Shown: positions 1 through 64,000 of the stretch, in pieces | How positions within the stretch are numbered: position 1 is the first letter of the stretch | Layout of the letters: each line of letters opens with the position of its first letter | Source: Squalus acanthias | Taxonomy: Eukaryota | Length of the DNA stretch: 64,000 nt | Reading direction: 5' to 3' | NCBI GenBank assembly: GCA_030390025.1 | Contig: JASTWF010000080.1 | Location: forward strand, 124,001-188,000 | Program-made: the position numbers and the translations under genes | Notes under the pieces: model-generated | Databases searched by the model: none | What the model was told of the DNA's origin: nothing | The model's input: only the letters and a program-made list of their open reading frames with translations

Positions 1-147
1 AGGAGTGGCTCTCAGACATTGGCTCTCCATTCCTTAGCCAGGTCACCTCGATGTCTACAGGGTAAAATCCAGTAACCAGGCAGGAGAGAGTGGGCGGTTT
101 GTCCTGACTATTGGGGTCACTTCTGGAGATGAACACTTCGGGCTGAA
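1..147 (-). CDS. MHC class I-like gene copy A, alpha3 (IgC1) exon, truncated by window edge
   Basis: Polypyrimidine-cag acceptor at 150-148; reads (V)QPEVFISRSDPNSQDKPPTLSCLVTGFYPVDIEVTWLRNGEPMSESHS; near-identical to the copy B a3 exon. Confidence 0.93.
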
Positions 148-264
148 CTGAAAGGGGAAAGGGAGAAAACACAAACAGTAGACAGACACCGAATGGAATG
201 GGAGAACGGTTTCATAGATCTGTGAAGTTAGATCAGAACATGGGATAAAAACTGAAATCAATAC

Positions 265-540
265 CTTTCCTTTCAAAATATTCCTTTCCAGCTCGCAAAT
301 ATAATGTTAAATCATTAACAAATCCTTGTTCTAGATGTGCTTTCCAATACTTGTTCCAGGATTCATCCGAATTCCATTTCTCCATTGTCTTCACTGAATT
401 GTGATTGGTTGCGACCCATCTCATTCTGTCTGGCTCTAAACTAAGATAGTCCTTTCCGTCATATCCAACACGCATCGATCTCTTAATGGAGCCGTCGTCA
501 GTTATTTCAACAATTGAAATCCATTGAAAAATGTGAAGTC
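265..540 (-). CDS. MHC class I-like gene copy A, alpha2 exon
   Basis: 276-bp phase-1 exon bounded by ag and gt; GLHIFQW...GYDGKDYLSL...VKTMEKWN...LYLRAGKEYFERK; contains no cysteines. Confidence 0.94.
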
Positions 541-595
541 CTATCAATGACCAAACAGGGATCAATAATCAATAGTTAATGGAAAATCACAAATC

Positions 596-868
596 AGTCT
601 GATCAGAGGGGAAAGGGACTGTAGAATCAGGGGGAAATGGGGGGATAGAGTCACAGTCGGATCAGAGGGGAAAGGGGCTGTAGAATCAGGGGGAAATGGG
701 GGGTTAGAGTCACAGTCTGATCAGAGGGGAAAGGGACTGTAGAATCAGATAGAAATGGAGGGTTAGAGTCACAGACTGATCAGAGGGGAAAGGGACTGTA
801 GAATCAGATAGAAATGGAGGGTTAAAGTCACAGACTGATCAGAGAGGAAAGGGGCTGTAGAATCGGTA
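596..868. repeat. 59-bp minisatellite in copy A intron 2
   Basis: About 4.5 units of agtcacagtctgatcagaggggaaagggactgtagaatcag...; about 2 units at the paralogous site 24800-24925. Confidence 0.9.
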
Positions 869-1120
869 GAAATATCAGAAGGGTTCCCAGTGGAAGCTGA
901 TTATTGGACTTTTTTAAGTGAATTCAGAGACCAGCCTGAACCTTCCTATTAATGGGCAGAAGTTTAACGGAATGATTAATGGGAAATTGGGCAGAGATCC
1001 ATTATGTTACCCAACCAAGAGGGTTAAATCCCACTAGTGTAAGCAAAGGAGTAAATTCCCAGCACGGTAACAACATGAGTTAATTCCCAACACACTAACG
1101 GAAGGGGTTACTTCACAGAA

Positions 1121-2744
1121 TGGAGTGTCCCAGGGGTCAGTGCTGGGAGATGGACTGAGTGGAGTGTCCCAGGGATCAGTGCTGAGAGATGGGCAGAGTG
1201 CAGTGTCCCAGGGATCAGTGCTGGGAGATGGACTGAGTGGAGTGTCCCAGGGATCAGTGCTGGGAGATGGACTGAGTGGAGAGTCCCAGGGATCAGTGCT
1301 GGGAGATGGACTGAGTGGAGTGTCCCAGGGATCAGTGCTGGGAGATGGGCTGAGTGGAGTGTCCCAGGGGTCAGTGCTGGGGGCTGAGTGGAGTGTCCCA
1401 GGGATCAGTGCTGGGAGATGGACTGAGTGGAGTGTCCCAGGGATCAGTGCTGGGAGATGGACTGAGTGGAGTGTCCCAGGGATCAGTGCTGGGAGATGGA
1501 CTGCGTGGAGTGTCCCAGGGGTCAGTGCTGGGAGATGGGCTGAGTGGAGTTTCTCAGGGATCAATGCTGGGAGATGGACTGAGTGATGTGTTCCAGGGAT
1601 CAGTGCTGGGAGATGGACTGTGTGATGTGTCCCAGGGATCAGTGCTGGGAGATGGGCTGAGTGGAGTGTCCCAGGGGTCAGTGCTGGGAGATGGACTGAG
1701 TGCAGTGTCCCAGGGATCAGTGCTGGGAGATGGACTGAGTGGAGTGTCCCAGGGATCAGTGCTGGGGGCTGAGTGGAGTGTCCCAGGGATTAGTGCTGGG
1801 AGATGGGCTGAGTGGAGTGTCCCAGGGATCAGTGCTGGGAGATCGACTGAGTGGAGTGTCCCAGGGATCAGTGCTAGGGGCTGAGTGGAGTGTCCCAGGG
1901 GTCAGTGCTGGGGGCTGAGTGGAGTGTCCCAGGGATCAGTGCTGGGAGATGGGCTGAGTGGAGTGTCCCAGGGATCAGTGCTGGGAGATGGGCTGAGTGG
2001 AGTGTCCCAGGGATCAGTGCTGGGAGATGGGCTGAGTGGAGTGTCCCAGGGATCAGTGCTGGGAGATGGGCTGAGTGGAGTGTCCCAGGGATCAGTGCTG
2101 GGAGATGGGCTGAGTGATGTGTCCCAGGGATCAGTGCTGGGAGATGGGCTGAGTGGAGTGTCCCAGGGATCAGTGCTGGAAGATGGGCTGAGTGGAGTGT
2201 CCCAGGGGTCAGTGCTGGGAGATGGGCTGAGTGGAGTGTCCCAGGGATCAGTGCTGGGAGATGGACTGAGTGGAGTGTCCCAGGGATCAGTGCTGGGAGA
2301 TGGACTGAGTGGAGTGTCCCAGGGGTCAGTGCTGGGAGATGGACTGAGTGGAGTGTCCCAGGGATCAGTGCTGGGAGATGGACTGAGTGGAGTGTCCCAG
2401 GGATCAGTGCTGGGAGATGGACTGAGTGGAGTGTCCCAGGGATCAGTGCTGGGAGATGGGCTGAGTGGAGTGTCCCAGGGATCAGTGCTTGGGGATGGGC
2501 TGAGGGGAGTGTCCCAGGGATCAGTGCTGGGAGATGGGCTGAGTGGAGTGTCCCAGGGATCAGTGCTGGGAGATGGACTGAGTGGAGTGTCCCAGGGGTC
2601 AGTGCTGGGAGATGGGCTGAGTGGAGTGTCCCAGGGGTCAGTGCTGGGAGGTGGGCTGAGTGGAGTGTCCCAGGGATCAGTGCTCGGAGATGGGCTGAGT
2701 GGAGTGTCCCAGGGATCAGTGCTGGGAGATGGGCTGAGTGGAGC
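1121..2744. repeat. 39-bp minisatellite resembling the CR1 RT motif SGVPQGSVLG
   Basis: About 42 units of gagtggagtgtcccagggatcagtgctgggagatggact, with occasional shorter units. Confidence 0.95.
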
Positions 2745-3337
2745 GCTAGACATTGACCAGTACACATGCTTAAAAGGTCATTGCTTCAGCAGGAACATCG
2801 ACGCCTCCTCCCAACACGCATGCTCATTAGTGTTACGATCTGTTGAATGCTCTCCGCACATTCTCCATCAAGGAGTGAGTGCCTCTGTCCCTTACAGTCT
2901 TCACTGCCTTAACTCTCTGAGGTATTTATCACAGAGAGTCCCATTCTCCTTTCACACTGCCTCCTGGATTGGCATTGCCCATTCTGCTCTACTGGAGAAG
3001 ACCGATCTCACCCCCAGATATATGAATATACACCGAGACACAAAAAGAAGCCAGTAATTGCCCAACAAGCTTCCCTTTCCTGGATGATCTCAACCATCTC
3101 ACCATATTCTCAACTTGCTCTATCGCAAACCTCTCCTGATCTTCGTCAATGTGGACAGTACTTTGTAAATATCTCGATCAGAATAGGGAGAAGGAACAGA
3201 ATAACTGTCTGTGTGTCCCTGATTCATGGTGGCCATACACTATACAGTCCAGTGTTAGAATGCAGTATAACTATGGCTGGGTACCTGTCCGGCACCCATT
3301 AAACAGGGCAGGCAGTGGGAGATTCTGCTGATCTTAC

Positions 3338-3598
3338 CGGATGTCTGGTTTGTCCCCTTCATTATCGTATTCAGATTCTCCTTTGCCTTGCCTGACCGTG
3401 TGTTCCCGAGATCTGTGAGATATTCCCAGTATTCCACATCGAAAGCGTCTGCCATGAACTGCTGCCTGGGGATCATCCGACGGATATCAGTGTCATGATA
3501 ATTAAGTTGAACTCCCTTCACCATCGCAACATTAGTAACCTCGGGAAAGTCACTAATGCCAGAGATTGCTGTGTACATCACAGTAAGTGAGTTAGTGT
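3338..3598 (-). CDS. MHC class I-like gene copy A, alpha1 exon
   Basis: 261-bp exon, tttacag acceptor and gtaag donor; DTNSLTVMYTAISGISDFPEV...EYWEYLT...IMKGTNQTS with the N86-type glycosylation site NQT. Confidence 0.94.
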
Positions 3599-3880
3599 CT
3601 GTAAAATAAACAATTAAAGGGACAGGATAATAAACATTTACAAACACGATTCAAAGTGAAGCCCATTCACACAATGACAATCTCCAATAGTCCACCACTT
3701 TATCGCAACGTCTGATATTATAAACATAATACAATTAAACTGGGTCAGAATAAGATGGCTGCAGCCCCTCCAAACAGGGAGTAAACACGGAATCAGAGTT
3801 ACTGAGACGCCCGATGGAGTCCATGGGAATACGTGAGAGAGTCTGGGACACATTCAATGGGTTGGGGTGTTAAAGAGAAG

Positions 3881-4762
3881 CGGGGAGAAATTCAGTATCG
3901 CCCCATTTGGGGCGCAATTATCGGCCGGGCGCAAAGATTAGCGCCTGGCGCTAATTATCACCACCGACTGCAAACTTGACTTTTATCGCCCCTGGAGGTG
4001 ATTGCTGCGCTAAATCAGGCGCTTCACACCTGTCTTAAGGCTCAAAGGCCGAGGAGCGAGGCGCTACCTCAGAGCGCTGGCGAAGCTCATGTAATGTCAG
4101 TCAGCAATGGAACACACACACAATGGCGCGGGCCAGTTCTTAAAGGGGATGGTTAATCTTGCTTTCCATCCACATCCTGCTCATTGCAGCCTTGAATCTT
4201 GGCCTGGAGAGACCTGCACATCAAATCTGCTGGAACGAACAATGGAGAGTACCAGGCAAAGAGCTCAGATTGCAGCCCCCACAGTCTCTTCTAAATCAAT
4301 ACAAGGAATGGCAAATCAAAATGAACCTGCAAAGTGCTGCTCAGTACCCAAAACTCCTTCACACAGCGTTGAATCTCTACAGAAGTCTCTCTCTCTCTCT
4401 CTCAAAATGCGTAGTTCAAAAATGGCACCAACAATAAAAGGCAGGAAGCGGTCACCTTTAAATAGCGCTCCCCCTTTCCCTTCATGACTGCAGAACGCTC
4501 CCCTCAACCTGTTGTTGCTAGCGCCAGGCGGTAAGGCAGGGGGCGCCACTCAATATCCGCTCCGGGGCGATGCGCACTCGACTGACGTCACGATCTGTCG
4601 GCGCAGGAGATTGTGGCGGTAGTGTTTAGCGCCGCCGCAAAATGTCTAGTTAATTTCGCGAGCGGCGCAAACTTCGCCGCGCCTAGGCGCTAGATGCTTT
4701 GCGCCCCATTAGCGCCCTCTTAAGGTGCTAACGGGAGGCGCAACCAACTGAATTTTTCCCCC
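3881..4762 (-). mobile_element. Non-autonomous PIF/Harbinger deletion derivative of the 12530-16762 family
   Basis: TIRs CGGGGAGAAATT and GGGGGAAAAATT, 3-bp AAG on both flanks; both arms align with the ends of the autonomous element in reverse orientation; keeps the start of the Myb-like gene (MESTRQRAQ). Confidence 0.88.
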
Positions 4763-4764
4763 AA

Positions 4765-5200
4765 GATCTCTAACCAAGGAACAGTAACCTGGGACACACC
4801 TGTTCTATCTCTAACCTGGAACAGTAACCTGGGACACACCCGGTCTATCTCTAAACTGGAACAGTAACCTGGGACACACTCGGTCTTTCTCTAACCAGGA
4901 ACAGTAACCAGAGACACACCTGGTCTATCTCTAACCAAGGAACAGTAACCTGGGACACACCTGGTCTATCTCTAACCTGGAACAGTAACCTGGGACACAC
5001 CCGGTCGATCTCTAAACTGGAACAGTAACCTGGGACACACTCGGTCTTTCTCTAACCAGGAACAGTAACCAGAGACACACCTGGTCTATCTCTAACCAAG
5101 GAACAGTAACCTGGGACACACCCGGTCTATCTCTAACCTGGAACATTAACCTGGTACACACCCGGTCTATCTCTAACCTGGAACATTGACCTGGGATAAA
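4765..5200. repeat. 41-42-bp minisatellite
   Basis: About 10 units of tctctaacctggaacagtaacctgggacacacccggtcta; a second ~43-bp repeat follows at about 5220-5330. Confidence 0.9.
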
Positions 5201-5386
5201 TCCAACTCTATCTGAAACTCAACCAGGGGACATCTGGAGAGAGATATTGAGGAGACTCTCCTGACCAGGGAACATCTGGAGAGAGATGTTGAGGAGACCC
5301 TTCTGACCAGGGAACATCTGGAGAGAGGAATTGTGGATAACCCGTGGACAGGTCTGTTGTTTATCATCATAACCAGGAAACATGTG

Positions 5387-6668
5387 GGAATAAAAATTCG
5401 ATTGCCCTTGAAAACGGGTGCGGGGATCGCAACGCGCAATCAACCCGCACCCGGTCAAAGTACTGCAGGAAGCACGCAAACTTCGTGCTGTCTGGTAAAT
5501 ATGATTGTAACGTGCAGCCAACGCTTAACATGCTGTTGAGAGGCTGCACACCTCAGCAAGGGGTCCAAGTTCGTGCGAGGCTAGCACCACTTAAAGCTAG
5601 CCTGCACTACTTAAAGCCAGCCTGCACGTCTTAAAGGGGAGGTGCATTCTGGCTGCAGCAGGTACTGGAAGTCATTGTAGAGGTGTATGAGACCTACAGG
5701 AAGAATGAAGATGGTGCAACATGGCAGAGAGGGCTCCCAGATTTTCTGATGCAGTACTCGAGGGCCTGGTGCAGCAGGTGGACAGGAGGTGAGATGTCCT
5801 GAATCCACAGGGGACCAGGAGGCCCTCCAGACAAACTGTGAGAAGGCAATGGGAGCAGATAGCCGTCGTGGTCAATGCCAGCAGGGCAAGAAGTTTAATG
5901 ACCTCACGCCAGTGGTCACGGTCAGTGAATTCATCTTCAAATGCCACATCCTTACAACTGAACCACTGCTCAATTCATCACCCGCCCCTCCTTCACTCTC
6001 ACCTACCAACAAACTCCATCAATCACGATTCATACCTCACATTCATAGCACCACCTCACCCTCACAAACTTAGCACTGCTCAAGCCTCACACCCACAGCT
6101 CACACCTTGCACACACTGCCAGCTATTCAACCATGACAGCCACATCACCCAAACACAAAGGTGGATACAAACTACTGCACCCATGTCTGGGAGCAACTAA
6201 TCTAAGCAGAAGCCTTGAAGTAAGCTGCCACACCAATCCCTGGAGACTTCAGCAACTTCAAATAAGATAACAAACCACCAAACACTTCTACAAACTCACC
6301 AAGAGCCAGTAGAAATCAATCAGCACCTAACCTGAAAGCAGTTGATGGTCCCTTTAAATAGCGCTGGTGGGCGGTCCTCCCAGCATGTTCAGCTGTGTGT
6401 CTTTAAGAGAGGGCGTTAGCTGGAGTGTGGAGCTCAAAAATGGCAGCGCTGGCGTCAAATCACCATTACACACTGACTGACGTCACGATCTGCCTACCCT
6501 GCAAACTTCCGACGCACACTCCCAGCGCCCGCGCTAACAAACTACCCAAAATGGTGTCCGCGCGGCCCACACCAGAAGCGGGCGCGCGTGGCGCGGAATC
6601 CATTTTAGACACAAAACGCCACCCGTAGCACCAAAAAACCGAGCGCTACCGAGTCGAATTTCGCGGCC
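5387..6668 (+). mobile_element. Non-autonomous Harbinger-type element with decayed Myb/SANT exon 1
   Basis: Degenerate GG..AAATTCG termini with GTG on both flanks; 5711-5925 encodes broken PRFSDAVLEGLVQQVDRR...RRQWEQIA...KKFNDLT. Confidence 0.75.
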
Positions 6669-7302
6669 GTGCTGTGAGAGAATTCAGAAATGAACAGAAG
6701 GGAAACAGTGATATTTGGGAAGATGAAGTGCGATGCCATGGGGTGCGGTCACTCTAGGAACAGTCTGACTGTCGACCAGGGGTGATGGACAATCAGGGGC
6801 AGCAGCTCCACTGTGCTTCACAGATCCTGTAATGACCACTTTACACATGGGCAGTAGGGGCCCAAAGGATGTTGGTGGTGGATTGTCTGAGATAACCTGG
6901 CCTATTCAACCACGAGGGCATCACAGCTGAGCCTGGCGTGGGTTAAACATGGATTATCCTCCCCGCACAGTTCAGAACACTTTAGTCCAGGAGAGGTGAA
7001 GCTGTTTCCCGTCTCCCAAACAATGTGAACATTAAAATTGCCCATTTCAACCATTTTCCACTTGCTACAAGCCTCTCTGCTCTCCGTATTCCTGCGTGTT
7101 GCTGTCAGGAGGCCTGCGCACAACTCCCACCGCAGGCTGACGGCCTGTGCTGGCTCCAATGGTGTGAAATATCAGGCAGGATGTAGAACCGGCGGCCGAT
7201 CAAACATCACCCGTTTCAAACTCTCGCCAAAAGCTCAAAATCACCCACACACACAGAGAGAGAGAGAGAGAGTGAGAATGGAGGGATGAGTTCTGTACTT
7301 AC

Positions 7303-7354
7303 CGGGAGAGACCCAGGAAAAACACAGGGATATGGAGAAAAGGATCAGCAACAT
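7303..7354 (-). CDS. MHC class I-like gene copy A, leader exon
   Basis: ATG at 7354, hydrophobic signal MLLILFSISLCFSWVSP, phase-1 donor gtaagt; paralogue at 40738-40789. Confidence 0.9.
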
Positions 7355-7424
7355 TCTGGGAATCCACTGCCCCTTTTCCAATCGGTGACTGGGAATAAAA
7401 TACTCCCAGTGAGTCACATCTACT

Positions 7425-7590
7425 GTTTATAGACTGAAAAATACCCCAAATAAACATCAAGTCAACCCAGGCTCCACTTTCCTGTTTATCTCGAGGGTGA
7501 CTGATTGGGTATTTTTCTTAGAGTAACCAATTAGAGGAATTAACAGTCGCCTGTCACCAGTTACTGGGAGGATCAAACTCAGGCAGATTG
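7425..7590 (-). promoter_or_regulatory. Copy A promoter: TATA-like box, CCAAT and S-X-Y module
   Basis: S-like CAATCT (7590-7585), 16 bp, X CCCAGTAACTGGTG-ACA (7568-7555), 20 bp, Y CTAATTGG (7534-7527); TATAAA near 7431-7426. Confidence 0.75.
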
Positions 7591-7847
7591 AGAGTCAGCC
7601 TGTGAATCAGAAACTAGAGAGAGACTGAACCAGCCTGGGACACCAGCTCCAGTGTAAAGGGAGGAGACACTGAGATCCCGGGCTCCCCCTCACAGTGAAC
7701 ACACTGACACTGGTCCCCCTCCCCCGGAAACCTTAACACTGGCTCTGCTCCAGACTGGAGTAACACCACAACATCTTACAGTTATCGACCACATTTAATA
7801 GAGTGAACATCACACGGGACATCACAGAGCATCTCACCGAGCGGGGG

Positions 7848-9109
7848 AGAGTGAGGGGAGGGGGTCAAACTAACAGAGAGTGAGGGGAGGGGGTCAAACT
7901 AACAGAGAGTGAGGGGAGGGGGTCAAACTAACAGAGAGTGAGGGGAGGGGGTCAAACTAACAGAGAGTGAGGGGAGGGGGTCAAACTAACAGAGTGAGGG
8001 GAGGGGGTCAAACTAACAGGCAGTGAGGGGAGGGGTCAAACTAACAGAGAGTGAGGGGAGGGGTCAAACTAACAGAGAGTGAGGGGAGGGGGTCAAACTA
8101 ACAGAGAGTGAGGGGAGGGGGTCAAACTAACAGAGTGAGGGGAGGGGGTCAAACTAACAGAGAGTGAGGGGAGGGGGTCAAACTAACAGGGAGTGAGGGG
8201 AGGGGGTCAAACTAACAGGGAGTGAGGGGAGGGGGTCAAACTAACAGGGAGTGAGGGGAGGGGTCAAACTAACAGAGTGAGGGGAGGGGGTCAAACTGAC
8301 AGGGAGTGAGGGGGGGGGTCAAACTAACGGAGTGAGGGGAGGGGGTCAAACTAACAGAGTGAGGGGAGGGGTCATACTAACAGGGAGTGAGGGGAGGGGA
8401 TCAAACTAACAGGGAGTGAGGAAAGGGAGTCAAACTAATAGAGAGTGAGGGGAGGGGATCAAACTAACAGGGAGTGAGGGGAGGGAGTCAAACTAACAGA
8501 GAGTGAGGGGAGGGGATCAAACTAACAGGGAGTGAGGGGAGGGAGTCAAACTAACAGAGAGTGAGGGGAGGGGGTCAAACTAACAGAGAGTGAGGGGGGG
8601 GAGTCAAACTAACAGAGAGTGAGGAGAGGGGGTCAAACTAACAGGGAGTGAGGGGAGGGGTCAAACTAACAGGGAGTGAGGGGAGGGGATCAAACAGGGA
8701 GTGAGGGGAGGGGGTCAAACTAACAGGGAGTGCGAGGAGGGGGTCAAACTAACAGAGAGTGAGGGGAGGGGTCAAACTAACAGAGAGTGAGGGGAGGGAG
8801 TCAAACTAACGGAGTGAGGGGAGGGGGTCAAACTAACAGGGAGTGAGGGGAGGGGTCAAACTAACAGAGAGTGAGGGGAGGGGGTCAAACTAACGGAGTG
8901 AGGGGAGGGGGTCAAACTAACGGAGTGAGGGGAGCGGGTCAAACTAACAGAGTGAGGGGAGGGGGTCAAACTAACAGGGAGTGAGGGGAGGGGGTCAAAC
9001 TAACAGGGAGTGAGGGGAGGGGGTCAAACTAACAGGGAGTGAGGGGAGGGGGTCAAACAAACAGAGAGTGAGGGGAGGGGGTCAAACTAACAGAGTGAGG
9101 GGAGGGGGT
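7848..9109. repeat. 29-bp G-rich minisatellite upstream of copy A
   Basis: About 43 units of gagagtgaggggagggggtcaaactaaca. Confidence 0.95.
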
Positions 9110-9838
9110 TGTAAGATTTCAATTGATCTCAGAGTTCTTGGACAAGACACCAATAGGCAGCAGCCAGTAAGTTTGAGCAATAGATCAGATTTATTAAGCT
9201 TACAGCGTAATCAATACTTAACAACAGGCGATAGTTTTAACGAGTAGCTCGCAGACCTTGGTCTCTGGAGCCTCTCGGACACAGATGACGTCGTCTTAAG
9301 TCTGTTCCTTTGTTCTCGCAGTAAGTCTGTGTAAAGTTGTTCTTTGAGTGTCGAGGTCTTAACCCTTTTCTCATCAAAAGTTCGCTTGGCCAGTGTCCAT
9401 AGTCTTTAACAAATCATCTTCTTTAATTGGTTCCAATGGTCAAAATACCATCGTCACTCAGACTAAGGGTAGCTTCTTGCCTTTCCAGTATTTATCCTGC
9501 AACTTTACCCTGTTCATCGTTATCTTGTTTATAGTTCTTCACCCCATTGGAATTCATCTTATCTCTCTTATTCTAGGTTCCCTGGTACAAGCAGTGTTAA
9601 GGAAACTCTAATTAAGCTTAGCATTATAATACATTATTTACCAATTTAACCTTCACTCGCAGCCTGTGGCTGTTTGTTATCAGAGCTGAGTCAACACTGC
9701 TTTTGACTGTCTCCGCGGCTATATTCGAACAGTCTTTAATGTTTCCATACCCACAGGGAATTATGGGTAAGATTAGTTGGTCAATGGCTACCCTTGAATT
9801 TATACATGAGATTTCTCTAAATACCAGTCTTTCGTACA
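9110..9838 (-). repeat. 3' LTR (729 bp)
   Basis: TGTACG...CTTACA on the minus strand, preceded by a polypurine tract, poly(A) signal near its end. Confidence 0.7.
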
Positions 9839-10259
9839 GTCCCCACCTCGAGGATGAAATGTTTCAAACATTGATTCCTCGACTATTTCAATCTATTCTC
9901 TGACAAGCGTTGTTGCAAATTGGAGTCCTGTAATTGAGGGGAACGGAGCGCTTCTCAAAGGAGGTTTTATCCCCCTTGTCATTATAGGTCTGGGTTCTAA
10001 CTATGACATTCCCAGGGGCCGACCCTTTACTATTGTCATGGCTGAGGGACACCCCGGGGTCTCCCTAACCATCATGTCGGCCGTGCTGAAATGCCTTTCC
10101 TTCCAGTGCGTCCCAGTCTATCATTTCTCCTCCGCCCGCTGCTCCTACTGCTGAATCATACGATCTGGCAGTGGTGACCCTGATCTGACCCCGCCTGGGT
10201 CTCCTCTACATTGCTTCGGATCTTCTCTTTCGGTGTACTTAATTAATTTGTTGGTGCTG

Positions 10260-10745
10260 CTTAATCATAGGCATGAGTACACAATTGGCTTATCCATCGA
10301 AGTCTTACTACACGGGTTACATATATCAAATACACTATCATTACAAGTTGGACAACTAACTGAGCGTGTGAATTAATTCGAACCTAAGGGTGTGCTGATA
10401 TATTAAGCCCAATATCCCACCAGTGTGAGTTTCCCCTATGCTGTTAATTTCAATATCTATTCTCGAGTTGTCTTGCTCCAAAACATCAAAATGCTTCAGG
10501 GAGGAGTTCAGTCACATCATGAGCTCACTGAAACCCTCAGACAACAGGGGACTGTAGTATCCGAATTGTGCCACATAATTGTGCAGCTCATACTTAAGTA
10601 TCTCATTTACTGTCAGTTTCACTTGAGCATAGGTTTTGATATTGAGTAAAACGAGTTGGTTGATGGGACAGGTCCTGTTCGACCCGTAGATCATGGTAGT
10701 TGCGGTAGTAGTGACACAGGAGGCACCACCAAAACCACCTCATTC
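10260..10745 (-). pseudogene. env-like C-terminal remnant (heptad, Trp-rich and TM segments)
   Basis: Broken frames CVTTTATTMIYGSNRTCPI...LNSSLKHFDVLEQDNSRIDIEINSIG / HWWDIGLNISAHP*VRINSHAQLVVQLVMIVYLIYVTRVVRLR; splice acceptor ttttgtag near 10780; lies at the env position upstream of the PPT. Confidence 0.5.
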
Positions 10746-13041
10746 TGGATTCGTTCTGGTTTTTCCCACGAGCTGTTACCTACAAAACACAATTATTACA
10801 GTCACAGTTAAATTCAGTCTTACAATCATTTCACGCGACAACTAATCAACAAATCAGATCTCTCTTTTACTCGTATCCATCTTGTGGATAATTCATGTTA
10901 AACATGATTTCTCCTCAGCGCTCAATTGTCCCAATCCAAATTTCATGTAACTCTCCACTTCAACTACGATTTCATTCCCTCTAACAGGTACCAGTGTGTT
11001 TAACTCTATTCTGATTGTTTCATTAGTTAGATAGTCTCTCGATGGAGTATGCGTCAATGCTTTAAAAGTTGTCTCACTCTCCTGAGCCACATTAACCATT
11101 TCATGTCGGGCTGTTGTCAAGTAACTGAGCATGTCTGAGACCCGTTCTTCAGTGCAGATTTACCATATATTTCCGGATGATAATTGCTCCATACGCACAA
11201 ATCACATTTGCACACTTGTACCGGTATCTCAATATCATGCCAAACGTGCCATCCGATACAAGCCACTCTCGGGCTTTCAGATGATCCTATCAAAAGATTG
11301 TAGTTGTCTGGAGATCTTTGCTCATCTTCCTCTGCATGGTCCCGATGTCTTGGGTAGTGGCCAGACTATCAATTCAGTTTTCTTAAAAAGTACATAGGCA
11401 AGACACAAATGTCTCCAAGAGAAAGCTGTCAATTTACTATTTGTAACTACACTTTCCTGACTTTCACTAGAAAGTTAGGAACATTTCCATTTGATGGTGT
11501 AATTCTCCTGTTTCTATCTTACACCCTCAATCACTTCCTCTCTCCATTTTACACATCCCATTAATTATCATTCATATCTCATTCATGAGCCCTGGAGGAA
11601 CTTTACTGTCCAGTACAATATTTACGATAGAAAACCATAGATCAAACATTCTCACTTGGTCCAAGTTATTAACATTTTTTATTTATCATTATTTTAGAGG
11701 ATCTTTTATTTTCCCAAAAGTAACCCAATATATAGTGCCTGAGTCCATTTTGTCATTTCAAAATTATCCCAAAATCCAAACAGCAGTATTGTTGAACTGA
11801 TCGGTTTTGTCAATGTTCAATTTCATTTCTATCAATTTATCTTATCAATTCCAATTTCAGAAACAAGTGATTCTCAGGCTAGGTGGTTTACACAGTGTTT
11901 TAACATTAGAGACAGAAGTGTTACAATTAGTTTACAAGATAACTTCCATATAACAAAAGAAAGCAGGGAATCCATTGTGGCTCTGCTTAAGAGCCCAAGG
12001 GGTTAATTTATCACATCATAATTTACCTTGTGTCAATCTGGGGAAATATTAACTTAAAATTAAGAAACTTAAGTTTAATAATGTCCAATATCTTTAAATT
12101 TCATTCAGCAATACTAAAGTTGTTGCTCGGTGAACTTAAACAGCTGTCAGTGGAAAGGGTTAACTCCTTTGCAGGTTTTTAAGAAGGTGGAGCGAAACAT
12201 TGTCAGGCGCACGCAATTGCGTCACTTTGCGTAAATTTAAAAATACTTTCGCGATCGAAAAAGACAGTTGTGTTTTCACACTTTAACTAAACACGAACAG
12301 AACAGATAAAACAAAACAAAACAGCACATGCTTGCAGGAAACAGTAAATTACGTCATATTTCTTATTGTCCTTTCTTCAGATGCCTTTCCAAATGACTGT
12401 AAAAACATTGAATACAACTGGAGAAAAATTAGTTTTTCACATTCAAACAAATCAAATCAAATCAAACCGCTTTGGAAGATTTCACCATAGCAACCACGAT
12501 TCCAAGGTTAAATCTTAGACGGAAACTTAGGGGTAAAAATTCAGTTGGTTGCGCCTCCCGTTAGCGCCTTAAAAGGGCGCTAATGGGGCGTTAAGGCGCT
12601 AACGCCCGGGCGCAGCGCTGTTTGCGCCGCTCGAGAACTTAACTTGAGATTGTGCGGCGGCGCTAAAGCTTACCGCTGCGACCACCTGCGCGCGCAGATT
12701 GTGACGTCATTCCGTGGTGCAACGCCCTTGGGGCGCCCCGGAGCGGAAATTGAGTGGCGCCCCCTGCCTTACCGCCTGGCGCTTCCAACGACCGGAAGAC
12801 TGGAACGTTATCAATCGGTGTGGGGCTGGGGGGGGCGCTATTTAAAGGGGGCCTCTTCCTGTCTTTTTCTGTGGTCGACATTTATGCACCACTCGTTCTG
12901 AGAGAGAGAGAGAGATTCGGAGAGAGAGAGAGAGAGACTTCTACATTGACTCAACGCTTTGTGAGGTAGTTTTGCCTAGTTCATCCTAACTTTGCTGCTA
13001 CTTTCGTTGCTGTACCTCATTACTTTTCTGGCAAAGAGAAT

Positions 13042-14202
13042 ATGGGGGCTGCAATGATTGGGGGCGTCGTCCTGCTCCAGCTCAATCGGAGGATAGTGAG
13101 ACGCAGACAGAGAGTGGCAATGATGGCCAGACGGAGGAGGGCCATCAGGCGCATGTACAGGAGAGCTTACCCTCCCAGGGTATATCGTGAACAGCTCTCC
13201 TACATCCACATGTCCGAGGAGCTGTGTTTGCGAAGGCTGCGATTCAGCAAGGAGGTGGTCACTGAGCTCTGCCACCTGCTGCAGCCAGATCTGCAGCCTC
13301 AGCTGAGGTCCAGGACGTCTCTGTCGATGGCAGTGAAGGTCACAGTGGCTTTGAACTTCTACGCCACTGGCTCATTCCAAGCTGCTGTTGGGGACCTCGC
13401 CAATATCTCCCAGTTTGCGGTGCATCGCTGCATCCGGCAGGTCACCAATGCCCTCTTCACAAGGAGACGAGACTTCATCTCCTTCCCTATGACCCCAGAC
13501 AAGCAGCATGACCGTGCTATGGGCTTTGCGAGGGTAGCGGGCTTCCCCATGGTGCAGGGCGCCATTGACTGCACGCATGTGGCTTTGCGTGCTCCGCGAG
13601 AGAATGCAGAGGAGTTCCGGAACAGAAAGGGGTTCCATTCCTTGAATGTGCAGTTGGTCTGTGACCACAGACAGGTGATTCTCGCTGTCAATGCCCACTA
13701 TCCGGGCAGCTGCCACGATGCTTTCATCCTGCGCCAGAGTACTGTGGCAGAAATTTTCGACGCACCGCATCAGCCAGTTGGTTGGCTTCTGGGGGACAAG
13801 GGGTACGCATTGAGCACCTGGCTGATGACACCGCTCCGTGCGCCAAACACCCCTGCTGAGCTGCGGTACCAGGAAAGCCAACAAGCAACCAGGAACATTA
13901 TTGAGCGCACAATCGGCGTGCTCAAACAACGATTCCGCTGTCTGGACCATTCCGGAGGAGCCCTGCAGTACTCGCCTGAGCAAGTTTCCAAATTCGTAGT
14001 GGTGTGCTGCATGTTGCACAACATGGCAATCCTCAGGACGCAGCCAATGCCACCAGGCCTTGCAGCACCACAAGAGGAGGAGGAGGAAGAGGAGGAACAG
14101 GCCGAGGACGATGATCAGCAGCAGCACCAAGGCAGGAGGGCGGCCCACAATGGTCAAACTGCAAGGGCCGTCCGTCAACGACTAATAGCAAGCCGCTTCT
14201 AG
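13042..14202 (+). CDS. Harbinger DDE transposase (HARBI1-like), intact 386-aa ORF
   Basis: Motifs GAIDCTHV, NRKGFHSLNVQLVCD, PGSCHDAFIL, LLGDKGY, RNIIERTIGVLKQRFRCL, CCMLHN. Confidence 0.96.
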   Translation: MGAAMIGGVVLLQLNRRIVRRRQRVAMMARRRRAIRRMYRRAYPPRVYREQLSYIHMSEELCLRRLRFSKEVVTELCHLLQPDLQPQLRSRTSLSMAVKVTVALNFYATGSFQAAVGDLANISQFAVHRCIRQVTNALFTRRRDFISFPMTPDKQHDRAMGFARVAGFPMVQGAIDCTHVALRAPRENAEEFRNRKGFHSLNVQLVCDHRQVILAVNAHYPGSCHDAFILRQSTVAEIFDAPHQPVGWLLGDKGYALSTWLMTPLRAPNTPAELRYQESQQATRNIIERTIGVLKQRFRCLDHSGGALQYSPEQVSKFVVVCCMLHNMAILRTQPMPPGLAAPQEEEEEEEEQAEDDDQQQHQGRRAAHNGQTARAVRQRLIASRF

Positions 14203-14496
14203 GGCCCCTGCCATTGCTACAAACACGAATCAACCCAGCACGCAACCCCTAAGCCGGCCAAGGCACCAATAATTCCAACCACCAGCCATGTATATTTTGA
14301 ATACAGAAACTTATTTATTGTACAAACTCTGTGTGTGTCAATTCCTCATGACAAACTCATAGAAATAAACACAAAAAAACAGTCAATAACATAACTGGTT
14401 CTCACAACCTGGAGATAATGTCCAAAACACTAAACAAAAGTTGGGCCATGAACCTCGGCCTTTAATAAAAAAATGACCAGCATTTTGGCACACCTC

Positions 14497-16405
14497 CTAC
14501 TTTTTGCCCTTCGAGGGTGATCTCCTTCCCTTGCGCACTTCCCCCCTTCTAACCCTACTGCTCCTCCGTAATGGGACCTCAGTGGCTGCAGCAAGGCTGG
14601 TGGAAGGCTGCTGCTTGTCAGACCCTGACACTGCAGATGCCCCTGAAGGACGGCCTCGACCACTTCTGGGCCTGGAGGGCCCGGCTGCAGACTGCACCAA
14701 CTCTGCATGGGCGGCAGCAGTCTGTCCTACAGGCGGTGGCAAGTGCAGTGGAGAAGTGACAGTGTTGGCAGCAGGAATGCTGTCATCGTGAGAGAGGACA
14801 GCAACTCCCTGCTCGCCCGACACACTGGCACTCCCACGGGGCAGCACTTCAGCATCCGGAGCAATTTGCCGGAGAACAGATTGCTGGCCTGCTGCGGCGC
14901 GGTGACAGCCCCAGGGACATGTGCACGAACCATCGAGGATGGCAGCAGTCAGTGCTCGCGTGGCCTCAATCTGAGTCTGCATGAGAGCAGTCTCAGATGG
15001 GTTCCTGGCAGCCAGTGACTGAATTGCAGCACTAAGCTTTAGTGTGGCATCCGCCTGTGCTACAGCGAAGTGCTCCACACTCCTTGCCAGTGTCTCAATG
15101 CATTCGGGCACCCTTCCCACTGCACCCATGAGCTCAGTGTGCATGCCCACCGCCTGGCTGTTCATTTCTGCAATCAGCCGCTCCTCCTCTGCGTCCATTG
15201 CATTAGGAGTGTCTGGCATACTCTCCCTCTGGGGAGAAGGCTCCCGTTCTTCCCTCCCCCCCCATGGCGTGGCTGCAGCCCGCTGGGTCCTGGAGCTTCA
15301 CCATCATCAGCCCCTTCCCCCCTGCTCCCCCGTTCTTCCCTCCCCCCCCAATGGCGTTGCTGCAGCCCGCTGGGTCCTGGAACTTCACCATCATCAGCCC
15401 CTTCCCCCCTGCTCCCCTCCGGGGAAGGCGTGTTCCCAGTGTGGCCATGGGCTTCCTCGGGAGAGGGTGGCACTGATGCTCCGGCTTCCTCTTCCTCCTC
15501 AGCTGCAGCATCACTCCCAGTGGCAGCTTCAGGGACCATCTCCTCAGCTGGTGAATCACCATCTGAAAGCAGGGAGGTACAAGAGTGGCTTTAGCGTGAG
15601 GACAGGGTGGCAGTAAGGGAGGAATAAGTGCAGCGAGTTAGCAAGTTGGATTGAAAGTGTCAAAGGCTGGTATTGTGAGGGACAAGTGGAAGGACAGAGG
15701 ACAAAAAGGTGATGACCTTACCATTGCTGTCCACAACGGGGTCGGCGTCCCCAGTGGCGACGGGACCGATCACCCGGCTTGCCACAATCCTGTGGACGCG
15801 CTCCTCCAGATCGCTGAGGGGTTGCAGCTGAAGCCGCCCTCCACCCGTCCGTTGCTGCTGTCTCCGATTATGAGCCAGCTTAGCCTGCAAGAAAAAGGAC
15901 AGCATCTGAGTCAATATACAGCCATGGTCTTGCCTGATGTGCCTCCCATAGGTGAATAGCCCTTACAATATGCAGCCATGGTCTTGCCTGATGTGCCTCC
16001 CATAGGTGAATAGCCCTTACTGTATGCAAAGTGTGGAATGTGTGTGTGTGTTTGATGAAAGGGCCATAGGTGTTGCATGAGTGTTGTGCATTGGGGTTTT
16101 AAGACCCTCTGGCCATAGAGTGAGGTTGAGATGGAGGGATGGAGAGGTATTGAGAAAAAGCCACTCACCCTGACGACCCGAGTGAGGTCGTTGAACTTTT
16201 TGCGGCACTGAACATGGGTCCTGGGCACCATGCTCCTGGAGGAGACGCTCTGAGCCACCTCCCTCCACACTCTTCTGAACTCGCGTGGCAAAGGCCTCCT
16301 GCCACTCTCCGGGAACAGCATGCATCGTCTGCGCTCCACTGCGTCAACCAGAGCATCCAAGGCCCGCTCGGTGAAGCGATGAGCGCGTTCTCTCACCCTC
16401 TCCAT
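14497..16405 (-). CDS. Harbinger Myb/SANT-like DNA-binding protein; exons 16405-16169, 15884-15722, 15562-14497; 1-bp frameshift near 15260
   Basis: RAHRFTERALDALV...WREVA...RTHVQCRKKFNDL, then AKLAHNRRQQQRTGGG; canonical splice sites in phase; basic C-terminus LRRSSRVRR. Confidence 0.88.
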
Positions 16406-17538
16406 GCTTGGCAGCAAAATGGATTACAGGTCTCTCCAGGCTGAGATTCAAGGCTGCAATGAGCAGGGTGTGGCTGGGGAGCAAGTGGCCCCCCCCGCTT
16501 TAAGAAGTGTCCGGCGCCAGTGTGTCTGTGTTCCCTCGCTAACTGGCAGCAGCTGCGCTGCGCTCGTGCGCTGAGGTAGCGCCTCACTCCTAGGCCTTTG
16601 CGCCTTAAGAGAGGTGTGCAGCGCCTAATTTAGCGCTCCACTCACCTCCCGGGGCGGTAAAAGTGAAGTTTCCTGTCAGTGCCGATAATTAGCGCCAGGC
16701 GCTAATATTTGCGCGCGGACGATATTTGCGCCCCAAATGGGGCGCGACCTAATTTCTACCCCTTAATCTTTTGTTAAACAAACTTTTTGTTTTTCTCAGT
16801 TTTTCCACACCAGCTTAAATTAAATTGTAATTCAAGGGTTTCTTTCCAATTCTTGGGGCACAATCTTATTCGCACATTCTTAAAACTTCCAAAATCCAAC
16901 ACAACACAAAAGGGTTAAACGCTTTTAACACAGAGATGTGGGTGGAGCTAAAACACACATAATAGACACTTTTTGTTTTAAAGACAAACTTTCAGACAAA
17001 AGGAATACTGTAACTTCTTAAACATTCATAGTTAGGAAAACTTTTACACTTTAACACACACTTCCACACAAACTGAAATTCCAGCATTTTTTTAAGGTTC
17101 CTTTCACTCAGCAAATCTTGTGTTTTATTTGTTTCAGCACAGACGTTAATAACTTCCATGTCAGTGAAACTTTAAGTTTCTCTTTTTATTTCTTTTTTTA
17201 AATCGACGTCTCAGCAGCTTTTCCTGGCTTTCCAAATCCCTGTTTTTTTCCTTTTCTTTGCTGAATTTTCAGATTGGTTAGCCTGCAATTTAGATTTTTT
17301 TCCTTCTCTATCTCCCCACTCTCCCTCCTGCACTTTATGCTTCACCTCCTTCAGGCTATCTATCAACTGTTCCCAGTGATATGCCAACGCCATTGTATTT
17401 CTGGTTTTACTTTTTAACACGCTCTTTCCCGCTCCCTTCTTTCAGAGAGAAAAATACTCAGTCTAAGCAACGATCACGTGCGTTTGACCAAGTCCCTCTG
17501 GTCCCCACAACCAGAACCTTACAACGCCCAACTCTGTG

Positions 17539-17556
17539 ATCCCACTTCTGACACCA
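17539..17556 (-). other. Primer-binding site complementary to the tRNA-Leu 3' end
   Basis: TGGTGTCAGAAGTGGGAT, 1 nt from the LTR terminal ACA. Confidence 0.9.
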
Positions 17557-17557
17557 C

Positions 17558-18293
17558 TGTAAGATTTGGATCACAGGTCACACACAGATTACCCAAAGGT
17601 TCTTAGGAGTTGTAAGGCTTTTTATTAAAGAGCTACAGTTTAAAGCATAATCAGATATTACTACATGTGATTGAAATAGATACAGTAGACACACAACCCG
17701 TGACAGATGAGGGCGATCTACGGCCCTAGAATGGAACGAAACAACTGGACAGACGGGGAGGCAGTACGGTGGTCTCGGATTGGCTGGATTCCTGCAGTCT
17801 GCGGTCACTTCCGTTGGGTCATCCCTCGAGCTGTAGGAGGTGTTAGGCCGCAGCCACCTTGGGGAAGCCTTCGCCCCTAACTGCCTGATTTCCTCTCTCG
17901 GTCATCTACTTTTATAGTTATTTCGGTGGGCTGGTGATTACCTGGTGACAATCATTTTTTCTCCATCCCATTGTTCAATTACAAGGGAGAGATTACCTCT
18001 GACAGCCCCCTCCCAGTGTCATGAGGTCATTTTCCTCCTTATCTCTGTTCTAAAGGTCTTGTTGCCCTCTTGGAGATAGCTTGTTTATCCCACAGCTCCT
18101 TGCTACATCCCGTATCAGGCCTAGTTATGTCCACTCGAAGGCCTGTTTTTGTGTTCTGACATCATAATTCAGCTCTCTGTACAGCTATTTTTCTGACATG
18201 ACTGGAATCTTTCTGTGTCATCAACTTAGGCAAACTGCTGATCGAGGGAACCCGTAACAGACTATTATTTCTTTCAATCCATGATTTCTTACA
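17558..18293 (-). repeat. 5' LTR (736 bp)
   Basis: Inverted termini TGTAAGA...TCTTACA, TATAAAA and AATAAA, adjacent PBS. Confidence 0.85.
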
Positions 18294-18821
18294 AGTGTCT
18301 GGGAGGGTGAGACGGGGTCAGGAGGGGAGTGAGATTAGTCTGACCGGGTTGAACAGGGTCTGGAAGGGTGAGACGGGGTCAGGAGGGGAGTGAGATTAGT
18401 CTGACAGGGTTGAACAGTGTCTGGGAGGGTGAGTCGGGGTCAGGAGGGGGAGTGAGATTAGTCTGACAGGGTTTAACAGTGTCTGGGAGGGTGAGACGGG
18501 GTCAGGAGGGGAGTGAGATTAGTCTGACAGGGTTTAATAGTGTCTGGGAGGGTGATACGGGGTCAGGAGGGGAGTGAGATTAGTCTGACAGGGTTTAACA
18601 GTGTCTGGGAGGGTGAGACGGGGTCAGGAGGGGAGTGAGATTAGTCTGACAGGGTTTAACAGTGTCTGGGAGGGTGAGACGGGGTCAGGAGGGGAGTGAG
18701 ATTAGTCTGACAGGGTTTAATAGTGTCTGGGAGGGTGATACGGGGTCAGGAGGGGAGTGAGATTAGTCTGACAGGGTTTAGCAGTGTCTGGGAGGGTGAG
18801 ACGGGCTTAGGAGGGGAGTGA
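18294..18821. repeat. 61-bp minisatellite
   Basis: About 8.5 units of gtgtctgggagggtgagacggggtcaggaggggagtgagattagtctgacagggtttaaca. Confidence 0.95.
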
Positions 18822-18874
18822 AAAAGTCACAAATACGTCAACAGGGGGAAAGAATCGAAACTTCACTTACTGAA

Positions 18875-18906
18875 TCACAAAGGAGCCGGCACAGAGACAT
18901 CAGAAG
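18875..18906 (-). CDS. MHC class I-like copy B, cytoplasmic exon with stop
   Basis: Strong acceptor ttttattttctcag; in phase with the TM exon; ASDVSVPAPL*; gtaagt donor after 18871. Confidence 0.65.
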
Positions 18907-19056
18907 CTGAGAAAATAAAACAGAATGTGAGAAATGGGAATAAAATATATAAATAGAGAATGTGAGATATTCTACATCACTGACTGGGCCCAGGAGCCAA
19001 TCACCTCCCAGCAATAACTAAACAGACTCACACATGGTAAATGTGCACAGAGACAA

Positions 19057-20600
19057 GGGACTGGAGGGCGAGGGACTGGAGGGCGAGGGACTGGAGGGCG
19101 AGGGACTGGAGGGCGAGGGACAGGAGGGGGAGGGACTGGAGGGCGAGGGACTGGAGAGCGAGGGACTGGAGGGCGAGGGACTGGAGAGCGAGGGGCAGGG
19201 ACTGGAGGGCGAGGGACAGGAGGGCGAGGGACAGGAGGGGGAGGGACTGGAGAGCGAGGGGCAGGGACTGGAGGGCGAGGGACAGGAGGGGGAGGGACTG
19301 GAGAGCGAGGGACTGGAGGGCGAGGGACAGGAGGGCGAGGGACTGGAGAGCGAGGGACTGGAGGGCGAGGGACAGGAGGGGCAGGGGCTGGAGGGGGAGG
19401 GCCTGGAGGGGGAGGGACTGGAGGGGGAGGGACTGGAGGGCGAGGGACAGGAGGGGCAGGGGCTGGAGGGCGAGGGACTGGAGGGTGAGGGACAGGAGAG
19501 CGAGGGGCAGGGACTGGAGGGGGAGGGACTGGAGGGCGAGGGACTGGAGGGGGAGGGACTGGAGGGCGAGGGACTGGAGGGCGAAGGGCTGGAGGGCGAA
19601 GGGCTGGAGGGCGAAGGACTGGAGGGTGAGGGACAGGAGAGCGAGGGACTGGAGGGGGAGGGACTGGAGGGCGAAGGGCTGGAGGGGCAGGGGCTGGAGG
19701 GCGAGGCACTGGAGGGTGAGGGACAGGAGGGCGAGGGACAGGAGGGGGAGGGACTGGAGGGCGAGGGACAGGAGGGGGAGGGACTGGAGGGCGAGGGACA
19801 GGAGGGTGAGGGACAGGAGGGCGAGGGACAGGAGGGTGAGGGACTGGAGGGCGAGGGACAGGAGGGGGAGGGACTGGAGGGTGAGGGACAGGAGGGCGAG
19901 GGACAGGAGGGTGAGGGACAGGAGGGCGAGGGACAGGAGGGTGAGGGACAGGAGGGCGAGGGACAGGAGGGGGAGGGACTGGAGGGCGAGGGACAGGAGG
20001 GCGAGGGACAGGAGGGGGAGGGGCTGGAGGGCGAGGGACAGGAGGGCGAGGGACTGGATGGGGAGGGACTGGAGGGGGAGGGGGAGGGCCTGGAGGGCGA
20101 GTGGCTGGAGGGGGAGGGGCTGGAGGGCGAGGGTCTGGAGAGGGAGGGGCTGGAGGGCGAGAGACTGGAGGACAAGGGACTGGAGGGCGAGGGACTGAAC
20201 GGCGAGGGACTGGAGGGTGGAGGACTGGAGGGCGAGTGGCTGGAGGGCGAGTGACTGGAGGGCGAGGGACTGGAGGGCGAGGGACTGGAGGGCGAGTGGC
20301 TGGAGGGCGAGAGGCTGGAGGGCGAGAGGCTGGAGGGCGAGTGACTGGAGGGCGAGGGACTGGAGGGGGAGGGGCTGGAGGGCGAGGGGCTGGAGGAGAG
20401 GGGCTGGAGGGCGAGAGGCTGGAGGAGAGGGGCTGGAGGGCGAGGGGCTGGAGGGCGAGAGGCTGAACAGCGAGGGACTGGAGGGTGAAGGACTGGAGGG
20501 CGAGTGACTGGAGGGCGAGGGGCTGGAGGGGGAGGGGCTGGAGGGGGAGGGGCTGGAGGGCGAGGGACTGGAGGGCGAGGGACAGGATGGCGAGGGTCTG
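19057..20600. repeat. 15-bp G-rich minisatellite
   Basis: About 100 units of gagggcgagggactg; explains the EGEGL, PSSPS and RARDW ORFs. Confidence 0.95.
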
Positions 20601-20698
20601 GTGTGAGGATCGGAGAGTGTAATAAATGTCAGTTAGAATGGGGATAACCCATTATCAGAGTGTGAGCACACACCTAGTGTGAGGATCGGAGAGTGTGT

Positions 20699-21075
20699 AC
20701 TCACTCTGTCCCTCAGTTCTACATTCCTCTCTCTCACTCTCTCCTCTCAGTGCCCTGTGCTCCCAGTACTGGAGATTCCCTACACTCACTCTGTCCCTCA
20801 GTTCTACATTCCTCTCTCTCACTCTCTCCTCTCAGCGCCCTGTGCTCCCAGTACTGGAGATTCCCCACACTCACTCTGTCCCTCAGTTCTACATTCCCTT
20901 CTCTGTCTCTCTCCTCTCAGTGCCCTGTGCTCCCAGTACTGGAGATTCCCCACACTCACTCTGTCCCTCAGTTCTACATTCCTCTCTCTCACTCTCTCCT
21001 CTCAGTGCCCTGTGCTCCCAGTACTGGAGATTCCCCGCACTCACTCTGTCCCTCAGTTATACATTCCCCTCTCTC
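20699..21075. repeat. 85-bp minisatellite next to the TM exon donor
   Basis: Units start at 20701, 20786, 20871, 20956 and 21041. Confidence 0.93.
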
Positions 21076-21085
21076 TGATTCTTAC

Positions 21086-21199
21086 CTCTCCGTTGTTTTA
21101 TCCAGATGAATATTCCAATTATCCCGATTATAACCAGTGCAGCGACTGATCCAATTATAATTCCAGGATAGGAGCGTGCACCACTGTTTTCCGGTATTT
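21086..21199 (-). CDS. MHC class I-like copy B, transmembrane exon
   Basis: tttcag acceptor and gtaag donor, 114 bp, phase 1; EIPENSGARSYPGIIIGSVAALVIIGIIGIFIWIKQRR (absent from the ORF track). Confidence 0.92.
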
Positions 21200-21270
21200 C
21201 TGAAACACATTTGAATAATATCAAGGTAGTCTTTCTTTTCCCGGATCCATTCCCAGTTCGGTGTCAACGG

Positions 21271-21455
21271 AGGGACAATTTTAACCTCACCCGCCCGTCG
21301 GGAATCTGAGGGATCGGGTCCAACGCTGGTTTTACTCCCGCCTGATCTCACTCTCCATTGGAGTCAATAAAGAGTCTCATTGATGGTGGTGTTGGACCGG
21401 CGTTGCCCCGATCCCCGGGTTACCTGCCCGGCGAGCTCGGTTCAATTTACCCCCC
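21271..21455. mobile_element. Short palindromic MITE (related copy at about 24594-24763)
   Basis: Imperfect TIRs GGGACAATTTTAACC...GGTTCAATTTACCCCC. Confidence 0.55.
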
Positions 21456-21499
21456 ATGTCTCTGTGTCCTGTCCTGGGTCCATCCCCAGGGTCACATTG

Positions 21500-23800
21500 T
21501 ACGCCCCAGGAGTCAGCATCACTGATGGATTTCACATCAAACTTCAAAGGGATGGGGAATAAATTGACTGCAGCAAACTGGGCTGAGCTGGTAATGAGTA
21601 AAGCTACAGATAAACAGTGGGGACGCTTCAAAAAAAGTACCGGGTACAATCCAACACCAGGACTTTCCCCGACAACGCAAAGACTCCACTTCTGTAGTTA
21701 GGCAACCATGGTCGACAAATGAAAGAAGTGAGAGTATCCAGGTAAAGGGAAAGGCTGACACAGTGACCAGAGATTGAGATACAGAGCACTTAGACAAGTA
21801 TCGGCTGAACAGAGAGTCAGCATGGATTTGTGAAGGGTAGGTCCTGTCTGACTAATCTAATTGAATTTTAAATTTCATGAGGAGGTCACTAACATGGTGG
21901 ATAAGGGAGTGTCGGTGGATGTTGTGTATATGGACTTTCAGAAGGCATTTGATAAGGTTCCTCACGAGAGATTATTAGCAGAAATAAAAGCTTACAGATT
22001 TGGAGCTAATCTTGTGACACGGGTTGAAAATTGGTTGGGAGGAAGGAGTCAGAGAATCGGGATAAAGGGAATGTGCTCCGATTGGCAGGATGTTCCGAGT
22101 GGTGTTCCCCAGGGATCTGTACTGAGGCCTCAGCTTTTCACCATATATATCAATGACTTGGATGAAGGAACAGGGAGTTGTATATCCAAGTTTACAGATG
22201 GCACTAAGTTAGGATGCACAGTAAAGGGACATTGACAGATTAAATGACTCAACTGCATCTGCCACAGTTTTGCCCAAGGTGGGGAAGTGTGAGATCATCC
22301 ACGCGAGATCTGAGAAAGACAGATTGGAATATTGTCTCAATGGTGACAGACCAGGAGCTGTAAAGGAGCAAAGAGATTTGGGTGTCCATGTCCACAAATC
22401 ACTAAAAGCTCGTGCCAGGGTTAAATAAAGCAATCAGAAAGGCTAACGGAATGTTGGCCTTAATCTCAAGGGGGTGAGAATAGAAAGTGAGGAAATTATG
22501 CTTCAGGTGTACAGAGCTTTGGTCAGACTACATTACATTACACAGGATTACATAGGATATACGGCACAGAAACAGGCCATTCGGCCCAACCAGTCCATGC
22601 CGGTGTTTATGCTCCACTCGAGCCTCCTCCCATCTTTCCTCATCTAAATCTATCAGCATAACCCTCTATTCCGTTCTCCTCATATGTTTGTCCAGCCTCC
22701 CCTTAAATGAATCTATACGATTCGCTTCAACCACTCCCTGTGGTAGCGAGTTTCACATTCTCACCACTCTCTGGGTAAAGAAGTTTCTTCTGAATTCCCG
22801 ATTGGATTTCTTGGTGACTATCTTATATTGATGGCCTCTATGCTCTTCCCCACAAGTGGAAACATTTTCTCTGTATCCAGTCAATCAAATCCGGTCATAA
22901 TTTTATAGACTCTATTAGGTCACCCCTCAGCCTTCTTTTTTTCAAGAGAAAAGAGACCCAGCCTGTTCATCCTTTCCTGATATGTATACCCTCGCATTTC
23001 TGGTATCATCCTTGTAAATCTTCTCTGCACCCTCTCCAGTGCCTCTATATCCTTTTTATAATATGGCGACCAGAATTGTACGCAGTACTCCAAGTGTGGT
23101 CTAACCAAGGTTCAATACAGGTTTAGCATAACTTCACTACTTTTCCATTCTATCCCTCTAGAAATAAACCCCAGTGCTTGATTTGCTTTTTTGATGGCCT
23201 TGTTAACCTGTGTCGCAACTTTTAGTGATTTGTGTATTTTACTCCGAGATCCCTTTGTTCCTCTAACCCACCTCTGGCGTACTACATTCAGTTCTGGGCA
23301 CCAAACCTCACGTAAGATATATTGGCCTTGGAGGGGGTACAGAGCAGATTCACCAGAATGATACCAGCTCAGAGGGTTACATTTTGAGGACAAAGTTGGC
23401 TTGTATTGCACTGAGTGTAGAAGGGTGAAGGGTGATCACATTGAGGTGTTTAAAATGATAAAGGGATTCGATAGGGTAGATACAGAGAAACTATTTTCAC
23501 TTGTGGTGAATCCAGAACAAAAGAGCACAATTTTACAATTAGAGCTCGGACATTTAGGAGTGAAATCAGAAAGCACTTCTTCACACAAAGGGCAGTGGAA
23601 ATCTGGAACTCTCTCCCCCAAAAGTCTGTGGGTTCAATTGAAATTTTTATGACTGAGATCGAGTGATTTTTGTTGGGTAAGGGTATCAAGGGATGTAGAG
23701 CAATGGTGGGTAAATGGAGTTGAGGTACTGATCAGTCATGATCTCATTGAATGGTGGAACAGACTCAAGGGGCCGAATGTCCTACTCCTGTTCCTATGAT
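21500..23800 (+). mobile_element. Decayed CR1 LINE (+) with a second CR1 3' end inserted antisense (about 22530-23275)
   Basis: DVVYMDFQKAFDKVPH, SGVPQGSVL, LEYCVQFWSP motifs; CR1-type 3' tails at about 23800 (+) and about 22535 (-). Confidence 0.88.
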
Positions 23801-23849
23801 CCATACATGCTCACAGAGACACACGCACACATCCAGTGCAGTTCCTTAC

Positions 23850-24128
23850 CCCACCGATAGACCTTTGCCTCTGCCAGGCTGCTGTGTTTAATTTGACAGG
23901 AGTATTGATCCTCATCCCCAGCATTCACTTCAATCTCTTTCTTGATCTGATGGGTCCCATTGTGGTTCGGTCGAACCCCCGAGGAGTGGCTCTCAGACAC
24001 TGGCTCTCCATTCCTTAGCCAGGTCACCTCGATGTCTACAGGGTAAAATCCAGTAACCAGGCAGGAGAGAGTGGGCGGTTTGTACTGAATATTGGGGTCA
24101 CTTCTGGAGATGAACACTTCGGGCTGAA
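23850..24128 (-). CDS. MHC class I-like copy B, alpha3 (IgC1) exon
   Basis: 279 bp; LSCLVTGFYPVDIEVTWLRNG...YSCQIKHSSL; gtaag donor. Confidence 0.95.
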
Positions 24129-24245
24129 CTGAGAGGGGAAAGGGAGAAAACACAAACAGTAGACAGACACCGAATGGAATGGGAGAACGGTTTCATAGAT
24201 CTGTGAAGTTAGATCAGAACATGGGATAAAAACTGAAATCAATAC

Positions 24246-24521
24246 CTTTCCTTTTGAGATACTCCTTTCCAACTCGCAAATATAAATTTAAAAGGTCAAC
24301 AAGTTCTTCTTCCAACTGCCATTTCCAATGCTTGTTCCAGGATTCATCCGAATTCCATTTTTCCATTGTCTTCACTGCAATGTCACTGGATGCGACCCAT
24401 CTCATGCTGTCTGACTCTAAACTAATATAGTCCTTTCCGTCATATCCAAACCGCATCCATCTCTTCATGGAGCCGTCGTCAGTGACATCAACAGTCCTTA
24501 TCCATTGGAAAATGTGAACTC
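24246..24521 (-). CDS. MHC class I-like copy B, alpha2 exon
   Basis: 276 bp; GVHIFQWIRTVDV...FGYDGKDYISL...KTMEKWN...LYLRVGKEYLKRK; contains no cysteines. Confidence 0.95.
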
Positions 24522-25019
24522 CTATCAGTAACCAACCAGAGATCAATAATCAATAATTAATGGGAATGTCTCTTTATAACTCAGACAGTAGTTGGGGGCA
24601 ATTTTAACCGAATCCGCCGGTTGGGAAACTGATGGTTCTACACCCGGTCCGAGGTTACACCAAATTGGAGTCAGTGGAGAGCAATCTTGGTCAGGGTGTA
24701 AATTTAGTGTTCCACCCAATCCTGTGGGTTTCCAGCCCGGTGAGTTAGGTTAGAATTAGCCCCAGTGGCTCTTTCTATCTCTCTACGGTAATGGGATGGG
24801 TTAGAGTCACAGTCTGATCAGAGGGGAAAGGGGCTGTAGAATCAGGGGGAAATGGGGGGTTAGAGTCACAGTCTGATCAGAGGGGAAAGGGGCTGTAGAA
24901 TCAGGGAGAAATGGAGGGTTAGAGTTGTTAACCCCTTCTGAACCATGACAGAATAAAAAGACAATAACAAGGTAAATTTCAGGTAAAATTCACCATTTTT
25001 ATCACATGAGGCGAAAGTT

Positions 25020-27620
25020 TAGTTTGGGATTGACACAGGGCTGTGGGGAGAGAGCGGGGATGTGGGAATAGTTTGGGATTGATCCAGGGCTATGGGGAGA
25101 GAGCGGGGCCGTGGGAATAGTTGGGGATTGATCCAGGGCTATGGGGAGAGGGCGGGGCAGTGGGATTAGTTTGGGATTGACACAGGGCTATGGGGAGAGA
25201 GTGGGGCAGTGGGATTAGTTTCGGATTGATACAGGGCTATGGGGAGAGAGCAGGGATGTGGGATCAGTTGGGATTGATACAGGGCTATGGGGAGAGTGGG
25301 CCAGTGGGATTAGTTTGGGATTGATACAGGGCTCTGAGGAGAGAGAGTGGGGCAGTGGGATTAGTTTTGGATTGATACTGGGCTATGGGGAGAGAGCGGG
25401 GCAGTGGGATTAGTTTGGGATTGATACAGGGCTATGGGGAGAGAGTGGGGCAGTGGGATTAGTTTGGGATTGATACAGGGCTATGGGGAGAGAGCAGAAA
25501 GTAGAATCAGTTGGGATTGATACAGGGCTCTGGGGAGAGAGTGGGGCAGTGGGATTAGTTGGGATTGATACAGGGCTATGGGGAGAGAGTGGGGCAGTGG
25601 GATTAGTTTGGGATTGATACAGGGCTCTGGGGAGAGAGCAGAAAGTAGAATCAGTTGGGATTGATACAGGGCTATGAGGAGAGAGCGGGGCAGTGGGATT
25701 AGTTTGGGATTGATACAGGGCTATTGGGAGAGAGTGGGCCAGTGGGATTAGTTTGGGATTTATATAGGGCTATGGGGAGAGAGCGGGCAATGGGATTAGT
25801 TTGTGATTGATACAGGGCTATGGAGAGAGTGGGCAGTGGGATTAGTTTGGGATTGATACAGGGCTATGGGGAGAGTGGGCCAGTGGGATTAGTTTGGGAT
25901 TGATACAGGGCTCTGAGGAGAGAGAGTGGGGCAGTGGGAATAGTTTTGGATTGATACAGGGTTATGGGGAGAGAGCGGGGCAGTGGGATTAGTTTTGGAT
26001 TGATACAGGGTTATGGGGAGAGAGTGGGGCAGTGGGATTAGTTTGGGATTGATACAGGGCTATGGGGAGAGAGTGGGGCAGTGGGATTAGTTTGGGATTG
26101 ATACAGGGCTATGGGGAGAGAGCAGAAAGTAGAATCAGTTGGGATTGATACAGGGCTATGAGGAGAGAGCGGGGCAGTGGGATTAGTTTGGGATTGATAC
26201 AGGGCTATGAGGAGAGAGCGGGACAGTGGGATCAGTTGGGATTGATACAGGGCTATGAGGAGAGAGCGGGACAGTGGGATCAGTTGGGATTGATACAGGG
26301 CTATGAGGAGAGAGCGGGACAGTGGGATCAGTTGGGATTGATACAGGGCTATGAGGAGAGAGCGGGGCAGTGGGATTAGTTGGGATTGATACAGGGCTAT
26401 GAGGAGAGAGCGGGGCAGTGGGATTAGTTGGGATTGATACAGGGCTATGAGGAGAGAGTGGGGCAGTGGGATTAGTTTGGGATTGATACAGGGCTATGAG
26501 GAGAGAGCGGGACAGTGGGATCAGTTGGGATTGATACAGGGCTATGAGGAGAGAGCGGGACAGTGGGATCAGTTGGGATTGATACAGGGCTATGGGGAGA
26601 GAGTGGGGCAGTGGGATTAGTTGGGTTTGATACAGGGCTATGAGGAGAGAGCGGGACAGTGGGATCAGTTGGGGTTGATACAGGGCAATGAGGAGAGAGC
26701 GGGACAGTGGGATCAGTTGGGATTGATACAGGGCTACGGGGAGAGAGTGGGACAGTGGGATTAGTTGGGTTTGATACAGGGCTATGAGGAGAGAGCGGGA
26801 CAGTGGGATCAGTTGGGATTGATACAGGGCTATGGGGAGAGAGTGGGGCAGTGGGATTAGTTGGGTTTGATACAGGGCTATGGGGAGAGAGCGGGACAGT
26901 GGGATTAATTGGGTTTGATACAGGGCTATGGGGAGAGAGTGGGGCAGTGGGATTAGTTGGGTTTGATACAGGGCTATGAGGAGAGAGCGGGACAGTGGGA
27001 TCAGTTGGGATTGACACCGGGCTATGGGGAGAGAGTGGGGCAGTGGGATCAGTTGGGTTTGATACAGGGCTATGAGGAGAGAGCGGGACAGTGGGATCAG
27101 TTGGGGTTGATACAGGGCTATGAGGAGAGAGCGGGACAGTGGGATCAGTTGGGATTGATACAGGGCTACGGGGAGAGAGTGGGACAGTGGGATTAGTTGG
27201 GTTTGATACAGGGCTATGAGGAGAGAGCGGGACAGTGGGATCAGTTGGGATTGATACAGGGCTATGGGGAGAGAGTGGGGCAGTGGGATTAGTTGGGTTT
27301 GATACAGGGCTATGGGGAGAGAGCGGGACAGTGGGATTAATTGGGTTTGATACAGGGCTATGGGGAGAGAGTGGGGCAGTGGGATTAGTTGGGTTTGATA
27401 CAGGGCTATGAGGAGAGAGCGGGACAGTGGGATCAGTTGGGATTGACACCGGGCTATGGGGAGAGAGTGGGGCAGTGGGATCAGTTGGGTTTGATACAGG
27501 GCTATGAGGAGAGAGCGGGACAGTGGGATCAGTTGGGTTTGCTCTTGCAAATGTTTGGCAGAGACACCATGGGCTGAATGGCCTCCTTCCATGCTTTAAA
27601 TATCTATGGTTCTATCTCTA
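25020..27620 (+). repeat. ~48-bp minisatellite grading into a CR1 3' end
   Basis: About 52 units of gattgatacagggctatggggagagagcggggcagtgggattagttgg, ending in gggctgaatggcctcct...tctatggttctat. Confidence 0.93.
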
Positions 27621-28056
27621 GCCACGCTCTTTCCCACATCACTTTCTACTCCATGATCACCTGGATAGTCTGCTGCTGCTTCATGTTCCTTTCTCCATCG
27701 TGGCCATCTCTCCTCCTTTTTAACATTTCTCTATTCCCCATCTCTGTCTCTCTCGCCGCTCTTCCTCCCCCTCGCTCACTCCCCATTTCCCTCTCTCCAT
27801 GTCTCTCTTTTTATCTACTCCCTCAACTTCTCTCCCTCACCATTCTCCAACATGACCCGATATCTTTTATGTCCAAATCGGGAGTGTTGAGGTCCCCAGA
27901 AAAGGAGTCCCAGGCTGTGAGGACGGGGAAGGCCGCAGAAGCAGAAAAAAAGTAGTAACTAAAAACCAGGAGCGGCCCTGGGACTGACGTGGTGCTGGTC
28001 AGGGAAGTGGGAGCAGCTGGGGTTAGAGGGCGAACAAAATGACATCAAACATAATT

Positions 28057-28823
28057 GGGCCAGAAATTCGGGTCTCCACGGGTGAGTACGCGCTGTGTAC
28101 TCACCCGTAGACCCAACGAAAGTGCCGGTTTCACACATGCACTGCGCATGCGCTGGAAACCGGAACTTCCATTCCCCTGAAGGGAGGGGTTCAGAGGTCG
28201 AACGCGTGCGCGGGAGAGGCAGCGCGCACGCAGCGAACTTCGTTTTTTTTTTTCAGGTTTCTCCGTGAGGGTAAGTACGGAGAAGCTGCACATTTAAAAA
28301 GGAGGCGCAAGGCCTGTTTTTAACAAGGTAAGTGGTGAATTAAATACAATTTAAACATTTTTTCAACAGGTTTATCTTTTTTACATACTTTAAAGAAAGG
28401 TAAGTTTATTTTTAGCACCGTTAAAAAGTATAATTAATTTTTTCAAAAATTTAAATATTTGTTTAAGGTAGTTAATTTATGTAATTTAAAGTTATTTAAA
28501 AAATGTGATGGTTTTTAAAAAATGTATTTGAAGTTTCAGTGTGGTTTTGGGGCCGATCTCTATTCATAGATTTGACAGGTCTTCCTGTCAAATCTATGAA
28601 TGAAAATTCCCTGCTAGGATTGGCTCTCCATGGCCCACGTGATCCCCGGGGGACGCTTCGAACTAACTGTGCCCCTGGGATACGCAAGCACTGCACACTG
28701 GCAGCTGCAGGAGGCCCAGGAGCCGAATTCCTTGTGGGCCCGAAGCACAACGGCAGGCGCGGTAGGTAAGTACGCGCGCGATGCTTGCAACCGCAGGAAG
28801 CCGGAGAGCCGAATTTCTGGCCC
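28057..28823. mobile_element. Harbinger-type MITE with AT-rich core
   Basis: Perfect TIR GGGCCAGAAATTCGG; internal hairpins; homologous to 48029-48794. Confidence 0.85.
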
Positions 28824-28885
28824 AATGAATTAATTCCCAATAGACAGGCATTAAACTGACGTCAGCAGGAGATGACTGATCTTAC

Positions 28886-29146
28886 CGGCTGTCTGGTTTG
28901 TCCATTTCATTATCTTATTCAGATTCTCCTTCATCACCTCGTAACGCTCCTTCCCCAGACGATTGAGATAATTCCAGTCTTCCACATTAAGAGTGTCTGT
29001 TATGAACTGTTGTCTGGAAGCCATCTGCTGAGTGTTACTGTCATAATAGGATAACGTAACTCCATTGATCATTGCCACACCTACAAACTCAGGGCAATCA
29101 GTGGTGCTGGAGATTCCCGTATAGAGCACAGTAAAGGAATTACTTT
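28886..29146 (-). CDS. MHC class I-like copy B, alpha1 exon
   Basis: 261 bp; ESNSFTVLYTGISSTTDCPEFVGVAMINGV...IMKWTNQTA; acag acceptor and gtaag donor. Confidence 0.95.
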
Positions 29147-29267
29147 CTGTCAAATAAACAATTAAAGGGGCAGGTTAATACAGATTTACACACACTACCA
29201 CCTGATCAAAGTGAAGCCCATTCACACAATGACAATCTCCAATAGGCCACCATTTCATCTCAACATC

Positions 29268-30346
29268 AGGCGACCTTTTGGATGAGCTCAAGTTTATGGA
29301 GGGTGGAAGATGGGAGGCCAACCAGGAGAGCATTGGAACAGTCGAGCCTGGTGGTGCCAAAGGCACGGTTGAGGGTTTCAGCAGCAGACGTGCTGAGGCA
29401 GGAGTGGAGACGAGAGAATTAAAAGAGGTGGAAATTGGAGGTCTTGGTGATGGAGAGGATATGAAAGAAAGACGTCAGGACGTCCCAAAGCAATTCACAG
29501 CCAATGAAGGACTTTAGAACTGTAATCATTGTCGGAAATAGGCAGCCAATTTGCACACAGCACGGTCCCACAACCCCAATGTGATAATGACCAGATAAGC
29601 TATTTTTAGTGATGTTGGTTGAGCGATAAATATTGGCTAGGACACCAGGGAGAACTCACCTGTTCTTCTTCAAAATAGTGCCATGGGCTCTTTTACATCC
29701 ACCTGAGAGAGCAGACGGAGCCTCATTTAATGTCTCATCCTAAAGACAGCTCCTCCGACAGTGCCGCGCTCCCTCAGCACTGCACTGGAGTGTCAGCCTA
29801 GAACTTGTGCTCAAGTCTCTGGAGTGGAACTTGAACCCACAACCTTCTGACTCAGAGTGCTACCACTGAGCCACGGCTGACACTTTATTGGGTTGGAAGC
29901 TCGGCTCAGGGTCAAATAGGACGCCAAAGTCTGGTTCAGCCTGAGACAGTGACCAGGAAGGGGGATGGAATCGGCGGTGGGGGAACGCAGTTTGTGGCAG
30001 GGGCTGAAGACGATGGCTTCAGTTTTCCCAATTGGAGAGAACTGCAGCTCACCCAGGACTGGATATTGAACAAGCAGTCTGATAAATCAGAGATGGTGAA
30101 GGGGTTAAGAGAGGTGGTGGTGAGGTAGAGCTGGATGTCATCAGCGGACATGTGGAAACTGACGCTGTGTTTTCGGGTGATGTCATAAAGGGGCAGCATG
30201 TAGATGAGAAACAAGAGGGGGGTCAAGGATAAATCTTTGGGGGACACCAGAGGTAACGATACGGGAGCGGGAAGAGAAGCCGTTGCAGGTGATTCTCTGA
30301 CTATAACTGGATAGATAAGAATGGAAGCATGTGAGGACACTCCCAT
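29268..30346 (-). mobile_element. L2 LINE fragment interrupted by a SINE
   Basis: PLLFLIYMLPL...FHMSADDIQLY; homologous to the L2 at 51840-53000. Confidence 0.8.
29462..29885 (-). mobile_element. DeuSINE (SacSINE1-like)
   Basis: tRNA-like head, Deu-domain ccagtgcagtgctgagggagcgcggcactgtcggagg, L2-like tail; homologous to 49967-50436. Confidence 0.8.
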
Positions 30347-30356
30347 GTAAGATTAT

Positions 30357-31366
30357 AAGAACATATATGAGAACATAAGACTTAGGAGCAGGAGTAGGTC
30401 ATTCGGCCCCTCGAGCCTGCTCCGCCATTCAATAAGATCATGGCTGATCTGATCTTGGCCTCAACGCCACTTCCCTGCCCGCGCCTCATAACCCTTGACT
30501 CCCTTACCTTTCAAAAATCTGTCTATCTCCACCTTAAATGACCCAGCCTCCACAACTCTCTGGGAAGAGAATTCCAAAGATTCACGACCCTCTGAGAGAA
30601 GAAATTCCTTCTCATCTCCGTTTTAAATGGGTGCCCCCTTATTCTGAAATTATGCCCCCTAGTTCTAGATTCCCCCACAAGGGGAAACATCCTCTACTGC
30701 ATCTACCCTGTCAAGCCCCTTCAGAATCTTATATGTTTCAAAAAGATCCCCTCTCATTCTTCTAAACTCCAATGAGTATAGGCCCAACCTGCTCAACCTT
30801 TCTTCATAAGATAACCCCTTCATCTCCGGAATCAACCTCGTGAACCTTCTCTGAACTGCCTCCAATGCAAGTATATCCTTCCTTAAATAAGGAGACCAAA
30901 ACTGTATGCAGTGCTCCAGGTGTGGTCCCACCAACGCCCTGTACAGTTGTAACAGGACTTCCCTACTTTTATACTCCATCCCCCTTGCAATAAAGGCCAA
31001 CAGTCCATTTGCCTTCCATTTACTTGCTGTACCTGCATGCTAACTTTCTGTGATTCATGTACAAGGACCCCCAGATCCCTCTGTACCTCAGCATTTTGTA
31101 ATCTCTCCCCATTTAAATAATAATTTGCTTTTTTATTTTTCCCACCAAAGTGGATAACCTCGCATTTTCCCACATTAAACGCCATCTGCCAGATTTTTGC
31201 CCACTCACGTAGCCCATCTATATCCCTTTGGAGATTCTTTGTGTCCTCCACACAATTTGCTTTCACACCTATCTTTGTATCGTCAGCAAATTTGGCAACA
31301 GTACACTCAGTACCTTCATCCAAGTCATTAATATAGATTGTAATTGGTTGAGGCCCCAGCACTGAT
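30357..31366 (-). mobile_element. CR1 LINE 3' portion
   Basis: KFADDTKIG, LYRALVGPHLEHCIQFWSP; 3' tail near 30360. Confidence 0.9.
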
Positions 31367-32431
31367 CCAAAGTTTTCTTGATTCAGGAACCATTCTTCTA
31401 GATTGGAAAATTACGCAGGTCACGCCGCTATTTAAGAATGGTGAAAGAGGGAAACCAGGGAATTATAGACCAGTTAGCCTAACATCTGTTGTCGGGAAAT
31501 TACTAGAGTCTATGATTAAGGATTGGGTGACTGAAAATGTTAAACATTTTCAGCTGATCAGAGAGAGATTTGTAAAGGGTAGGTCATGCCTGATGAACCT
31601 GATTGAATTTTTTGAAGAGGTGATTAAAGTAGGTGGACAGGGGATTGTCAATGGATGTTACTTATATGGACTGCACAGAGTGATCTTAAACGGAGTGCAC
31701 TTAAACAGAGTGTTAAACTTGGGAATTTGGAGAGAGTGGGAATTCGAAGCAGAGGTGGTTGGAGGTGTTGCTTTTGCCTCCACAGGACAGCAGGTAGGTG
31801 ATTGGTTGGTGAGTGTTACAATGTTTTTTTTCTCTAAGCTAGGCAGTGGTTTAAACTAAGAACTGGGGAAGTATAACTAATATTTTATTAAATTAATGAC
31901 TTAACTAGATAAACTAATTCATTAGTATAACTATAAATAATCATTTGAATAAAAACTTTAACTAATTAAATTAATTCAGGCTATCAATTAGCAAATAAAT
32001 AAAAAAGACTAAAGATAGCAGAGCAGGCTATGTGTCAGGACTGTAGTATGTGGGAGTTTGTGGAGAGCGAGACTGTCCCGGATTCTCACATCTGCATGAA
32101 CTGTCGCTGCCTTCAGTCACTCCGGCTCAGAGTCATTGAGCTGGAGTACGAGTTAGAGAGACTCCGGAACATAAGGGAGGGGGAGGAATTTCTGTATAGC
32201 TTTATCCAGAAAACAGTCACACCCCAGAGGAAAGCACAGGTTCAGGAAAGGGAGGGTGTGACTGTTAGAGAGCCGGGTAGTGAGGACTTAGGAGAGGTTG
32301 AGAAGGAGGTCCCGCAGACACTGGTCCTGTCCAACAGGTACGATGTACTCGATACCTGTGAGGACAAGGAGAAAGACTGCGGGGAGGACAGCCACAATGC
32401 AGACCAAGGCACCGTGGCTCAGAAGGCTGTC

Positions 32432-32463
<32 letters not shown>

Positions 32464-34955
32464 CGGGGGCGGAGAAAAGAAGTGTGGTAGTGATAGAGGA
32501 CTCTATAATTAGGGGGACAGATAGCGTCCTCTGCAGCCACGAATGAGAATCCTGAAGGGTGTGTTGCCTACCCGATGCCAGAGTAAGGGATATCTTGAGG
32601 CGGCTGGAGAGGAATATGGAAAGGGAGGGGGTAAATCCAGTTGTTGTGGTCCATGTTAGAACAAACGACATATGTAGGAACAGGGAGGAGGTCCTGCTGA
32701 GGGAATATCAGGAGCTAGGAGCGAAGTTAAAAAGCAGGACTTCGAGGGTAATAATCTCTGGATTATTGCCCGAGCCATGTGCAAATTGGCATAGAAACAG
32801 TCAGATCAGGAGAATTAACAGGTGGCTAAAGGGCTGGTGTGGGAAAGAGGGGTTCCTTTTCATGGGACACTGGCACCAGTACTGGGACAGGAATGAGCTG
32901 TACCAATGGGATGGGCTCCACCTGAACCGGGATGGGACCCGTGTCCTAGCGGAAAGGGTAAATTGGGAGGTGGCAAAGGCTTTAAACTAGTAAGACTGGG
33001 GGGAGGGATCTACAAAAAATGAAACTAGCCTAAATATAAACAAGACAGGAAAGGAGAGCATAAGAAAGAGTAAAGCAAGGGAGAACATTGATGGCCAGGG
33101 AATAAATCAAGTTATAGAACAGGAGTCTAAAAAGATTGTTAACAATAAAGTGAGAGGAACTGCTATTAAAAATGAGTTAAACTGTTCATACAGCAATGCA
33201 CACAGTGTCTGTAATAAAACAGGGGAACTGGAGGCAATAATATGCTATGAGGAACCAGACATAGTAGGGATTACTGAGACATGGCTACAGAAAAATCAGG
33301 ACTGGGAATTAAACATTGCAGGGTATAACATATTTAGAAAAGATAGGGAGGGAAAAAGGGGGTGTGTGGAATAGCTGTATTTATTAGGGATAACATCAGG
33401 GCAGTGGAAAAAAGGGACGCAGCTAAAAGCAGGACAAAATTAGAATCCATGTGGATTGAGATAAAAGATAATAAAGGATCAAACACACTAATAGGGGTAG
33501 TCTACAGACCACCTAATAGAGGAAGGGAGGTGGAGGAAGAAATATGCAAACAAATCAGGGAAATGAGTAAAAAACATTGAATAATAATCATGGGGGATTT
33601 CAACTACCCCAATATTAATTGGCCAGAAGAGCTGGTAAAGGGGATAAGGGAATGGAGTTCCTACAATGTCGACAGGACTTCTTTCTAACCCAATATGTAA
33701 GAAGCCCAACAAGGGAGGATTCACTATTGGATCTAGTTATGGGGAATGAATCAGGGCAGATAAAAGAAGTAAAAGTAGGGGAACATCTAGGCAATAGTGA
33801 CCATAATATAATACGCTTTAAGATAATAATTGAGAAGGACATAAGAATGATGAAGACCAAGGTAATAGATTGAAGAAAGGCCGATTTTGCAGGGCTGAGA
33901 ATAGATCTTGGAAAAATAAAATGGACAACAATATTGGCAAACAATGGCATAGAACAGCAGTGGGAAATATTTAAAATGGTGTCCAACAGAGACGGGAAAA
34001 ATATATTCCACTAAAAAACAAGAACAAGCTAAACACTAATGAGACACCATGGATGAATAAAGACATAAGGAAAAAATTGAGCGTAAGGAAAGAGGCATAC
34101 ATTAAGTACATGGACAGCAGGGGAGAGTATGATAAGGGAGAATATGAAGAGATTAGGAGAGAAGTAAAAAAAAAACAATTAGAAAGGCAAAATGGAACTA
34201 TGAAATTAAATTATCAAGGAACATAAAACAAAATAGTAAAATATTTTGCAGGCACAGAAATAAAAATAGGAAAGTTGGGATGGTAATTGGGCCACAAAGG
34301 GATGGACAGGATAATATCACAGGTAGCTATAGAGAGATGGCAGAAATATTAAATAATTACTTTGCTTCAGTATTTACCAGGGAGACAGAACAGGTGGACA
34401 TGACATCGGATGATGAGATTAGAAATGAGATAAGTACACTTAAAATGAAAAGAGATATATTAAATAAACTATTCAAACTCAAACCTCTGGTCCGGACGGA
34501 TTACATCCAGGCATGTTAAAAGAATCTAGGGAAGAGATAGCAGAGGCTTTACTACACATATTTAATAATTCATTAGAACAAAGTGTCGTGCCAGAGGACT
34601 GATGGATAGCTAACATAATATCTATATTTAAGAAGGGGGATAGAACATGTCCAGGGAATTATAGACCAGTCAGCTTAACATCGGTGGTAGGAAAAATAAT
34701 GGAATCCCTACTAAAGGAGAGAATAGAAGAACATCTACAAACCAAAAATGTAATGATGAATAGTCAGCATGGATTTCAAAAGGAAAATTCTTGCTTGACC
34801 AACCTCATTGAATTTATTGGAGAGGTAACAGAGAGAGTAGACAAGGGTAATGTAGTAGATGTAATTTATCTAGATTTTCAAAAGGTCTTAGATAGGGTAC
34901 CATACAATAGACTAATGAATAAGGTCCAAGCATTCGGAGTCAGAATGGATATCTA

Positions 34956-37336
34956 ATACAAAAAGAAAATACTGCAGATGCTGGAAATCTGAAATAAAAA
35001 CAGAAAATGCTGGAGAAACTCAGCAGGTCAGGTAGCATCTGTGAAGAGAGAAACAGAGTTAACGTTTCAGGTTGATGACCTTTCATCAGAACTGGAAAAA
35101 AGCAGGAAATGGAACAGATTTTTAAGCAAGTGTAGAGGCTGGGAAAGGGGGGAGGGGATGAAAGAACAAAAGGGAAGGTCTGTGATAGGATAGAAGGCGG
35201 AAGAGGTTAAGAGACATTAAGAGATATTCAAGGCAAAAGGAGATGGTAATGGGACAGGTTAAGAAACAAAGGATGGCTCTAGATAAAGTGTAAATTGCGC
35301 TGGCAGAATGAAAGACAGCTGCCATGTGGGGGAGAAGAACAGAAGGCCAAACAATAAAAGTGTGGATAAAAAATATATATATATGATAGGGGCCGAGGTT
35401 ATGATCTGAAATTGTTGAACTCTATGTTGAGTCCAGAAGGCAGTAAAGTGCCTAATCGAAAGATGAGGTGCTGTTCCTCGAGCTTACGCTGAACTTCCGT
35501 GGAACAATGCAAGAGGCCGAGGACGGTGAGGTCTGAGTGGGAATGGAGCGGAGAATTAAAGTGACAGGCCACCGGGAGCTCGGGGTCCCCCTTACGGACT
35601 GAACGGAGGAGTTCCGCAAAGTGGTCACTCAATCTGCGTTTGGTCTCCCCAATGTAGAGGAGACCACATCGTGAGCAGCGAATACAGTATACTAAATTGC
35701 AAGAAGTACAAGTAAATCGCTGTTTCACCTGGAAGGGGTGTTTGGGGACCTGGACAGTGGGAAGGTATAAGGGCATGTGTTGCATCTCCTGCGCTTGCAC
35801 GGGAAGGTGCCGGGTGAAGGGGAAGGGGTGTTGGGGGTGATAGAGGAGTGGACTAGGGTGTCGCGGAGGGAGCGGTCCCTACGGAATGCTGAAAGGGGAG
35901 GTGAGGGGAAGATGCGTTTGGTGGTGGGATCATGCTGGAGGTGGCAGAAATGGCGGAGGATGGTCCGTTGAATGTGGAGGCTGGTGGGGTGAAAGGTGAG
36001 GACAAGGGGAACTCTGTCGTGGTTCCGGGAGGGAGGGGCAGGGGTGAGGGCAGAAGTGCGGGAGATAGAACGGACACGGTCAAGGGCTGTGTCAACCACT
36101 GTAGAGGGGAATCCTCGGTTGAGGAAAAAGGAAGACATATCGGAAGCACTGGTATGGAAGGTGGCATCATCAGAGCAGATGCGGCGGAGACGGAGAAACT
36201 GGGAGAATGGAATAGAGTCCTTACAGGAGGCGGGGTGGGAGGAAGTGTAGTCCAGGTAGCTGTGAGAGTCAGTGGGCTTGTAGTGAATGTTTGTCAATAA
36301 CCTATCCCCAGAGATGGAGACAGAGATGTCAAGGAAGTGAAGGGAAGAGTCGGAGATGGACCATGAGAAGGTGAGGGTGGGGTGGAAATTGTAAGCAAAG
36401 TGAATGAAATTATCTAGTTCAGGGCGAGAGCAGGAAACGGCACCGATACAGTCATCAATGTACCGGAAAAAGAGGTGAGGGAGGGGACCTGAGTAGGACT
36501 GGAACAAAGAATGTTCCACATATCCCACGAAAAGGCAGGCATAGCTAGGACCCATGCGGGTACCCATAGCAACACCTTTAATTTGGAGGAAATGAGTGGA
36601 GTCAAAGGAGAAGTTGTTCAATGTGAGAACAAGTTCAGCTAGGCGGAGGAGGGTGGTGGTGGATGGGGACTGGTTGGGCCTCTGTTCAAGGAAGAAGCGG
36701 AGCGCCCTCAGACCGTCCTGGTGGAGGACGGAGGTGTAGAGGGATTGGACAATCATAGTGAAAAGGAGGCGGTTGGGGCCAGGAAACTGGAAACTCTTAA
36801 AGTGGCGGAGGGTGTCGGAAGAGTCGTGTATGTAGGTGGGAAGAGACTGGACAAGGGGAGAAAAAATAGAGTCGAGATAGGAAGAGACAAGTTCCGTGGG
36901 GCAAGAACAGGCTGAAACGATGGGTCTACCAGGGCAGTCCTGTTTGTGGATCTTGGGAAGAAGGTAGAAGCGGGCTGTGCGGGGTTGGGGAACTATGAGG
37001 TTGGCGGTCGTGGGGGGAAGATCTCCAGAGGAGATGAGGTCAGTCACAGTCTTGGAAACGGTGGCTTGATGTTCGGTAGTGGGATCATGGTCCAGGCAGA
37101 GGTAGGAGGAGGTGTCGGAGAGTTGGCGTTCAGCTTCCGCTAGGTAGAGGTCGGTTCGCCAGACAACAACAGTACCACCCTTGTCAGCAGGTTTAATGAC
37201 AATGTCGGGGTTGGATCTGAGAGAATGGAGTGCTGCAAGTTCAGAGGGAGGTAGGTTGGAGTGAGTGAGGGGAGCAGAGAAATGGAGACGGCCAATGTCA
37301 CGCCGGCAGTTTGCAATGAGGAGGAGGAGGAGGAGG
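34956..37336 (-). mobile_element. Penelope-like element (RT plus GIY-YIG), 5'-truncated
   Basis: FYLLPKIHK..PGRPIVS, GVAMGT, RYIDD, NLVYCIRC..LYIGET; 11-bp TSD atggatatcta at 34945-55 and 37337-47. Confidence 0.93.
35057..35093 (-). ncRNA. Minimal type I hammerhead ribozyme in the Penelope 3' region
   Basis: agtt CTGATGA a aggt-catca-acct GAAA cgtt aact: core boxes, stem II, palindromic stem III, stem I. Confidence 0.82.
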
Positions 37337-38703
37337 ATGGATATCTAGCTGGCTTCAAGACAGAAAGCAAAGAGTAGGGGTAAAAGGTAGCTATTCACAG
37401 TGGCAGAAGGTGGGTAGTGGTGTTCCACAAGGATCAGTGCTGGGACCACTGCTGTCCACAATGTATATTAACGATTTAGACTTTGGAATCAAAAACACAA
37501 TTTCTAAATTTGCAAATTACACCAAATTGGCGGGGGTGGGGTTGGGGGGGGGGTGGTGGTAATAGTCAATACCGAAGAGGACTGCAACATTAATAAACTT
37601 GAAGAATGGGCATACAATTGGCAAATTAAATTCAACACAGATAAATGTGAGGTATTACATTTTGGTAAGATAAATAGGGAGGTTATATATTACTTGGAAA
37701 ATACGAATCTAAATGGGGTAGAGGTGCAAAGGGATCTTGGAATACAAATCAGTGAAAGTCGCGAGACAGGTTAACAAAGCACTAGGGTTTATTCCTAGAG
37801 GGATTGAATTGAAAAGTAGAGAAGTTATGCTGAACTTGTATCGAACCTTGGTTAGACCACAATTGGAGTGCTGCGTACAATTCTGGTCGCCATATTCTAA
37901 AAAGGAGAAAGAGGAACTAGAGAGGGTGCATAAAAGATTTACAAGGATGATACCAGGAAGGCGAGCGTATACATATCAGGAAAGGATGAACAGGCTGGGT
38001 CTCTTTTCTCTTGAAAAAAGAAAACTGAGGGGTGACGCAATTGAGGTCTTTAAAATCATGAAAGGTTTAGTTAGAGTGGATACAGAGAGAATGTTTCCAC
38101 TTGTGGGGAAGAGCATAACTAGAGGCCATCAATATAAGATAGTCACCAAGAAATGAAATAGGAAATTCAGAAAGAACTTCTTTACCCAGAGAGTGGTGAG
38201 AATGTGGAACTCACTACCACAGGGAGTGGTTGAAGCGAATAGCATAGATGCATTTAAGGGGAGGCTGGACAAACATATGAGGGAGAAGGGAATAGAGGGT
38301 TATGCTGATAGATTTAGATAAGGAAAGACGGGAGGAGGCTCAAGTGGAGCATAAACACCAGCATGGACTGGTTAGGCCGAATGGCCTGTTTCTGTGCTGT
38401 ATACCCTATGTAATTCTATGACTTCCAGAAGGCATTTGATAAAGTCCCTCATAAGAGACTGTTAGCTAAAGTTGAAGCCCATGGAATTGAAGGCAAATTA
38501 TTGGCCTGGTTAGGAAACTGGCTGAGCGACAGGAGACAGAGAGTAGGGATAATGGGCAGGTACTCTAATTGGCAGGATGTGACTAGTGGTGTCCCGCAGG
38601 GATCTGTGTTGGGGCCTCAACTATTCACCGTATTTATTAACGACTTGGATGATGGGATAAAAAGCCACATATCCAAGTTTGCCGATGACACAAAGATAGG
38701 CGG

Positions 38704-39436
38704 CATCCCTCTCCCTAACATCTGTCTGAGGCTGAACCACATTGTTAGCAACCTTGGTGTCATATTTGACCCTGAAATGAGCTTCTGACCACATATCCAC
38801 AGCATAACAAAGACCGCCTATTTCCACCTCCGTAACATCGCCCGTCTCCACCCTTTCCTCAGCTCATCTGCTGCTGAAACCCTCATCCATGCCTTTGTTA
38901 CCTCTAGACTTGACTATTCCAACGCACTCCTGGCCGGCCTCCCACATTCCACCCTACGCAAACTTGAGAACTCAGCTGCCCGTGTCCTAACTCGCACCAA
39001 GTCCCGTTCACCCGTCACCCCTGTGTTCATTGACCTACATTGGCTCCCGGTTAAGCAACGCCTCGATTTCAAAATTCTCATCCTTGTTTTTTCAGATCTC
39101 TCCATGGCCTCGCCCCTCCCTATCTCTGTAATCTCCTCCAGCCCCACAACCCCCCGAGATCTCTGCGCTCCTCTAATTCTGTCCTCTTGAGCATCGCTGG
39201 TTATAATCGCTCAACCATTGGTGGCCGTGCCTTCTGTTGACTCGGCCCTAAACGCAGGCATTCCCTGCCTAAACCTCTCCGCCTCTCTCCTCCTTTAAGA
39301 CGCTCCTTAAAACCTACCTCTTTTGGTCACCTGCCCTAATTTCTCCATATGTGGCTCGGTGTCAATTTTTTATCTTATAATACTCCTGTGCAGGGCCTTG
39401 GGACGTTTTTCTACGTTAAAGGCACTATATAAATAG
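38704..39436 (+). mobile_element. L2 LINE 3' end
   Basis: [26 protein letters not shown]; tail aaaggcactatataaat. Confidence 0.9.
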
Positions 39437-40737
39437 TAATTGGAAGCATAAAATTACAAAGAGATATCGATAGATTAAATGAAATGGCAAACTGTAGCAA
39501 ATGGATTTCAATGTAGGAAAATGTGAGGACCTAAAAAGGATAGAACAGGGTACTTTCTAAATGGTGAAAAGCTAAAAACAGTGAAGGTCCAAAGAAACTT
39601 GGGGGTTCAGGTACATAGATCATTAAAATGACATGAACAGGTACAGAAAATAATCAAAAAGGCAAATGGAATGCTGGCCTTTATATCTAGAGGACTAGAA
39701 TACAAGGGGGTAGAAGTTATGCTACAGCTATACAAAGCCCTGGTTAGACCACACCTGGAGTACTGTGAGCAGTTCTGGGCACCACACCTCAGGAAGGATA
39801 TATTGGCCTTGGAGGGAGTGCAGCGTAGATTGACCAGAATGATACCCGGACTCCAAGGGTTATGTTACAAAGAGAGATTACACAAACTAGGGTTGTATTC
39901 CCTGGAATTTAGAAGGTTAAGGGGTGATCTGATCTAAGTTTTCAAGATATTAAGGGGAACAGATAGGGTAGGTAGAGAGAAACAATTTCCACTGGTTGAG
40001 GATTCTAGGACTAGGGGGGCAGAGTCTAAAAATTAGAGCCAGACCTTTCAGGAGTGAAGTTAGGAAACACTTCTACATACAAAGGATGGTAGAAGTTTGG
40101 AACTCTCTTCCGCAAACGGCAATTGATGCTAGATCAGTTGTTAAATTTAAATCTACATTTTTGTTAACCAAAAGTAGTTAGATATATTTCTTAAGGCGAA
40201 AGGGATTTAAGGGATATGGGGAGAAAGCAGGGACAGGGTACTGAATTTGGATGATCAGCCATGATCTCATTAAATGACGGAACAGGCTCGGGGGGCCGAA
40301 TGGCCTACTCCTGCTCCTATCTTCTATGTTTCTATGTTTCTATTACTAAGGGATATGGGCCAAAGGCGGGTATATGGAGTTCGGTCGCAGATCAGCCATG
40401 ATCTCAATGAACGGCGGAACAGGCTCGAGGGGCTGCATGGCCGACTCCTGTTCCTATGTTCCTATGAGAATGATATAGAGAGTGAGGCAGAGAGAAAGAG
40501 ATACGCAGAGAGAAAAATAAAAAGAGAGACATAAAGAGCCGTTTAGAGACTGAGACACAGAGAGGGAGATCGAGCGAGTGTGAGATATCCCACTGTGAAT
40601 ACCATATCACGACATAGATCCACTGAGAGGCTCACTCCCAGTAAAATCCCAGGGCATTTCCTGCCCAGACCCTGAGCTGGAGAAGTGAAAGTGACAGAGA
40701 GTGAGAGTGAGAATGGAGGGATGAGTTCTGTACTTAC

Positions 40738-40789
40738 CGGAAGAGATCCAGGAGAAACACAAAAATATGGAGAAAAGGATCAGCAACAT
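40738..40789 (-). CDS. MHC class I-like copy B, leader exon
   Basis: MLLILFSIFLCFSWISS, phase-1 donor gtaagt. Confidence 0.92.
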
Positions 40790-40859
40790 TCTGGGAATCC
40801 ACTGCCCCTTTTCCAATCGGTGGCTGGGAATAAAATACTCCCAGTGGGACACATCTACT

Positions 40860-41064
40860 GTTTATAGACTGAAAAATACCCCAAATAAACAGCAAGTCAA
40901 TCCAGGCTCCACTTTCCTGTTTATCTCCTGCTATGTTCACTTCCCTGATCTCCAAGTGCAGAGCCAGCGGGTGACTGATTGGTTACTCTGAGAAAAATAC
41001 CCAATTAAAGGGATAAACAGTCGCCTGTCACCAGTTACTGGGAGGATCAAACTCAGGCAGATTG
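40860..41064 (-). promoter_or_regulatory. Copy B promoter: TATA-like box, CCAAT and S-X-Y module
   Basis: CAATCT 41064-41059, 16 bp, X 41042-41029, 20 bp, TTAATTGG 41008-41001. Confidence 0.75.
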
Positions 41065-41614
41065 AGAGTCAGCCTGTGAATCAGAAGCTAGAGAGAGACT
41101 GAACCACCTGGGACACCAGCTCCAGTGTAAAGGGAGGAGACACTGAGATCCCGGGCTCCCCCCTCACAGTCAACACACTGACACCGGTCCCCCTCCCCCG
41201 GAAACCTTAACACTGGCTCTACTCCAGACTGGAGTAACACCACAACATCTTACAGTTATCGACCACATTTAATAGAGTGAACATCACACGGGACATCACA
41301 GAGCAACTCACCGAGCGGGGGAGAGTGAGGGGGTCAAACTAACAGGGAGTGAGGGGAGGGGGTCAAACTAAGAGGGATTGAGTTACAGGCTGCAATCTAA
41401 TCGGGAGTTCGCGGGGTTTACACCTCGGCAATCAGTGTAAGAGTAGGGGAGAGACTCACTGATTGAGTCATTCTGCAACAGGAGTCAGGAATCTTCTCCA
41501 CCTTCACCCCAATCTCACCAGCAAGGTGATGGTGGCTGTATCATCAGGTGCGACCGGGAGTTGTACTCTTACACTGCTGTCCCTGGTGTGAGGAGGGTGC
41601 GGTGCACAGACTGA

Positions 41615-42570
41615 AACCCTCTCACTGGGCACTCTGCACTGTGCCCACTGCATGAACACACTCACTGGACACTCTGTACTGTGCCCACTTCATGAACCCC
41701 TCACTGGACACTTTGTACTGTGCCCACTACATGAACCCCTCACTGGACACTCTGTACTGTGCCCACTACATGAACCCCTCACTGGACACTCAATACTGTG
41801 CCCACTCCATGAACCCCCTCACTGGACACTCTGTACTGTGCCCACTCCATGAACCCCCCTCACTGGACACTCTGTACTGGGCCCACTCCATGAACCCCTC
41901 ACTGGACACTCTGTACTGTGCCCACTCCATGAACCCCTCTCTGGACTCTCTGTACTGTGCCCACTCCATGAACCGCTCACTGGACACTCTGTACTGTGCC
42001 CACTCCATGAACCCCCCTCACTGGACACTCTGTACTGGGCCCACACCATGAACCCCTCTCTGGACACTCTGTACTGTGCCCACTCCATGAACCCCTCACT
42101 GGGCACTCTGTACTGTGCCCACTCCATGAACCCCCTCACTGGACACTCTGTATTGTGCTCATTCCATGAACCCCTCACTGGACACTCTGTACTGTGCTCA
42201 CTCCATGAACCCCTCACTGGACACTCTGTATTGTGCTCATTCCATGAACCCCTCACTGGACACTCTGCACTGTGCCCACTCCATGAACCCCTCACTGGAC
42301 ACTCTGTACAGTGCCCACTCCATGAACACCTCACTGGGCACTCTGCACTGTGCCCACTCCATGAACACCCTCACTGGACACTCTGTACTGTGCCCACTCC
42401 ATGAACCCTCACTGGACACTCTGTACTGTGCCCACTCCATGAACCTCCTCACTGGGCACTCTGTACAGTGCCCACTCCATGAACACCCTCACTGGACACT
42501 CTGTACTGTGCCCACTCCATGAACACCCTCACTGGACACTCTGTACTGGGCCCACTCCATGAACCCCTCA
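41615..42570. repeat. 39-41-bp minisatellite
   Basis: About 24 units of gaacccctcactggacactctgtactgtgcccactccat. Confidence 0.95.
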
Positions 42571-42713
42571 GTTGTCACTCTTGGGCACATACATTGCAAC
42601 ACGGTTAAAGTTCCTCCGTGTGAATCACAGCGAGGACCTCACCAGCCTCGCGTCTGGTCCTCACTGACTGGCCAGCACCTGGTGTGAGGTCAGACGGACC
42701 CCGTGAGTTGCAC

Positions 42714-45050
42714 AATAGCAAAATACTGCGGATGCTGAAAATCTGAAATAACAACAGAAAATGCTGGAAATACTCAGCAGGCCCGGCAGCATCCGTGGAG
42801 AGAGAAACAGAGTTAACGGTTCAGCTCGATGACCCTTCGTCAGAACTGGAAAAAGCTGGAGATATAACAGATATTAAGCAGGTGCAGAGACAGGGCGGGG
42901 GGGTGGGGGGGTGGGGGAGGAATTGAAGGAACATACTATGCTAAGATAAGAGGCAGGAAAGATAAAATGTTGCAAATCGGGCAAAATCATACAGCATGAT
43001 AAATGGGGGCAGGGGTTATAGTTTGAAATTGTTGAACTCAATGTTGAGTCCAGAAGGCTGTAATGTGTCTAATTGAAAGATGAGGTGCTGTTCCTCGAGC
43101 TTACGTTGAGCTTCATTGGAACAGTGTAAGAGGCCGAGGACGGAGAGGTCAGAGTGGGAGTGGAGCGGAGAATTAAAGTGACAGGCGACCGGAAGATCAG
43201 GGTCATGCTTACAGACTGAACGGAGGTGTTCCGCAAAGCGATCACCCAATCTGCGTTTGGTCTCCCCAATGTAGAGGAGACCACATCATGAGCAGCGAAT
43301 ACAGTATACTAAATTGAAAGAAGTACAAGTAAATTGCTGTTTCACCTGGAAGGAGTGTTTGGGGCCCTGGGCTGTGGGAAGGGAGGAGGTAAAAGGGCAG
43401 GTGTTGCATCTCCTGCGCTTGCACGGGAAGGTGCCAGGCGAAGGGGAAGGGGTGTTGGGGGTGATTGAGGAGTGGACCAGGGTGTCGCGGAGGGAGCGGT
43501 CCCTTCGGAATGCTGAAAGGGGAGGTGAGGGGAAGATGCGTTTGGTGGTGGGATCACGTTGGAGGTGGCGGAAATGGCGGAGGATGATCTGTTGAATGTG
43601 GAGGCTGGTGGGGTGAAAGGTGAGGACAAGGGGAACCCTATCGTGGTTCTGGGAGGGAGAGGAAGGGGTGAGAGCAGAAGTGCAGGAAATGGAACAGACA
43701 CGGTCGAGGGCCGTGTCAACCAAGGTAGAGGGAATCCTCGGTTGAGGAAAAAGGAAGACATGTCGGAAGCACTAGTATGGAAGGTGGCATCGTCAGAACA
43801 GACATGGCGGAGACGGAGAAACTGGGAGAATGGAATAGAGTCTTTACAGGAAGCGGGGTGGGAGGAAGTGTAGTCCAGGTAGCTGTGGGAGTCAGTGGGC
43901 TTGTAGTGGATGTTTGTCGAAAGCCGATCGCCAGAAATGGAGATGGAGAAGTCAAGGAAGGGAAGAGAAGAGTCGGAGATGGACCATGTGAAGGTGAGGG
44001 AAGGGTGGAAATTGGAAGTAAAGTGAATGAACTTATCTAGTTCAGGGCGAGAGCAGGAAACGGCACTGATACAGTCATCAATGTACCGGAAAAAGAGGTG
44101 AGGGAGGGGACCTGAATAGGACTGGAACAAAGAGTGTTCCACATATCCCATGAAAAGGCAGGCATAGCTAGGGCCCATGTGGGTTCCCATAGCAACACCT
44201 TTAATTTGGAGGAAGTGAGTGGAGTCAGAGGAGAAGTTGTTCAATGTGAGAACAAGTTCAGCCAGGCGGAGGAGGTTGGTGGTGGATGGGGACTGGTTGG
44301 GCCTCTGTTCAAGGAAGAAGCGGAGCGCCCTCAGGCCATCCTGGTGGAGGATGGAGGTGTAGAGGGATTGTACGTCCATAGTGAAAAGGAGACGGTTGGG
44401 GCCAGGAAACTGTTAAAGTGGCGGAGGGCATCGGAAGAGTCGCGAATGTAGGTGGGAAGAGACTGGACAAGGGGAGAAAAAATAGAGTCGAGATAGGAAG
44501 AGATAAGTTCCGTGGGGCAAGAACAGGCTGAAATGATGGGTCTACCGGGGCAGTCCTGTTTGTGGATCTTGGGAAGGAGGTAGAAGTGGGCTGTGTGGGG
44601 TTGGGGGACGATGAGGTTGGCAGCCATGGAGGGAAGAATTCCAGAGATGAGGTCAGTGACAGTCTTGGAAACAATGGTTTGATGTTCGGGAGTGGGGTCA
44701 TGGTCCAGGGGGAGGTAGGAGGAGGTGTCAGAGAGTTGGCGTTCAGCTTCTGCACGGTAGAGGTCAGTTCGCCAAACAACAACAGCACCACCCTTGTCAG
44801 CAGGTTTAATGATAATGTTAGGGTTGGATCGGAAAGAACGGAGTGCTGCAAGTTCAGAGGGAGGTAGGTTGGAGTGAGGGAGGGGAGCAGAGAACTGGAG
44901 ACGGCCGATGTCACGCCGGCAGTTTGCAATGAAAAGATCTAGAGAGGGTAAGAGGCCAGAGGGAGGTGTCCAGGTAGAACGAGAATTTTGAAAGCGGGAG
45001 AAAGGGTCAGCTGTGCGGGGGGGAAGACTCCTGGCCAAAGAAGTGGGCAT
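42714..45050 (-). mobile_element. Second Penelope-like element, frameshifted, with degenerate hammerhead at 42811-42847
   Basis: Same family as 34956-37336; RT and GIY-YIG in broken frames. Confidence 0.93.
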
Positions 45051-46538
45051 CAGTGGGCTATTCCACTGTGGGGGCAGCACACCAAAGCTCCTTGATCTCC
45101 TCCTCCAGAGAACGACACTTTACAGCGACCAGGAACCAACAGGTTGATTTTACTATCGACCCTTGCCCAGAGACTCCCAGACCAGTTTCCCCCCACCGAC
45201 CCCAGTCACTCATTTTCAAGCCTTGTTCTTCGATCCTGTGCTCCCTACACAGAGCCTCCCCAGACTGGAGCACAGGTCAGAGAATCGGCCTTTGTGTTCC
45301 AGCCCTGGCCGTGAGTTGCACGCTGCTCTAATCTTGACCCTCACATTCCCCCTCCTCCTCGGGAGTGGGTGTTAACATTGGGTCACATGCCTCTATCTGG
45401 GAGCCCATTGATCACTGTCCGTGTGAATACCGGCCCTAATTGAAACTGTGTCCTCCTGGTCCTACTCTCACAGTTTCGTTTAAGGTTATTCTCAGATCTC
45501 CTTTTTTGCAGGCTCTTTAATGTTTTATAAACCACTCAGACACCTCCTTTCAAAGTTGCCCAAGTCTCTCCCGCCTTATAACTCGGAGCCCTGACCTGGG
45601 GGTCAGTCTGGAGGCTCCTCTCCGCACAGCCCCCAGGGTCTGAGTGTCTCCCCTGTGCCTCGGTGACCTGAACTGGACTCAGTACCAGTGACACTGCGGT
45701 TCATGGTTTACCGGCCATTCGTGGTCGAGCAGTGAATGATGCCGACGTGTGGTCCATGAACGGCCTTAACCCGCCCAGTTCACATTGAATTTGACCTCAA
45801 CAGCTGCCGATTGCAAGACCCACAAGCTGTTGAGTGAATGAATCGAACCTTTCTTGTCAAATCAGCAAAGAGTTCAGACAAGTCAACGACTACCAATTAT
45901 TTATTGAATACAAGGCACAATTATCACCACTTGGAGTGAAACATTGAGTCTAGAAATAATAACAGATCGGAATAGTTATTGACAGCGTCACCTAGCAACT
46001 TGAATAATAATGATTAGACGGAGTTACTTAAGGAAATGAATGAGAGAGGTTGTGAAGGCTGCTCAGTGTATCACTGGAATTCAGCATTAACTGGGTAGCT
46101 CACTGTCAAATTACAGCTGAGATCAGTGTGTGAGAGGGATATCAATTGGTGAGATTCAATTAGGAGCAATTCCTTCATAGCTGACCAGTTAACAGCATGA
46201 GCTAGCCAGTTTATTGAGTAGGTTAGGGTCTATGTGCTGGTGGCTAGCAATGTTTCCAGATCTTACACGACCGTGTCCTTATGAGCGATGTGGTTGAGTT
46301 GATTATCCTCCCCTAAGACGGGGAACGATGAATTGGTGACAGGTTTTTCTGTTCCACTCGAATCCTCTGCTCCGCCTGAACCCACCTTACACACGAGTGA
46401 CTGTGTGGGAGTTCGCTGCTGAACTCTCAGCTTCCTTGATCTCACACAACTTGGACAGTTAAATGACACTCTTATTCCTCCCTGTAACTGGATAGTCTAG
46501 CCATACAATCTGACTTCTGCAACATTTTACCCTCTGGC

Positions 46539-47165
46539 CTGAATTTTTTGATGAAGTAACAGGGAGGATTGATGAAGGGAATGCAATGGATGTTGTCTAC
46601 ATGGATTTTCAGAAGGCGTTTGACAAAGTACCACGTGGAAGGCTACTTAACAAAATTGAGGCTCATGGAATAGGTGGGTCAGTGGCAGCTTAGATAAGGA
46701 ATTGGCTTAAGGACAGAAAAAAGCGAGTTGTGGTAAATATGGCTGTTTTTCAGACTGGTGGATGGTAGACAGTGGTGTTCCCCAGGGGTCAGTGCTGGGG
46801 CCACTGCTTTTTGTGATATGTATAAATGACCTGGATATTGGAATACAGAGTAGAATTTCTAAATTTGCTGATGACACCAAACTTGGGGGTGTGGTAAACA
46901 GTGAGGATGATACCAATCGACTGCAACAGGACATAGAAAGGCTAGCAGAATGGGCAGACAAGTGGCAGATGGAATTTAATACAGAGAAGTGTGAGGTGTT
47001 GCATTTTGGCAGCAACAGAGAGAGGCAATATACACTTAATTGCACAGTTTTAATGAGTCCCGCCACCTTCAGGGACCTATGCACATTAACTCCCAGGTCC
47101 CTCTGTAAAATTCTGATATTAAGTGTATATTGCCTCTCCCTGTTCCTTCTGCCAAAATGCATCAG
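46539..47165 (+). mobile_element. CR1 RT fragment with a short inverted piece
   Basis: YMDFQKAFDKVPR, SGVPQGSVLGPLL, KFADDTKLG. Confidence 0.85.
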
Positions 47166-48028
47166 CGATTGATGTGTGATCTTCTGCGGCAAGGCATTGT
47201 CGTGTGTGTTCCTGTAACCCTTAATAAACTTGCAAGTGTTTGTCTCTTGGGTCCAGAACCCTCATTTTTGGTACATGGACAAGGACTGCAGCCCCGATCT
47301 ACCTTTAAAAAGGGCACTCCACCCACTTTTCCCAAGTCTTTGTTGATGGTGCGAGACCTTCCCTTAATGATAGGAATAATCAGCTGATTGGCTGCTCTGG
47401 CAAGTCCTACTGTTTAGAAGCTGAGGTAACGTGGAAAAGTAAACACTCTGGAAATGTTTAAGAGCTATCCCAAAGAACATCAATCACCCAGTCTTCCGTC
47501 CATTGTAAAGTGACTACCGCCTTCTTAATGCAAAGTCAAGAAAATGTACCTGCGGGAGTTAATCCTTTGTATACTGACCCTAACCTGATATTAATAACAT
47601 AAATTAAAACAAAATCCCTCCCAGGCCATAACAGGTCCCTTCCAGTAACAGAACCAAGATACTAAAGTCTGCAACAGGCGAACAGTATTAAGAAAAAAAG
47701 GTGCAGGTGCTTCAGGAGCTGCGACAATTCAATGAAACCCTTGTCACACTCCTAGAAGGCTCATCGACTGTGTGAATGGGCCTGTGGTCCAGGAGGGTTG
47801 ATGACAGCCTAAAGGTTTTTATCGCACAGCTAGTCACCCATATGGCTGTGATGATGTCACAGGAGGTACGTGTGATGCCCTTCTTACACACCTCACACCT
47901 GAACGTTTTCTCATCCGTGTAGACAACCCCGGTGCCTCACGAAAAACAATTGGTGCGCATGGTATACATCACATGCGATCGGCCTCCCACCAGTGTAAAC
48001 GCGTTGACGCAGCGTGACTGAAGATGAT

Positions 48029-48794
48029 GGCCCGAAAATTAGACCTAATACGGGAGATTACGCACTGTGTACTCTCGCGTATTAGATCCCGAATTGCCGG
48101 TTTCCTGCATGCACTGCGCATGCGCGGGAAACCGGCACTTCGTGAATTGAAAAGGGGGCGGTTCCTAAGTGAACCGCGTGTGCGCTACAGGCTGCGCGCA
48201 CGCAGTGCACTTAGTTTTTTTTTCAGCTTTGAACGCGCAGGTAAGTGGTGAAGATTTTACACACAAAGAAAGCAGGCGTAGGACCCCCTTTTAACAAGGT
48301 AAGTAGTTAATTAAGTGTTATTTTAAATTTTTTTCAACAGGTTTATTTTTTTTTAGAGATTTTAAGAAAGGTAAGTTTATTTTTATAACATTTAAAAAGA
48401 TTTTAAATTTTTTCAAAAATTTAATTTTTTGTTTAAAGTGGTTAATTTATTTAACTATACTTATTTTTATTAATGTGATGGCTTTTAAAAAAAATTTAAT
48501 TGAGGTTTAGCTGTTCTTTTGGGGGTTTGTAGTATTCATAGCTTTGACAGCTCTTGCCGTCAAAACTATGAATGAAAGATGGTGTGCTGCCATTGGCTCT
48601 AACTGAATCACGTGATCCCAGAGCTCGCACGAACTGATTGCGCCTCTGGGATACGCACACACTGCACGGTTGCAACAGGGAGAAGCTTTGAAACTAAAGT
48701 TCGTGTGGGCCCGGAGCAAAAAGGTAGGCGCGGAGTGCGACATCGCGGGGAATCCTTACCCCCGCGGGAACCATCCATGTTTAATTTCTGGGCC
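48029..48794. mobile_element. Harbinger-type MITE
   Basis: TIRs GGCCCGAAAATT and GGCCCAGAAATT; GAT TSD; homologous to 28057-28823. Confidence 0.85.
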
Positions 48795-49966
48795 GATGTT
48801 GCGAGGTCCAGAGAGGAAAGAGTGCAGTTGGAAAGTCCTTCCTTGCGATAAGATTGCCATAATTTGGACAATACGTGTGGTAGGATTTCTTGTTTATAAA
48901 GGAGTTTTTTATTAAGGATGAAGTTACCACACATTTAGATAGAGAAAGGAGTTGGAAGTAGCTAGCATAGATTTCAAATGGGACAACTGCTCACAGCATC
49001 CTGTCAGGAGGTAGCTGGGGGAAATGCACTGGATGTAGTGTATATGGACTTTATCAAAACCTTCGACAAGATACCACACGGACAATTAATCTTCTCTCAT
49101 AAGGAGAAATTAATTAAGGAGCAGGATGGTAAACTGGTTAGATAGGAGAAAAGAGCAGTGCGCTCAACGGAGAGTAAAATCATACGGTGTGTAAAAAGGG
49201 TATCGGACCTGAACCCACCGGGTTCGGCTAAAATTGGGGCCTCAGTTTTTTGAGGTGCACAAAAAGGGTTTTTCCTCATTAATGGCTTCCTGAAGCGGCG
49301 CCTTGCGACAGGTTGAAGGCGCTATATCAATGCAAGTTGTTGTCATTGATCATCGCATCTTTCAACAGGGCGGTTGCACGGCTACCAGCCAGCAATGAAT
49401 AGTGGGGAGCAGCTAGTAACCGCCGGTAATGATTTCAGGCTTTCTGCTCCCAACAGTCTTTATTCGTGCTCAGAGTACATTCCACGGGCAGGCCCACACC
49501 TCCGACCAAACGCAACGGAAACTGCGTGGGTGAAGAGAATAGTCACGGTGAAGCAGGAGCAACCACAACGTACTCAGTTATTTTGCAACAGAAGACACGC
49601 AGGATGCCCAGCGTTCTGACTGCTTCAATCGATGAAAGAAACCATGCCGACAGACCGTATAGTTTAGGCTAAAGCTAAAAACCAAATTTATTGGAGGTTG
49701 TAAATTTACACAGAATCAAATACACAGCAACACGGTATTTAACTCACACCAATGTTATAAACAACGTTCTGAAACCAGGAAAGAATTTCTAGTTGCTTAT
49801 GTGTCCTTTTGAAGAATCCTTTAATTGCATATTGAGCAAACATAATGAGGTCTACAGCTCCACCGAGTGCTGACTCCATGCCATTACACCGAAATAAGGC
49901 TACCCAGTTATAACCGATATTTTCTTTGCTGTCAGACCATGAGGGATGGGGAACATTCTTCTTGTT

Positions 49967-50436
49967 GATCCGTGGCTCAGTGGGTAGCACCCTCGCCTCC
50001 GAGTCAGAAAGCTGTGGGTTCACAGTCCCACGCCAGAGACTTGAACACATAAATCTAGGCTGACGCTCCCAGTGCAGCGCCGAGGGAGTGCCGCACTGTC
50101 GGAGGTGCCGTCTTTCGTATGAGACGTTAAACCGAGGCCCCCGTCTGCTCTCTCAGGTGGAGGTAAAAGATCCCGTGGCCACTATTATCGAAGAAGAGCA
50201 GGGGAGTTCTCCCTGGTGTCCTGGCCAATACTTATCCCTCAATCAACATAACAAAAACAGATTATCTGGTCATCATCACATTGCTGTTTGTGGGAGCTTG
50301 CTGTGCGCAAAACTGGCTGCCGCGTTTCCCACATTACAACAGTGACTCCACTTCAAAAATACTTCATTGGCTGTAAAGCGCTTTGGGACGTCCAGTGGTC
50401 GTGAAAGGCGCCCAATCAATGCAAGTCTTTCTTTCT
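49967..50436 (+). mobile_element. DeuSINE (SacSINE1-like)
   Basis: A-box tggctcagtgggtag, B-box-like ggttcacagtccc, Deu domain, L2-like tail with tttc repeats. Confidence 0.82.
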
Positions 50437-51839
50437 ATCAAAACACAGCAGGTACACCACGGGTGTTACTGATGAAACAACCATTTTCCCAGAAGGACAG
50501 TCACTGATGGGTCAGCCACTGTAGATAACGGCTGTCTGCTTCTCAACAGCAAACTTCCAAACATTGTCTGAAGTGTCTGTGTGAAACGATGTTGCCCTTA
50601 TGGAGATGTGTCTACAGGCAAGGTGGACAGCACCGTTCAAACTCTCTGTTCACTGCCGACATCTACTGTGGATTGTCCACACTGAACCCTCACACCGAGA
50701 CCAGAAGGAATTCTTTTAGAATCGTCCCCCTCCACGCTCCTCCTCTGGGCGGGCCTCCCGTTCACACGACTCGAGTCGACGGCAGCGGATCTTCCCTCGC
50801 TCCCGGTATCTCGTCTCTGGCCACTGCTCAGGCCCTCCGGTCGGGATCAGGAAACCGCCCGTGTCCATGCAGATGAGGGGAGGGGCCTGCGGCCCTGAAC
50901 ACGTATTACAAGGCTGCTCGGGCCGCAGGGCGTTGGAGCTATGGCGCGAGGCCACCTCAGCTTCCTCGGCTGACGGTTTTCGGTTTTCAAACCGACCCCG
51001 TTTCCGGGGCGTCTGCTTCGGGCAGAGCCTTTAACATTCGCACCAGTGGGCAGTGGACGTCGTGGGGAGGCACAGAGCCTGCTCTCCATCACTGGCCCTC
51101 TTCAAAGAGCCAAACCACCCGACATACAGCGGCGCAACTTGCATCCGAAAAGGCCGTTCGCAGGGTCGATGGAGCAGGGAGGCCTCCTGCAGAACGGGAT
51201 GGAAATAAAAACCCGACCACAGTAGAGCCACCCTTTCCTCTCACAGAAAATCTCCGCCTCTGGATAATTTCAACAGTTTGACACCAGGCAGGGTCTTGAC
51301 CTAGACACCCAGGACCATGTTGGCGAGATGCTGGGCCACCACCAGGGCCGTGGGACTGAACCGCAGGGAGAGGGGAGAACGGAGGCAATCCTGGGAGACA
51401 AATGGGAATATCTCAAACCCAGTGTCAGAACTTAAGAGAGTGTCTCTACCCAAAGATTTTACCCCCCCACCCCACCCCACCCCACCCCGTTAACATAACC
51501 TGGAATCGCTGCCATTAACAGCTACTTCGTGCCCAACCTGACTTGTTCAATGCAGTCACGACTGGGTTGAAAGCTTTATGCCATGATGGTGATGCATCAC
51601 ATTGGACATACTCTTACAGCCCTTCCCCTACTCCACCGAGTGCAATCTGTAGGGACTCGTTCACTATCACTGAGGGTGAGCTACTGAATGACGGCTGCAG
51701 CCAGTAGACCCTGCCCGGGCAAGAGGCTCTGGCCCTTCAGTAGGGGAGAAGAGAATATGGGGGTAGGGGGGAGGCGGGGGGAAGATAGGACGAATTAACA
51801 AAAGGTCACAGGGAGCATCGAACTGTCTCCTTCCAGCCA

Positions 51840-53000
51840 TTGCATGTGGCCCTTCTCTGTACTTATCTATCTAATCCTAACCAGAGAATCACCTGCAATG
51901 GCTTCTCTTCCCGCTCCCGCACCGTTACCTCTGGTGTCCCCCAAGGATCCATCCTTGGCCCCCTCCTATTTCTCATCTACATGTTGCCCCTTGGTGACAT
52001 CATCCGAAAACACAGCGTCAGTTTCCACATATACGCTGACGACACCCAGCTCTACCTCACTACCTCTTCTCTCAACCCCTCCACGGTGTCTAAATTGTCA
52101 AGACTTCTTGTCCGACTTACAGTTCTGGATGAGCAAAAATTTTCTCCAATTACATATTGGGAAAACCGAAGTCATTGTTTTCGGTCCCCGCCACAAACTC
52201 CGTTCCCTAGCCACTGACTCCATCCCTCTCCCTAACATCTGTCTGAGGCTGAACCACACTGTTCGCAACCTTGGTGTCATATTTGACCCTGAAATGAGCT
52301 TCCGACCACATATCCGCATCATAACAAAGACCGCCTATTTCCACCTCCGTAACATCGCCCGTCTCCGCCCTTGCCTCAGCTCATCCGCTGCTGAAACCGT
52401 CATCCGTGCCTTTGGTACCTCTAGACTTGACTATTCCAACGCACTCCTGGCTGGCCTCCCACATTCCACCCTACGTAAACTTGAGGTCATCCAAAACTCG
52501 GCTGCCCGTGTCCTAACTCGCACCAAGTCCCGTTCGCCCATCACCCCTGTGCTTGCTGACCTACACTGGCTCCCGGTTAAGCAGCACCTTGATTTCAAAA
52601 TTCTCATCCTTGTTTTCAAATCCCTCCATGGCCTCGCCCCTTCCTATCTCTCTAATCTCCTTCAGCCCCACAACCCCCCGAGATATCTGCGCTCCTCTAA
52701 TTCTCCCCTCTTGAGGATCCCTGATTATAATCACTCAACCTTTGGTGGCCGTGTCTTCTGTTGCCTAGGCCCTAAGCTCTGGAATTCCCTGCCTAAACCT
52801 GTCCGCCTCGCTACCTCTCTTTCCTCCTTTAAGACACTCCTTAAAACCTACCTCTTTGACCAAGCTTTTGGTCACCTGCCCTAATTTATCCTTAAGTGGC
52901 TCGGTGTCAAATTTTTTCTCTTAAAATACTCCTGTGCCGCGCCTTGGGATGTTTTACTAGGTTAAAGGCGCTATATAAATACAAGTTGATGTTGTTGCTG
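51840..53000 (+). mobile_element. L2 LINE, RT and 3' end
   Basis: [33 protein letters not shown]; tail ggcgctatataaatacaagttg(ttg)n. Confidence 0.93.
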
Positions 53001-53578
53001 TTGTTTCTCTTTCTCTGGCTGATTTCCCCCCGCCCCCTCACCTCCCTAGCCAGAGGTGCAAAGACCAATTGAAGTACACCTACTACAGCCTCTGGAATAG
53101 ATCCTCTCCCACATGCGTGTGCTGGTGGATCAGCAGCTGAAGCCTTTCCGACACATGGAAGATTTGATCGGTTTGTTGCCCAAAGTCAGAGTGTGCGAAT
53201 CACTTGTACAGATGCTGCACTGGAAGGGTTCTCAGCCTGTATGGATGCATTGCTCCTTCAGGAGGGACTACAGTCTGGAATGGTTGCTTCCCTCTGTGGA
53301 TGTACTGTTGTGATGTCTTCACACTGTAAACAGCCCTCTTGAAAACATTGCACCTTCACAGTTTCTCACTCTTGTGGATGTATTGATGGCGGGAGAGGTT
53401 CGAGACACTTCCTGAAATTTGGGATGGTGCACTGGAACCACTGCTCACCTGTGCGGGGGGCTAAGAAACTTAGGCAGTTCTCTGAAGCTCAGCACTTACT
53501 GAGGATGTGCTGGTCTCCAGGAGGGGGCTCTCTGATCACATGCCGGCTCGGTTGCAAACCTCACGCTCCAGCTATTTC

Positions 53579-54760
53579 TCACCTGTGCGTGCGCTGGTGG
53601 ACCAGGAGGGAAGATGACTGAGTAAAGGCTTTATTGCAAAGCTCGCACCTGAAGGGTCGCTCCCCGGTGTGGGTGCGCTGGTGGACCAGGAGGGACGATG
53701 ACCGCACAAAGGCTTTGTGGCAAACCTCACACCGGAAGGGTCTCTCCCCGGTGTGGGTGCGCTGGTGTGCCCGCAGGTTCGGCAGCTGCGTGTAGGCTTT
53801 GTCGCAAACCTCGCACTTGAAGGGCTTCTCCCCGGTGTGGGTGTGCTGGTGGACCTGCAGAAAGATCAGCTGGGTGAAGGCCTTGTCGCAAACCTCGCAC
53901 CGGAAGAGTTTCTCTCCCGTGTGGATACGCTGGTGGACCCGGAGGTTCGAGGACTGCGTGAAGGCTTTCTTGCACACCTCGCACTGGAACGGTCTCTCCC
54001 CGGTGTGGGTGCGCTGGTGGACCTGAAGGTTCGACGACTGGGTGAAGGCTTTGTCGCAGATATCGCACTTGAAGGGCTTCTCCCCGGTGTGAGTGCGCTG
54101 GTGGACCTGGAGAAAGATCAGCTGGGTGAAGGCCTTGTCGCAAGCGTCACACCGGAAGGGCTTCTCCCCGGTGTGGATGCGCTGGTGGATCAGGAGCTGG
54201 GTCGACTTGGCGAAACCTTTCCCGCAGGCCTCGCACCGGAAGGGCTTCTCCCCGGTGTGGATGCGCCGGTGTTCCACGAGGCACAGCGACCGGGAGAAGG
54301 CCTTGCCGCACACCTCGCACTTGAAGGGCTTCTCCCCGGTGTGGATGCGCCGGTGCTGCAGGAGGGTCGAGGACTGGGTGAAGGCCTTGTCGCACACCAG
54401 GCACTTGAAGGGCTTCTCGCCCGTGTGGACACGCCGGTGGCTGACGAGGAACGCCGGCTGCGTGAACGCCTGCTCGCAAACCTCGCACTTGAAGGGCTTC
54501 TCCCCGGTGTGGGTGCGCTGGTGCTCCCGGAGGCGGGACGACTTCACAAAGGTTTTGGTGCAGACCTCGCACCGGAACGGCCTCTCGCCCGTGTGGGTGC
54601 GGTGGTGCTCCAGCAGGCCCACCGAGGTGACGAAGGCCTTGCCGCAGGCCTCGCACTTGAAGGGCTTGTCCCCTCGGTGGGCCCGCTGGTGGACTTGGAG
54701 GGTGTACGACTGCGCAAAGCCCTTGTTACACACCTCGCACTTGAAGGGCTTCTCCCCCAT
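53579..54760 (-). CDS. C2H2 zinc-finger protein, 14 tandem fingers
   Basis: 393-aa uninterrupted ORF of 28-aa CxxC-x12-HxxxH units with TGEKPF linkers; GC-rich codon usage. Confidence 0.88.
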   Translation of the reverse strand: MGEKPFKCEVCNKGFAQSYTLQVHQRAHRGDKPFKCEACGKAFVTSVGLLEHHRTHTGERPFRCEVCTKTFVKSSRLREHQRTHTGEKPFKCEVCEQAFTQPAFLVSHRRVHTGEKPFKCLVCDKAFTQSSTLLQHRRIHTGEKPFKCEVCGKAFSRSLCLVEHRRIHTGEKPFRCEACGKGFAKSTQLLIHQRIHTGEKPFRCDACDKAFTQLIFLQVHQRTHTGEKPFKCDICDKAFTQSSNLQVHQRTHTGERPFQCEVCKKAFTQSSNLRVHQRIHTGEKLFRCEVCDKAFTQLIFLQVHQHTHTGEKPFKCEVCDKAYTQLPNLRAHQRTHTGERPFRCEVCHKAFVRSSSLLVHQRTHTGERPFRCELCNKAFTQSSSLLVHQRTHR

Positions 54761-55604
54761 GTAGCCGCCCTGGTGTTCCCGGAGTCACGGCAATCGCGCT
54801 GGGGGTTTGGTCCGAAACCTTCGCCTCGAGACGCCCGGCGGTCCTGGGCAGGCGTGTCCGCGCACTGCTGTCCGCGCACCGTCTAGCAGGAGGCCCTCCT
54901 CACAGCCGGACAGTCTGTGTCAGTGTTTCAGGATCGCGGCTGACTGCGAAATGCACCGAATGGGGCAACTTGGCGCCCTGCTTACCAGCCCCACCTGGAA
55001 TAAAGGCCTCTGGCTCCAGCCTGCCACAGCTGCGCCTCCCGAGCCACCGGCTTTGGGGCAATACCCGATACTGCTCAGCGGTTTCGGTTTTGACAATAAC
55101 CAGAGTTCTCCGGCTCGAGTGGTTTTAATGTGGAGCTGTTCCTTGGGTGACGGTCAGGGTGAATCTGTGGTTTATATCCTCTCCGGTATTCTCTGTACAA
55201 GGTATGTTTTTTTTTTAATGCGGTGCAAATTTTCTGTAACACAAAATAAAAAATAAATTACTTTTCTTCCAATTCTCTCCCCCACCGCCTCTGCTGGAGG
55301 AGATTGCCCGACAGGGAGAGTCTGCGGCTTATTCAACCATGGGGACCATCGGAAGCAAGCCCCGTGCTGCCCTCACTGAACACTCACTCTTTCTAGCAGA
55401 GCTCACTGGACAGGGATCAGGAGCAGGCACTGGCTGCTTTCCTTTCCCCATCCCTAGCCCAGGAACCCCAGCAGTGCCCGACCTGGTTCGACTAACTAAC
55501 TCAGCACAGACTATGGAGAAAAGTCGCATTTTCCTGTCCGGTAAGGGTCAGTATCGCACCGGGGTAGTACTGCCTCAGTCCTTGGCCTTCACCTGCACCG
55601 CTGC

Positions 55605-56400
55605 CAATACCATGGACACTACCCACCAGGTACATGGTACATACTCATGTGACTCGGCCAACGTTGTCTACTTCATACGTTGCAGGAAAGAATGCACCGC
55701 GGCATGGTACATCGGCGAGACCATGCAGACACTGAGACAACGTATGAACGGACACCGCGCAACAATCACCAGGCAGGAGTGTTCCCTCCCAGTCGGGGAA
55801 CACTTCAGCAGTCAAGGACATTCAGCCTCGGATCTGCGGGTAAGCGTTCTCCAAGGCGGCCTTAGAAACACACGACAATGCAAAATCATCGAGCAGAAAC
55901 TGATAGCCAAGATCCGCACTCATGAGGACGGTCTCAACCGGGATCTTGGGTTTATGTCACGATACATGACGTGATCCAGACTCGAGTCGTCGTTGGCTTG
56001 TTCACAGATGTGATTCCCAGTAAAAAAGTAAAAATTTTAAAGTTTATCGTTTTACATACTGACTGCAGCTTTTGACACGTTAGACCCCCTGTAACTCCAC
56101 CTCATTGTCTCAGCTGTATCTTGCTATGTCTTTGATGTGGGACCTTCCTGGCTGACCTGATTGCCTTTTGTCACACCTCGGCAGATAAACAGTCAGGATG
56201 ATTAAATTTAGTCGTCTACCATTGTAAGGTACACATGCATTGTTCTCTATCTATATATGCTTTGGCGATTCTGTATTTCTTTACTTCACCCGACGAAGGA
56301 GCAGCAGCTCCGAAAGCTTGTGATTTCAAATAAAACTGTTGGACTATAACCTGGTGTTGTGCGACTTCTCATTTTTGTCCACCCCAGTCCAACACCAACA
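55605..56400 (+). mobile_element. Penelope-like GIY-YIG 3' fragment of a different family, with degenerate hammerhead at about 56290-56320
   Basis: NVVYFIRC..WYIGET..LRQRMNGHR..VGEHF..GLNRD; cCGACGA a ggagc-agca-gctcc GAAA gctt. Confidence 0.85.
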
Positions 56401-57570
56401 TCTTTCAACAACTTGCATTTCTATAGCGCCTGTCACGTCCCAGGGTGCTTCACAGCAGTGTTACCACACAAAACTTGACACAATGACCCAAAGCTTGGTC
56501 AAAGAGGTAGGTTTTTAAGGAGGTAAGTCTCAAAGGAGGAGAGTGAGGTTGAGAGGCGGGGAGGTTTAGGCAGGGAATTCCAGAGCTCAGGGCCTAGGCA
56601 GCTGAAGGCACGGCCACCAATGGTTGAGCGATTGAAATAGGGGATGCTCAAGAGGCCAGAATTGGAGGAGTGCAGAGATCTCGGAGGGTGGTAGGGCTGG
56701 AGGAGGTTACAGAGATAGGGAGGGGCGAGGCCATGGAGGGATTTGAAAACAATTTTAAAATCGAGGCGTTGCCAGACCAGGAGCCAATGTAGGTCAGCGA
56801 GCACAGGGGTAACGGGTGAACAGGACTTGGAGCGAGTTAGGGTAGTTTTGGATGAGCTCAACTTTACGTAGGGTGGAATGTGGGAGGCCGGCCAGGAGTG
56901 CGTTGGAATAGTCGAGTCTAGAGGTAACAAGGCACGGGTGAGGGTTTCAGCAGCGGATGAGCTGAGGCGGGGCGGAGTCGGGCGATGTTACGGAGCTGGG
57001 AGTAGGCGGTCTTAGTGATGGTGTGGATATGTGGTCGGAAGCTCATCTCGGGGTCAAATACAACACCAGGGTTGAGAACGGTCTGGTTCAGCCTCAGACA
57101 GTGCACACAGAGGGAGGGATGGAGTCAGCGGCTAGGGGACGGAGTTCGTGGCGGGAGATCGAAGACAATGGCTTCAGTCTTCCCAATATTTAGTTGGAGG
57201 AAATTTCTGCTCATCCAGAACTGGATGTCGGACAAGCAGCCTGACAAAACAGACACAGTGGGGAGGGGTTGAAATAGGAGGTGGTGAGGTCGAGCTGGGT
57301 GTCGTCAGCGAACACGTGGAAACTGACGCTGTGTTTTTAGATGATGATCGCCGAAGGGCAACATGTAGATGAGAAATAGGAGGGGGGCCACGGGTAGATC
57401 CTTGGGGGGCTCCAGAGGAAATGGTGCAGGAGCGTGAAGAGAAGCCAATGCAGCGGATTCTCTGGCTATGACGAGATAGATAGGAATGGAACCAGGCGAG
57501 GGCAGTCCCACCCAGCTGGACGATGGTGGAGAGGCGCTGGAGATGGATGGAGTGGTCAACCCTGTCAATG
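56400..57570 (-). mobile_element. L2 LINE, RT and 3' end
   Basis: Homologous to 51840-53000 in reverse orientation. Confidence 0.9.
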
Positions 57571-57666
57571 GCTTTCTTTCTCCATCTCTCCCTCGTCATG
57601 TAGCTCTCTAGCTCCCAGGCTTTGAGTTATCAAAAGAGTGCAGTTTACTAACGATCAGAACAGGAC

Positions 57667-57972
57667 AACACGGTGGCATAGTGGTTAGCACTGTTGCCTC
57701 ACAGCGCCAGGGACCCGGGTTCGAATCTGACCTCGGGTGACTGTCTGTGTGGAGTTTGCACATTCTCCCCGTGTCTGCGTGGGTTTCCTCCGGGTGCTCC
57801 GGTTTCCTCCCACAGTCCAAAGATGTGCGGGTTAGGTTGATTTGGCTATGATAAATTGACCCTTAGTGTTAGGGGGATTAAATACGTGGGGTTACGGGGA
57901 TAGGGTGGGATATGTGTTGGTGCAGGCTCGATGGGCCGAAATGGCCTCTATCTGCACTGTGGGGATTCTGTG
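57667..57972 (+). mobile_element. V-SINE (HE1-like)
   Basis: tRNA head with ggttcgaatc; V-domain tctccccgtgtctgcgtgggtttcctccgggtgctccggtttcctccc; CR1-like tail. Confidence 0.88.
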
Positions 57973-58356
57973 ACAAGGCGGCAGTTGTTTGTGTGAAGAA
58001 GTGACTAGTTATTTTCAAACTCTAAAATTAGTGTCAGAAATCGCTTTCAAATTGATATGGACATGCTGACAATCTTCATCGGTTTTCATGCACAAAGCCA
58101 GTTCTTTCTCTGTACAATGACAGTACCATGGCTTTTGTCACATCATTGCTCCCCCTTAGAAGGGGTTCTCAGGGGTGGCTGTCGAACCATGACTCACTAC
58201 CGATAAGATAACCCCATCTGTATTCCCATTCACCGCAACCTCTGCGATGGGCGATGAGAGTGTCGCCTATCTGCAGCGCAGTGCTCACCGTCACAAACCA
58301 GCAGTTTTGTCCCATGCTGAATTTAACCAAGTGAGAGGATTGTGATCTGAATATAC

Positions 58357-60250
58357 TACATAAGAACAGAAGAAACAGGAGCAGGAGTAGGCCCATCGGC
58401 CCCTCGGGCCTGTTCCGCCATTCAATAAGATCATGGCTGATCCAATCTTGTCCTCAACTCCACTTTCCCGCTCCCTCCCCATACCCCTCGACTCCCTTGT
58501 AGTTCAAATATCTGTCAATCTCCGCCTTGAATATATTCAATGGCTCCGCCTCCACAGCTCTCTGGGGTAGAGAATTCCAAAGATTCACGACCCTCAGAGA
58601 GAAGAAATTCCTCCTCATCTCTGTCTTAAATGGGTGACCCCCTTATTCTGAAATTAGTTCCAGATACCCCCACTAGGGGAAACATCCTCTCAGTATCCAC
58701 CCTGTCAATCCCCCTCAGAATCTTATCTGTTTCAATAAGATCACCTCTCATTCTTCTAAACTCCAATGAGTATACTGTGAAGCGTGCGGAGATACAGCTC
58801 AGTCTTTACAACGCCCACATGACAACTAACCTGTTTCTTCCCAATCATTGAGTTCTACAACAGCTCGTGGCTGCTCCTCCCCTTGATCACGGACCTGACT
58901 CAGCGTGACCACCACCCCCCCCCCGCCCCCACCTCTATAGCCCTGCTCGTCACATCAGCGTAGACCAGAACTGGCGTGTGCAATCTGCACTGGCTGCAAC
59001 AGAGATCCGGCACTCAGCTCACTCGAGGCATCATCTCAGCTTGCTGGCCCGACCACCGAGCTTGGGTGCTGTTTACAGGTTAGACTTGTTTAGGGTGCAG
59101 CTCCACGGCTATAGTCTGGAACAAAACTCCGGGGAAAAACCTGATTTCCCAGGAACACGGAGAGTTGCTCCTTTGTCATAGAAACATAGAAAAATAGGAG
59201 CAGGAGTCGGCCATTCGGCCCTGCAATATGATCATGGCTGATCCTCTGTCTCAATACCATATTCCCGCTCTCTCCCCATACCCCTTGATGCCTTTTGTGT
59301 CTAGAAATCTATCTATCAAGGCTGATACCTGGGATGGCAGGAATGACGTATGAAGAGAGATTGGGTCGATTGGGCTTATACTCGCTGGAGTTTAGAAGAA
59401 TGAGAGGGGATCTCATTGAAACTTATAAAATTCTGAAAGGACAGGACAAACTAGATGCAGGAAGGATGTTCCCGATGCTCGGGGAGTCCAGAACCAGGGG
59501 TCACAGTCTAAGGATAAGGGGTAAGCCATTTAGGACTGAGATGAGGAGGAATTTCTTCACCCAGAGAGTGGTGAACCTGTGGAATTCTCTGCCACAGAAG
59601 GCAGTAGAGGCCAATTCATTAAATAGATTCAAGAAGGAGTTGGATATATTTCTTAAGGCTAAAGGGATCAAGGGATATGGGAAGAAAGCAGGGACAGGGT
59701 ACTGAATTTGGATGATCAGCCATGATTGCATTGAATGGCGGAGCAGGCTAGAGGGGCCGAATGGCCTACTCCTGCTCCTATCTTCTATGATCTCCTTCTT
59801 AAATATATTCAGTGACTTGGCCTCCACAGTCTTCTGTGGTAGAGACTTCCGCAGGTTCATCACCCTCTGAGTGAAGAAATTTCTCCTCATCTCAGTCCTA
59901 AATGTCCTGCCCCGTATCCTGAGACTGTGACCCCTCGTTCTAGACCACCCAGCCAGGGGAAACATCCTCCCTGCATCCAGTCTGTCTAGCCCTGTCAGAA
60001 TTTTATACATTTCAATGAGATCCCCTCTCATTCTTCTAAACTCTAGTGAATACAGGTCCAGTCAACCCAATCTCTCCTTATACAACAGTCCTGCCATCCC
60101 AGGAATCAGTCTGGTGAACCTTCGCTGCACTCCCTCTATGGCAAGTACATCCTTTCTTAGGTAAGGAGACCAAAACTGCACACACTACTCCAGGTGTGGT
60201 CTCACCAAGGCCCTGTATAACTGTAGTAAAACATTCTTCCTCCTGTACTC
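58357..60250. mobile_element. Cluster of CR1 3' ends in both orientations
   Basis: 58357-58772 (-); a minus copy spanning 59176-60250 is interrupted by 59316-59790 (+); LYSLEFRRMRGDLIE motif. Confidence 0.85.
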
Positions 60251-60707
60251 CTGTTTTAGTACAAGTTTTACATTGAGTAATGTGTCTTCTTCAATTCCGC
60301 CCGGTCTGCGAGTCTCCCCCCCGCCCCCCCCGACTCTCACAATACAGCATTGTCCACAATACAGCACCTCAGCCTTGCCCACCTGACATTTCCCCACACT
60401 CACTCGAAGCCCTGCCTTCGGAACCAAACCAGCGCGTCTTCAACGATGAGGCGAGTGAAGAGGGGGGGTCTCGGCTTCCATGCTGCCTACACGGTTCAAC
60501 TGAGGCCCCCTCGCGATGCCCACATCACTCAGTCCCACTCAGTCAAAGGCCGGGATTTTAATCGGGAGGCGGGATGGGAGCGGGGGGCAGGGAGCTAGAA
60601 AGCGGTCGGGAAACCAGGGAGAAGGGGTTTCCCACAGGCCCTGCCCAATTTTAACAGCAGGGCCTGATTGGCATTTCAATGGTCTGTTTCCCACCCGCAG
60701 CGAGCCA

Positions 60708-62150
60708 GGTCGGAGCATGGGGGGGCAGAGAGGATCGGAGTCAGAGCATGGGGGGGGTCGGAGCATGGGGGGGGGGGGCGGAGAGGATCGGGGTCGGAGC
60801 ATGGGGGGGGGGGGGAGGTGGAGAGGATCGGGGTCGGAGCATGGGGGGGGGGAGGTGGAGAGGAGCGGGGTCGGAGCATGGGGGGGGGCGGAGAGGATCG
60901 GGGTCGGAGCATGGGGGGGGGTCAGAGAGGATCGGGGTCGGAGCATGGGGGGGGGGGTGGGAGAGGATCGGGGTCGGAGCATGGGGGGGGGGTGGGAGAG
61001 GATCGGGGTCGGAGCATGGGGGGGGGCAGAGAGGATCGGGGTCGGAGCATGGGGGGAGGGCGGAGAGGATCGGGGTCGGAGCATGGGGGGGGGTGGGAGA
61101 GGATCGGGGTTGGAGCATGGGGGGGGGTGGGAGAGGATCGGGGTCGGAGCATGGGGGGGGGTGGGAGAGGATCGGGGTCGGAGCATGGGGGAGGTCAGAG
61201 AGGATCGGGGTCGGAGCATGGGGGGGGTCAGAGAGGATCGGGGTCGGAGCATGGGGGGGTGGGGCGGAGAGGATCGGGGTCGGAGCATGGGGGGGGGGCG
61301 GAGAGGATCGGGGTCGGAGCATGGGGGGGGTGGGAGAGGATCGGGGTCGGAGCATGGGGGGTCAGAGAGGATCGGGGTCGGAGCATGGGGGGGGGCGGAG
61401 AGGATCGGGGTCGGAGCATGGGGGGGGCGGAGAGGATCGGGGTCGGAGCATGGGGGGGGGGAGGTGGAGAGGATCGGGGTCGGAGCATGGGGGGGGGCGG
61501 GGGGGATCGGGGTCGGAGCATGGGGGGGGGGCGGAGAGGATCGGGGTCGGAGCATGGGGGGGGCGGAGAGGATCGGGGTCGGAGCATGGGGGGGGGGCGG
61601 AGAGGATCGGGGTCGGAGCATGGGGGGGTCAGAGAGGATCGGGGTCGGAGCATGGGGGGGTCAGAGAGGATTGGGGTTGGAGCATGGGGGGGGCGGAGAG
61701 GATTGGGGTTGGAGCATGGGGGGGGGCGGAGAGGATTGGGGTTGGAGCATGAGGAGGGTCGGAGCATAGGGGGGTCGGAGCATGGGGGGGTCAGAGAGGA
61801 TCGGGGTTGGAGCATGGGGGGTCAGAGAGGATCGGGGTCGGAGCATGGGGGGGGTCGGAGCATGGTGGGGGCAGAGAGGATTGGGGTTGGAGCATGAGGG
61901 GGGTCGGAGCATGGGGGGGGCGGAGAGGATCGGGGTCGGAGCATGGTGGGGTCAGAGAGGATCGGGGTTGGAGCATGGGGGGTCAGAGAGGATCGGGGTC
62001 GGAGCATGGGGGGGTCGGAGCATGGTGGGGGCAGAGAGGATTGGGGTTGGAGCATGAGGGGGGTCGGAGCATGGGGGGGACGGAGAGGATCGGGGTTGGA
62101 GCATGGGGGGTCAGAGAGGATCGGGGTCGGAGCATGGGGAGGGGGCGGGG
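60708..62150. repeat. ~35-bp G-rich minisatellite inside a MITE-like element (about 60548-63440)
   Basis: Units ggagaggatcggggtcggagcat(g)n; outer ends ggccgggattttaa...ttaaaatgacccc. Confidence 0.9.
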
Positions 62151-62301
62151 GGGGGAGGGAAGCATCTTGCATCCTGGATCCAGCAGCCCTTGCCTTACTT
62201 CAGCTGTCGGATTCTCCGAGTCCTGCAAAACCTGACTAGCCACAGCTAAATTTGAAATGCTGGTTAAATCGGAGGCAAGCCAGCCTCATTATAATATGTC
62301 A

Positions 62302-63274
62302 CTCGGAGGTCGAACTCCAAACCATCGTCAACACCTTCACCGAAGTGTACGAGAGCATGGGCCTTACACTAAACATCCGTAAGACAAAGGTCCTCTACCA
62401 ACCTGCCCCCGCTACACAGTACTGCCCCCTGATTATCAAAATCCACGACAAGGCCTTGGGACAACGTGGACCACTTTCCATACCTCGGGAGCCTACTATC
62501 AACAAGGGCAGACGTCGATGACGAAGTCCAACACCGCCTTCAGTGTGCGAGTGCAGCCTTCGGTCGCCTGAGGAAGAGGGTGTTTGAAGACCAGGACCTC
62601 AAACCCGGCACCAAGCTCATGGTCGACAGACCAGTAGTAATACCCGCTCTCCTGTATGCCTCAGAGACATGGACCATGTACAGCAGGCACATCAAAGCAC
62701 CGGAGAGGTACCACCAACGCTGCCTCCGCAAGGTGCTGCAAATCCATTGGCAGGATAGGCGCACCAACGTCAGTGTTCTCGCTCAGGCCAATATCCCCAG
62801 CATCGAAGCTTTGACCACGCTCGATCAGCTCCGATGGACGGGTCACATCGTCCGCATGCCCGATACGAGACTCCCAAAACAAGCGCTCTACTCGGAGCTC
62901 CGACACGGCAAGATAGCCCCAGGTGGGCAGAGGAAACGCTTCAAGGAGACCCTCAAAGCCTCCTTGAAAAAGTGCAACATCCCCACTGACACCAGGGAAT
63001 CCCTGGCCCAAGACCGCACAAAGTGGAGGAGAAGCATCCGGGAAGGCGCCGAACACCTCGAGTCTCTTCGCCGGGAGCAAGCGGAAGCCAAGCACAGGCA
63101 GCACAAGGAGCGCACGTCAACCCAAGCACCCCACCCACCCGCCCCTTCAACCACCGTCTGCCCCACCTGTGACAGAGACTGTAAGTCCCGCATTGGATTC
63201 ATCAGTCACCTGAGAACTCATTTTTAATGTGGAAGCAAGTCATCCTCGGTTCCGAGGGACTGCCTAAGAAGAAG
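62302..63274 (+). mobile_element. 5'-truncated RTE-clade LINE
   Basis: FPYLGS, LLYASETW, LRWTGHIVRM..RLPK, C-terminal CPTC..HLRTH; (GAA)n tail; TSD aa(t/c)atgtca. Confidence 0.9.
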
Positions 63275-64000
63275 AACATGTCAATGGGCGACCAGCCTCC
63301 TGGGAGCGGATTGGTTGCCCGCCGCCCCCAGTCCCGCCTCCGGAAGTGGGCGGGTTGGCGTCGGGATTCCGTTATTCTAACACTTTAACCTCCCACCCGA
63401 CCCCAACACAGCCGGTTTTTGGGGAGGTTAAAATGACCCCTAAATTCTCCGGTTACCTGCCCAAGTCACTCAGTCCCGAGCAACGTTTTGCCCCACTAAT
63501 AATGCTAATGCCTGCAAGAATCTATTTATGATTATAACTGGAGATTACATTTAATTTAATCAAGTTAATGGTTACTGAGTTAGGGGCTGGAAATTCCATA
63601 CTCTTTGGGTTTCTCGTACTTTTCGTACTCTAGATATCTTTGACTTTGTTTCTGATTGTAAGTGAGTTCTCACTCCCTCCATCCCAGAGAAGATTTTCAC
63701 TTGCCCTGATATCTGGGTAAAATTCATACTGTGCCCAGGTAATGAACAGAGAACCCTTGTCAGATTATTTCAATGTCTGGTCCTATCCTGTATCTTCACA
63801 GAACTTTGCTGGTCTTCGAAAGTTGGGAGCATAACACTACACTGCCCCTTGTCTTAGGCTTTAACTGACAAACGCAGTGATTAAACACTAACAGAACAAG
63901 TGAACAGTATCAGTAACAGCATAGCCAGCTCCTCCTATAGTAGAAATAATAAAGAGCTCCCCTCTCCTGTGCCAAAATGAAAAATCAGTCATTTCCTTAC

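Follow-up and report, generated by a model that had tools for sequence, protein, structure and literature searches.

For mammalian MHC class I genes (HLA-E and Qa-1), within-species homogenisation of exon 4, the α3 exon, has been described together with binding exons that keep their orthology (Joly and Rouillon 2006, PMC1403747, in the text available). In newt non-classical class I-like genes, conversion is concentrated in α3 according to the accessible part of PMC12863176. For teleost classical class I genes, the accessible part of PMC6523485 describes ancient trans-species α1 lineages, recombination in intron 2 and interlocus homogenisation of medaka UAA and UBA. Multicopy UEA has been mapped in the sharks considered here, as far as the available portion of PMC10751288 shows. 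It is quite probable that the two genes reported here carry different trans-species α1/α2 exons (heads) on a near-identical α3 and transmembrane (TM) part, which repeated ectopic recombination likely homogenised and selection likely left with distinct heads.

Gene layout and the class I cluster

The window, i.e. the whole stretch of 64,000 nucleotides analysed, corresponds to positions 124001-188000 of contig C3663 (G000). Window positions 148-540 contain the α2-α3 intron and the α2 exon of gene A, an MHC class I-like gene on the minus strand. Gene B is located upstream of gene A on the same strand, with a gap-free alignment at +23,981. The window contains the following features:

1..147, minus strand: 5' part of the α3 (Ig C1) exon of gene A, continuing past the window start
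148..264, minus strand: intron 3 (α2-α3) of gene A, 117 bp, beginning of the probably homogenised block
265..540, minus strand: α2 exon of gene A, without Cys101 and Cys164
3338..3598, minus strand: α1 exon of gene A, A-type
7303..7354, minus strand: leader exon of gene A, ATG at 7354, with a promoter/5'UTR block to ~7850
8124..24245, minus strand: 3' block of gene B (intron 3, α3, intron 4, TM and downstream DNA), ~91-97% identical piecewise to the DNA 3' of gene A
18875..18906, minus strand: predicted last coding exon of gene B (short cytoplasmic tail and stop), from likeness to the tails of database homologues
21086..21199, minus strand: TM exon of gene B, with the α3-TM splice found in three RNA runs (one of them, X8, only guessed to be RNA)
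23850..24128, minus strand: α3 exon of gene B
24129..24245, minus strand: intron 3 of gene B, 117 bp
24246..24521, minus strand: α2 exon of gene B
28886..29146, minus strand: α1 exon of gene B, B-type, single copy in the assembly
40738..40789, minus strand: leader exon of gene B, ATG at 40789, with a promoter/5'UTR block upstream

Both genes have the leader, α1, α2, α3 (C1-set) and TM exons and the phase-1 introns of MHC class I heavy chains. The α3 copy of gene B matches the Pfam C1-set (E=6e-19). A search of gene B for an additional small cytoplasmic exon between TM and its final exon found none.

Between the two genes, a 410-aa open frame (window 12970-14199, plus strand) presumably resembles a Harbinger/HARBI1-type transposase. 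A 14-copy array of 84-bp units resembling C2H2 zinc-finger repeats is present at window 53545-54791 (minus strand). The promoter block (window 7255-7850 and 40690-41382) translates to the C-terminal tail of the sevengill-shark gene model P0032, which suggests that this model, or real transcripts, may extend into the promoter of the next gene.

Contig C3663 is repeat-rich and separate from the chromosome-sized contigs. It carries ten α3+TM units, seven of them with α1 and α2. Five A-type genes stand in tandem (g21, g44, g72, g102 and gene A), gene B is a further unit, and the C-type gene g576 is located ~430 kb off on the opposite strand. Three units (g204, g333 and g701) comprise leader, α3 and TM without α1/α2, and the α3 exons of g204 and g333 are identical. 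Copy g44 (C3663 44504-48138) equals gene A (123869-127596) in α1, α2 and α3 and is B-like from near the TM exon; it arose by very recent duplication, and recombination has switched its sequence within intron 4. The α1 exon of g72 (C3663 86514-86771) encodes two extra cysteines at positions 55 and 59 (HLA-A2 numbering) and is followed by a 13.5-kb intron 2. A lone α2 fragment of the same family with stop codons is found on a chromosome-sized contig (C13 52390735-52390900, L012 and L053).

Divergence gradient and the α3-TM block

The hand counts from which the first-pass annotation had derived a steep gradient between the paralogues are reproduced. In α1, 41/86 whole codons and the first residue (D/E) differ, leaving 45/87 identical; in α2, 28/91 differ and 64/92 are identical with the split Gly counted. 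The 49 aa of α3 inside the window differ by three nucleotides (19, 103 and 108), each of which changes a residue, and the 117 bp of intron 3 differ at base 152 alone. For the entire α3, with the neighbouring genome stretch included, 6/91 aa and none of ~63 synonymous sites differ. Exon by exon (NG86), dS and dN are 0.84 and 0.34 in α1, 0.28 and 0.16 in α2, 0 and 0.03 in α3, and 0.04 and 0.02 in TM. The silent divergence is thus strongly non-uniform (Fisher tests: α1 29/58 vs α3 0/63, p=4e-12; α2 12/54 vs intron 3 1/117, p=4e-6; α1 vs α2, p=0.003). Gene conversion or exon shuffling, one of the explanations proposed initially, is supported by this non-uniformity and by conflicting exon trees; the uniform synonymous divergence that would have spoken against it did not occur.

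In non-coding DNA, genes A and B differ at 11/103 positions in the last part of intron 1, at 19/56 at the start and 6/45 at the end of intron 2, and at 31/997 and 8/500 in intron 4. The earlier view that intron 3 is far more conserved than the adjacent exon stands as a count, but the intron is not unusual compared with the next one (1/117 vs 31/997, p=0.24); it is merely the opening of a long low-divergence block. Promoter and leader are similar, as had been noted (21/291 plus a 39-bp indel; 6/52), but are more diverged than the α3-TM block (p=0.0035). The leader peptide is near-identical even across shark species. The final A/B difference in α2 is at window position 274, 10 bp before the 3' end of the exon. 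No significant identical run was found between A and B in α2, and no sharp breakpoint is detectable there.

From intron 3 to just beyond TM, the ten copies show 4–63 differences in 1575 gap-free columns. Across the multi-kb α3-TM block, divergence between the ten copies, the inverted ones included, does not exceed 4%, and the copies do not sort by head type (A-B 33 and B-C 38 differences in the 1575 columns). Gene B and the inverted C-type copy have 3440 bp in common at 97.6%, starting 24 bp after α2, and the 3' DNA of gene B matches that of gene A piecewise over ~16 kb. Among pairs of informative sites, 511/1378 are incompatible, and neighbouring incompatibilities number 7 vs 19.3 expected (0/3000 shuffles as low). 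The block is a recombination mosaic. The TM exons of g72 (C3663 70318-70431) and the inverted g701 (704559-704672), 630 kb apart, differ at 2/114 positions and share a run of private changes, with other copies 8-11/114 away, most of them 10-11/114; judged from the sequence, they are a candidate short conversion tract. Cross-type conversion tracts were sought in 45 pairs and none passes Bonferroni correction; the same-type pair g44-A124 passes at 0.007 and g44-B is borderline at 0.058.

A simpler history, in which shuffling (unequal crossovers and segmental duplications) took place once or a few times in the past and put old α1/α2 cassettes on one α3-TM donor without recurrent conversion, would account for the ~16 kb of 3' DNA common to gene B and the A-type array, for α3-only copies that derive cleanly from the C-type locus by duplication and deletion, and for the lack of any individually significant cross-type tract. 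It is considered unlikely, since horn shark, sevengill, sawshark and other sharks show a within-species likeness of α3 as well, which requires repeated events. The conflicting partners within the mosaic (g44, A-like then B-like; g72 and the inverted g701 in TM) also speak against it.

An assembly artefact, with α3 and its flanks collapsed or mis-joined between paralogues, is very improbable, even though the contig is repeat-rich and α3 exons are identical in g44/A124 and in g204/g333. There are ten separate α3 copies with private variants, and in run X8 of a different study, presumed to be RNA, a spliced contig without introns joins B-type α2 (0 differences) to α3 (1 difference) and TM. A collapsed α3, which the first-pass annotation had named as a refuting outcome, is accordingly not borne out. 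The α3-TM joint was also seen in two raw RNA runs (14 and 4 reads). DNA contig depth, which is not a copy number, is ~81 over α3 vs ~11 over the α2 of gene B and fits many α3 copies. Furthermore, proteins of other species show a like pattern.

Old duplicates whose α3 and introns were kept alike by purifying selection alone are an extremely improbable alternative. No other domain is as well conserved between species as α3, but the likeness (96-98%) extends to synonymous sites and to kilobases of intron that contain repeat remnants, and α3 divergence between species exceeds that between the types of one species. The segregating α3 changes are 14 N : 4 S. The likeness of α3 does not result from constraint, because this is the neutral ratio.

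Under repeated ectopic recombination, the tandem direct copies A and B would probably have exchanged by unequal crossing-over near the α2/intron 3 boundary, and the inverted C-type copy ~430 kb off would need non-reciprocal transfer (gene conversion); the two processes are not separable in a single haploid assembly. The α2 exon adjoins the block and may have been partly overwritten, which would explain its intermediate divergence. Tracts entering α1/α2 may be selected against if the types bind different ligands or receptors, and a common α3 could serve contacts to beta2-microglobulin or a co-receptor equally for all types. The large non-homologous introns flanking α1 may in addition shield it mechanically from exchange. 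Homogenisation would have been repeated in each shark lineage.

Domain trees, selection and family assignment

The α1 tree contains 46 rows and the α3 tree 49, the partial database protein P0015 being left out of the latter. Other species are represented by predicted proteins, and in some of these database models exons from adjacent genes may have been fused. The α1 tree contains three groups. In the B-type group (100/99), gene B clusters with proteins of sawshark, sevengill and horn shark; in the C-type group (100/98), g576 clusters with proteins from eight other species. The A-type α1 clusters with a third set of proteins in a large, less resolved group, and the type of gene A is common to proteins of sawshark, bamboo shark and basking shark. 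Most likely, the α1 types predate the squalomorph/galeomorph split, because they are common to both.

The α3 rows cluster by species or order instead (13 label changes vs 34.2 when shuffled; 0/200 as low), and the α3 of the present shark clusters with that of sawshark and sevengill shark with a support of 93. All three are squalomorphs. The nearest neighbour belongs to the same species for 16/44 α1, 24/46 α2 and 38/47 α3 domains. AU tests were performed on 20 hand-picked rows, with type groups named from the α1 tree and then tested on α3. A single clade of the shark's own genes is rejected for α1 (p-AU 3e-7) and not rejected for α3 (0.40); in α3, a B-type clade (p-AU 5e-40) and a C-type clade (1e-6) are both rejected. 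In six overlapping, non-independent quartets, sites with type pattern vs species pattern number 113 vs 2 in α1, 44 vs 9 in α2 and 0 vs 54 in α3. The mean between-species identity is 84% in α3 vs 54% in α1. For α2, a quick tree with weak support was calculated. Taken together, α3 groups by species and α1/α2 by lineage, silent sites included, as is typical of concerted evolution. Whole-gene or α3-based trees would therefore misassign orthology in this shark UEA-like family, and α1 is the marker to use.

Strong diversifying selection on the ligand-binding exons, also proposed in the first-pass annotation, finds no support for A-B: dN/dS is ~0.4 in α1 and ~0.6 in α2, groove enrichment is lacking and the α1 types predate the split of the shark superorders. 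With groove positions taken, as an assumption, from HLA-A2, A-B differences fall on 9/21 groove vs 32/65 other positions in α1 and on 6/17 vs 22/74 in α2; enrichment was absent in all four tests made. Selection alone is ruled out as the cause of the gradient, because the gradient is synonymous too and dN is below dS in α1 and α2. A history of recent duplication with subsequent strong diversifying selection confined to α1/α2 is accordingly highly unlikely, and for A vs B the synonymous gradient refutes it. Recent A-type α1 pairs do have dN>dS (0.082 vs 0.026 in one example), and the changes lie close to where the α1 helix ends, but the surplus of N changes in A-type copies does not reach significance (19 N, 3 S, p=0.22), the A-B dS of 0.84 in α1 exceeds dN and the α1 types are common to distant sharks. 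Diversifying selection is a possible minor force among the A-type copies.

The ligand-binding exons are old and spared, not recently accelerated. Selection probably spared α1/α2, to judge from how they have persisted; α2 is the strongest case, with type-specific sites that reach to within 10 bp of the block. Synonymous changes were not significantly clustered near replacements in the A-B comparisons of α1 and α2. Between A and the C-type in α1, clustering (p=0.03, one of six comparisons) and a 30-nt identical run (p=0.003) were observed, both uncorrected. Because they survived recombination that erased differences in adjacent exons, the three α1 types are good candidates for having separate ligands or receptors that have been conserved over long periods.

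The A/B cluster most likely represents UEA, which is said to have been introduced by Almeida et al. in 2021 as a shark non-classical class I lineage. UEA is presumed to occur across sharks, to be missing from rays and chimaeras and to comprise three sublineages in the binding region. All α2-exon matches are from sharks (39/39, from 51 candidates), although the search was word-limited and supports absence in rays weakly. The three α1 groups and the ten α3+TM units on one contig are consistent with a multigene family of this kind. A location next to brd2/b2m is likewise assumed for UEA; BET-domain matches were found on three other contigs, one of which (C3751) carries other class I genes, and none on C3663.

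Two other families were considered and rejected. For classical class Ia (UAA), nine peptide-anchoring residues and a Cys101-Cys164 bond are taken here as hallmarks. Gene A keeps 6, gene B 5 and the C-type 4 of these nine anchors, and there is no Cys at 101 or 164 (HLA-A2 numbering via the alignment in the PMC10751288 supplement). Dogfish UCA (AF515705) is distant by eye in α1, α2 and α3 and has only the loss of the α2 cysteines in common with the cluster. A nurse-shark reference (PMC10751288 supplement) matches all three domains by eye. It is labelled UCA in a file without a UEA label, and its α1 is closer to gene B (60/87, hand count) than gene B is to gene A (45/87). It differs from the dogfish UCA of the same file, has the α3 start of the cluster and lacks the α2 cysteines.

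Head-less copies and comparison with known systems

Downstream of the window, contig C3663 contains the three head-less copies and a GTPase frame:

C3663 200058-206907, plus strand: head-less copy (L079)
C3663 336891-330383, minus strand: head-less copy (L084)
C3663 696532-704672, plus strand: head-less copy (L096)
C3663 230499-235726, plus strand: 66-bp phase-1 exon and GTPase ORF (L100)

Upstream DNA and leader of the head-less copies are as in the C-type gene. The copies have lost α1 and α2 by deletion, because the C-type likeness stops and resumes 73 bp after the C-type α2. A separate α1/α2 lineage was sought between leader and α3 of all three copies, and only repeat-derived ORFs were found. 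Leader, α3 and TM are intact, leader and α3 are both phase 1, and by their reading frames these copies could encode an α3-only membrane protein. No leader-α3 splice joint of g204 was present among the 15 of 81 joints listed, the output being swamped by repeat reads. At a site private to the α3 of g204/g333, 58/62, 42/42 and 10/10 reads carry the other letter, in runs whose organism label differs from that of the best DNA runs.

An intact 1,682-aa ORF of a URGCP/VLIG-type GTPase (230,681-235,726) follows on the same strand, 23.6 kb downstream of the g204 TM. One acceptor of the 66-bp exon would lead to a 16-aa tail; an acceptor 11 nt upstream would lead into the GTPase frame, in frame with the TM exon. 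Gene models of this UEA-like family in several sharks end in tails from such 66-bp/GTPase 5' exons, in either frame and all stopping early. Behind g333, g576 and g701, in the orientation of each gene, there are related copies of the GTPase 5' exons (28 matches). Many more copies are scattered among the class I genes (C3663 286540-313312, 476583-503427, 756956-806243 and 930041), several of them as short tandem truncated units. No MHC_I or C1-set domain was found in the best 120 of 315 GTPase homologues.

As a tentative and rather doubtful reading of these arrangements, α3-TM may be an interchangeable chassis bearing one of three ancient heads or none. The C-type and head-less copies might splice in frame, through the 66-bp exon, into the VLIG/URGCP-like GTPase ORF, giving an MHC class I-derived receptor with a cytoplasmic GTPase of the interferon-inducible type. 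Confirmation by transcripts would give the head-less copies and the GTPase-derived tails greater importance. No description of UEA α3 homogenisation or of a very large GTPase-MHC class I fusion in a shark was found in the open-access literature searched.

The preferred reading, old heads on a repeatedly homogenised α3-TM part, can be compared with the known systems directly. The cluster resembles shark UEA in being a multicopy, shark-only class Ib family with three α1 types and lost peptide anchors. As in mammalian class I genes, α3 is homogenised within the species and the ligand-binding exons are conserved; as far as the available text of PMC1403747 allows a comparison, the shark differs in that its types span two superorders and in that the homogenised unit also takes in the TM exon and kilobases of intron sequence. 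The domain trees of the newt genes largely agree in the accessible part of PMC12863176, whereas the α1 and α3 trees of the shark conflict outright. Teleosts and the shark both have very old α1 lineages recombined on shared downstream exons, with α1 older than α2; the teleost cases in the available portion of PMC6523485 are mostly alleles of classical loci, whereas those of the shark are paralogous non-classical loci. The shark gradient is thus a clear new instance of a pattern already known for MHC class I.

Follow-up and report, generated by a model that had tools for sequence, protein, structure and literature searches.

Positions 9110–18293 of the window (the whole 64,000-nucleotide stretch of Squalus acanthias DNA that was analysed) hold an LTR element whose two LTRs belong to different families, and the evidence supports that this copy is a chimera of two related elements. 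The contig has six tandem class I units with this chimera, and its two junctions are the same in each. The explanation we favor, at a likelihood a little above even, is a single origin after integration: an A element on the downstream side of one class I gene and a B element on its upstream side recombined ectopically in their core, and the resulting chimera is the first duplication seam.

An element with two unlike LTRs

The element and its immediate flanks are organized as follows.

9110–18293, minus strand: whole element, in the order LTR-A, tRNA-Leu primer binding site (PBS), core, polypurine tract (PPT), LTR-B
18294–18821, unstranded: 61-bp minisatellite that borders LTR-A on the outside, 3' of the right class I gene
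17558–18293, minus strand: 5' LTR, family A; 736 bp, TGT...ACA, starting TGTAAGAAATCATGG, with a TATA-like motif at nt 378 and AATAAA at nt 668
17539–17556, minus strand: PBS, one base past LTR-A, complementary to the 3' end of tRNA-Leu
17289–17557, minus strand: A-type leader; about 200 bp missing in B elements, then eight A-diagnostic columns to 17289
16763–17288, minus strand: 5' piece of the shared core, with a weak best A-to-B change point near 16913–16857
12530–16762, unstranded: Harbinger DNA transposon with TTA target site duplication (TSD) and terminal inverted repeats, in this copy only
15911–16423, minus strand: first part of the Harbinger Myb/SANT-like ORF (E 5.8e-9)
12970–14202, plus strand: Harbinger transposase ORF, 410 aa stop to stop (DDE_Tnp_4, E 9.6e-38)
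10193–12529, minus strand: main piece of the shared core, ~90–95% identical to A-type and B-type elements alike
10303–10730, minus strand: C-terminal part of an env-like remnant, with a coiled coil, a Trp-Trp motif and a transmembrane segment, broken over two frames
9839–10192, minus strand: B-type 3' tail of the B1 subfamily, without an 85-bp segment, terminating in the PPT
9110–9838, minus strand: 3' LTR, family B; 729 bp, TGT...ACA, starting TGTACGAAAGACTGG, with AATAAA at nt 644
7847–9109, unstranded: 29-bp minisatellite, outer flank of LTR-B, beside the class I promoter

A preliminary description of this DNA had delimited LTRs of 736 and 729 bp by the PBS and PPT, and these lengths and coordinates are correct. 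The PPT (GAGGTGGGGAC; 9849–9839) directly adjoins LTR-B, and the two LTRs have the identical terminal sequence AAATCTTACA. That description also considered the LTRs to be alike only at their termini. Locally this holds: BLAST with word sizes of 11, 7 and 4 gave a best E of only 0.79, and the local score of 24 lies inside the shuffle range of 21.5 ± 2.5. However, global alignment of the LTR interiors gave a faint signal, scoring -329 versus -407 ± 23 and beating all 150 dinucleotide shuffles and all 54 genomic controls. Because this score exceeds all shuffles and controls, the two families may be very distant relatives or may have a common layout. The possibility that the LTRs are an old pair that diverged in place was rejected, since each has dispersed family members to which it is 93–94% identical.

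The preliminary description proposed a genome-wide BLAST search for the matched-LTR family of each LTR; both A and B do exist as elements with matched LTRs. LTR-A and LTR-B each represent a genome-wide family that makes 4-bp TSDs, and A and B are shown to be separate non-autonomous LTR families. Their matched elements, A-core-A and B-core-B, have one common pol-less core of ~2.9 kb with an env-like remnant. The core is also found with further end types and looks mosaic. The PBS is of tRNA-Leu type in A and of tRNA-Arg type in B; ARAGORN found tRNA-Leu at one of the four A-motif loci and tRNA-Arg at three of the four B-motif loci. The TSD is exact in 15 of 18 unlinked outside copies of family A. 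Among 13 matched elements parsed at both ends it is exact or has one mismatch in 11 and is missing in two. None of the 38 outside elements typed at both ends (68 fetched) has mixed A/B ends, with a small sample on the B-leader side of the reciprocal pairing (eight loci of 5.5 kb, four typed).

The copy in the window has TG...CA termini, a PBS and a PPT, as in a normally integrated LTR retroelement; the two homologous LTRs expected of normal integration are missing. The 4-bp flanks are CACT and ACCC, without a TSD, in all six copies. The preliminary description was thus right that the element has no TSD and that its flanks are two different minisatellites, with units of 29 bp and 61 bp.

This copy is 9.2 kb long because the 4.2-kb Harbinger sits inside it. 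Joints that skip the Harbinger are present in public contigs, and the uninterrupted core is 3.5 kb in unit 1. Pfam searches of the core found no domain, in six frames for its main piece and in nine frames with stops read as X, and gag-pol with reverse transcriptase (RT) and integrase is missing from the element. Rfam gave no match, and a PDB search nothing significant. The env-like remnant matched proteins named from sharks and a ray in tblastn (E 8e-13 to 4e-5), and a full HMMER search gave 10 matches; two word-index protein searches gave none. A Baculo_F match below the cut-off (E 0.0011) was found in one of the ten. The Atlas lead to the remnant as a relative of viral F proteins is weak, and a strict first look for PF00523 in the genome gave 0 matches. 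A helper (autonomous) element for the A and B families was not found. Lacking pol and carrying mismatched LTRs, the element is predicted to be immobile.

Probable formation of the chimera and its amplification in the class I array

The 5' part of the element comes from an A parent and the 3' part from a B parent, as judged from diagnostic sites; nine columns that assign the tail to B1 are common to seven of seven B1 copies and occur in none of 12 other B copies. The A leader and B tail, the existence of matched-LTR parents with a common core and the lack of a TSD all argue for a chimera, in agreement with the recombination of two related proviruses proposed in the preliminary description. The internal crossover, which that description suggested locating, is bounded to 17289–10192 with no firm change point. 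The best change point is weak, with four of ten A controls similar downstream, and the core differs too little between A and B for fine mapping.

The neighbouring class I features in the window are listed below.

251–7354, minus strand: left class I gene; leader exon ATG at 7354, alpha1 3312–3590, alpha2 251–544, alpha3 just before the window
21076–40789, minus strand: right, terminal class I gene; alpha3 23842–24123, alpha2 24232–24525, diverged alpha1 28869–29138, leader exon ATG at 40789
41327–41382, unstranded: element-free paralogous 29-mer site of ~2 units, beyond which the sequence resembles neither LTR-B nor the 61-mer

Class I domains were confirmed in the flanking genes, and neither the five complete unit genes nor the terminal gene has a stop in the leader, alpha1, alpha2 or alpha3. 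On the same strand, the ATG of the left gene follows the end of LTR-B after 1,756 bp. The units are spaced 19–39 kb apart, and the contig starts inside the array. The six chimera copies are 96.5–99.8% alike (0.2–3.5% divergence), carry differing nested insertions and form a single clade with either LTR (0.999 in the LTR-A tree; 1.0 for the five copies in the LTR-B tree). Their likeness, common junctions and single clade per LTR tree point to one event followed by amplification. By the LTR trees and informative sites, the unit is shown to have been amplified to at least six copies with continued exchange, also within the element, where the partners that share sequence change along its length (U3 with U5, U1 with U5, U1 with U3). 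The preliminary description had suggested a possible breakpoint of a duplication or deletion in the class I array; the junction is not specific to this gene pair and is inherited in every unit.

In the duplication that we favor, one B element would have inserted into the 29-mer on the promoter side of a class I gene, and one A element, in the same orientation, into the 61-mer on its 3' side. An unequal crossover in the core, between 17289 and 10192, would link the 3' half of B with the 5' half of A, leaving a gene copy on each side of the chimera. Consistent with this, within one gene lineage the minisatellite on the promoter side adjoins LTR-B and the one on the 3' side adjoins LTR-A. As in a junction of non-allelic homologous recombination (NAHR), the differing minisatellites and the element-free paralogous 29-mer site indicate flanks from two insertion sites, and the 5' and 3' parts come from different parents. 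Exact pattern searches for the parental half-sites gave 0 matches in the assembly; recombination of the array ends with diverged paralogues may have removed the parental halves, or these may lie off the contig. Since both array ends have diverged 5' regions (80–89%), the model needs extra events. That the A element lay 3' of this particular gene is presumed, as the 61-mer was found beside no class I paralogue outside the array. A 234-bp sequence, which connects the 61-mer with the 3' block of the gene, is likewise confined to the array. At the corresponding position of three outside paralogues, a young dispersed 466-bp repeat adjoins the 15-mer, which agrees with an older array state.

The 61-mer meets the gene block in one way in units 1 and 3 and in another in units 2, 4, 5 and 6, so another seam could lie at this join. 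These two join types also suit a deletion, in which two older class I genes flanked the A and B elements, or a single gene had both on its upstream side, recombination removed the spacer, and a later crossover at another place (the alpha2-alpha3 region, the 15-mer or the 61-mer) gave rise to the array. We consider this origin rather unlikely, although it yields an identical junction, agrees with the missing parental halves and accounts for a terminal gene that combines the array 3' block (97–98% like the array units) with a diverged 5' half and the element-free 29-mer. The leftmost promoter region is only 80–89% like those of the units and so is not the expected pure left parent. The element-free 29-mer site runs into other sequence and then meets a further leader exon head-to-head where a deletion would predict a gene tail, which speaks for the duplication, and the 3' block is 96–98% alike in all paralogues and thus marks no single parent. 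A duplication is the more probable founding event, with a deletion as the main alternative.

It is very unlikely that a mixed element arose by reverse transcription of A and B RNAs packaged together, or began as a multi-LTR complex that later collapsed, and integrated once. The mosaic core, common to A, B and further end types, does indicate earlier recombination between families, but reverse transcription normally yields two like LTRs. A single integration should also give a 4-bp TSD and one target site, whereas the flanks are two minisatellites, the same in all six copies, and the element-free 29-mer site has no continuation into the 61-mer.

An assembly misjoin through the repetitive core, which an unplaced and repeat-rich contig might invite, is more improbable still: the structure is repeated six times at the divergence given above, with differing nested insertions, a tree-like history and an uninterrupted core of just 3.5 kb in unit 1. 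Many public Logan contigs diverge into unrelated flanks at 18293, confirming the LTR-A end. The contigs used came from coded runs, each with at most 38% of the window's words, and none of the listed runs that contain the sequence is from RNA. Among the 32 pieces listed per look-up, none spans the junction of LTR-A and the 61-mer or the whole element, and these contigs neither support nor refute a misjoin. Least probable of all is a new type of mobile element with two unlike LTRs: six copies do have this pairing, but all lie in one array with the same flanks and no TSD, and the many genomic copies that the preliminary description associated with such a type did not appear among the 38 typed outside elements, none of which is mixed.

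Relation to known systems and significance

Recombination between LTR elements is an established kind of event. In human endogenous retrovirus (HERV)-mediated NAHR, directly oriented elements are substrates for deletions and reciprocal duplications, less length and identity are needed than for classic low-copy repeats, and informative differences bound the crossovers, according to the available part of that report (PMC4195946). The HERV partners described there are homologous over their full length, whereas A and B elements are common only in the core, with unalignable LTRs and different tRNA primers, and the junction here, unlike those cases, is fixed and amplified in a gene array (PMC4195946). 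In the HML-2 work, as far as its accessible text goes, non-paired LTRs are taken as a sign of recombination after integration, which intact direct repeats serve to exclude; HML-2 LTR subgroups align well with each other, whereas LTR-A and LTR-B do not.

The HERV16-class I duplicons of the primate MHC have a retroviral element in each duplicated unit at a spacing of 21–27 kb, and HERV16 was reported at duplicon breakpoints in the alpha block, in the sections available to us (PMC2625394). The shark array is similar in having a retroelement per class I unit and in its unit spacing (19–39 kb). HERV16 has LTR16D at both ends, those sections mention no two-family chimera, and element and host are unrelated to those described here (PMC2625394), so that the resemblance would be convergent. 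A possible resemblance to LTR elements with F-type envelopes, namely the lokiretroviruses (PMC7947760) and errantiviruses (10.1101/2023.10.26.564294), lies in the broken env-like C-terminus of the core; unlike them, the core has no pol and hence allows no RT placement. Cartilaginous fish are not among the lokiretrovirus hosts given in the abstract (PMC7947760).

Each gene copy has a sense-oriented LTR-B ~1.8 kb upstream, behind a variable minisatellite. A single recombination of differently primed LTR families might have founded a multi-copy shark class Ib array, in convergence with the HERV16 duplicons of primates, and also placed LTR-B as a promoter or enhancer that changed expression, a combined reading that we regard as unlikely. 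If it is true, the seam both multiplied the class I gene and altered its expression.

With a known mechanism, the case is neat rather than surprising and is unusually easy to see. The unlike LTRs make the junction impossible to confuse with an ordinary provirus, leaving an unusually legible fossil of a retroelement-mediated rearrangement. We found no shark case of retroelement-seeded class I duplication in the parts of the open-licence literature available to us. The chimera tags every unit of the array, which makes the origin of the class I expansion directly testable. Our analysis suggests that class I duplications were seeded by retroelements in cartilaginous fish too, as has been described in primates.

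Two unlike LTRs around a common core

The element occupies 9110-18293 of the window on the minus strand, with these features:

17558-18293, minus strand: LTR-A, the 5' LTR, 736 bp, followed by one base and then an 18-nt primer site
9110-9838, minus strand: LTR-B, the 3' LTR, 729 bp, with a purine tract directly before it
12530-16762: Harbinger transposon, flanked by a TTA duplication and containing two ORFs, one DDE_Tnp_4 and one Myb/SANT

LTR-A and LTR-B have their first and last few bases in common. The preliminary description found them otherwise unalignable by eye, and BLAST agrees: its best match has an E of 0.79, and the local score falls inside the shuffle range. Globally aligned, their interiors score above 150/150 dinucleotide shuffles and 54/54 genomic controls, and A x B pairs across both families exceed reversed controls, suggesting that a very old kinship or a common layout of the two LTR families is possible. 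The reported lack of a TSD and the two different minisatellite flanks are confirmed: the adjoining 4 bp read CACT on one side and ACCC on the other, and the outer flanks are a 29-bp minisatellite (29-mer, outside LTR-B) and a 61-bp one (61-mer, outside LTR-A).

Genome searches gave 2023 first-look candidates for LTR-A and 1709 for LTR-B, 40 of each being scored. Among those scored, 24 LTR-A loci lie beyond the array of six tandem class I units on the contig, 6 linked to internal sequence and 18 unlinked. The unlinked loci have a 4-bp TSD that is exact in 15/18, has one mismatch in 2/18 and is unparsed in 1/18. For unlinked full-length LTR-B loci the TSD is exact in 6/10, has one mismatch in 1/10, is absent in 2/10 and unparsed in 1/10, a count that leaves out variants whose alignment begins at position 32 or later. 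The proposed genome-wide search recovered matched-LTR elements in family A and in family B, with the same internal core inside both; where both ends were parsed, the TSD is exact in 7/13, has one mismatch in 4/13 and is absent in 2/13. The A primer motif fits tRNA-Leu (ARAGORN, 1/4 fetched loci) and the B motif tRNA-Arg (3/4). The core also carries further 5' and 3' ends unlike the A or B leader, the family-specific internal 5' end (L097-L106, L111-L121).

The window's copy is a chimera of an A 5' part and a B 3' part. Its first 200 internal bases are found in A elements only, and in the next 70 bp 8/9 diagnostic columns are A-like and 1/9 is like neither. Its last 340 internal bases occur in B elements only and bear the marks of one subfamily, B1 (an 85-bp gap and nine columns found in 7/7 B1 and 0/12 other B copies). 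The core in between is about 90-95% identical to both families. These ends and the existing matched-LTR parents bear out the proposed chimera of two related proviruses. The crossover can be bounded to 17289 to 10192. In a likelihood scan the maximum falls near 16913-16857, but the downstream profile of 4/10 true A elements is similar, and we therefore claim no position within the interval.

Many genomic copies with this LTR pairing would have pointed to a novel element type. We fetched 68 outside elements by a family-specific end (20 A leader, 20 B tail, 20 A tail, 8 B leader), and the far end was typable in 38 (9, 14, 11 and 4). None of the 38, top hits that include some mutual segmental duplicates, mixes A and B, and a new element type with two unlike LTRs is rejected. 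Elsewhere, an A-type element (L186, G000:C12) has LTRs only 74-83% alike and no TSD, and is possibly another recombinant, within family A. At L215 (G000:C6), a B element truncated at its 5' end has an LTR-A end with A leader 3 kb upstream of it, oriented the same way; such neighbours could yield a deletion chimera.

With 8581 first-look candidates, the core is abundant. Pfam profiles match no pol, or anything else, in nine element frames read with X at stops. An unaltered 157-aa frame from another core copy has 10 protein matches (best E 3e-15). Five are named, with sharks and a ray as their sources, and one shows a sub-threshold Baculo_F match. These names and the class I genes make a cartilaginous fish the likely host. 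The matched proteins map onto window 10730-10303 in two frames, which makes an env-bearing LTR element with an F-like envelope the likely source of the core. Lokiretroviruses (PMC7947760) and errantiviruses (10.1101/2023.10.26.564294), as described there, are candidates for likeness only, the element having no RT for placement. A B-type copy at L205 (G000:C3300, about 1807-10000) has another kind of LTR element nested in it, with 468-bp terminal repeats that are 99% alike. The long frames of this nested element include a zinc knuckle and one env-like frame that shares 37% identity with the remnant in the core; three frames scanned contain no RT domain.

Six array copies of one junction

The A...B structure starts on the contig at 6834, 34511, 53811, 92994, 113002 and 133110, each time between class I genes, and both junctions are identical in 6/6 copies. 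Identity among them is 96.8-99.8% (core), 96.5-99.3% (LTR-A) and 97.2-99.7% (LTR-B), versus at most 94.5% (LTR-A) and 93.3% (LTR-B) to outside copies. They form a single clade in the LTR-A tree (support 0.999) and in the LTR-B tree (1.0), the latter without unit 1, whose LTR-B is split by an insertion. The chimera appears to have formed in one event and then been amplified. Informative sites switch partners along the element, so exchange between units continues. Nested insertions differ between copies; together with this exchange and the shared junctions, all seen in assembled sequence, they make a misjoin very unlikely.

The Harbinger is present in unit 6, the window's copy, and missing from the other five. 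It looks full-length, with an open 410-aa transposase frame, and was inserted after array expansion. Short Harbinger derivatives lie in intron 1 of unit genes (window 3882-4762). The 61-mer of units 1 and 3 holds a 6-kb insert (G000:C3663:12712-18717, L062, and 63178-69627) bordered on each side by AGGA. It contains an 860-bp direct repeat (93%) together with frames for RNase H and integrase (H2C2, rve), and is a second, different retroelement.

The junction among class I genes

No stops interrupt leader, alpha1, alpha2 or alpha3 in any of the five complete unit genes or in the terminal gene, at the array's right end. LTR-B adjoins the promoter-side class I minisatellite, 1,756 bp from the ATG, and LTR-A adjoins the minisatellite past the 3' end of the next class I gene. 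Such a junction is expected if one class I gene had an A element downstream of it and, in the same orientation, a B element on its upstream side: unequal recombination through their common core would leave LTR-B and LTR-A between gene copies. We are highly confident that the element formed by recombination after integration. That this recombination was also the founding duplication of the array is somewhat favoured. Several observations count against it: neither parental half-site was found in an exact-match pattern search, the contig begins within the array, the 5' regions at both array ends are diverged, and the 61-mer and gene block are joined in two ways. A deletion between two older class I genes would produce the same junction, and we consider it a less likely origin of the chimera. 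A bolder reading, in which the seam was the founding event of the array and LTR-B in addition regulates every class I gene copy, is improbable.

The terminal gene has an element-free 29-mer site that runs into other sequence and then head-to-head to another leader exon. Four paralogues outside the array have the 3' block in common with it (96-98%) and lack the 61-mer. In three of the four, a young dispersed 466-bp repeat adjoins the 15-mer, in the place of the array's unique sequence (the fourth's neighbouring sequence is unreadable), a modest argument that the array state is the older one. Three class I paralogues (G000:C3663:199679-206918, 330372-337270 and 696170-704683) have a leader exon and alpha3 with no alpha1/alpha2 match between, and are likely internally deleted. 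Two unit genes that are not neighbours (G000:C3663:44868-48102 and window 233-3560) have alpha1 and alpha2 exons that are 100% identical, while their flanking elements are ~3% different, the mark of a recent exchange of peptide-binding exons. From its period and by eye, window 53584-54784 is judged to be an array of 84-bp repeats of the C2H2 zinc-finger type.

Directly oriented endogenous retroviruses in humans are reported to recombine into deletions and reciprocal duplications (PMC4195946), and non-paired LTRs are described as the accepted mark of post-integration recombination (PMC3228705; PMC2672092). Primate class I duplicons include HERV16, reported at duplicon breakpoints (PMC2625394), and elasmobranch class Ib genes are reported to include multicopy lineages (PMC10751288). 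The three-LTR loci described in PMC3625200 retain TSDs, whereas the window's element has none. Our literature search, among open-licence papers, listed none that describes a case of this sort in a shark. The element is a further case of a known kind of event, retroelement recombination. The preliminary description proposed, as a possibility, the breakpoint of a duplication or deletion in the class I array; the junction does lie within the array, but the chimera goes beyond one site and is an inherited spacer of every one of the six class I units.

What the first reader, a model, noticed from the sequence alone, without database searches (positions are those of the whole stretch)
24246..24521. 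Non-classical MHC class I pair lacking the alpha2 disulfide
Seen: the a2 exons of both copies (here and 265-540) contain no Cys. By eye, C101 is V in both and C164 is F (copy A) or L (copy B). Frames, exon lengths and splice sites are intact. Known: C101-C164 is almost invariant in class I molecules. Inference: paired hydrophobic replacement in two diverged paralogues points to a lineage trait, not decay, perhaps a more flexible groove. It could belong to a described shark non-classical lineage (e.g. UCA or UEA) or to a new one; I cannot tell from the sequence alone.
Basis: partly seen in the sequence, partly recalled or inferred. Interest (0 to 1): 0.8.

Follow-up and report, generated by a model that had tools for sequence, protein, structure and literature searches.

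The report
Shark UEA-type nonclassical MHC-I pair
These are two intact shark immune genes (non-classical MHC class I) that lack a normally conserved disulfide bond; the loss is real, but it is shared by a large gene family found across sharks that is most likely the already described UEA lineage.

Summary
Observation confirmed. Both minus-strand alpha2 exons are open and Cys-free: position 101 is V in both; position 164 is L (24246 copy, B) or F (265 copy, A). Gene B has leader to transmembrane exons intact; gene A runs off the window. The loss is a lineage trait. Among named shark relatives from 13 species, C101 occurs in 0 of 93 scorable alpha2 domains and C164 in 9 of 98. It is not strictly a paired hydrophobic swap: V101 is nearly fixed, while 164 is highly variable (19 of 98 polar or small). 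The family is one clade (100/100), and A and B fall in different cross-order groups. B's white-shark orthologue lies in the B2M-side MHC-Ib cluster that PMC10751288 assigns to UDA plus multicopy UEA. Most likely these are UEA members (about 0.85). No named UEA sequence and neither primary paper were available, so prior reporting of the cysteine loss is unchecked. Two extra points: peptide N-terminal anchors are lost at the same groove end, and alpha3 is homogenised between paralogues while alpha1/alpha2 stay distinct.

The parts
40738..40789 (-). Gene B leader exon (ATG at 40789)
   Evidence: tblastn with family proteins; GT donor and in-frame splicing
28886..29146 (-). Gene B alpha1 exon; V7, D59, W84, N86 glycan site, one extra unpaired Cys near position 20
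   Evidence: Pfam MHC_I E 1.3e-5, below the curated cut-off as a half domain
24246..24521 (-). Gene B alpha2 exon, no Cys; V101 codon 24490-24492, L164 codon 24301-24303
   Evidence: Pfam MHC_I E 2.6e-16
23850..24128 (-). Gene B alpha3 exon (C1-set, both Cys present)
21086..21199 (-). Gene B connecting peptide and transmembrane exon
18875..18906 (-). Candidate last coding exon of gene B (short tail ending in a stop); the usual Tyr-bearing first cytoplasmic exon was not found
   Evidence: seen, translated; exon scans found no Tyr-bearing exon; inferred, no transcript
7303..7354 (-). Gene A leader exon
3338..3598 (-). Gene A alpha1 exon; V7, Y59, G84, N86 glycan site
265..540 (-). Gene A alpha2 exon, no Cys; V101 codon 509-511, F164 codon 320-322
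1..147 (-). Gene A alpha3 exon, first 147 nt (cut by window start)
23982..24254 (-). Homogenised tract shared with gene A (1-273): end of alpha2, intron, start of alpha3; 4 mismatches in 273 nt

Best explanation
Two tandem, probably functional genes of the large shark non-classical MHC class I family, most likely UEA, from a squalomorph shark. SHOWN: the family lacks C101 throughout, so the alpha2 disulfide cannot form in any scorable member. Position 164 varies by paralogue group (L in B's group, F in A's). Residues that anchor a peptide N-terminus (Y7, Y159, W167) are replaced at that same end of the groove, while T143/K146/W147 at the other end, the beta2m-contact residues, the N86 glycan site and the alpha3 disulfide are kept. 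INFERRED (about 0.45): each gene makes a membrane heavy chain paired with beta2-microglobulin, in which hydrophobic packing of V101 against residue 164 and its neighbours replaces the covalent staple. The freed 158-172 helix then gives each paralogue its own groove for a fixed, rather hydrophobic ligand that is not an N-anchored 8-10-mer (lipopeptide, modified or extended peptide, or small molecule), read by innate-like T or NK-type receptors. Gene conversion keeps alpha3 uniform within a species while alpha1/alpha2 persist as old specialised groups. The confidence value is for family assignment plus functional lineage trait.
For: Searches returned only sharks as close relatives: 23 of 23 hits; 111 named family proteins among 120 listed; 106 named sharks plus 2 unnamed among 108. 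C101 0 of 93, V101 85 of 93, both Cys 0 of 86. Family clade 100/100; B groups with six genera of other sharks (8 rows, 100/100), A with another cross-order group (10 rows, 99/91). B's white-shark orthologue LOC121291255 is labelled MHC-Ib in the cluster next to BRD2 and B2M, which the paper says holds single-copy UDA and multicopy UEA. A versus B: alpha1 dN 0.33, dS 0.94, Fisher p 3e-4. H93, Q96, G120, D122, N86 and T88 in 76 of 76. Canonical A-pocket residues 97 of 380 versus F-pocket 219 of 304. The AlphaFold model of B's closest relative is an ordinary class I fold, with pLDDT 91-94 around positions 101 and 164; best PDB matches are class I chains at about 30% identity. alpha3 tree follows shark orders; nearest neighbour is same-species in 49 of 67 for alpha3 versus 17 of 67 for alpha1-2.
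Against: No sequence named UEA was found in any search, so the assignment is by position, copy number and elimination. The supplement labels genes only 'MHC-Ib' ('UEA' 0 hits). alpha2 dN<dS is not significant on its own (0.157 versus 0.30, p 0.13). The two window grooves are only slightly more hydrophobic (-0.15, -0.12) than other shark class I (-0.37 to -0.48) and no more than a bat class I (-0.10); the family mean is 0.22. The 158-172 helix varies in classical class I too (recalled), so its variability is not specific to disulfide loss. No expression, ligand or beta2m-binding data. The model is of a relative (P0043), and AlphaFold confidence does not measure flexibility.
Confidence: 0.82

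Rival explanations
1. A separate, unnamed multigene lineage lying in the same MHC-Ib cluster as UEA and UDA.
For: No named UEA protein was recovered; the white-shark cluster has 16 MHC-Ib entries without lineage labels.
Against: The family accounts for 13 named white-shark proteins (isoforms and fragments included) on one chromosome-length contig. The papers read name only two expanded shark MHC-Ib families, UBA and UEA, and place UBA in another cluster. It includes whale shark and bamboo shark genes, the genomes recalled from the UEA paper.
Confidence: 0.07
2. The genes are UCA, the divergent dogfish lineage; the window comes from a squalomorph shark.
For: alpha3 of gene B groups with Squalomorphi (98); UCA is recalled as distantly related to UEA.
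Against: UCA is recalled as confined to dogfish sharks, whereas A and B each have orthologues in several galeomorph orders. No Squalus protein appeared, so no direct comparison was possible.
Confidence: 0.04
3. Decaying pseudogenes in which the cysteines were lost by drift.
For: No transcript evidence; the usual first cytoplasmic exon of B was not found; long repeat- and transposon-rich introns.
Against: Open frames and AG/GT sites; V101 in 85 of 93 relatives; alpha1-2 68-79% identical to B's five closest cross-species relatives; alpha1 dN/dS about 0.36. A Heptranchias relative (P0007) shows the same short-tail junction.
Confidence: 0.04
4. Functional, but with a closed or ligand-free groove (HFE, FcRn or MIC-like); the alpha1/alpha2 surface serves as a receptor-binding or stress ligand. 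This rivals only the ligand part of the best explanation.
For: Bulky residues at groove positions in B (W84, W97, R99, M114, F116); loss of N-terminal anchors.
Against: T143/K146/W147 are largely kept (57, 69, 76 of 76); no large deletion in the platform; variation includes many groove-lining positions.
Confidence: 0.3

Closest known systems
Shark UEA non-classical class I lineage (Almeida et al. 2021, doi 10.4049/jimmunol.2000851; title seen in reference lists only, content recalled)
   Same: Shark-only, expanded multigene family; orthologue in the BRD2/B2M-side MHC-Ib cluster beside a UDA-like gene; old cross-order subgroups; loss of invariant peptide anchors.
   Different: No tested difference. 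Whether the paper reports the C101-C164 loss or alpha3 homogenisation could not be read. The two window grooves are at the less hydrophobic end of the family.
Shark UDA (represented by P0113, 'nonclassical MHC class I antigen' of Ginglymostoma; its identity as UDA is my inference)
   Same: Same cluster (second half of the fused white-shark model LOC121291255); near-identical leader peptide.
   Different: Keeps C101 and C164 and 8 of 9 anchors; about 31% identity to the family; separate clade.
Shark classical UAA / UBA (PDB 6LUP; P0120)
   Same: Class I fold, exon structure, N86 glycan, beta2m contacts.
   Different: Both Cys and most anchors kept; about 30% identity; outside the family clade.
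Teleost non-classical S and P lineages (PMC4364491, passages)
   Same: Non-classical class I with altered anchors and odd cysteines.
   Different: The passages read say they keep the alpha2 cysteines and add others; this family removes them.

Membership tests
MHC class I heavy chain | Leader, alpha1, alpha2, alpha3, TM exons in phase 1; MHC_I plus C1-set domains | tested here: met
   fold (relative P0043)
MHC class I heavy chain | alpha2 disulfide C101-C164 | tested here: not met
   absent family-wide
UEA | Expanded multigene family (PMC10751288, PMC12562908 passages) | tested here: met
   111 named family proteins from 13 shark species, isoforms and fragments included; two tandem copies in the window
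UEA | Located in the BRD2/B2M-side MHC-Ib cluster with UDA (PMC10751288) | tested here: met
   Through the white-shark orthologue of B, LOC121291255; the window itself holds no BRD2 or B2M
UEA | Present in sharks, not detected in rays or chimaeras (recalled) | tested here: met
   No ray or chimaera name among the hits listed; word-filtered searches, so absence is weak evidence; one search shows no unnamed cluster between 39% and 45% identity, and the 45% hit is a family member
UEA | Loss of the nine invariant peptide-terminus residues (list recalled) | tested here: met
   B keeps 5 of 9, A 6 of 9; family 2-7 of 9 in 76 rows
UEA | Unusually hydrophobic groove (recalled) | tested here: inconclusive
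   Family mean 0.22 versus -0.37 to -0.48 for other shark class I; window genes -0.15 and -0.12 (groove position list recalled)
UEA | Three sublineages (recalled) | tested here: inconclusive
   Several cross-order groups, backbone unresolved
UEA | Clusters with a sequence published as UEA | not testable with these tools
   No protein named UEA; accession look-up unavailable; paper not held
UEA | Weak tissue expression (recalled) | not testable with these tools
   No RNA data
UCA | Restricted to dogfish sharks (recalled) | tested here: not met
   Orthologues in six orders
UCA | Clusters with spiny dogfish UCA | not testable with these tools
   No Squalus protein recovered
UDA | Single copy (PMC10751288); 8 of 9 anchors kept (recalled) | tested here: not met
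UFA / UGA (CD1-like) | Single or low copy (PMC12562908) | tested here: not met
   Multicopy; no identified UFA or UGA sequence was compared directly
Classical UAA | Single gene, invariant anchors and alpha2 disulfide kept | tested here: not met

The most novel reading that the evidence does not exclude
It is not yet in print that a whole pan-shark class I family has abolished the alpha2 disulfide by fixing V101, turning residue 164 and the A-pocket end of the alpha2 helix into a paralogue-specific variable patch for a new class of ligand, while gene conversion keeps one shared alpha3 per species. That would give old, orthologous, disulfide-free ligand-binding heads on a constantly homogenised constant domain.
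Probability: 0.2. Interest if true: 0.58.

Novelty: new member of a known kind. Interest (0 to 1): 0.3.

Why it matters
C101-C164 is described as a conserved structural bond of class I heavy chains (PMC9359109, passages), and its redox state is linked there to folding and the peptide-loading complex. A natural family with many members in 13 shark species that does without it, including members with a lone C164, is a ready test system for what the bond does. It also helps narrow what shark non-classical class I molecules bind; their functions are called unknown in PMC10751288. The two window genes themselves are ordinary members of a family that is very probably already described.

Tried and rejected
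Primary papers: Almeida 2021 (UEA) and 2020 (UDA) are not held. Nine full-text searches turned up no paper that I saw stating that UEA or UCA lacks C101/C164; this does not show it is unpublished. PMC9138301 'UEA' is a lectin. PMC6523485, PMC9586880 and PMC8713811 passages gave nothing on this lineage. Accession numbers for the homologues could not be obtained, so only LOC121291255 could be tied to a published gene map. No solved structure of this family exists in the PDB copy. An alternative disulfide was rejected: neither window alpha2 has a Cys, B has one Cys in alpha1, A none, and only 1 truncated model among 107 family-like domains has two or more alpha2 Cys. The Tyr-bearing cytoplasmic exon of B was not found. 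A promoter motif scan found CCAAT/TATA-like sites but no ISRE or kB match to my recalled patterns; not used as evidence. No complex with beta2m was predicted: no shark beta2m sequence was in hand. The order in which the two cysteines were lost, and whether C164 is retained or regained in its 9 carriers, is left open. Viral and metagenome contig collections stayed unchecked; they and the prokaryotic collection are not relevant to a shark gene.

Full report
Observation. Both intervals are 276-nt minus-strand exons with AG acceptors and GT donors, open in one frame and free of Cys. Numbered against solved class I chains and a named macaque class I, position 101 is V in both, and position 164 is L in the 24246 copy (gene B) and F in the 265 copy (gene A).

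Anatomy. Gene B: leader 40738-40789, alpha1 28886-29146, alpha2 24246-24521, alpha3 23850-24128 and TM 21086-21199 splice into one open frame. A probable short last exon lies at 18875-18906; the Tyr-bearing cytoplasmic exon common in relatives was not found. Gene A: leader 7303-7354, alpha1 3338-3598, alpha2 265-540, with alpha3 cut by the window start. Pfam gives MHC_I for the four alpha1/alpha2 exons and C1-set for B's alpha3.

Relatives. The alpha2 search gave 23 hits, all shark. The profile search gave 127 hits, of which 120 were listed: 111 named family proteins from 13 shark species in six orders (order labels from my knowledge), 3 other shark class I, 3 mammalian and 3 unnamed. The alpha3 search gave 108 hits, 106 named sharks and 2 unnamed. 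No ray, chimaera or Squalus name appeared; these searches are word-filtered, so absence is weak evidence. The exhaustive search of 50% representatives showed no unnamed cluster between 39% and 45% identity, and the 45% hit was a family member. All counts are of database proteins, including isoforms and fragments, not genes.

The cysteines across the family. Of 105 named family alpha2 domains, position 101 was scorable in 93, position 164 in 98 and both in 86; 19 truncated or mis-spliced rows were dropped from the pair count. Position 101: V 85, A 3, I 2, L 2, G 1, C 0. Position 164: L 32, F 26, Y 10, C 9, S 6, G 5, D 5, T 2, V, H, W 1 each. No domain has both. In 76 full-length rows, 164 ranks 9th most variable of 175 positions and 101 ranks 139th. 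So the fixed trait is V101; 164 is free. Which cysteine went first, and whether C164 is kept or regained in its carriers, is left open.

Phylogeny. In an alpha1-alpha2 tree of 88 rows (93 passed the filters, 5 were duplicates), the family is one clade at 100/100, apart from a UAA/UBA-like protein and a three-species clade that keeps both Cys (the tool warns that the long outgroup branches may attract). Gene B sits in an 8-row group (100/100) with Pristiophorus, Heptranchias, Heterodontus, Chiloscyllium, Mustelus, Carcharodon and Cetorhinus, all L164. Gene A sits in a 10-row group (99/91) with F164 in 9 rows, the tenth a dubious model. Each copy is therefore an old orthologous group older than the split of the shark superorders (several hundred million years, recalled).

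Which lineage. B's white-shark orthologue is the first half of LOC121291255. The supplement of PMC10751288 labels it MHC-Ib at 80.11-80.19 Mb on chromosome 19, within the run of MHC-Ib genes that follows BRD2 and B2M. The text says that cluster holds single-copy UDA and multicopy UEA, and puts UBA in a separate cluster. PMC12562908 names UBA and UEA as the two expanded families and UDA, UFA and UGA as single or low copy. The second half of the same fused model groups with the Ginglymostoma 'nonclassical MHC class I antigen', which keeps 8 of 9 anchors and which I infer is UDA. By position, copy number, distribution and elimination the family is UEA. This is not a direct sequence match: no UEA-named protein was found, the supplement has no lineage labels, and the UEA and UDA papers are not held. 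Their supplements may bear on every novelty claim here.

Function rather than decay. Between A and B, alpha1 has dN 0.33 and dS 0.94 (Fisher p 3e-4); alpha2 has 0.157 and 0.30 (p 0.13, not significant). H93, Q96, G120, D122 and the N86-x-T88 site are present in 76 of 76 rows (role labels recalled), and both alpha3 cysteines are invariant in the 55-row alignment. An AlphaFold model of B's closest relative (P0043, 79% identical over alpha1-2) has mean pLDDT 82, with 91-94 around positions 101 and 164, and matches class I structures at about 30% identity. It says nothing about flexibility.

Likely mechanism. The disulfide ties down the alpha2 helix segment at the peptide N-terminal end of the groove (established knowledge). 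That same end has lost its anchors: B has V7, D59, Q159, L167 and A has V7, H159, D167. Family-wide, canonical A-pocket residues are 97 of 380 against 219 of 304 for the F pocket, and segment 158-172 is the most variable part of alpha2 (mean entropy 1.77 versus 0.53 for 115-137). Fourteen of the 44 alpha2 differences between A and B lie in one 40-nt stretch there. I infer a beta2m-paired surface molecule whose helix is held by hydrophobic packing and whose paralogues each bind a fixed non-canonical ligand (about 0.45); a closed, ligand-free groove is the main rival (about 0.3). Against over-reading: that helix varies in classical class I too (recalled), and the window grooves are only mildly hydrophobic (-0.15, -0.12; family mean 0.22; other shark class I -0.37 to -0.48; bat -0.10).

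Concerted evolution. A and B are 71% identical in alpha1 and 84% in alpha2, but 99.1% in the alpha2-alpha3 intron and 98% in the 147 nt of alpha3 available, with 4 mismatches in 273 nt. Across species the alpha3 tree sorts by shark order (4 changes, the minimum; shuffled mean 34.4; few columns, FastTree). The nearest neighbour is same-species in 49 of 67 rows for alpha3 versus 17 of 67 for alpha1-2. Chimeric RefSeq models could inflate the cross-species pattern, but the window comparison is genomic. Gene B's alpha3 groups with squalomorph sharks (98).

Literature seen. PMC10751288: passages, supplement searches and parts 4 and 18 of 98. Passages only: PMC12562908, PMC6523485, PMC9138301, PMC9586880, PMC9359109, PMC8713811, PMC4364491. 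Almeida 2020 and 2021: titles in reference lists only; content recalled. Nine searches showed me no statement of the cysteine loss, but the paper most likely to contain it was unavailable, and anyone aligning UEA would probably have seen it.

Verdict. A real and structurally odd feature, shared by a whole shark gene family that is very probably UEA. New members of a known kind; interest 0.3. The residual upside is the unverified chance that the disulfide loss, its link to the A-pocket end, and the alpha3 homogenisation are unreported.

Noticed in passing
window 23982-24254 versus 1-273: Near-identical intron and alpha3 between two paralogues whose alpha1 exons are only 71% identical; across sharks alpha3 sorts by order while alpha1-2 sort by orthologous group.
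   Followed up: yes
window 53579-54784 (-): ORF with 14 C2H2 zinc fingers, 13 kb upstream of gene B. In sawfish a ZFP2-like gene lies between B2M and the first MHC-Ib gene.
   Followed up: partly
window 12970-14199 (+) and 14500-15297 (-): Intact 410-aa DDE_Tnp_4 (Harbinger-type, label recalled) transposase ORF and a convergent 266-aa ORF without a Pfam hit, between the two MHC genes.
   Followed up: partly
window 40738-40789 and 7303-7354; P0113, P0112: The leader peptide is near-identical between this family and the UDA-like lineage although their ectodomains are about 31% identical; about 600 nt around the two window leaders are 88% identical.
   Followed up: no
window 28886-29146: Gene B alpha1 has one unpaired Cys near position 20, shared with Pristiophorus and Cetorhinus orthologues; possible dimer site.
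   Followed up: no
window 5282-5383 (-): Stretch in intron 1 of gene A whose translation is 88% identical over 34 residues to the N-terminus of a white-shark isoform model, P0098; conserved intronic element, repeat or alternative exon.
   Followed up: no
window 1121-2743, 7847-9109, 19056-20601, 25019-27537, 41615-42570, 60754-62148: Long minisatellite arrays of 15-48-nt units; the 39-nt array in gene A's intron also matches part of a bamboo-shark family model, P0093.
   Followed up: no
window 35728-37344 (-), repeated at 43003-44932: 539-aa retroelement-like ORF in gene B's first intron with a 91% identical second copy upstream of the gene; no Pfam hit.
   Followed up: no
P0003, P0004, P0026: RefSeq models fusing two tandem class I genes; probably annotation artefacts favoured by near-identical exons.
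   Followed up: no
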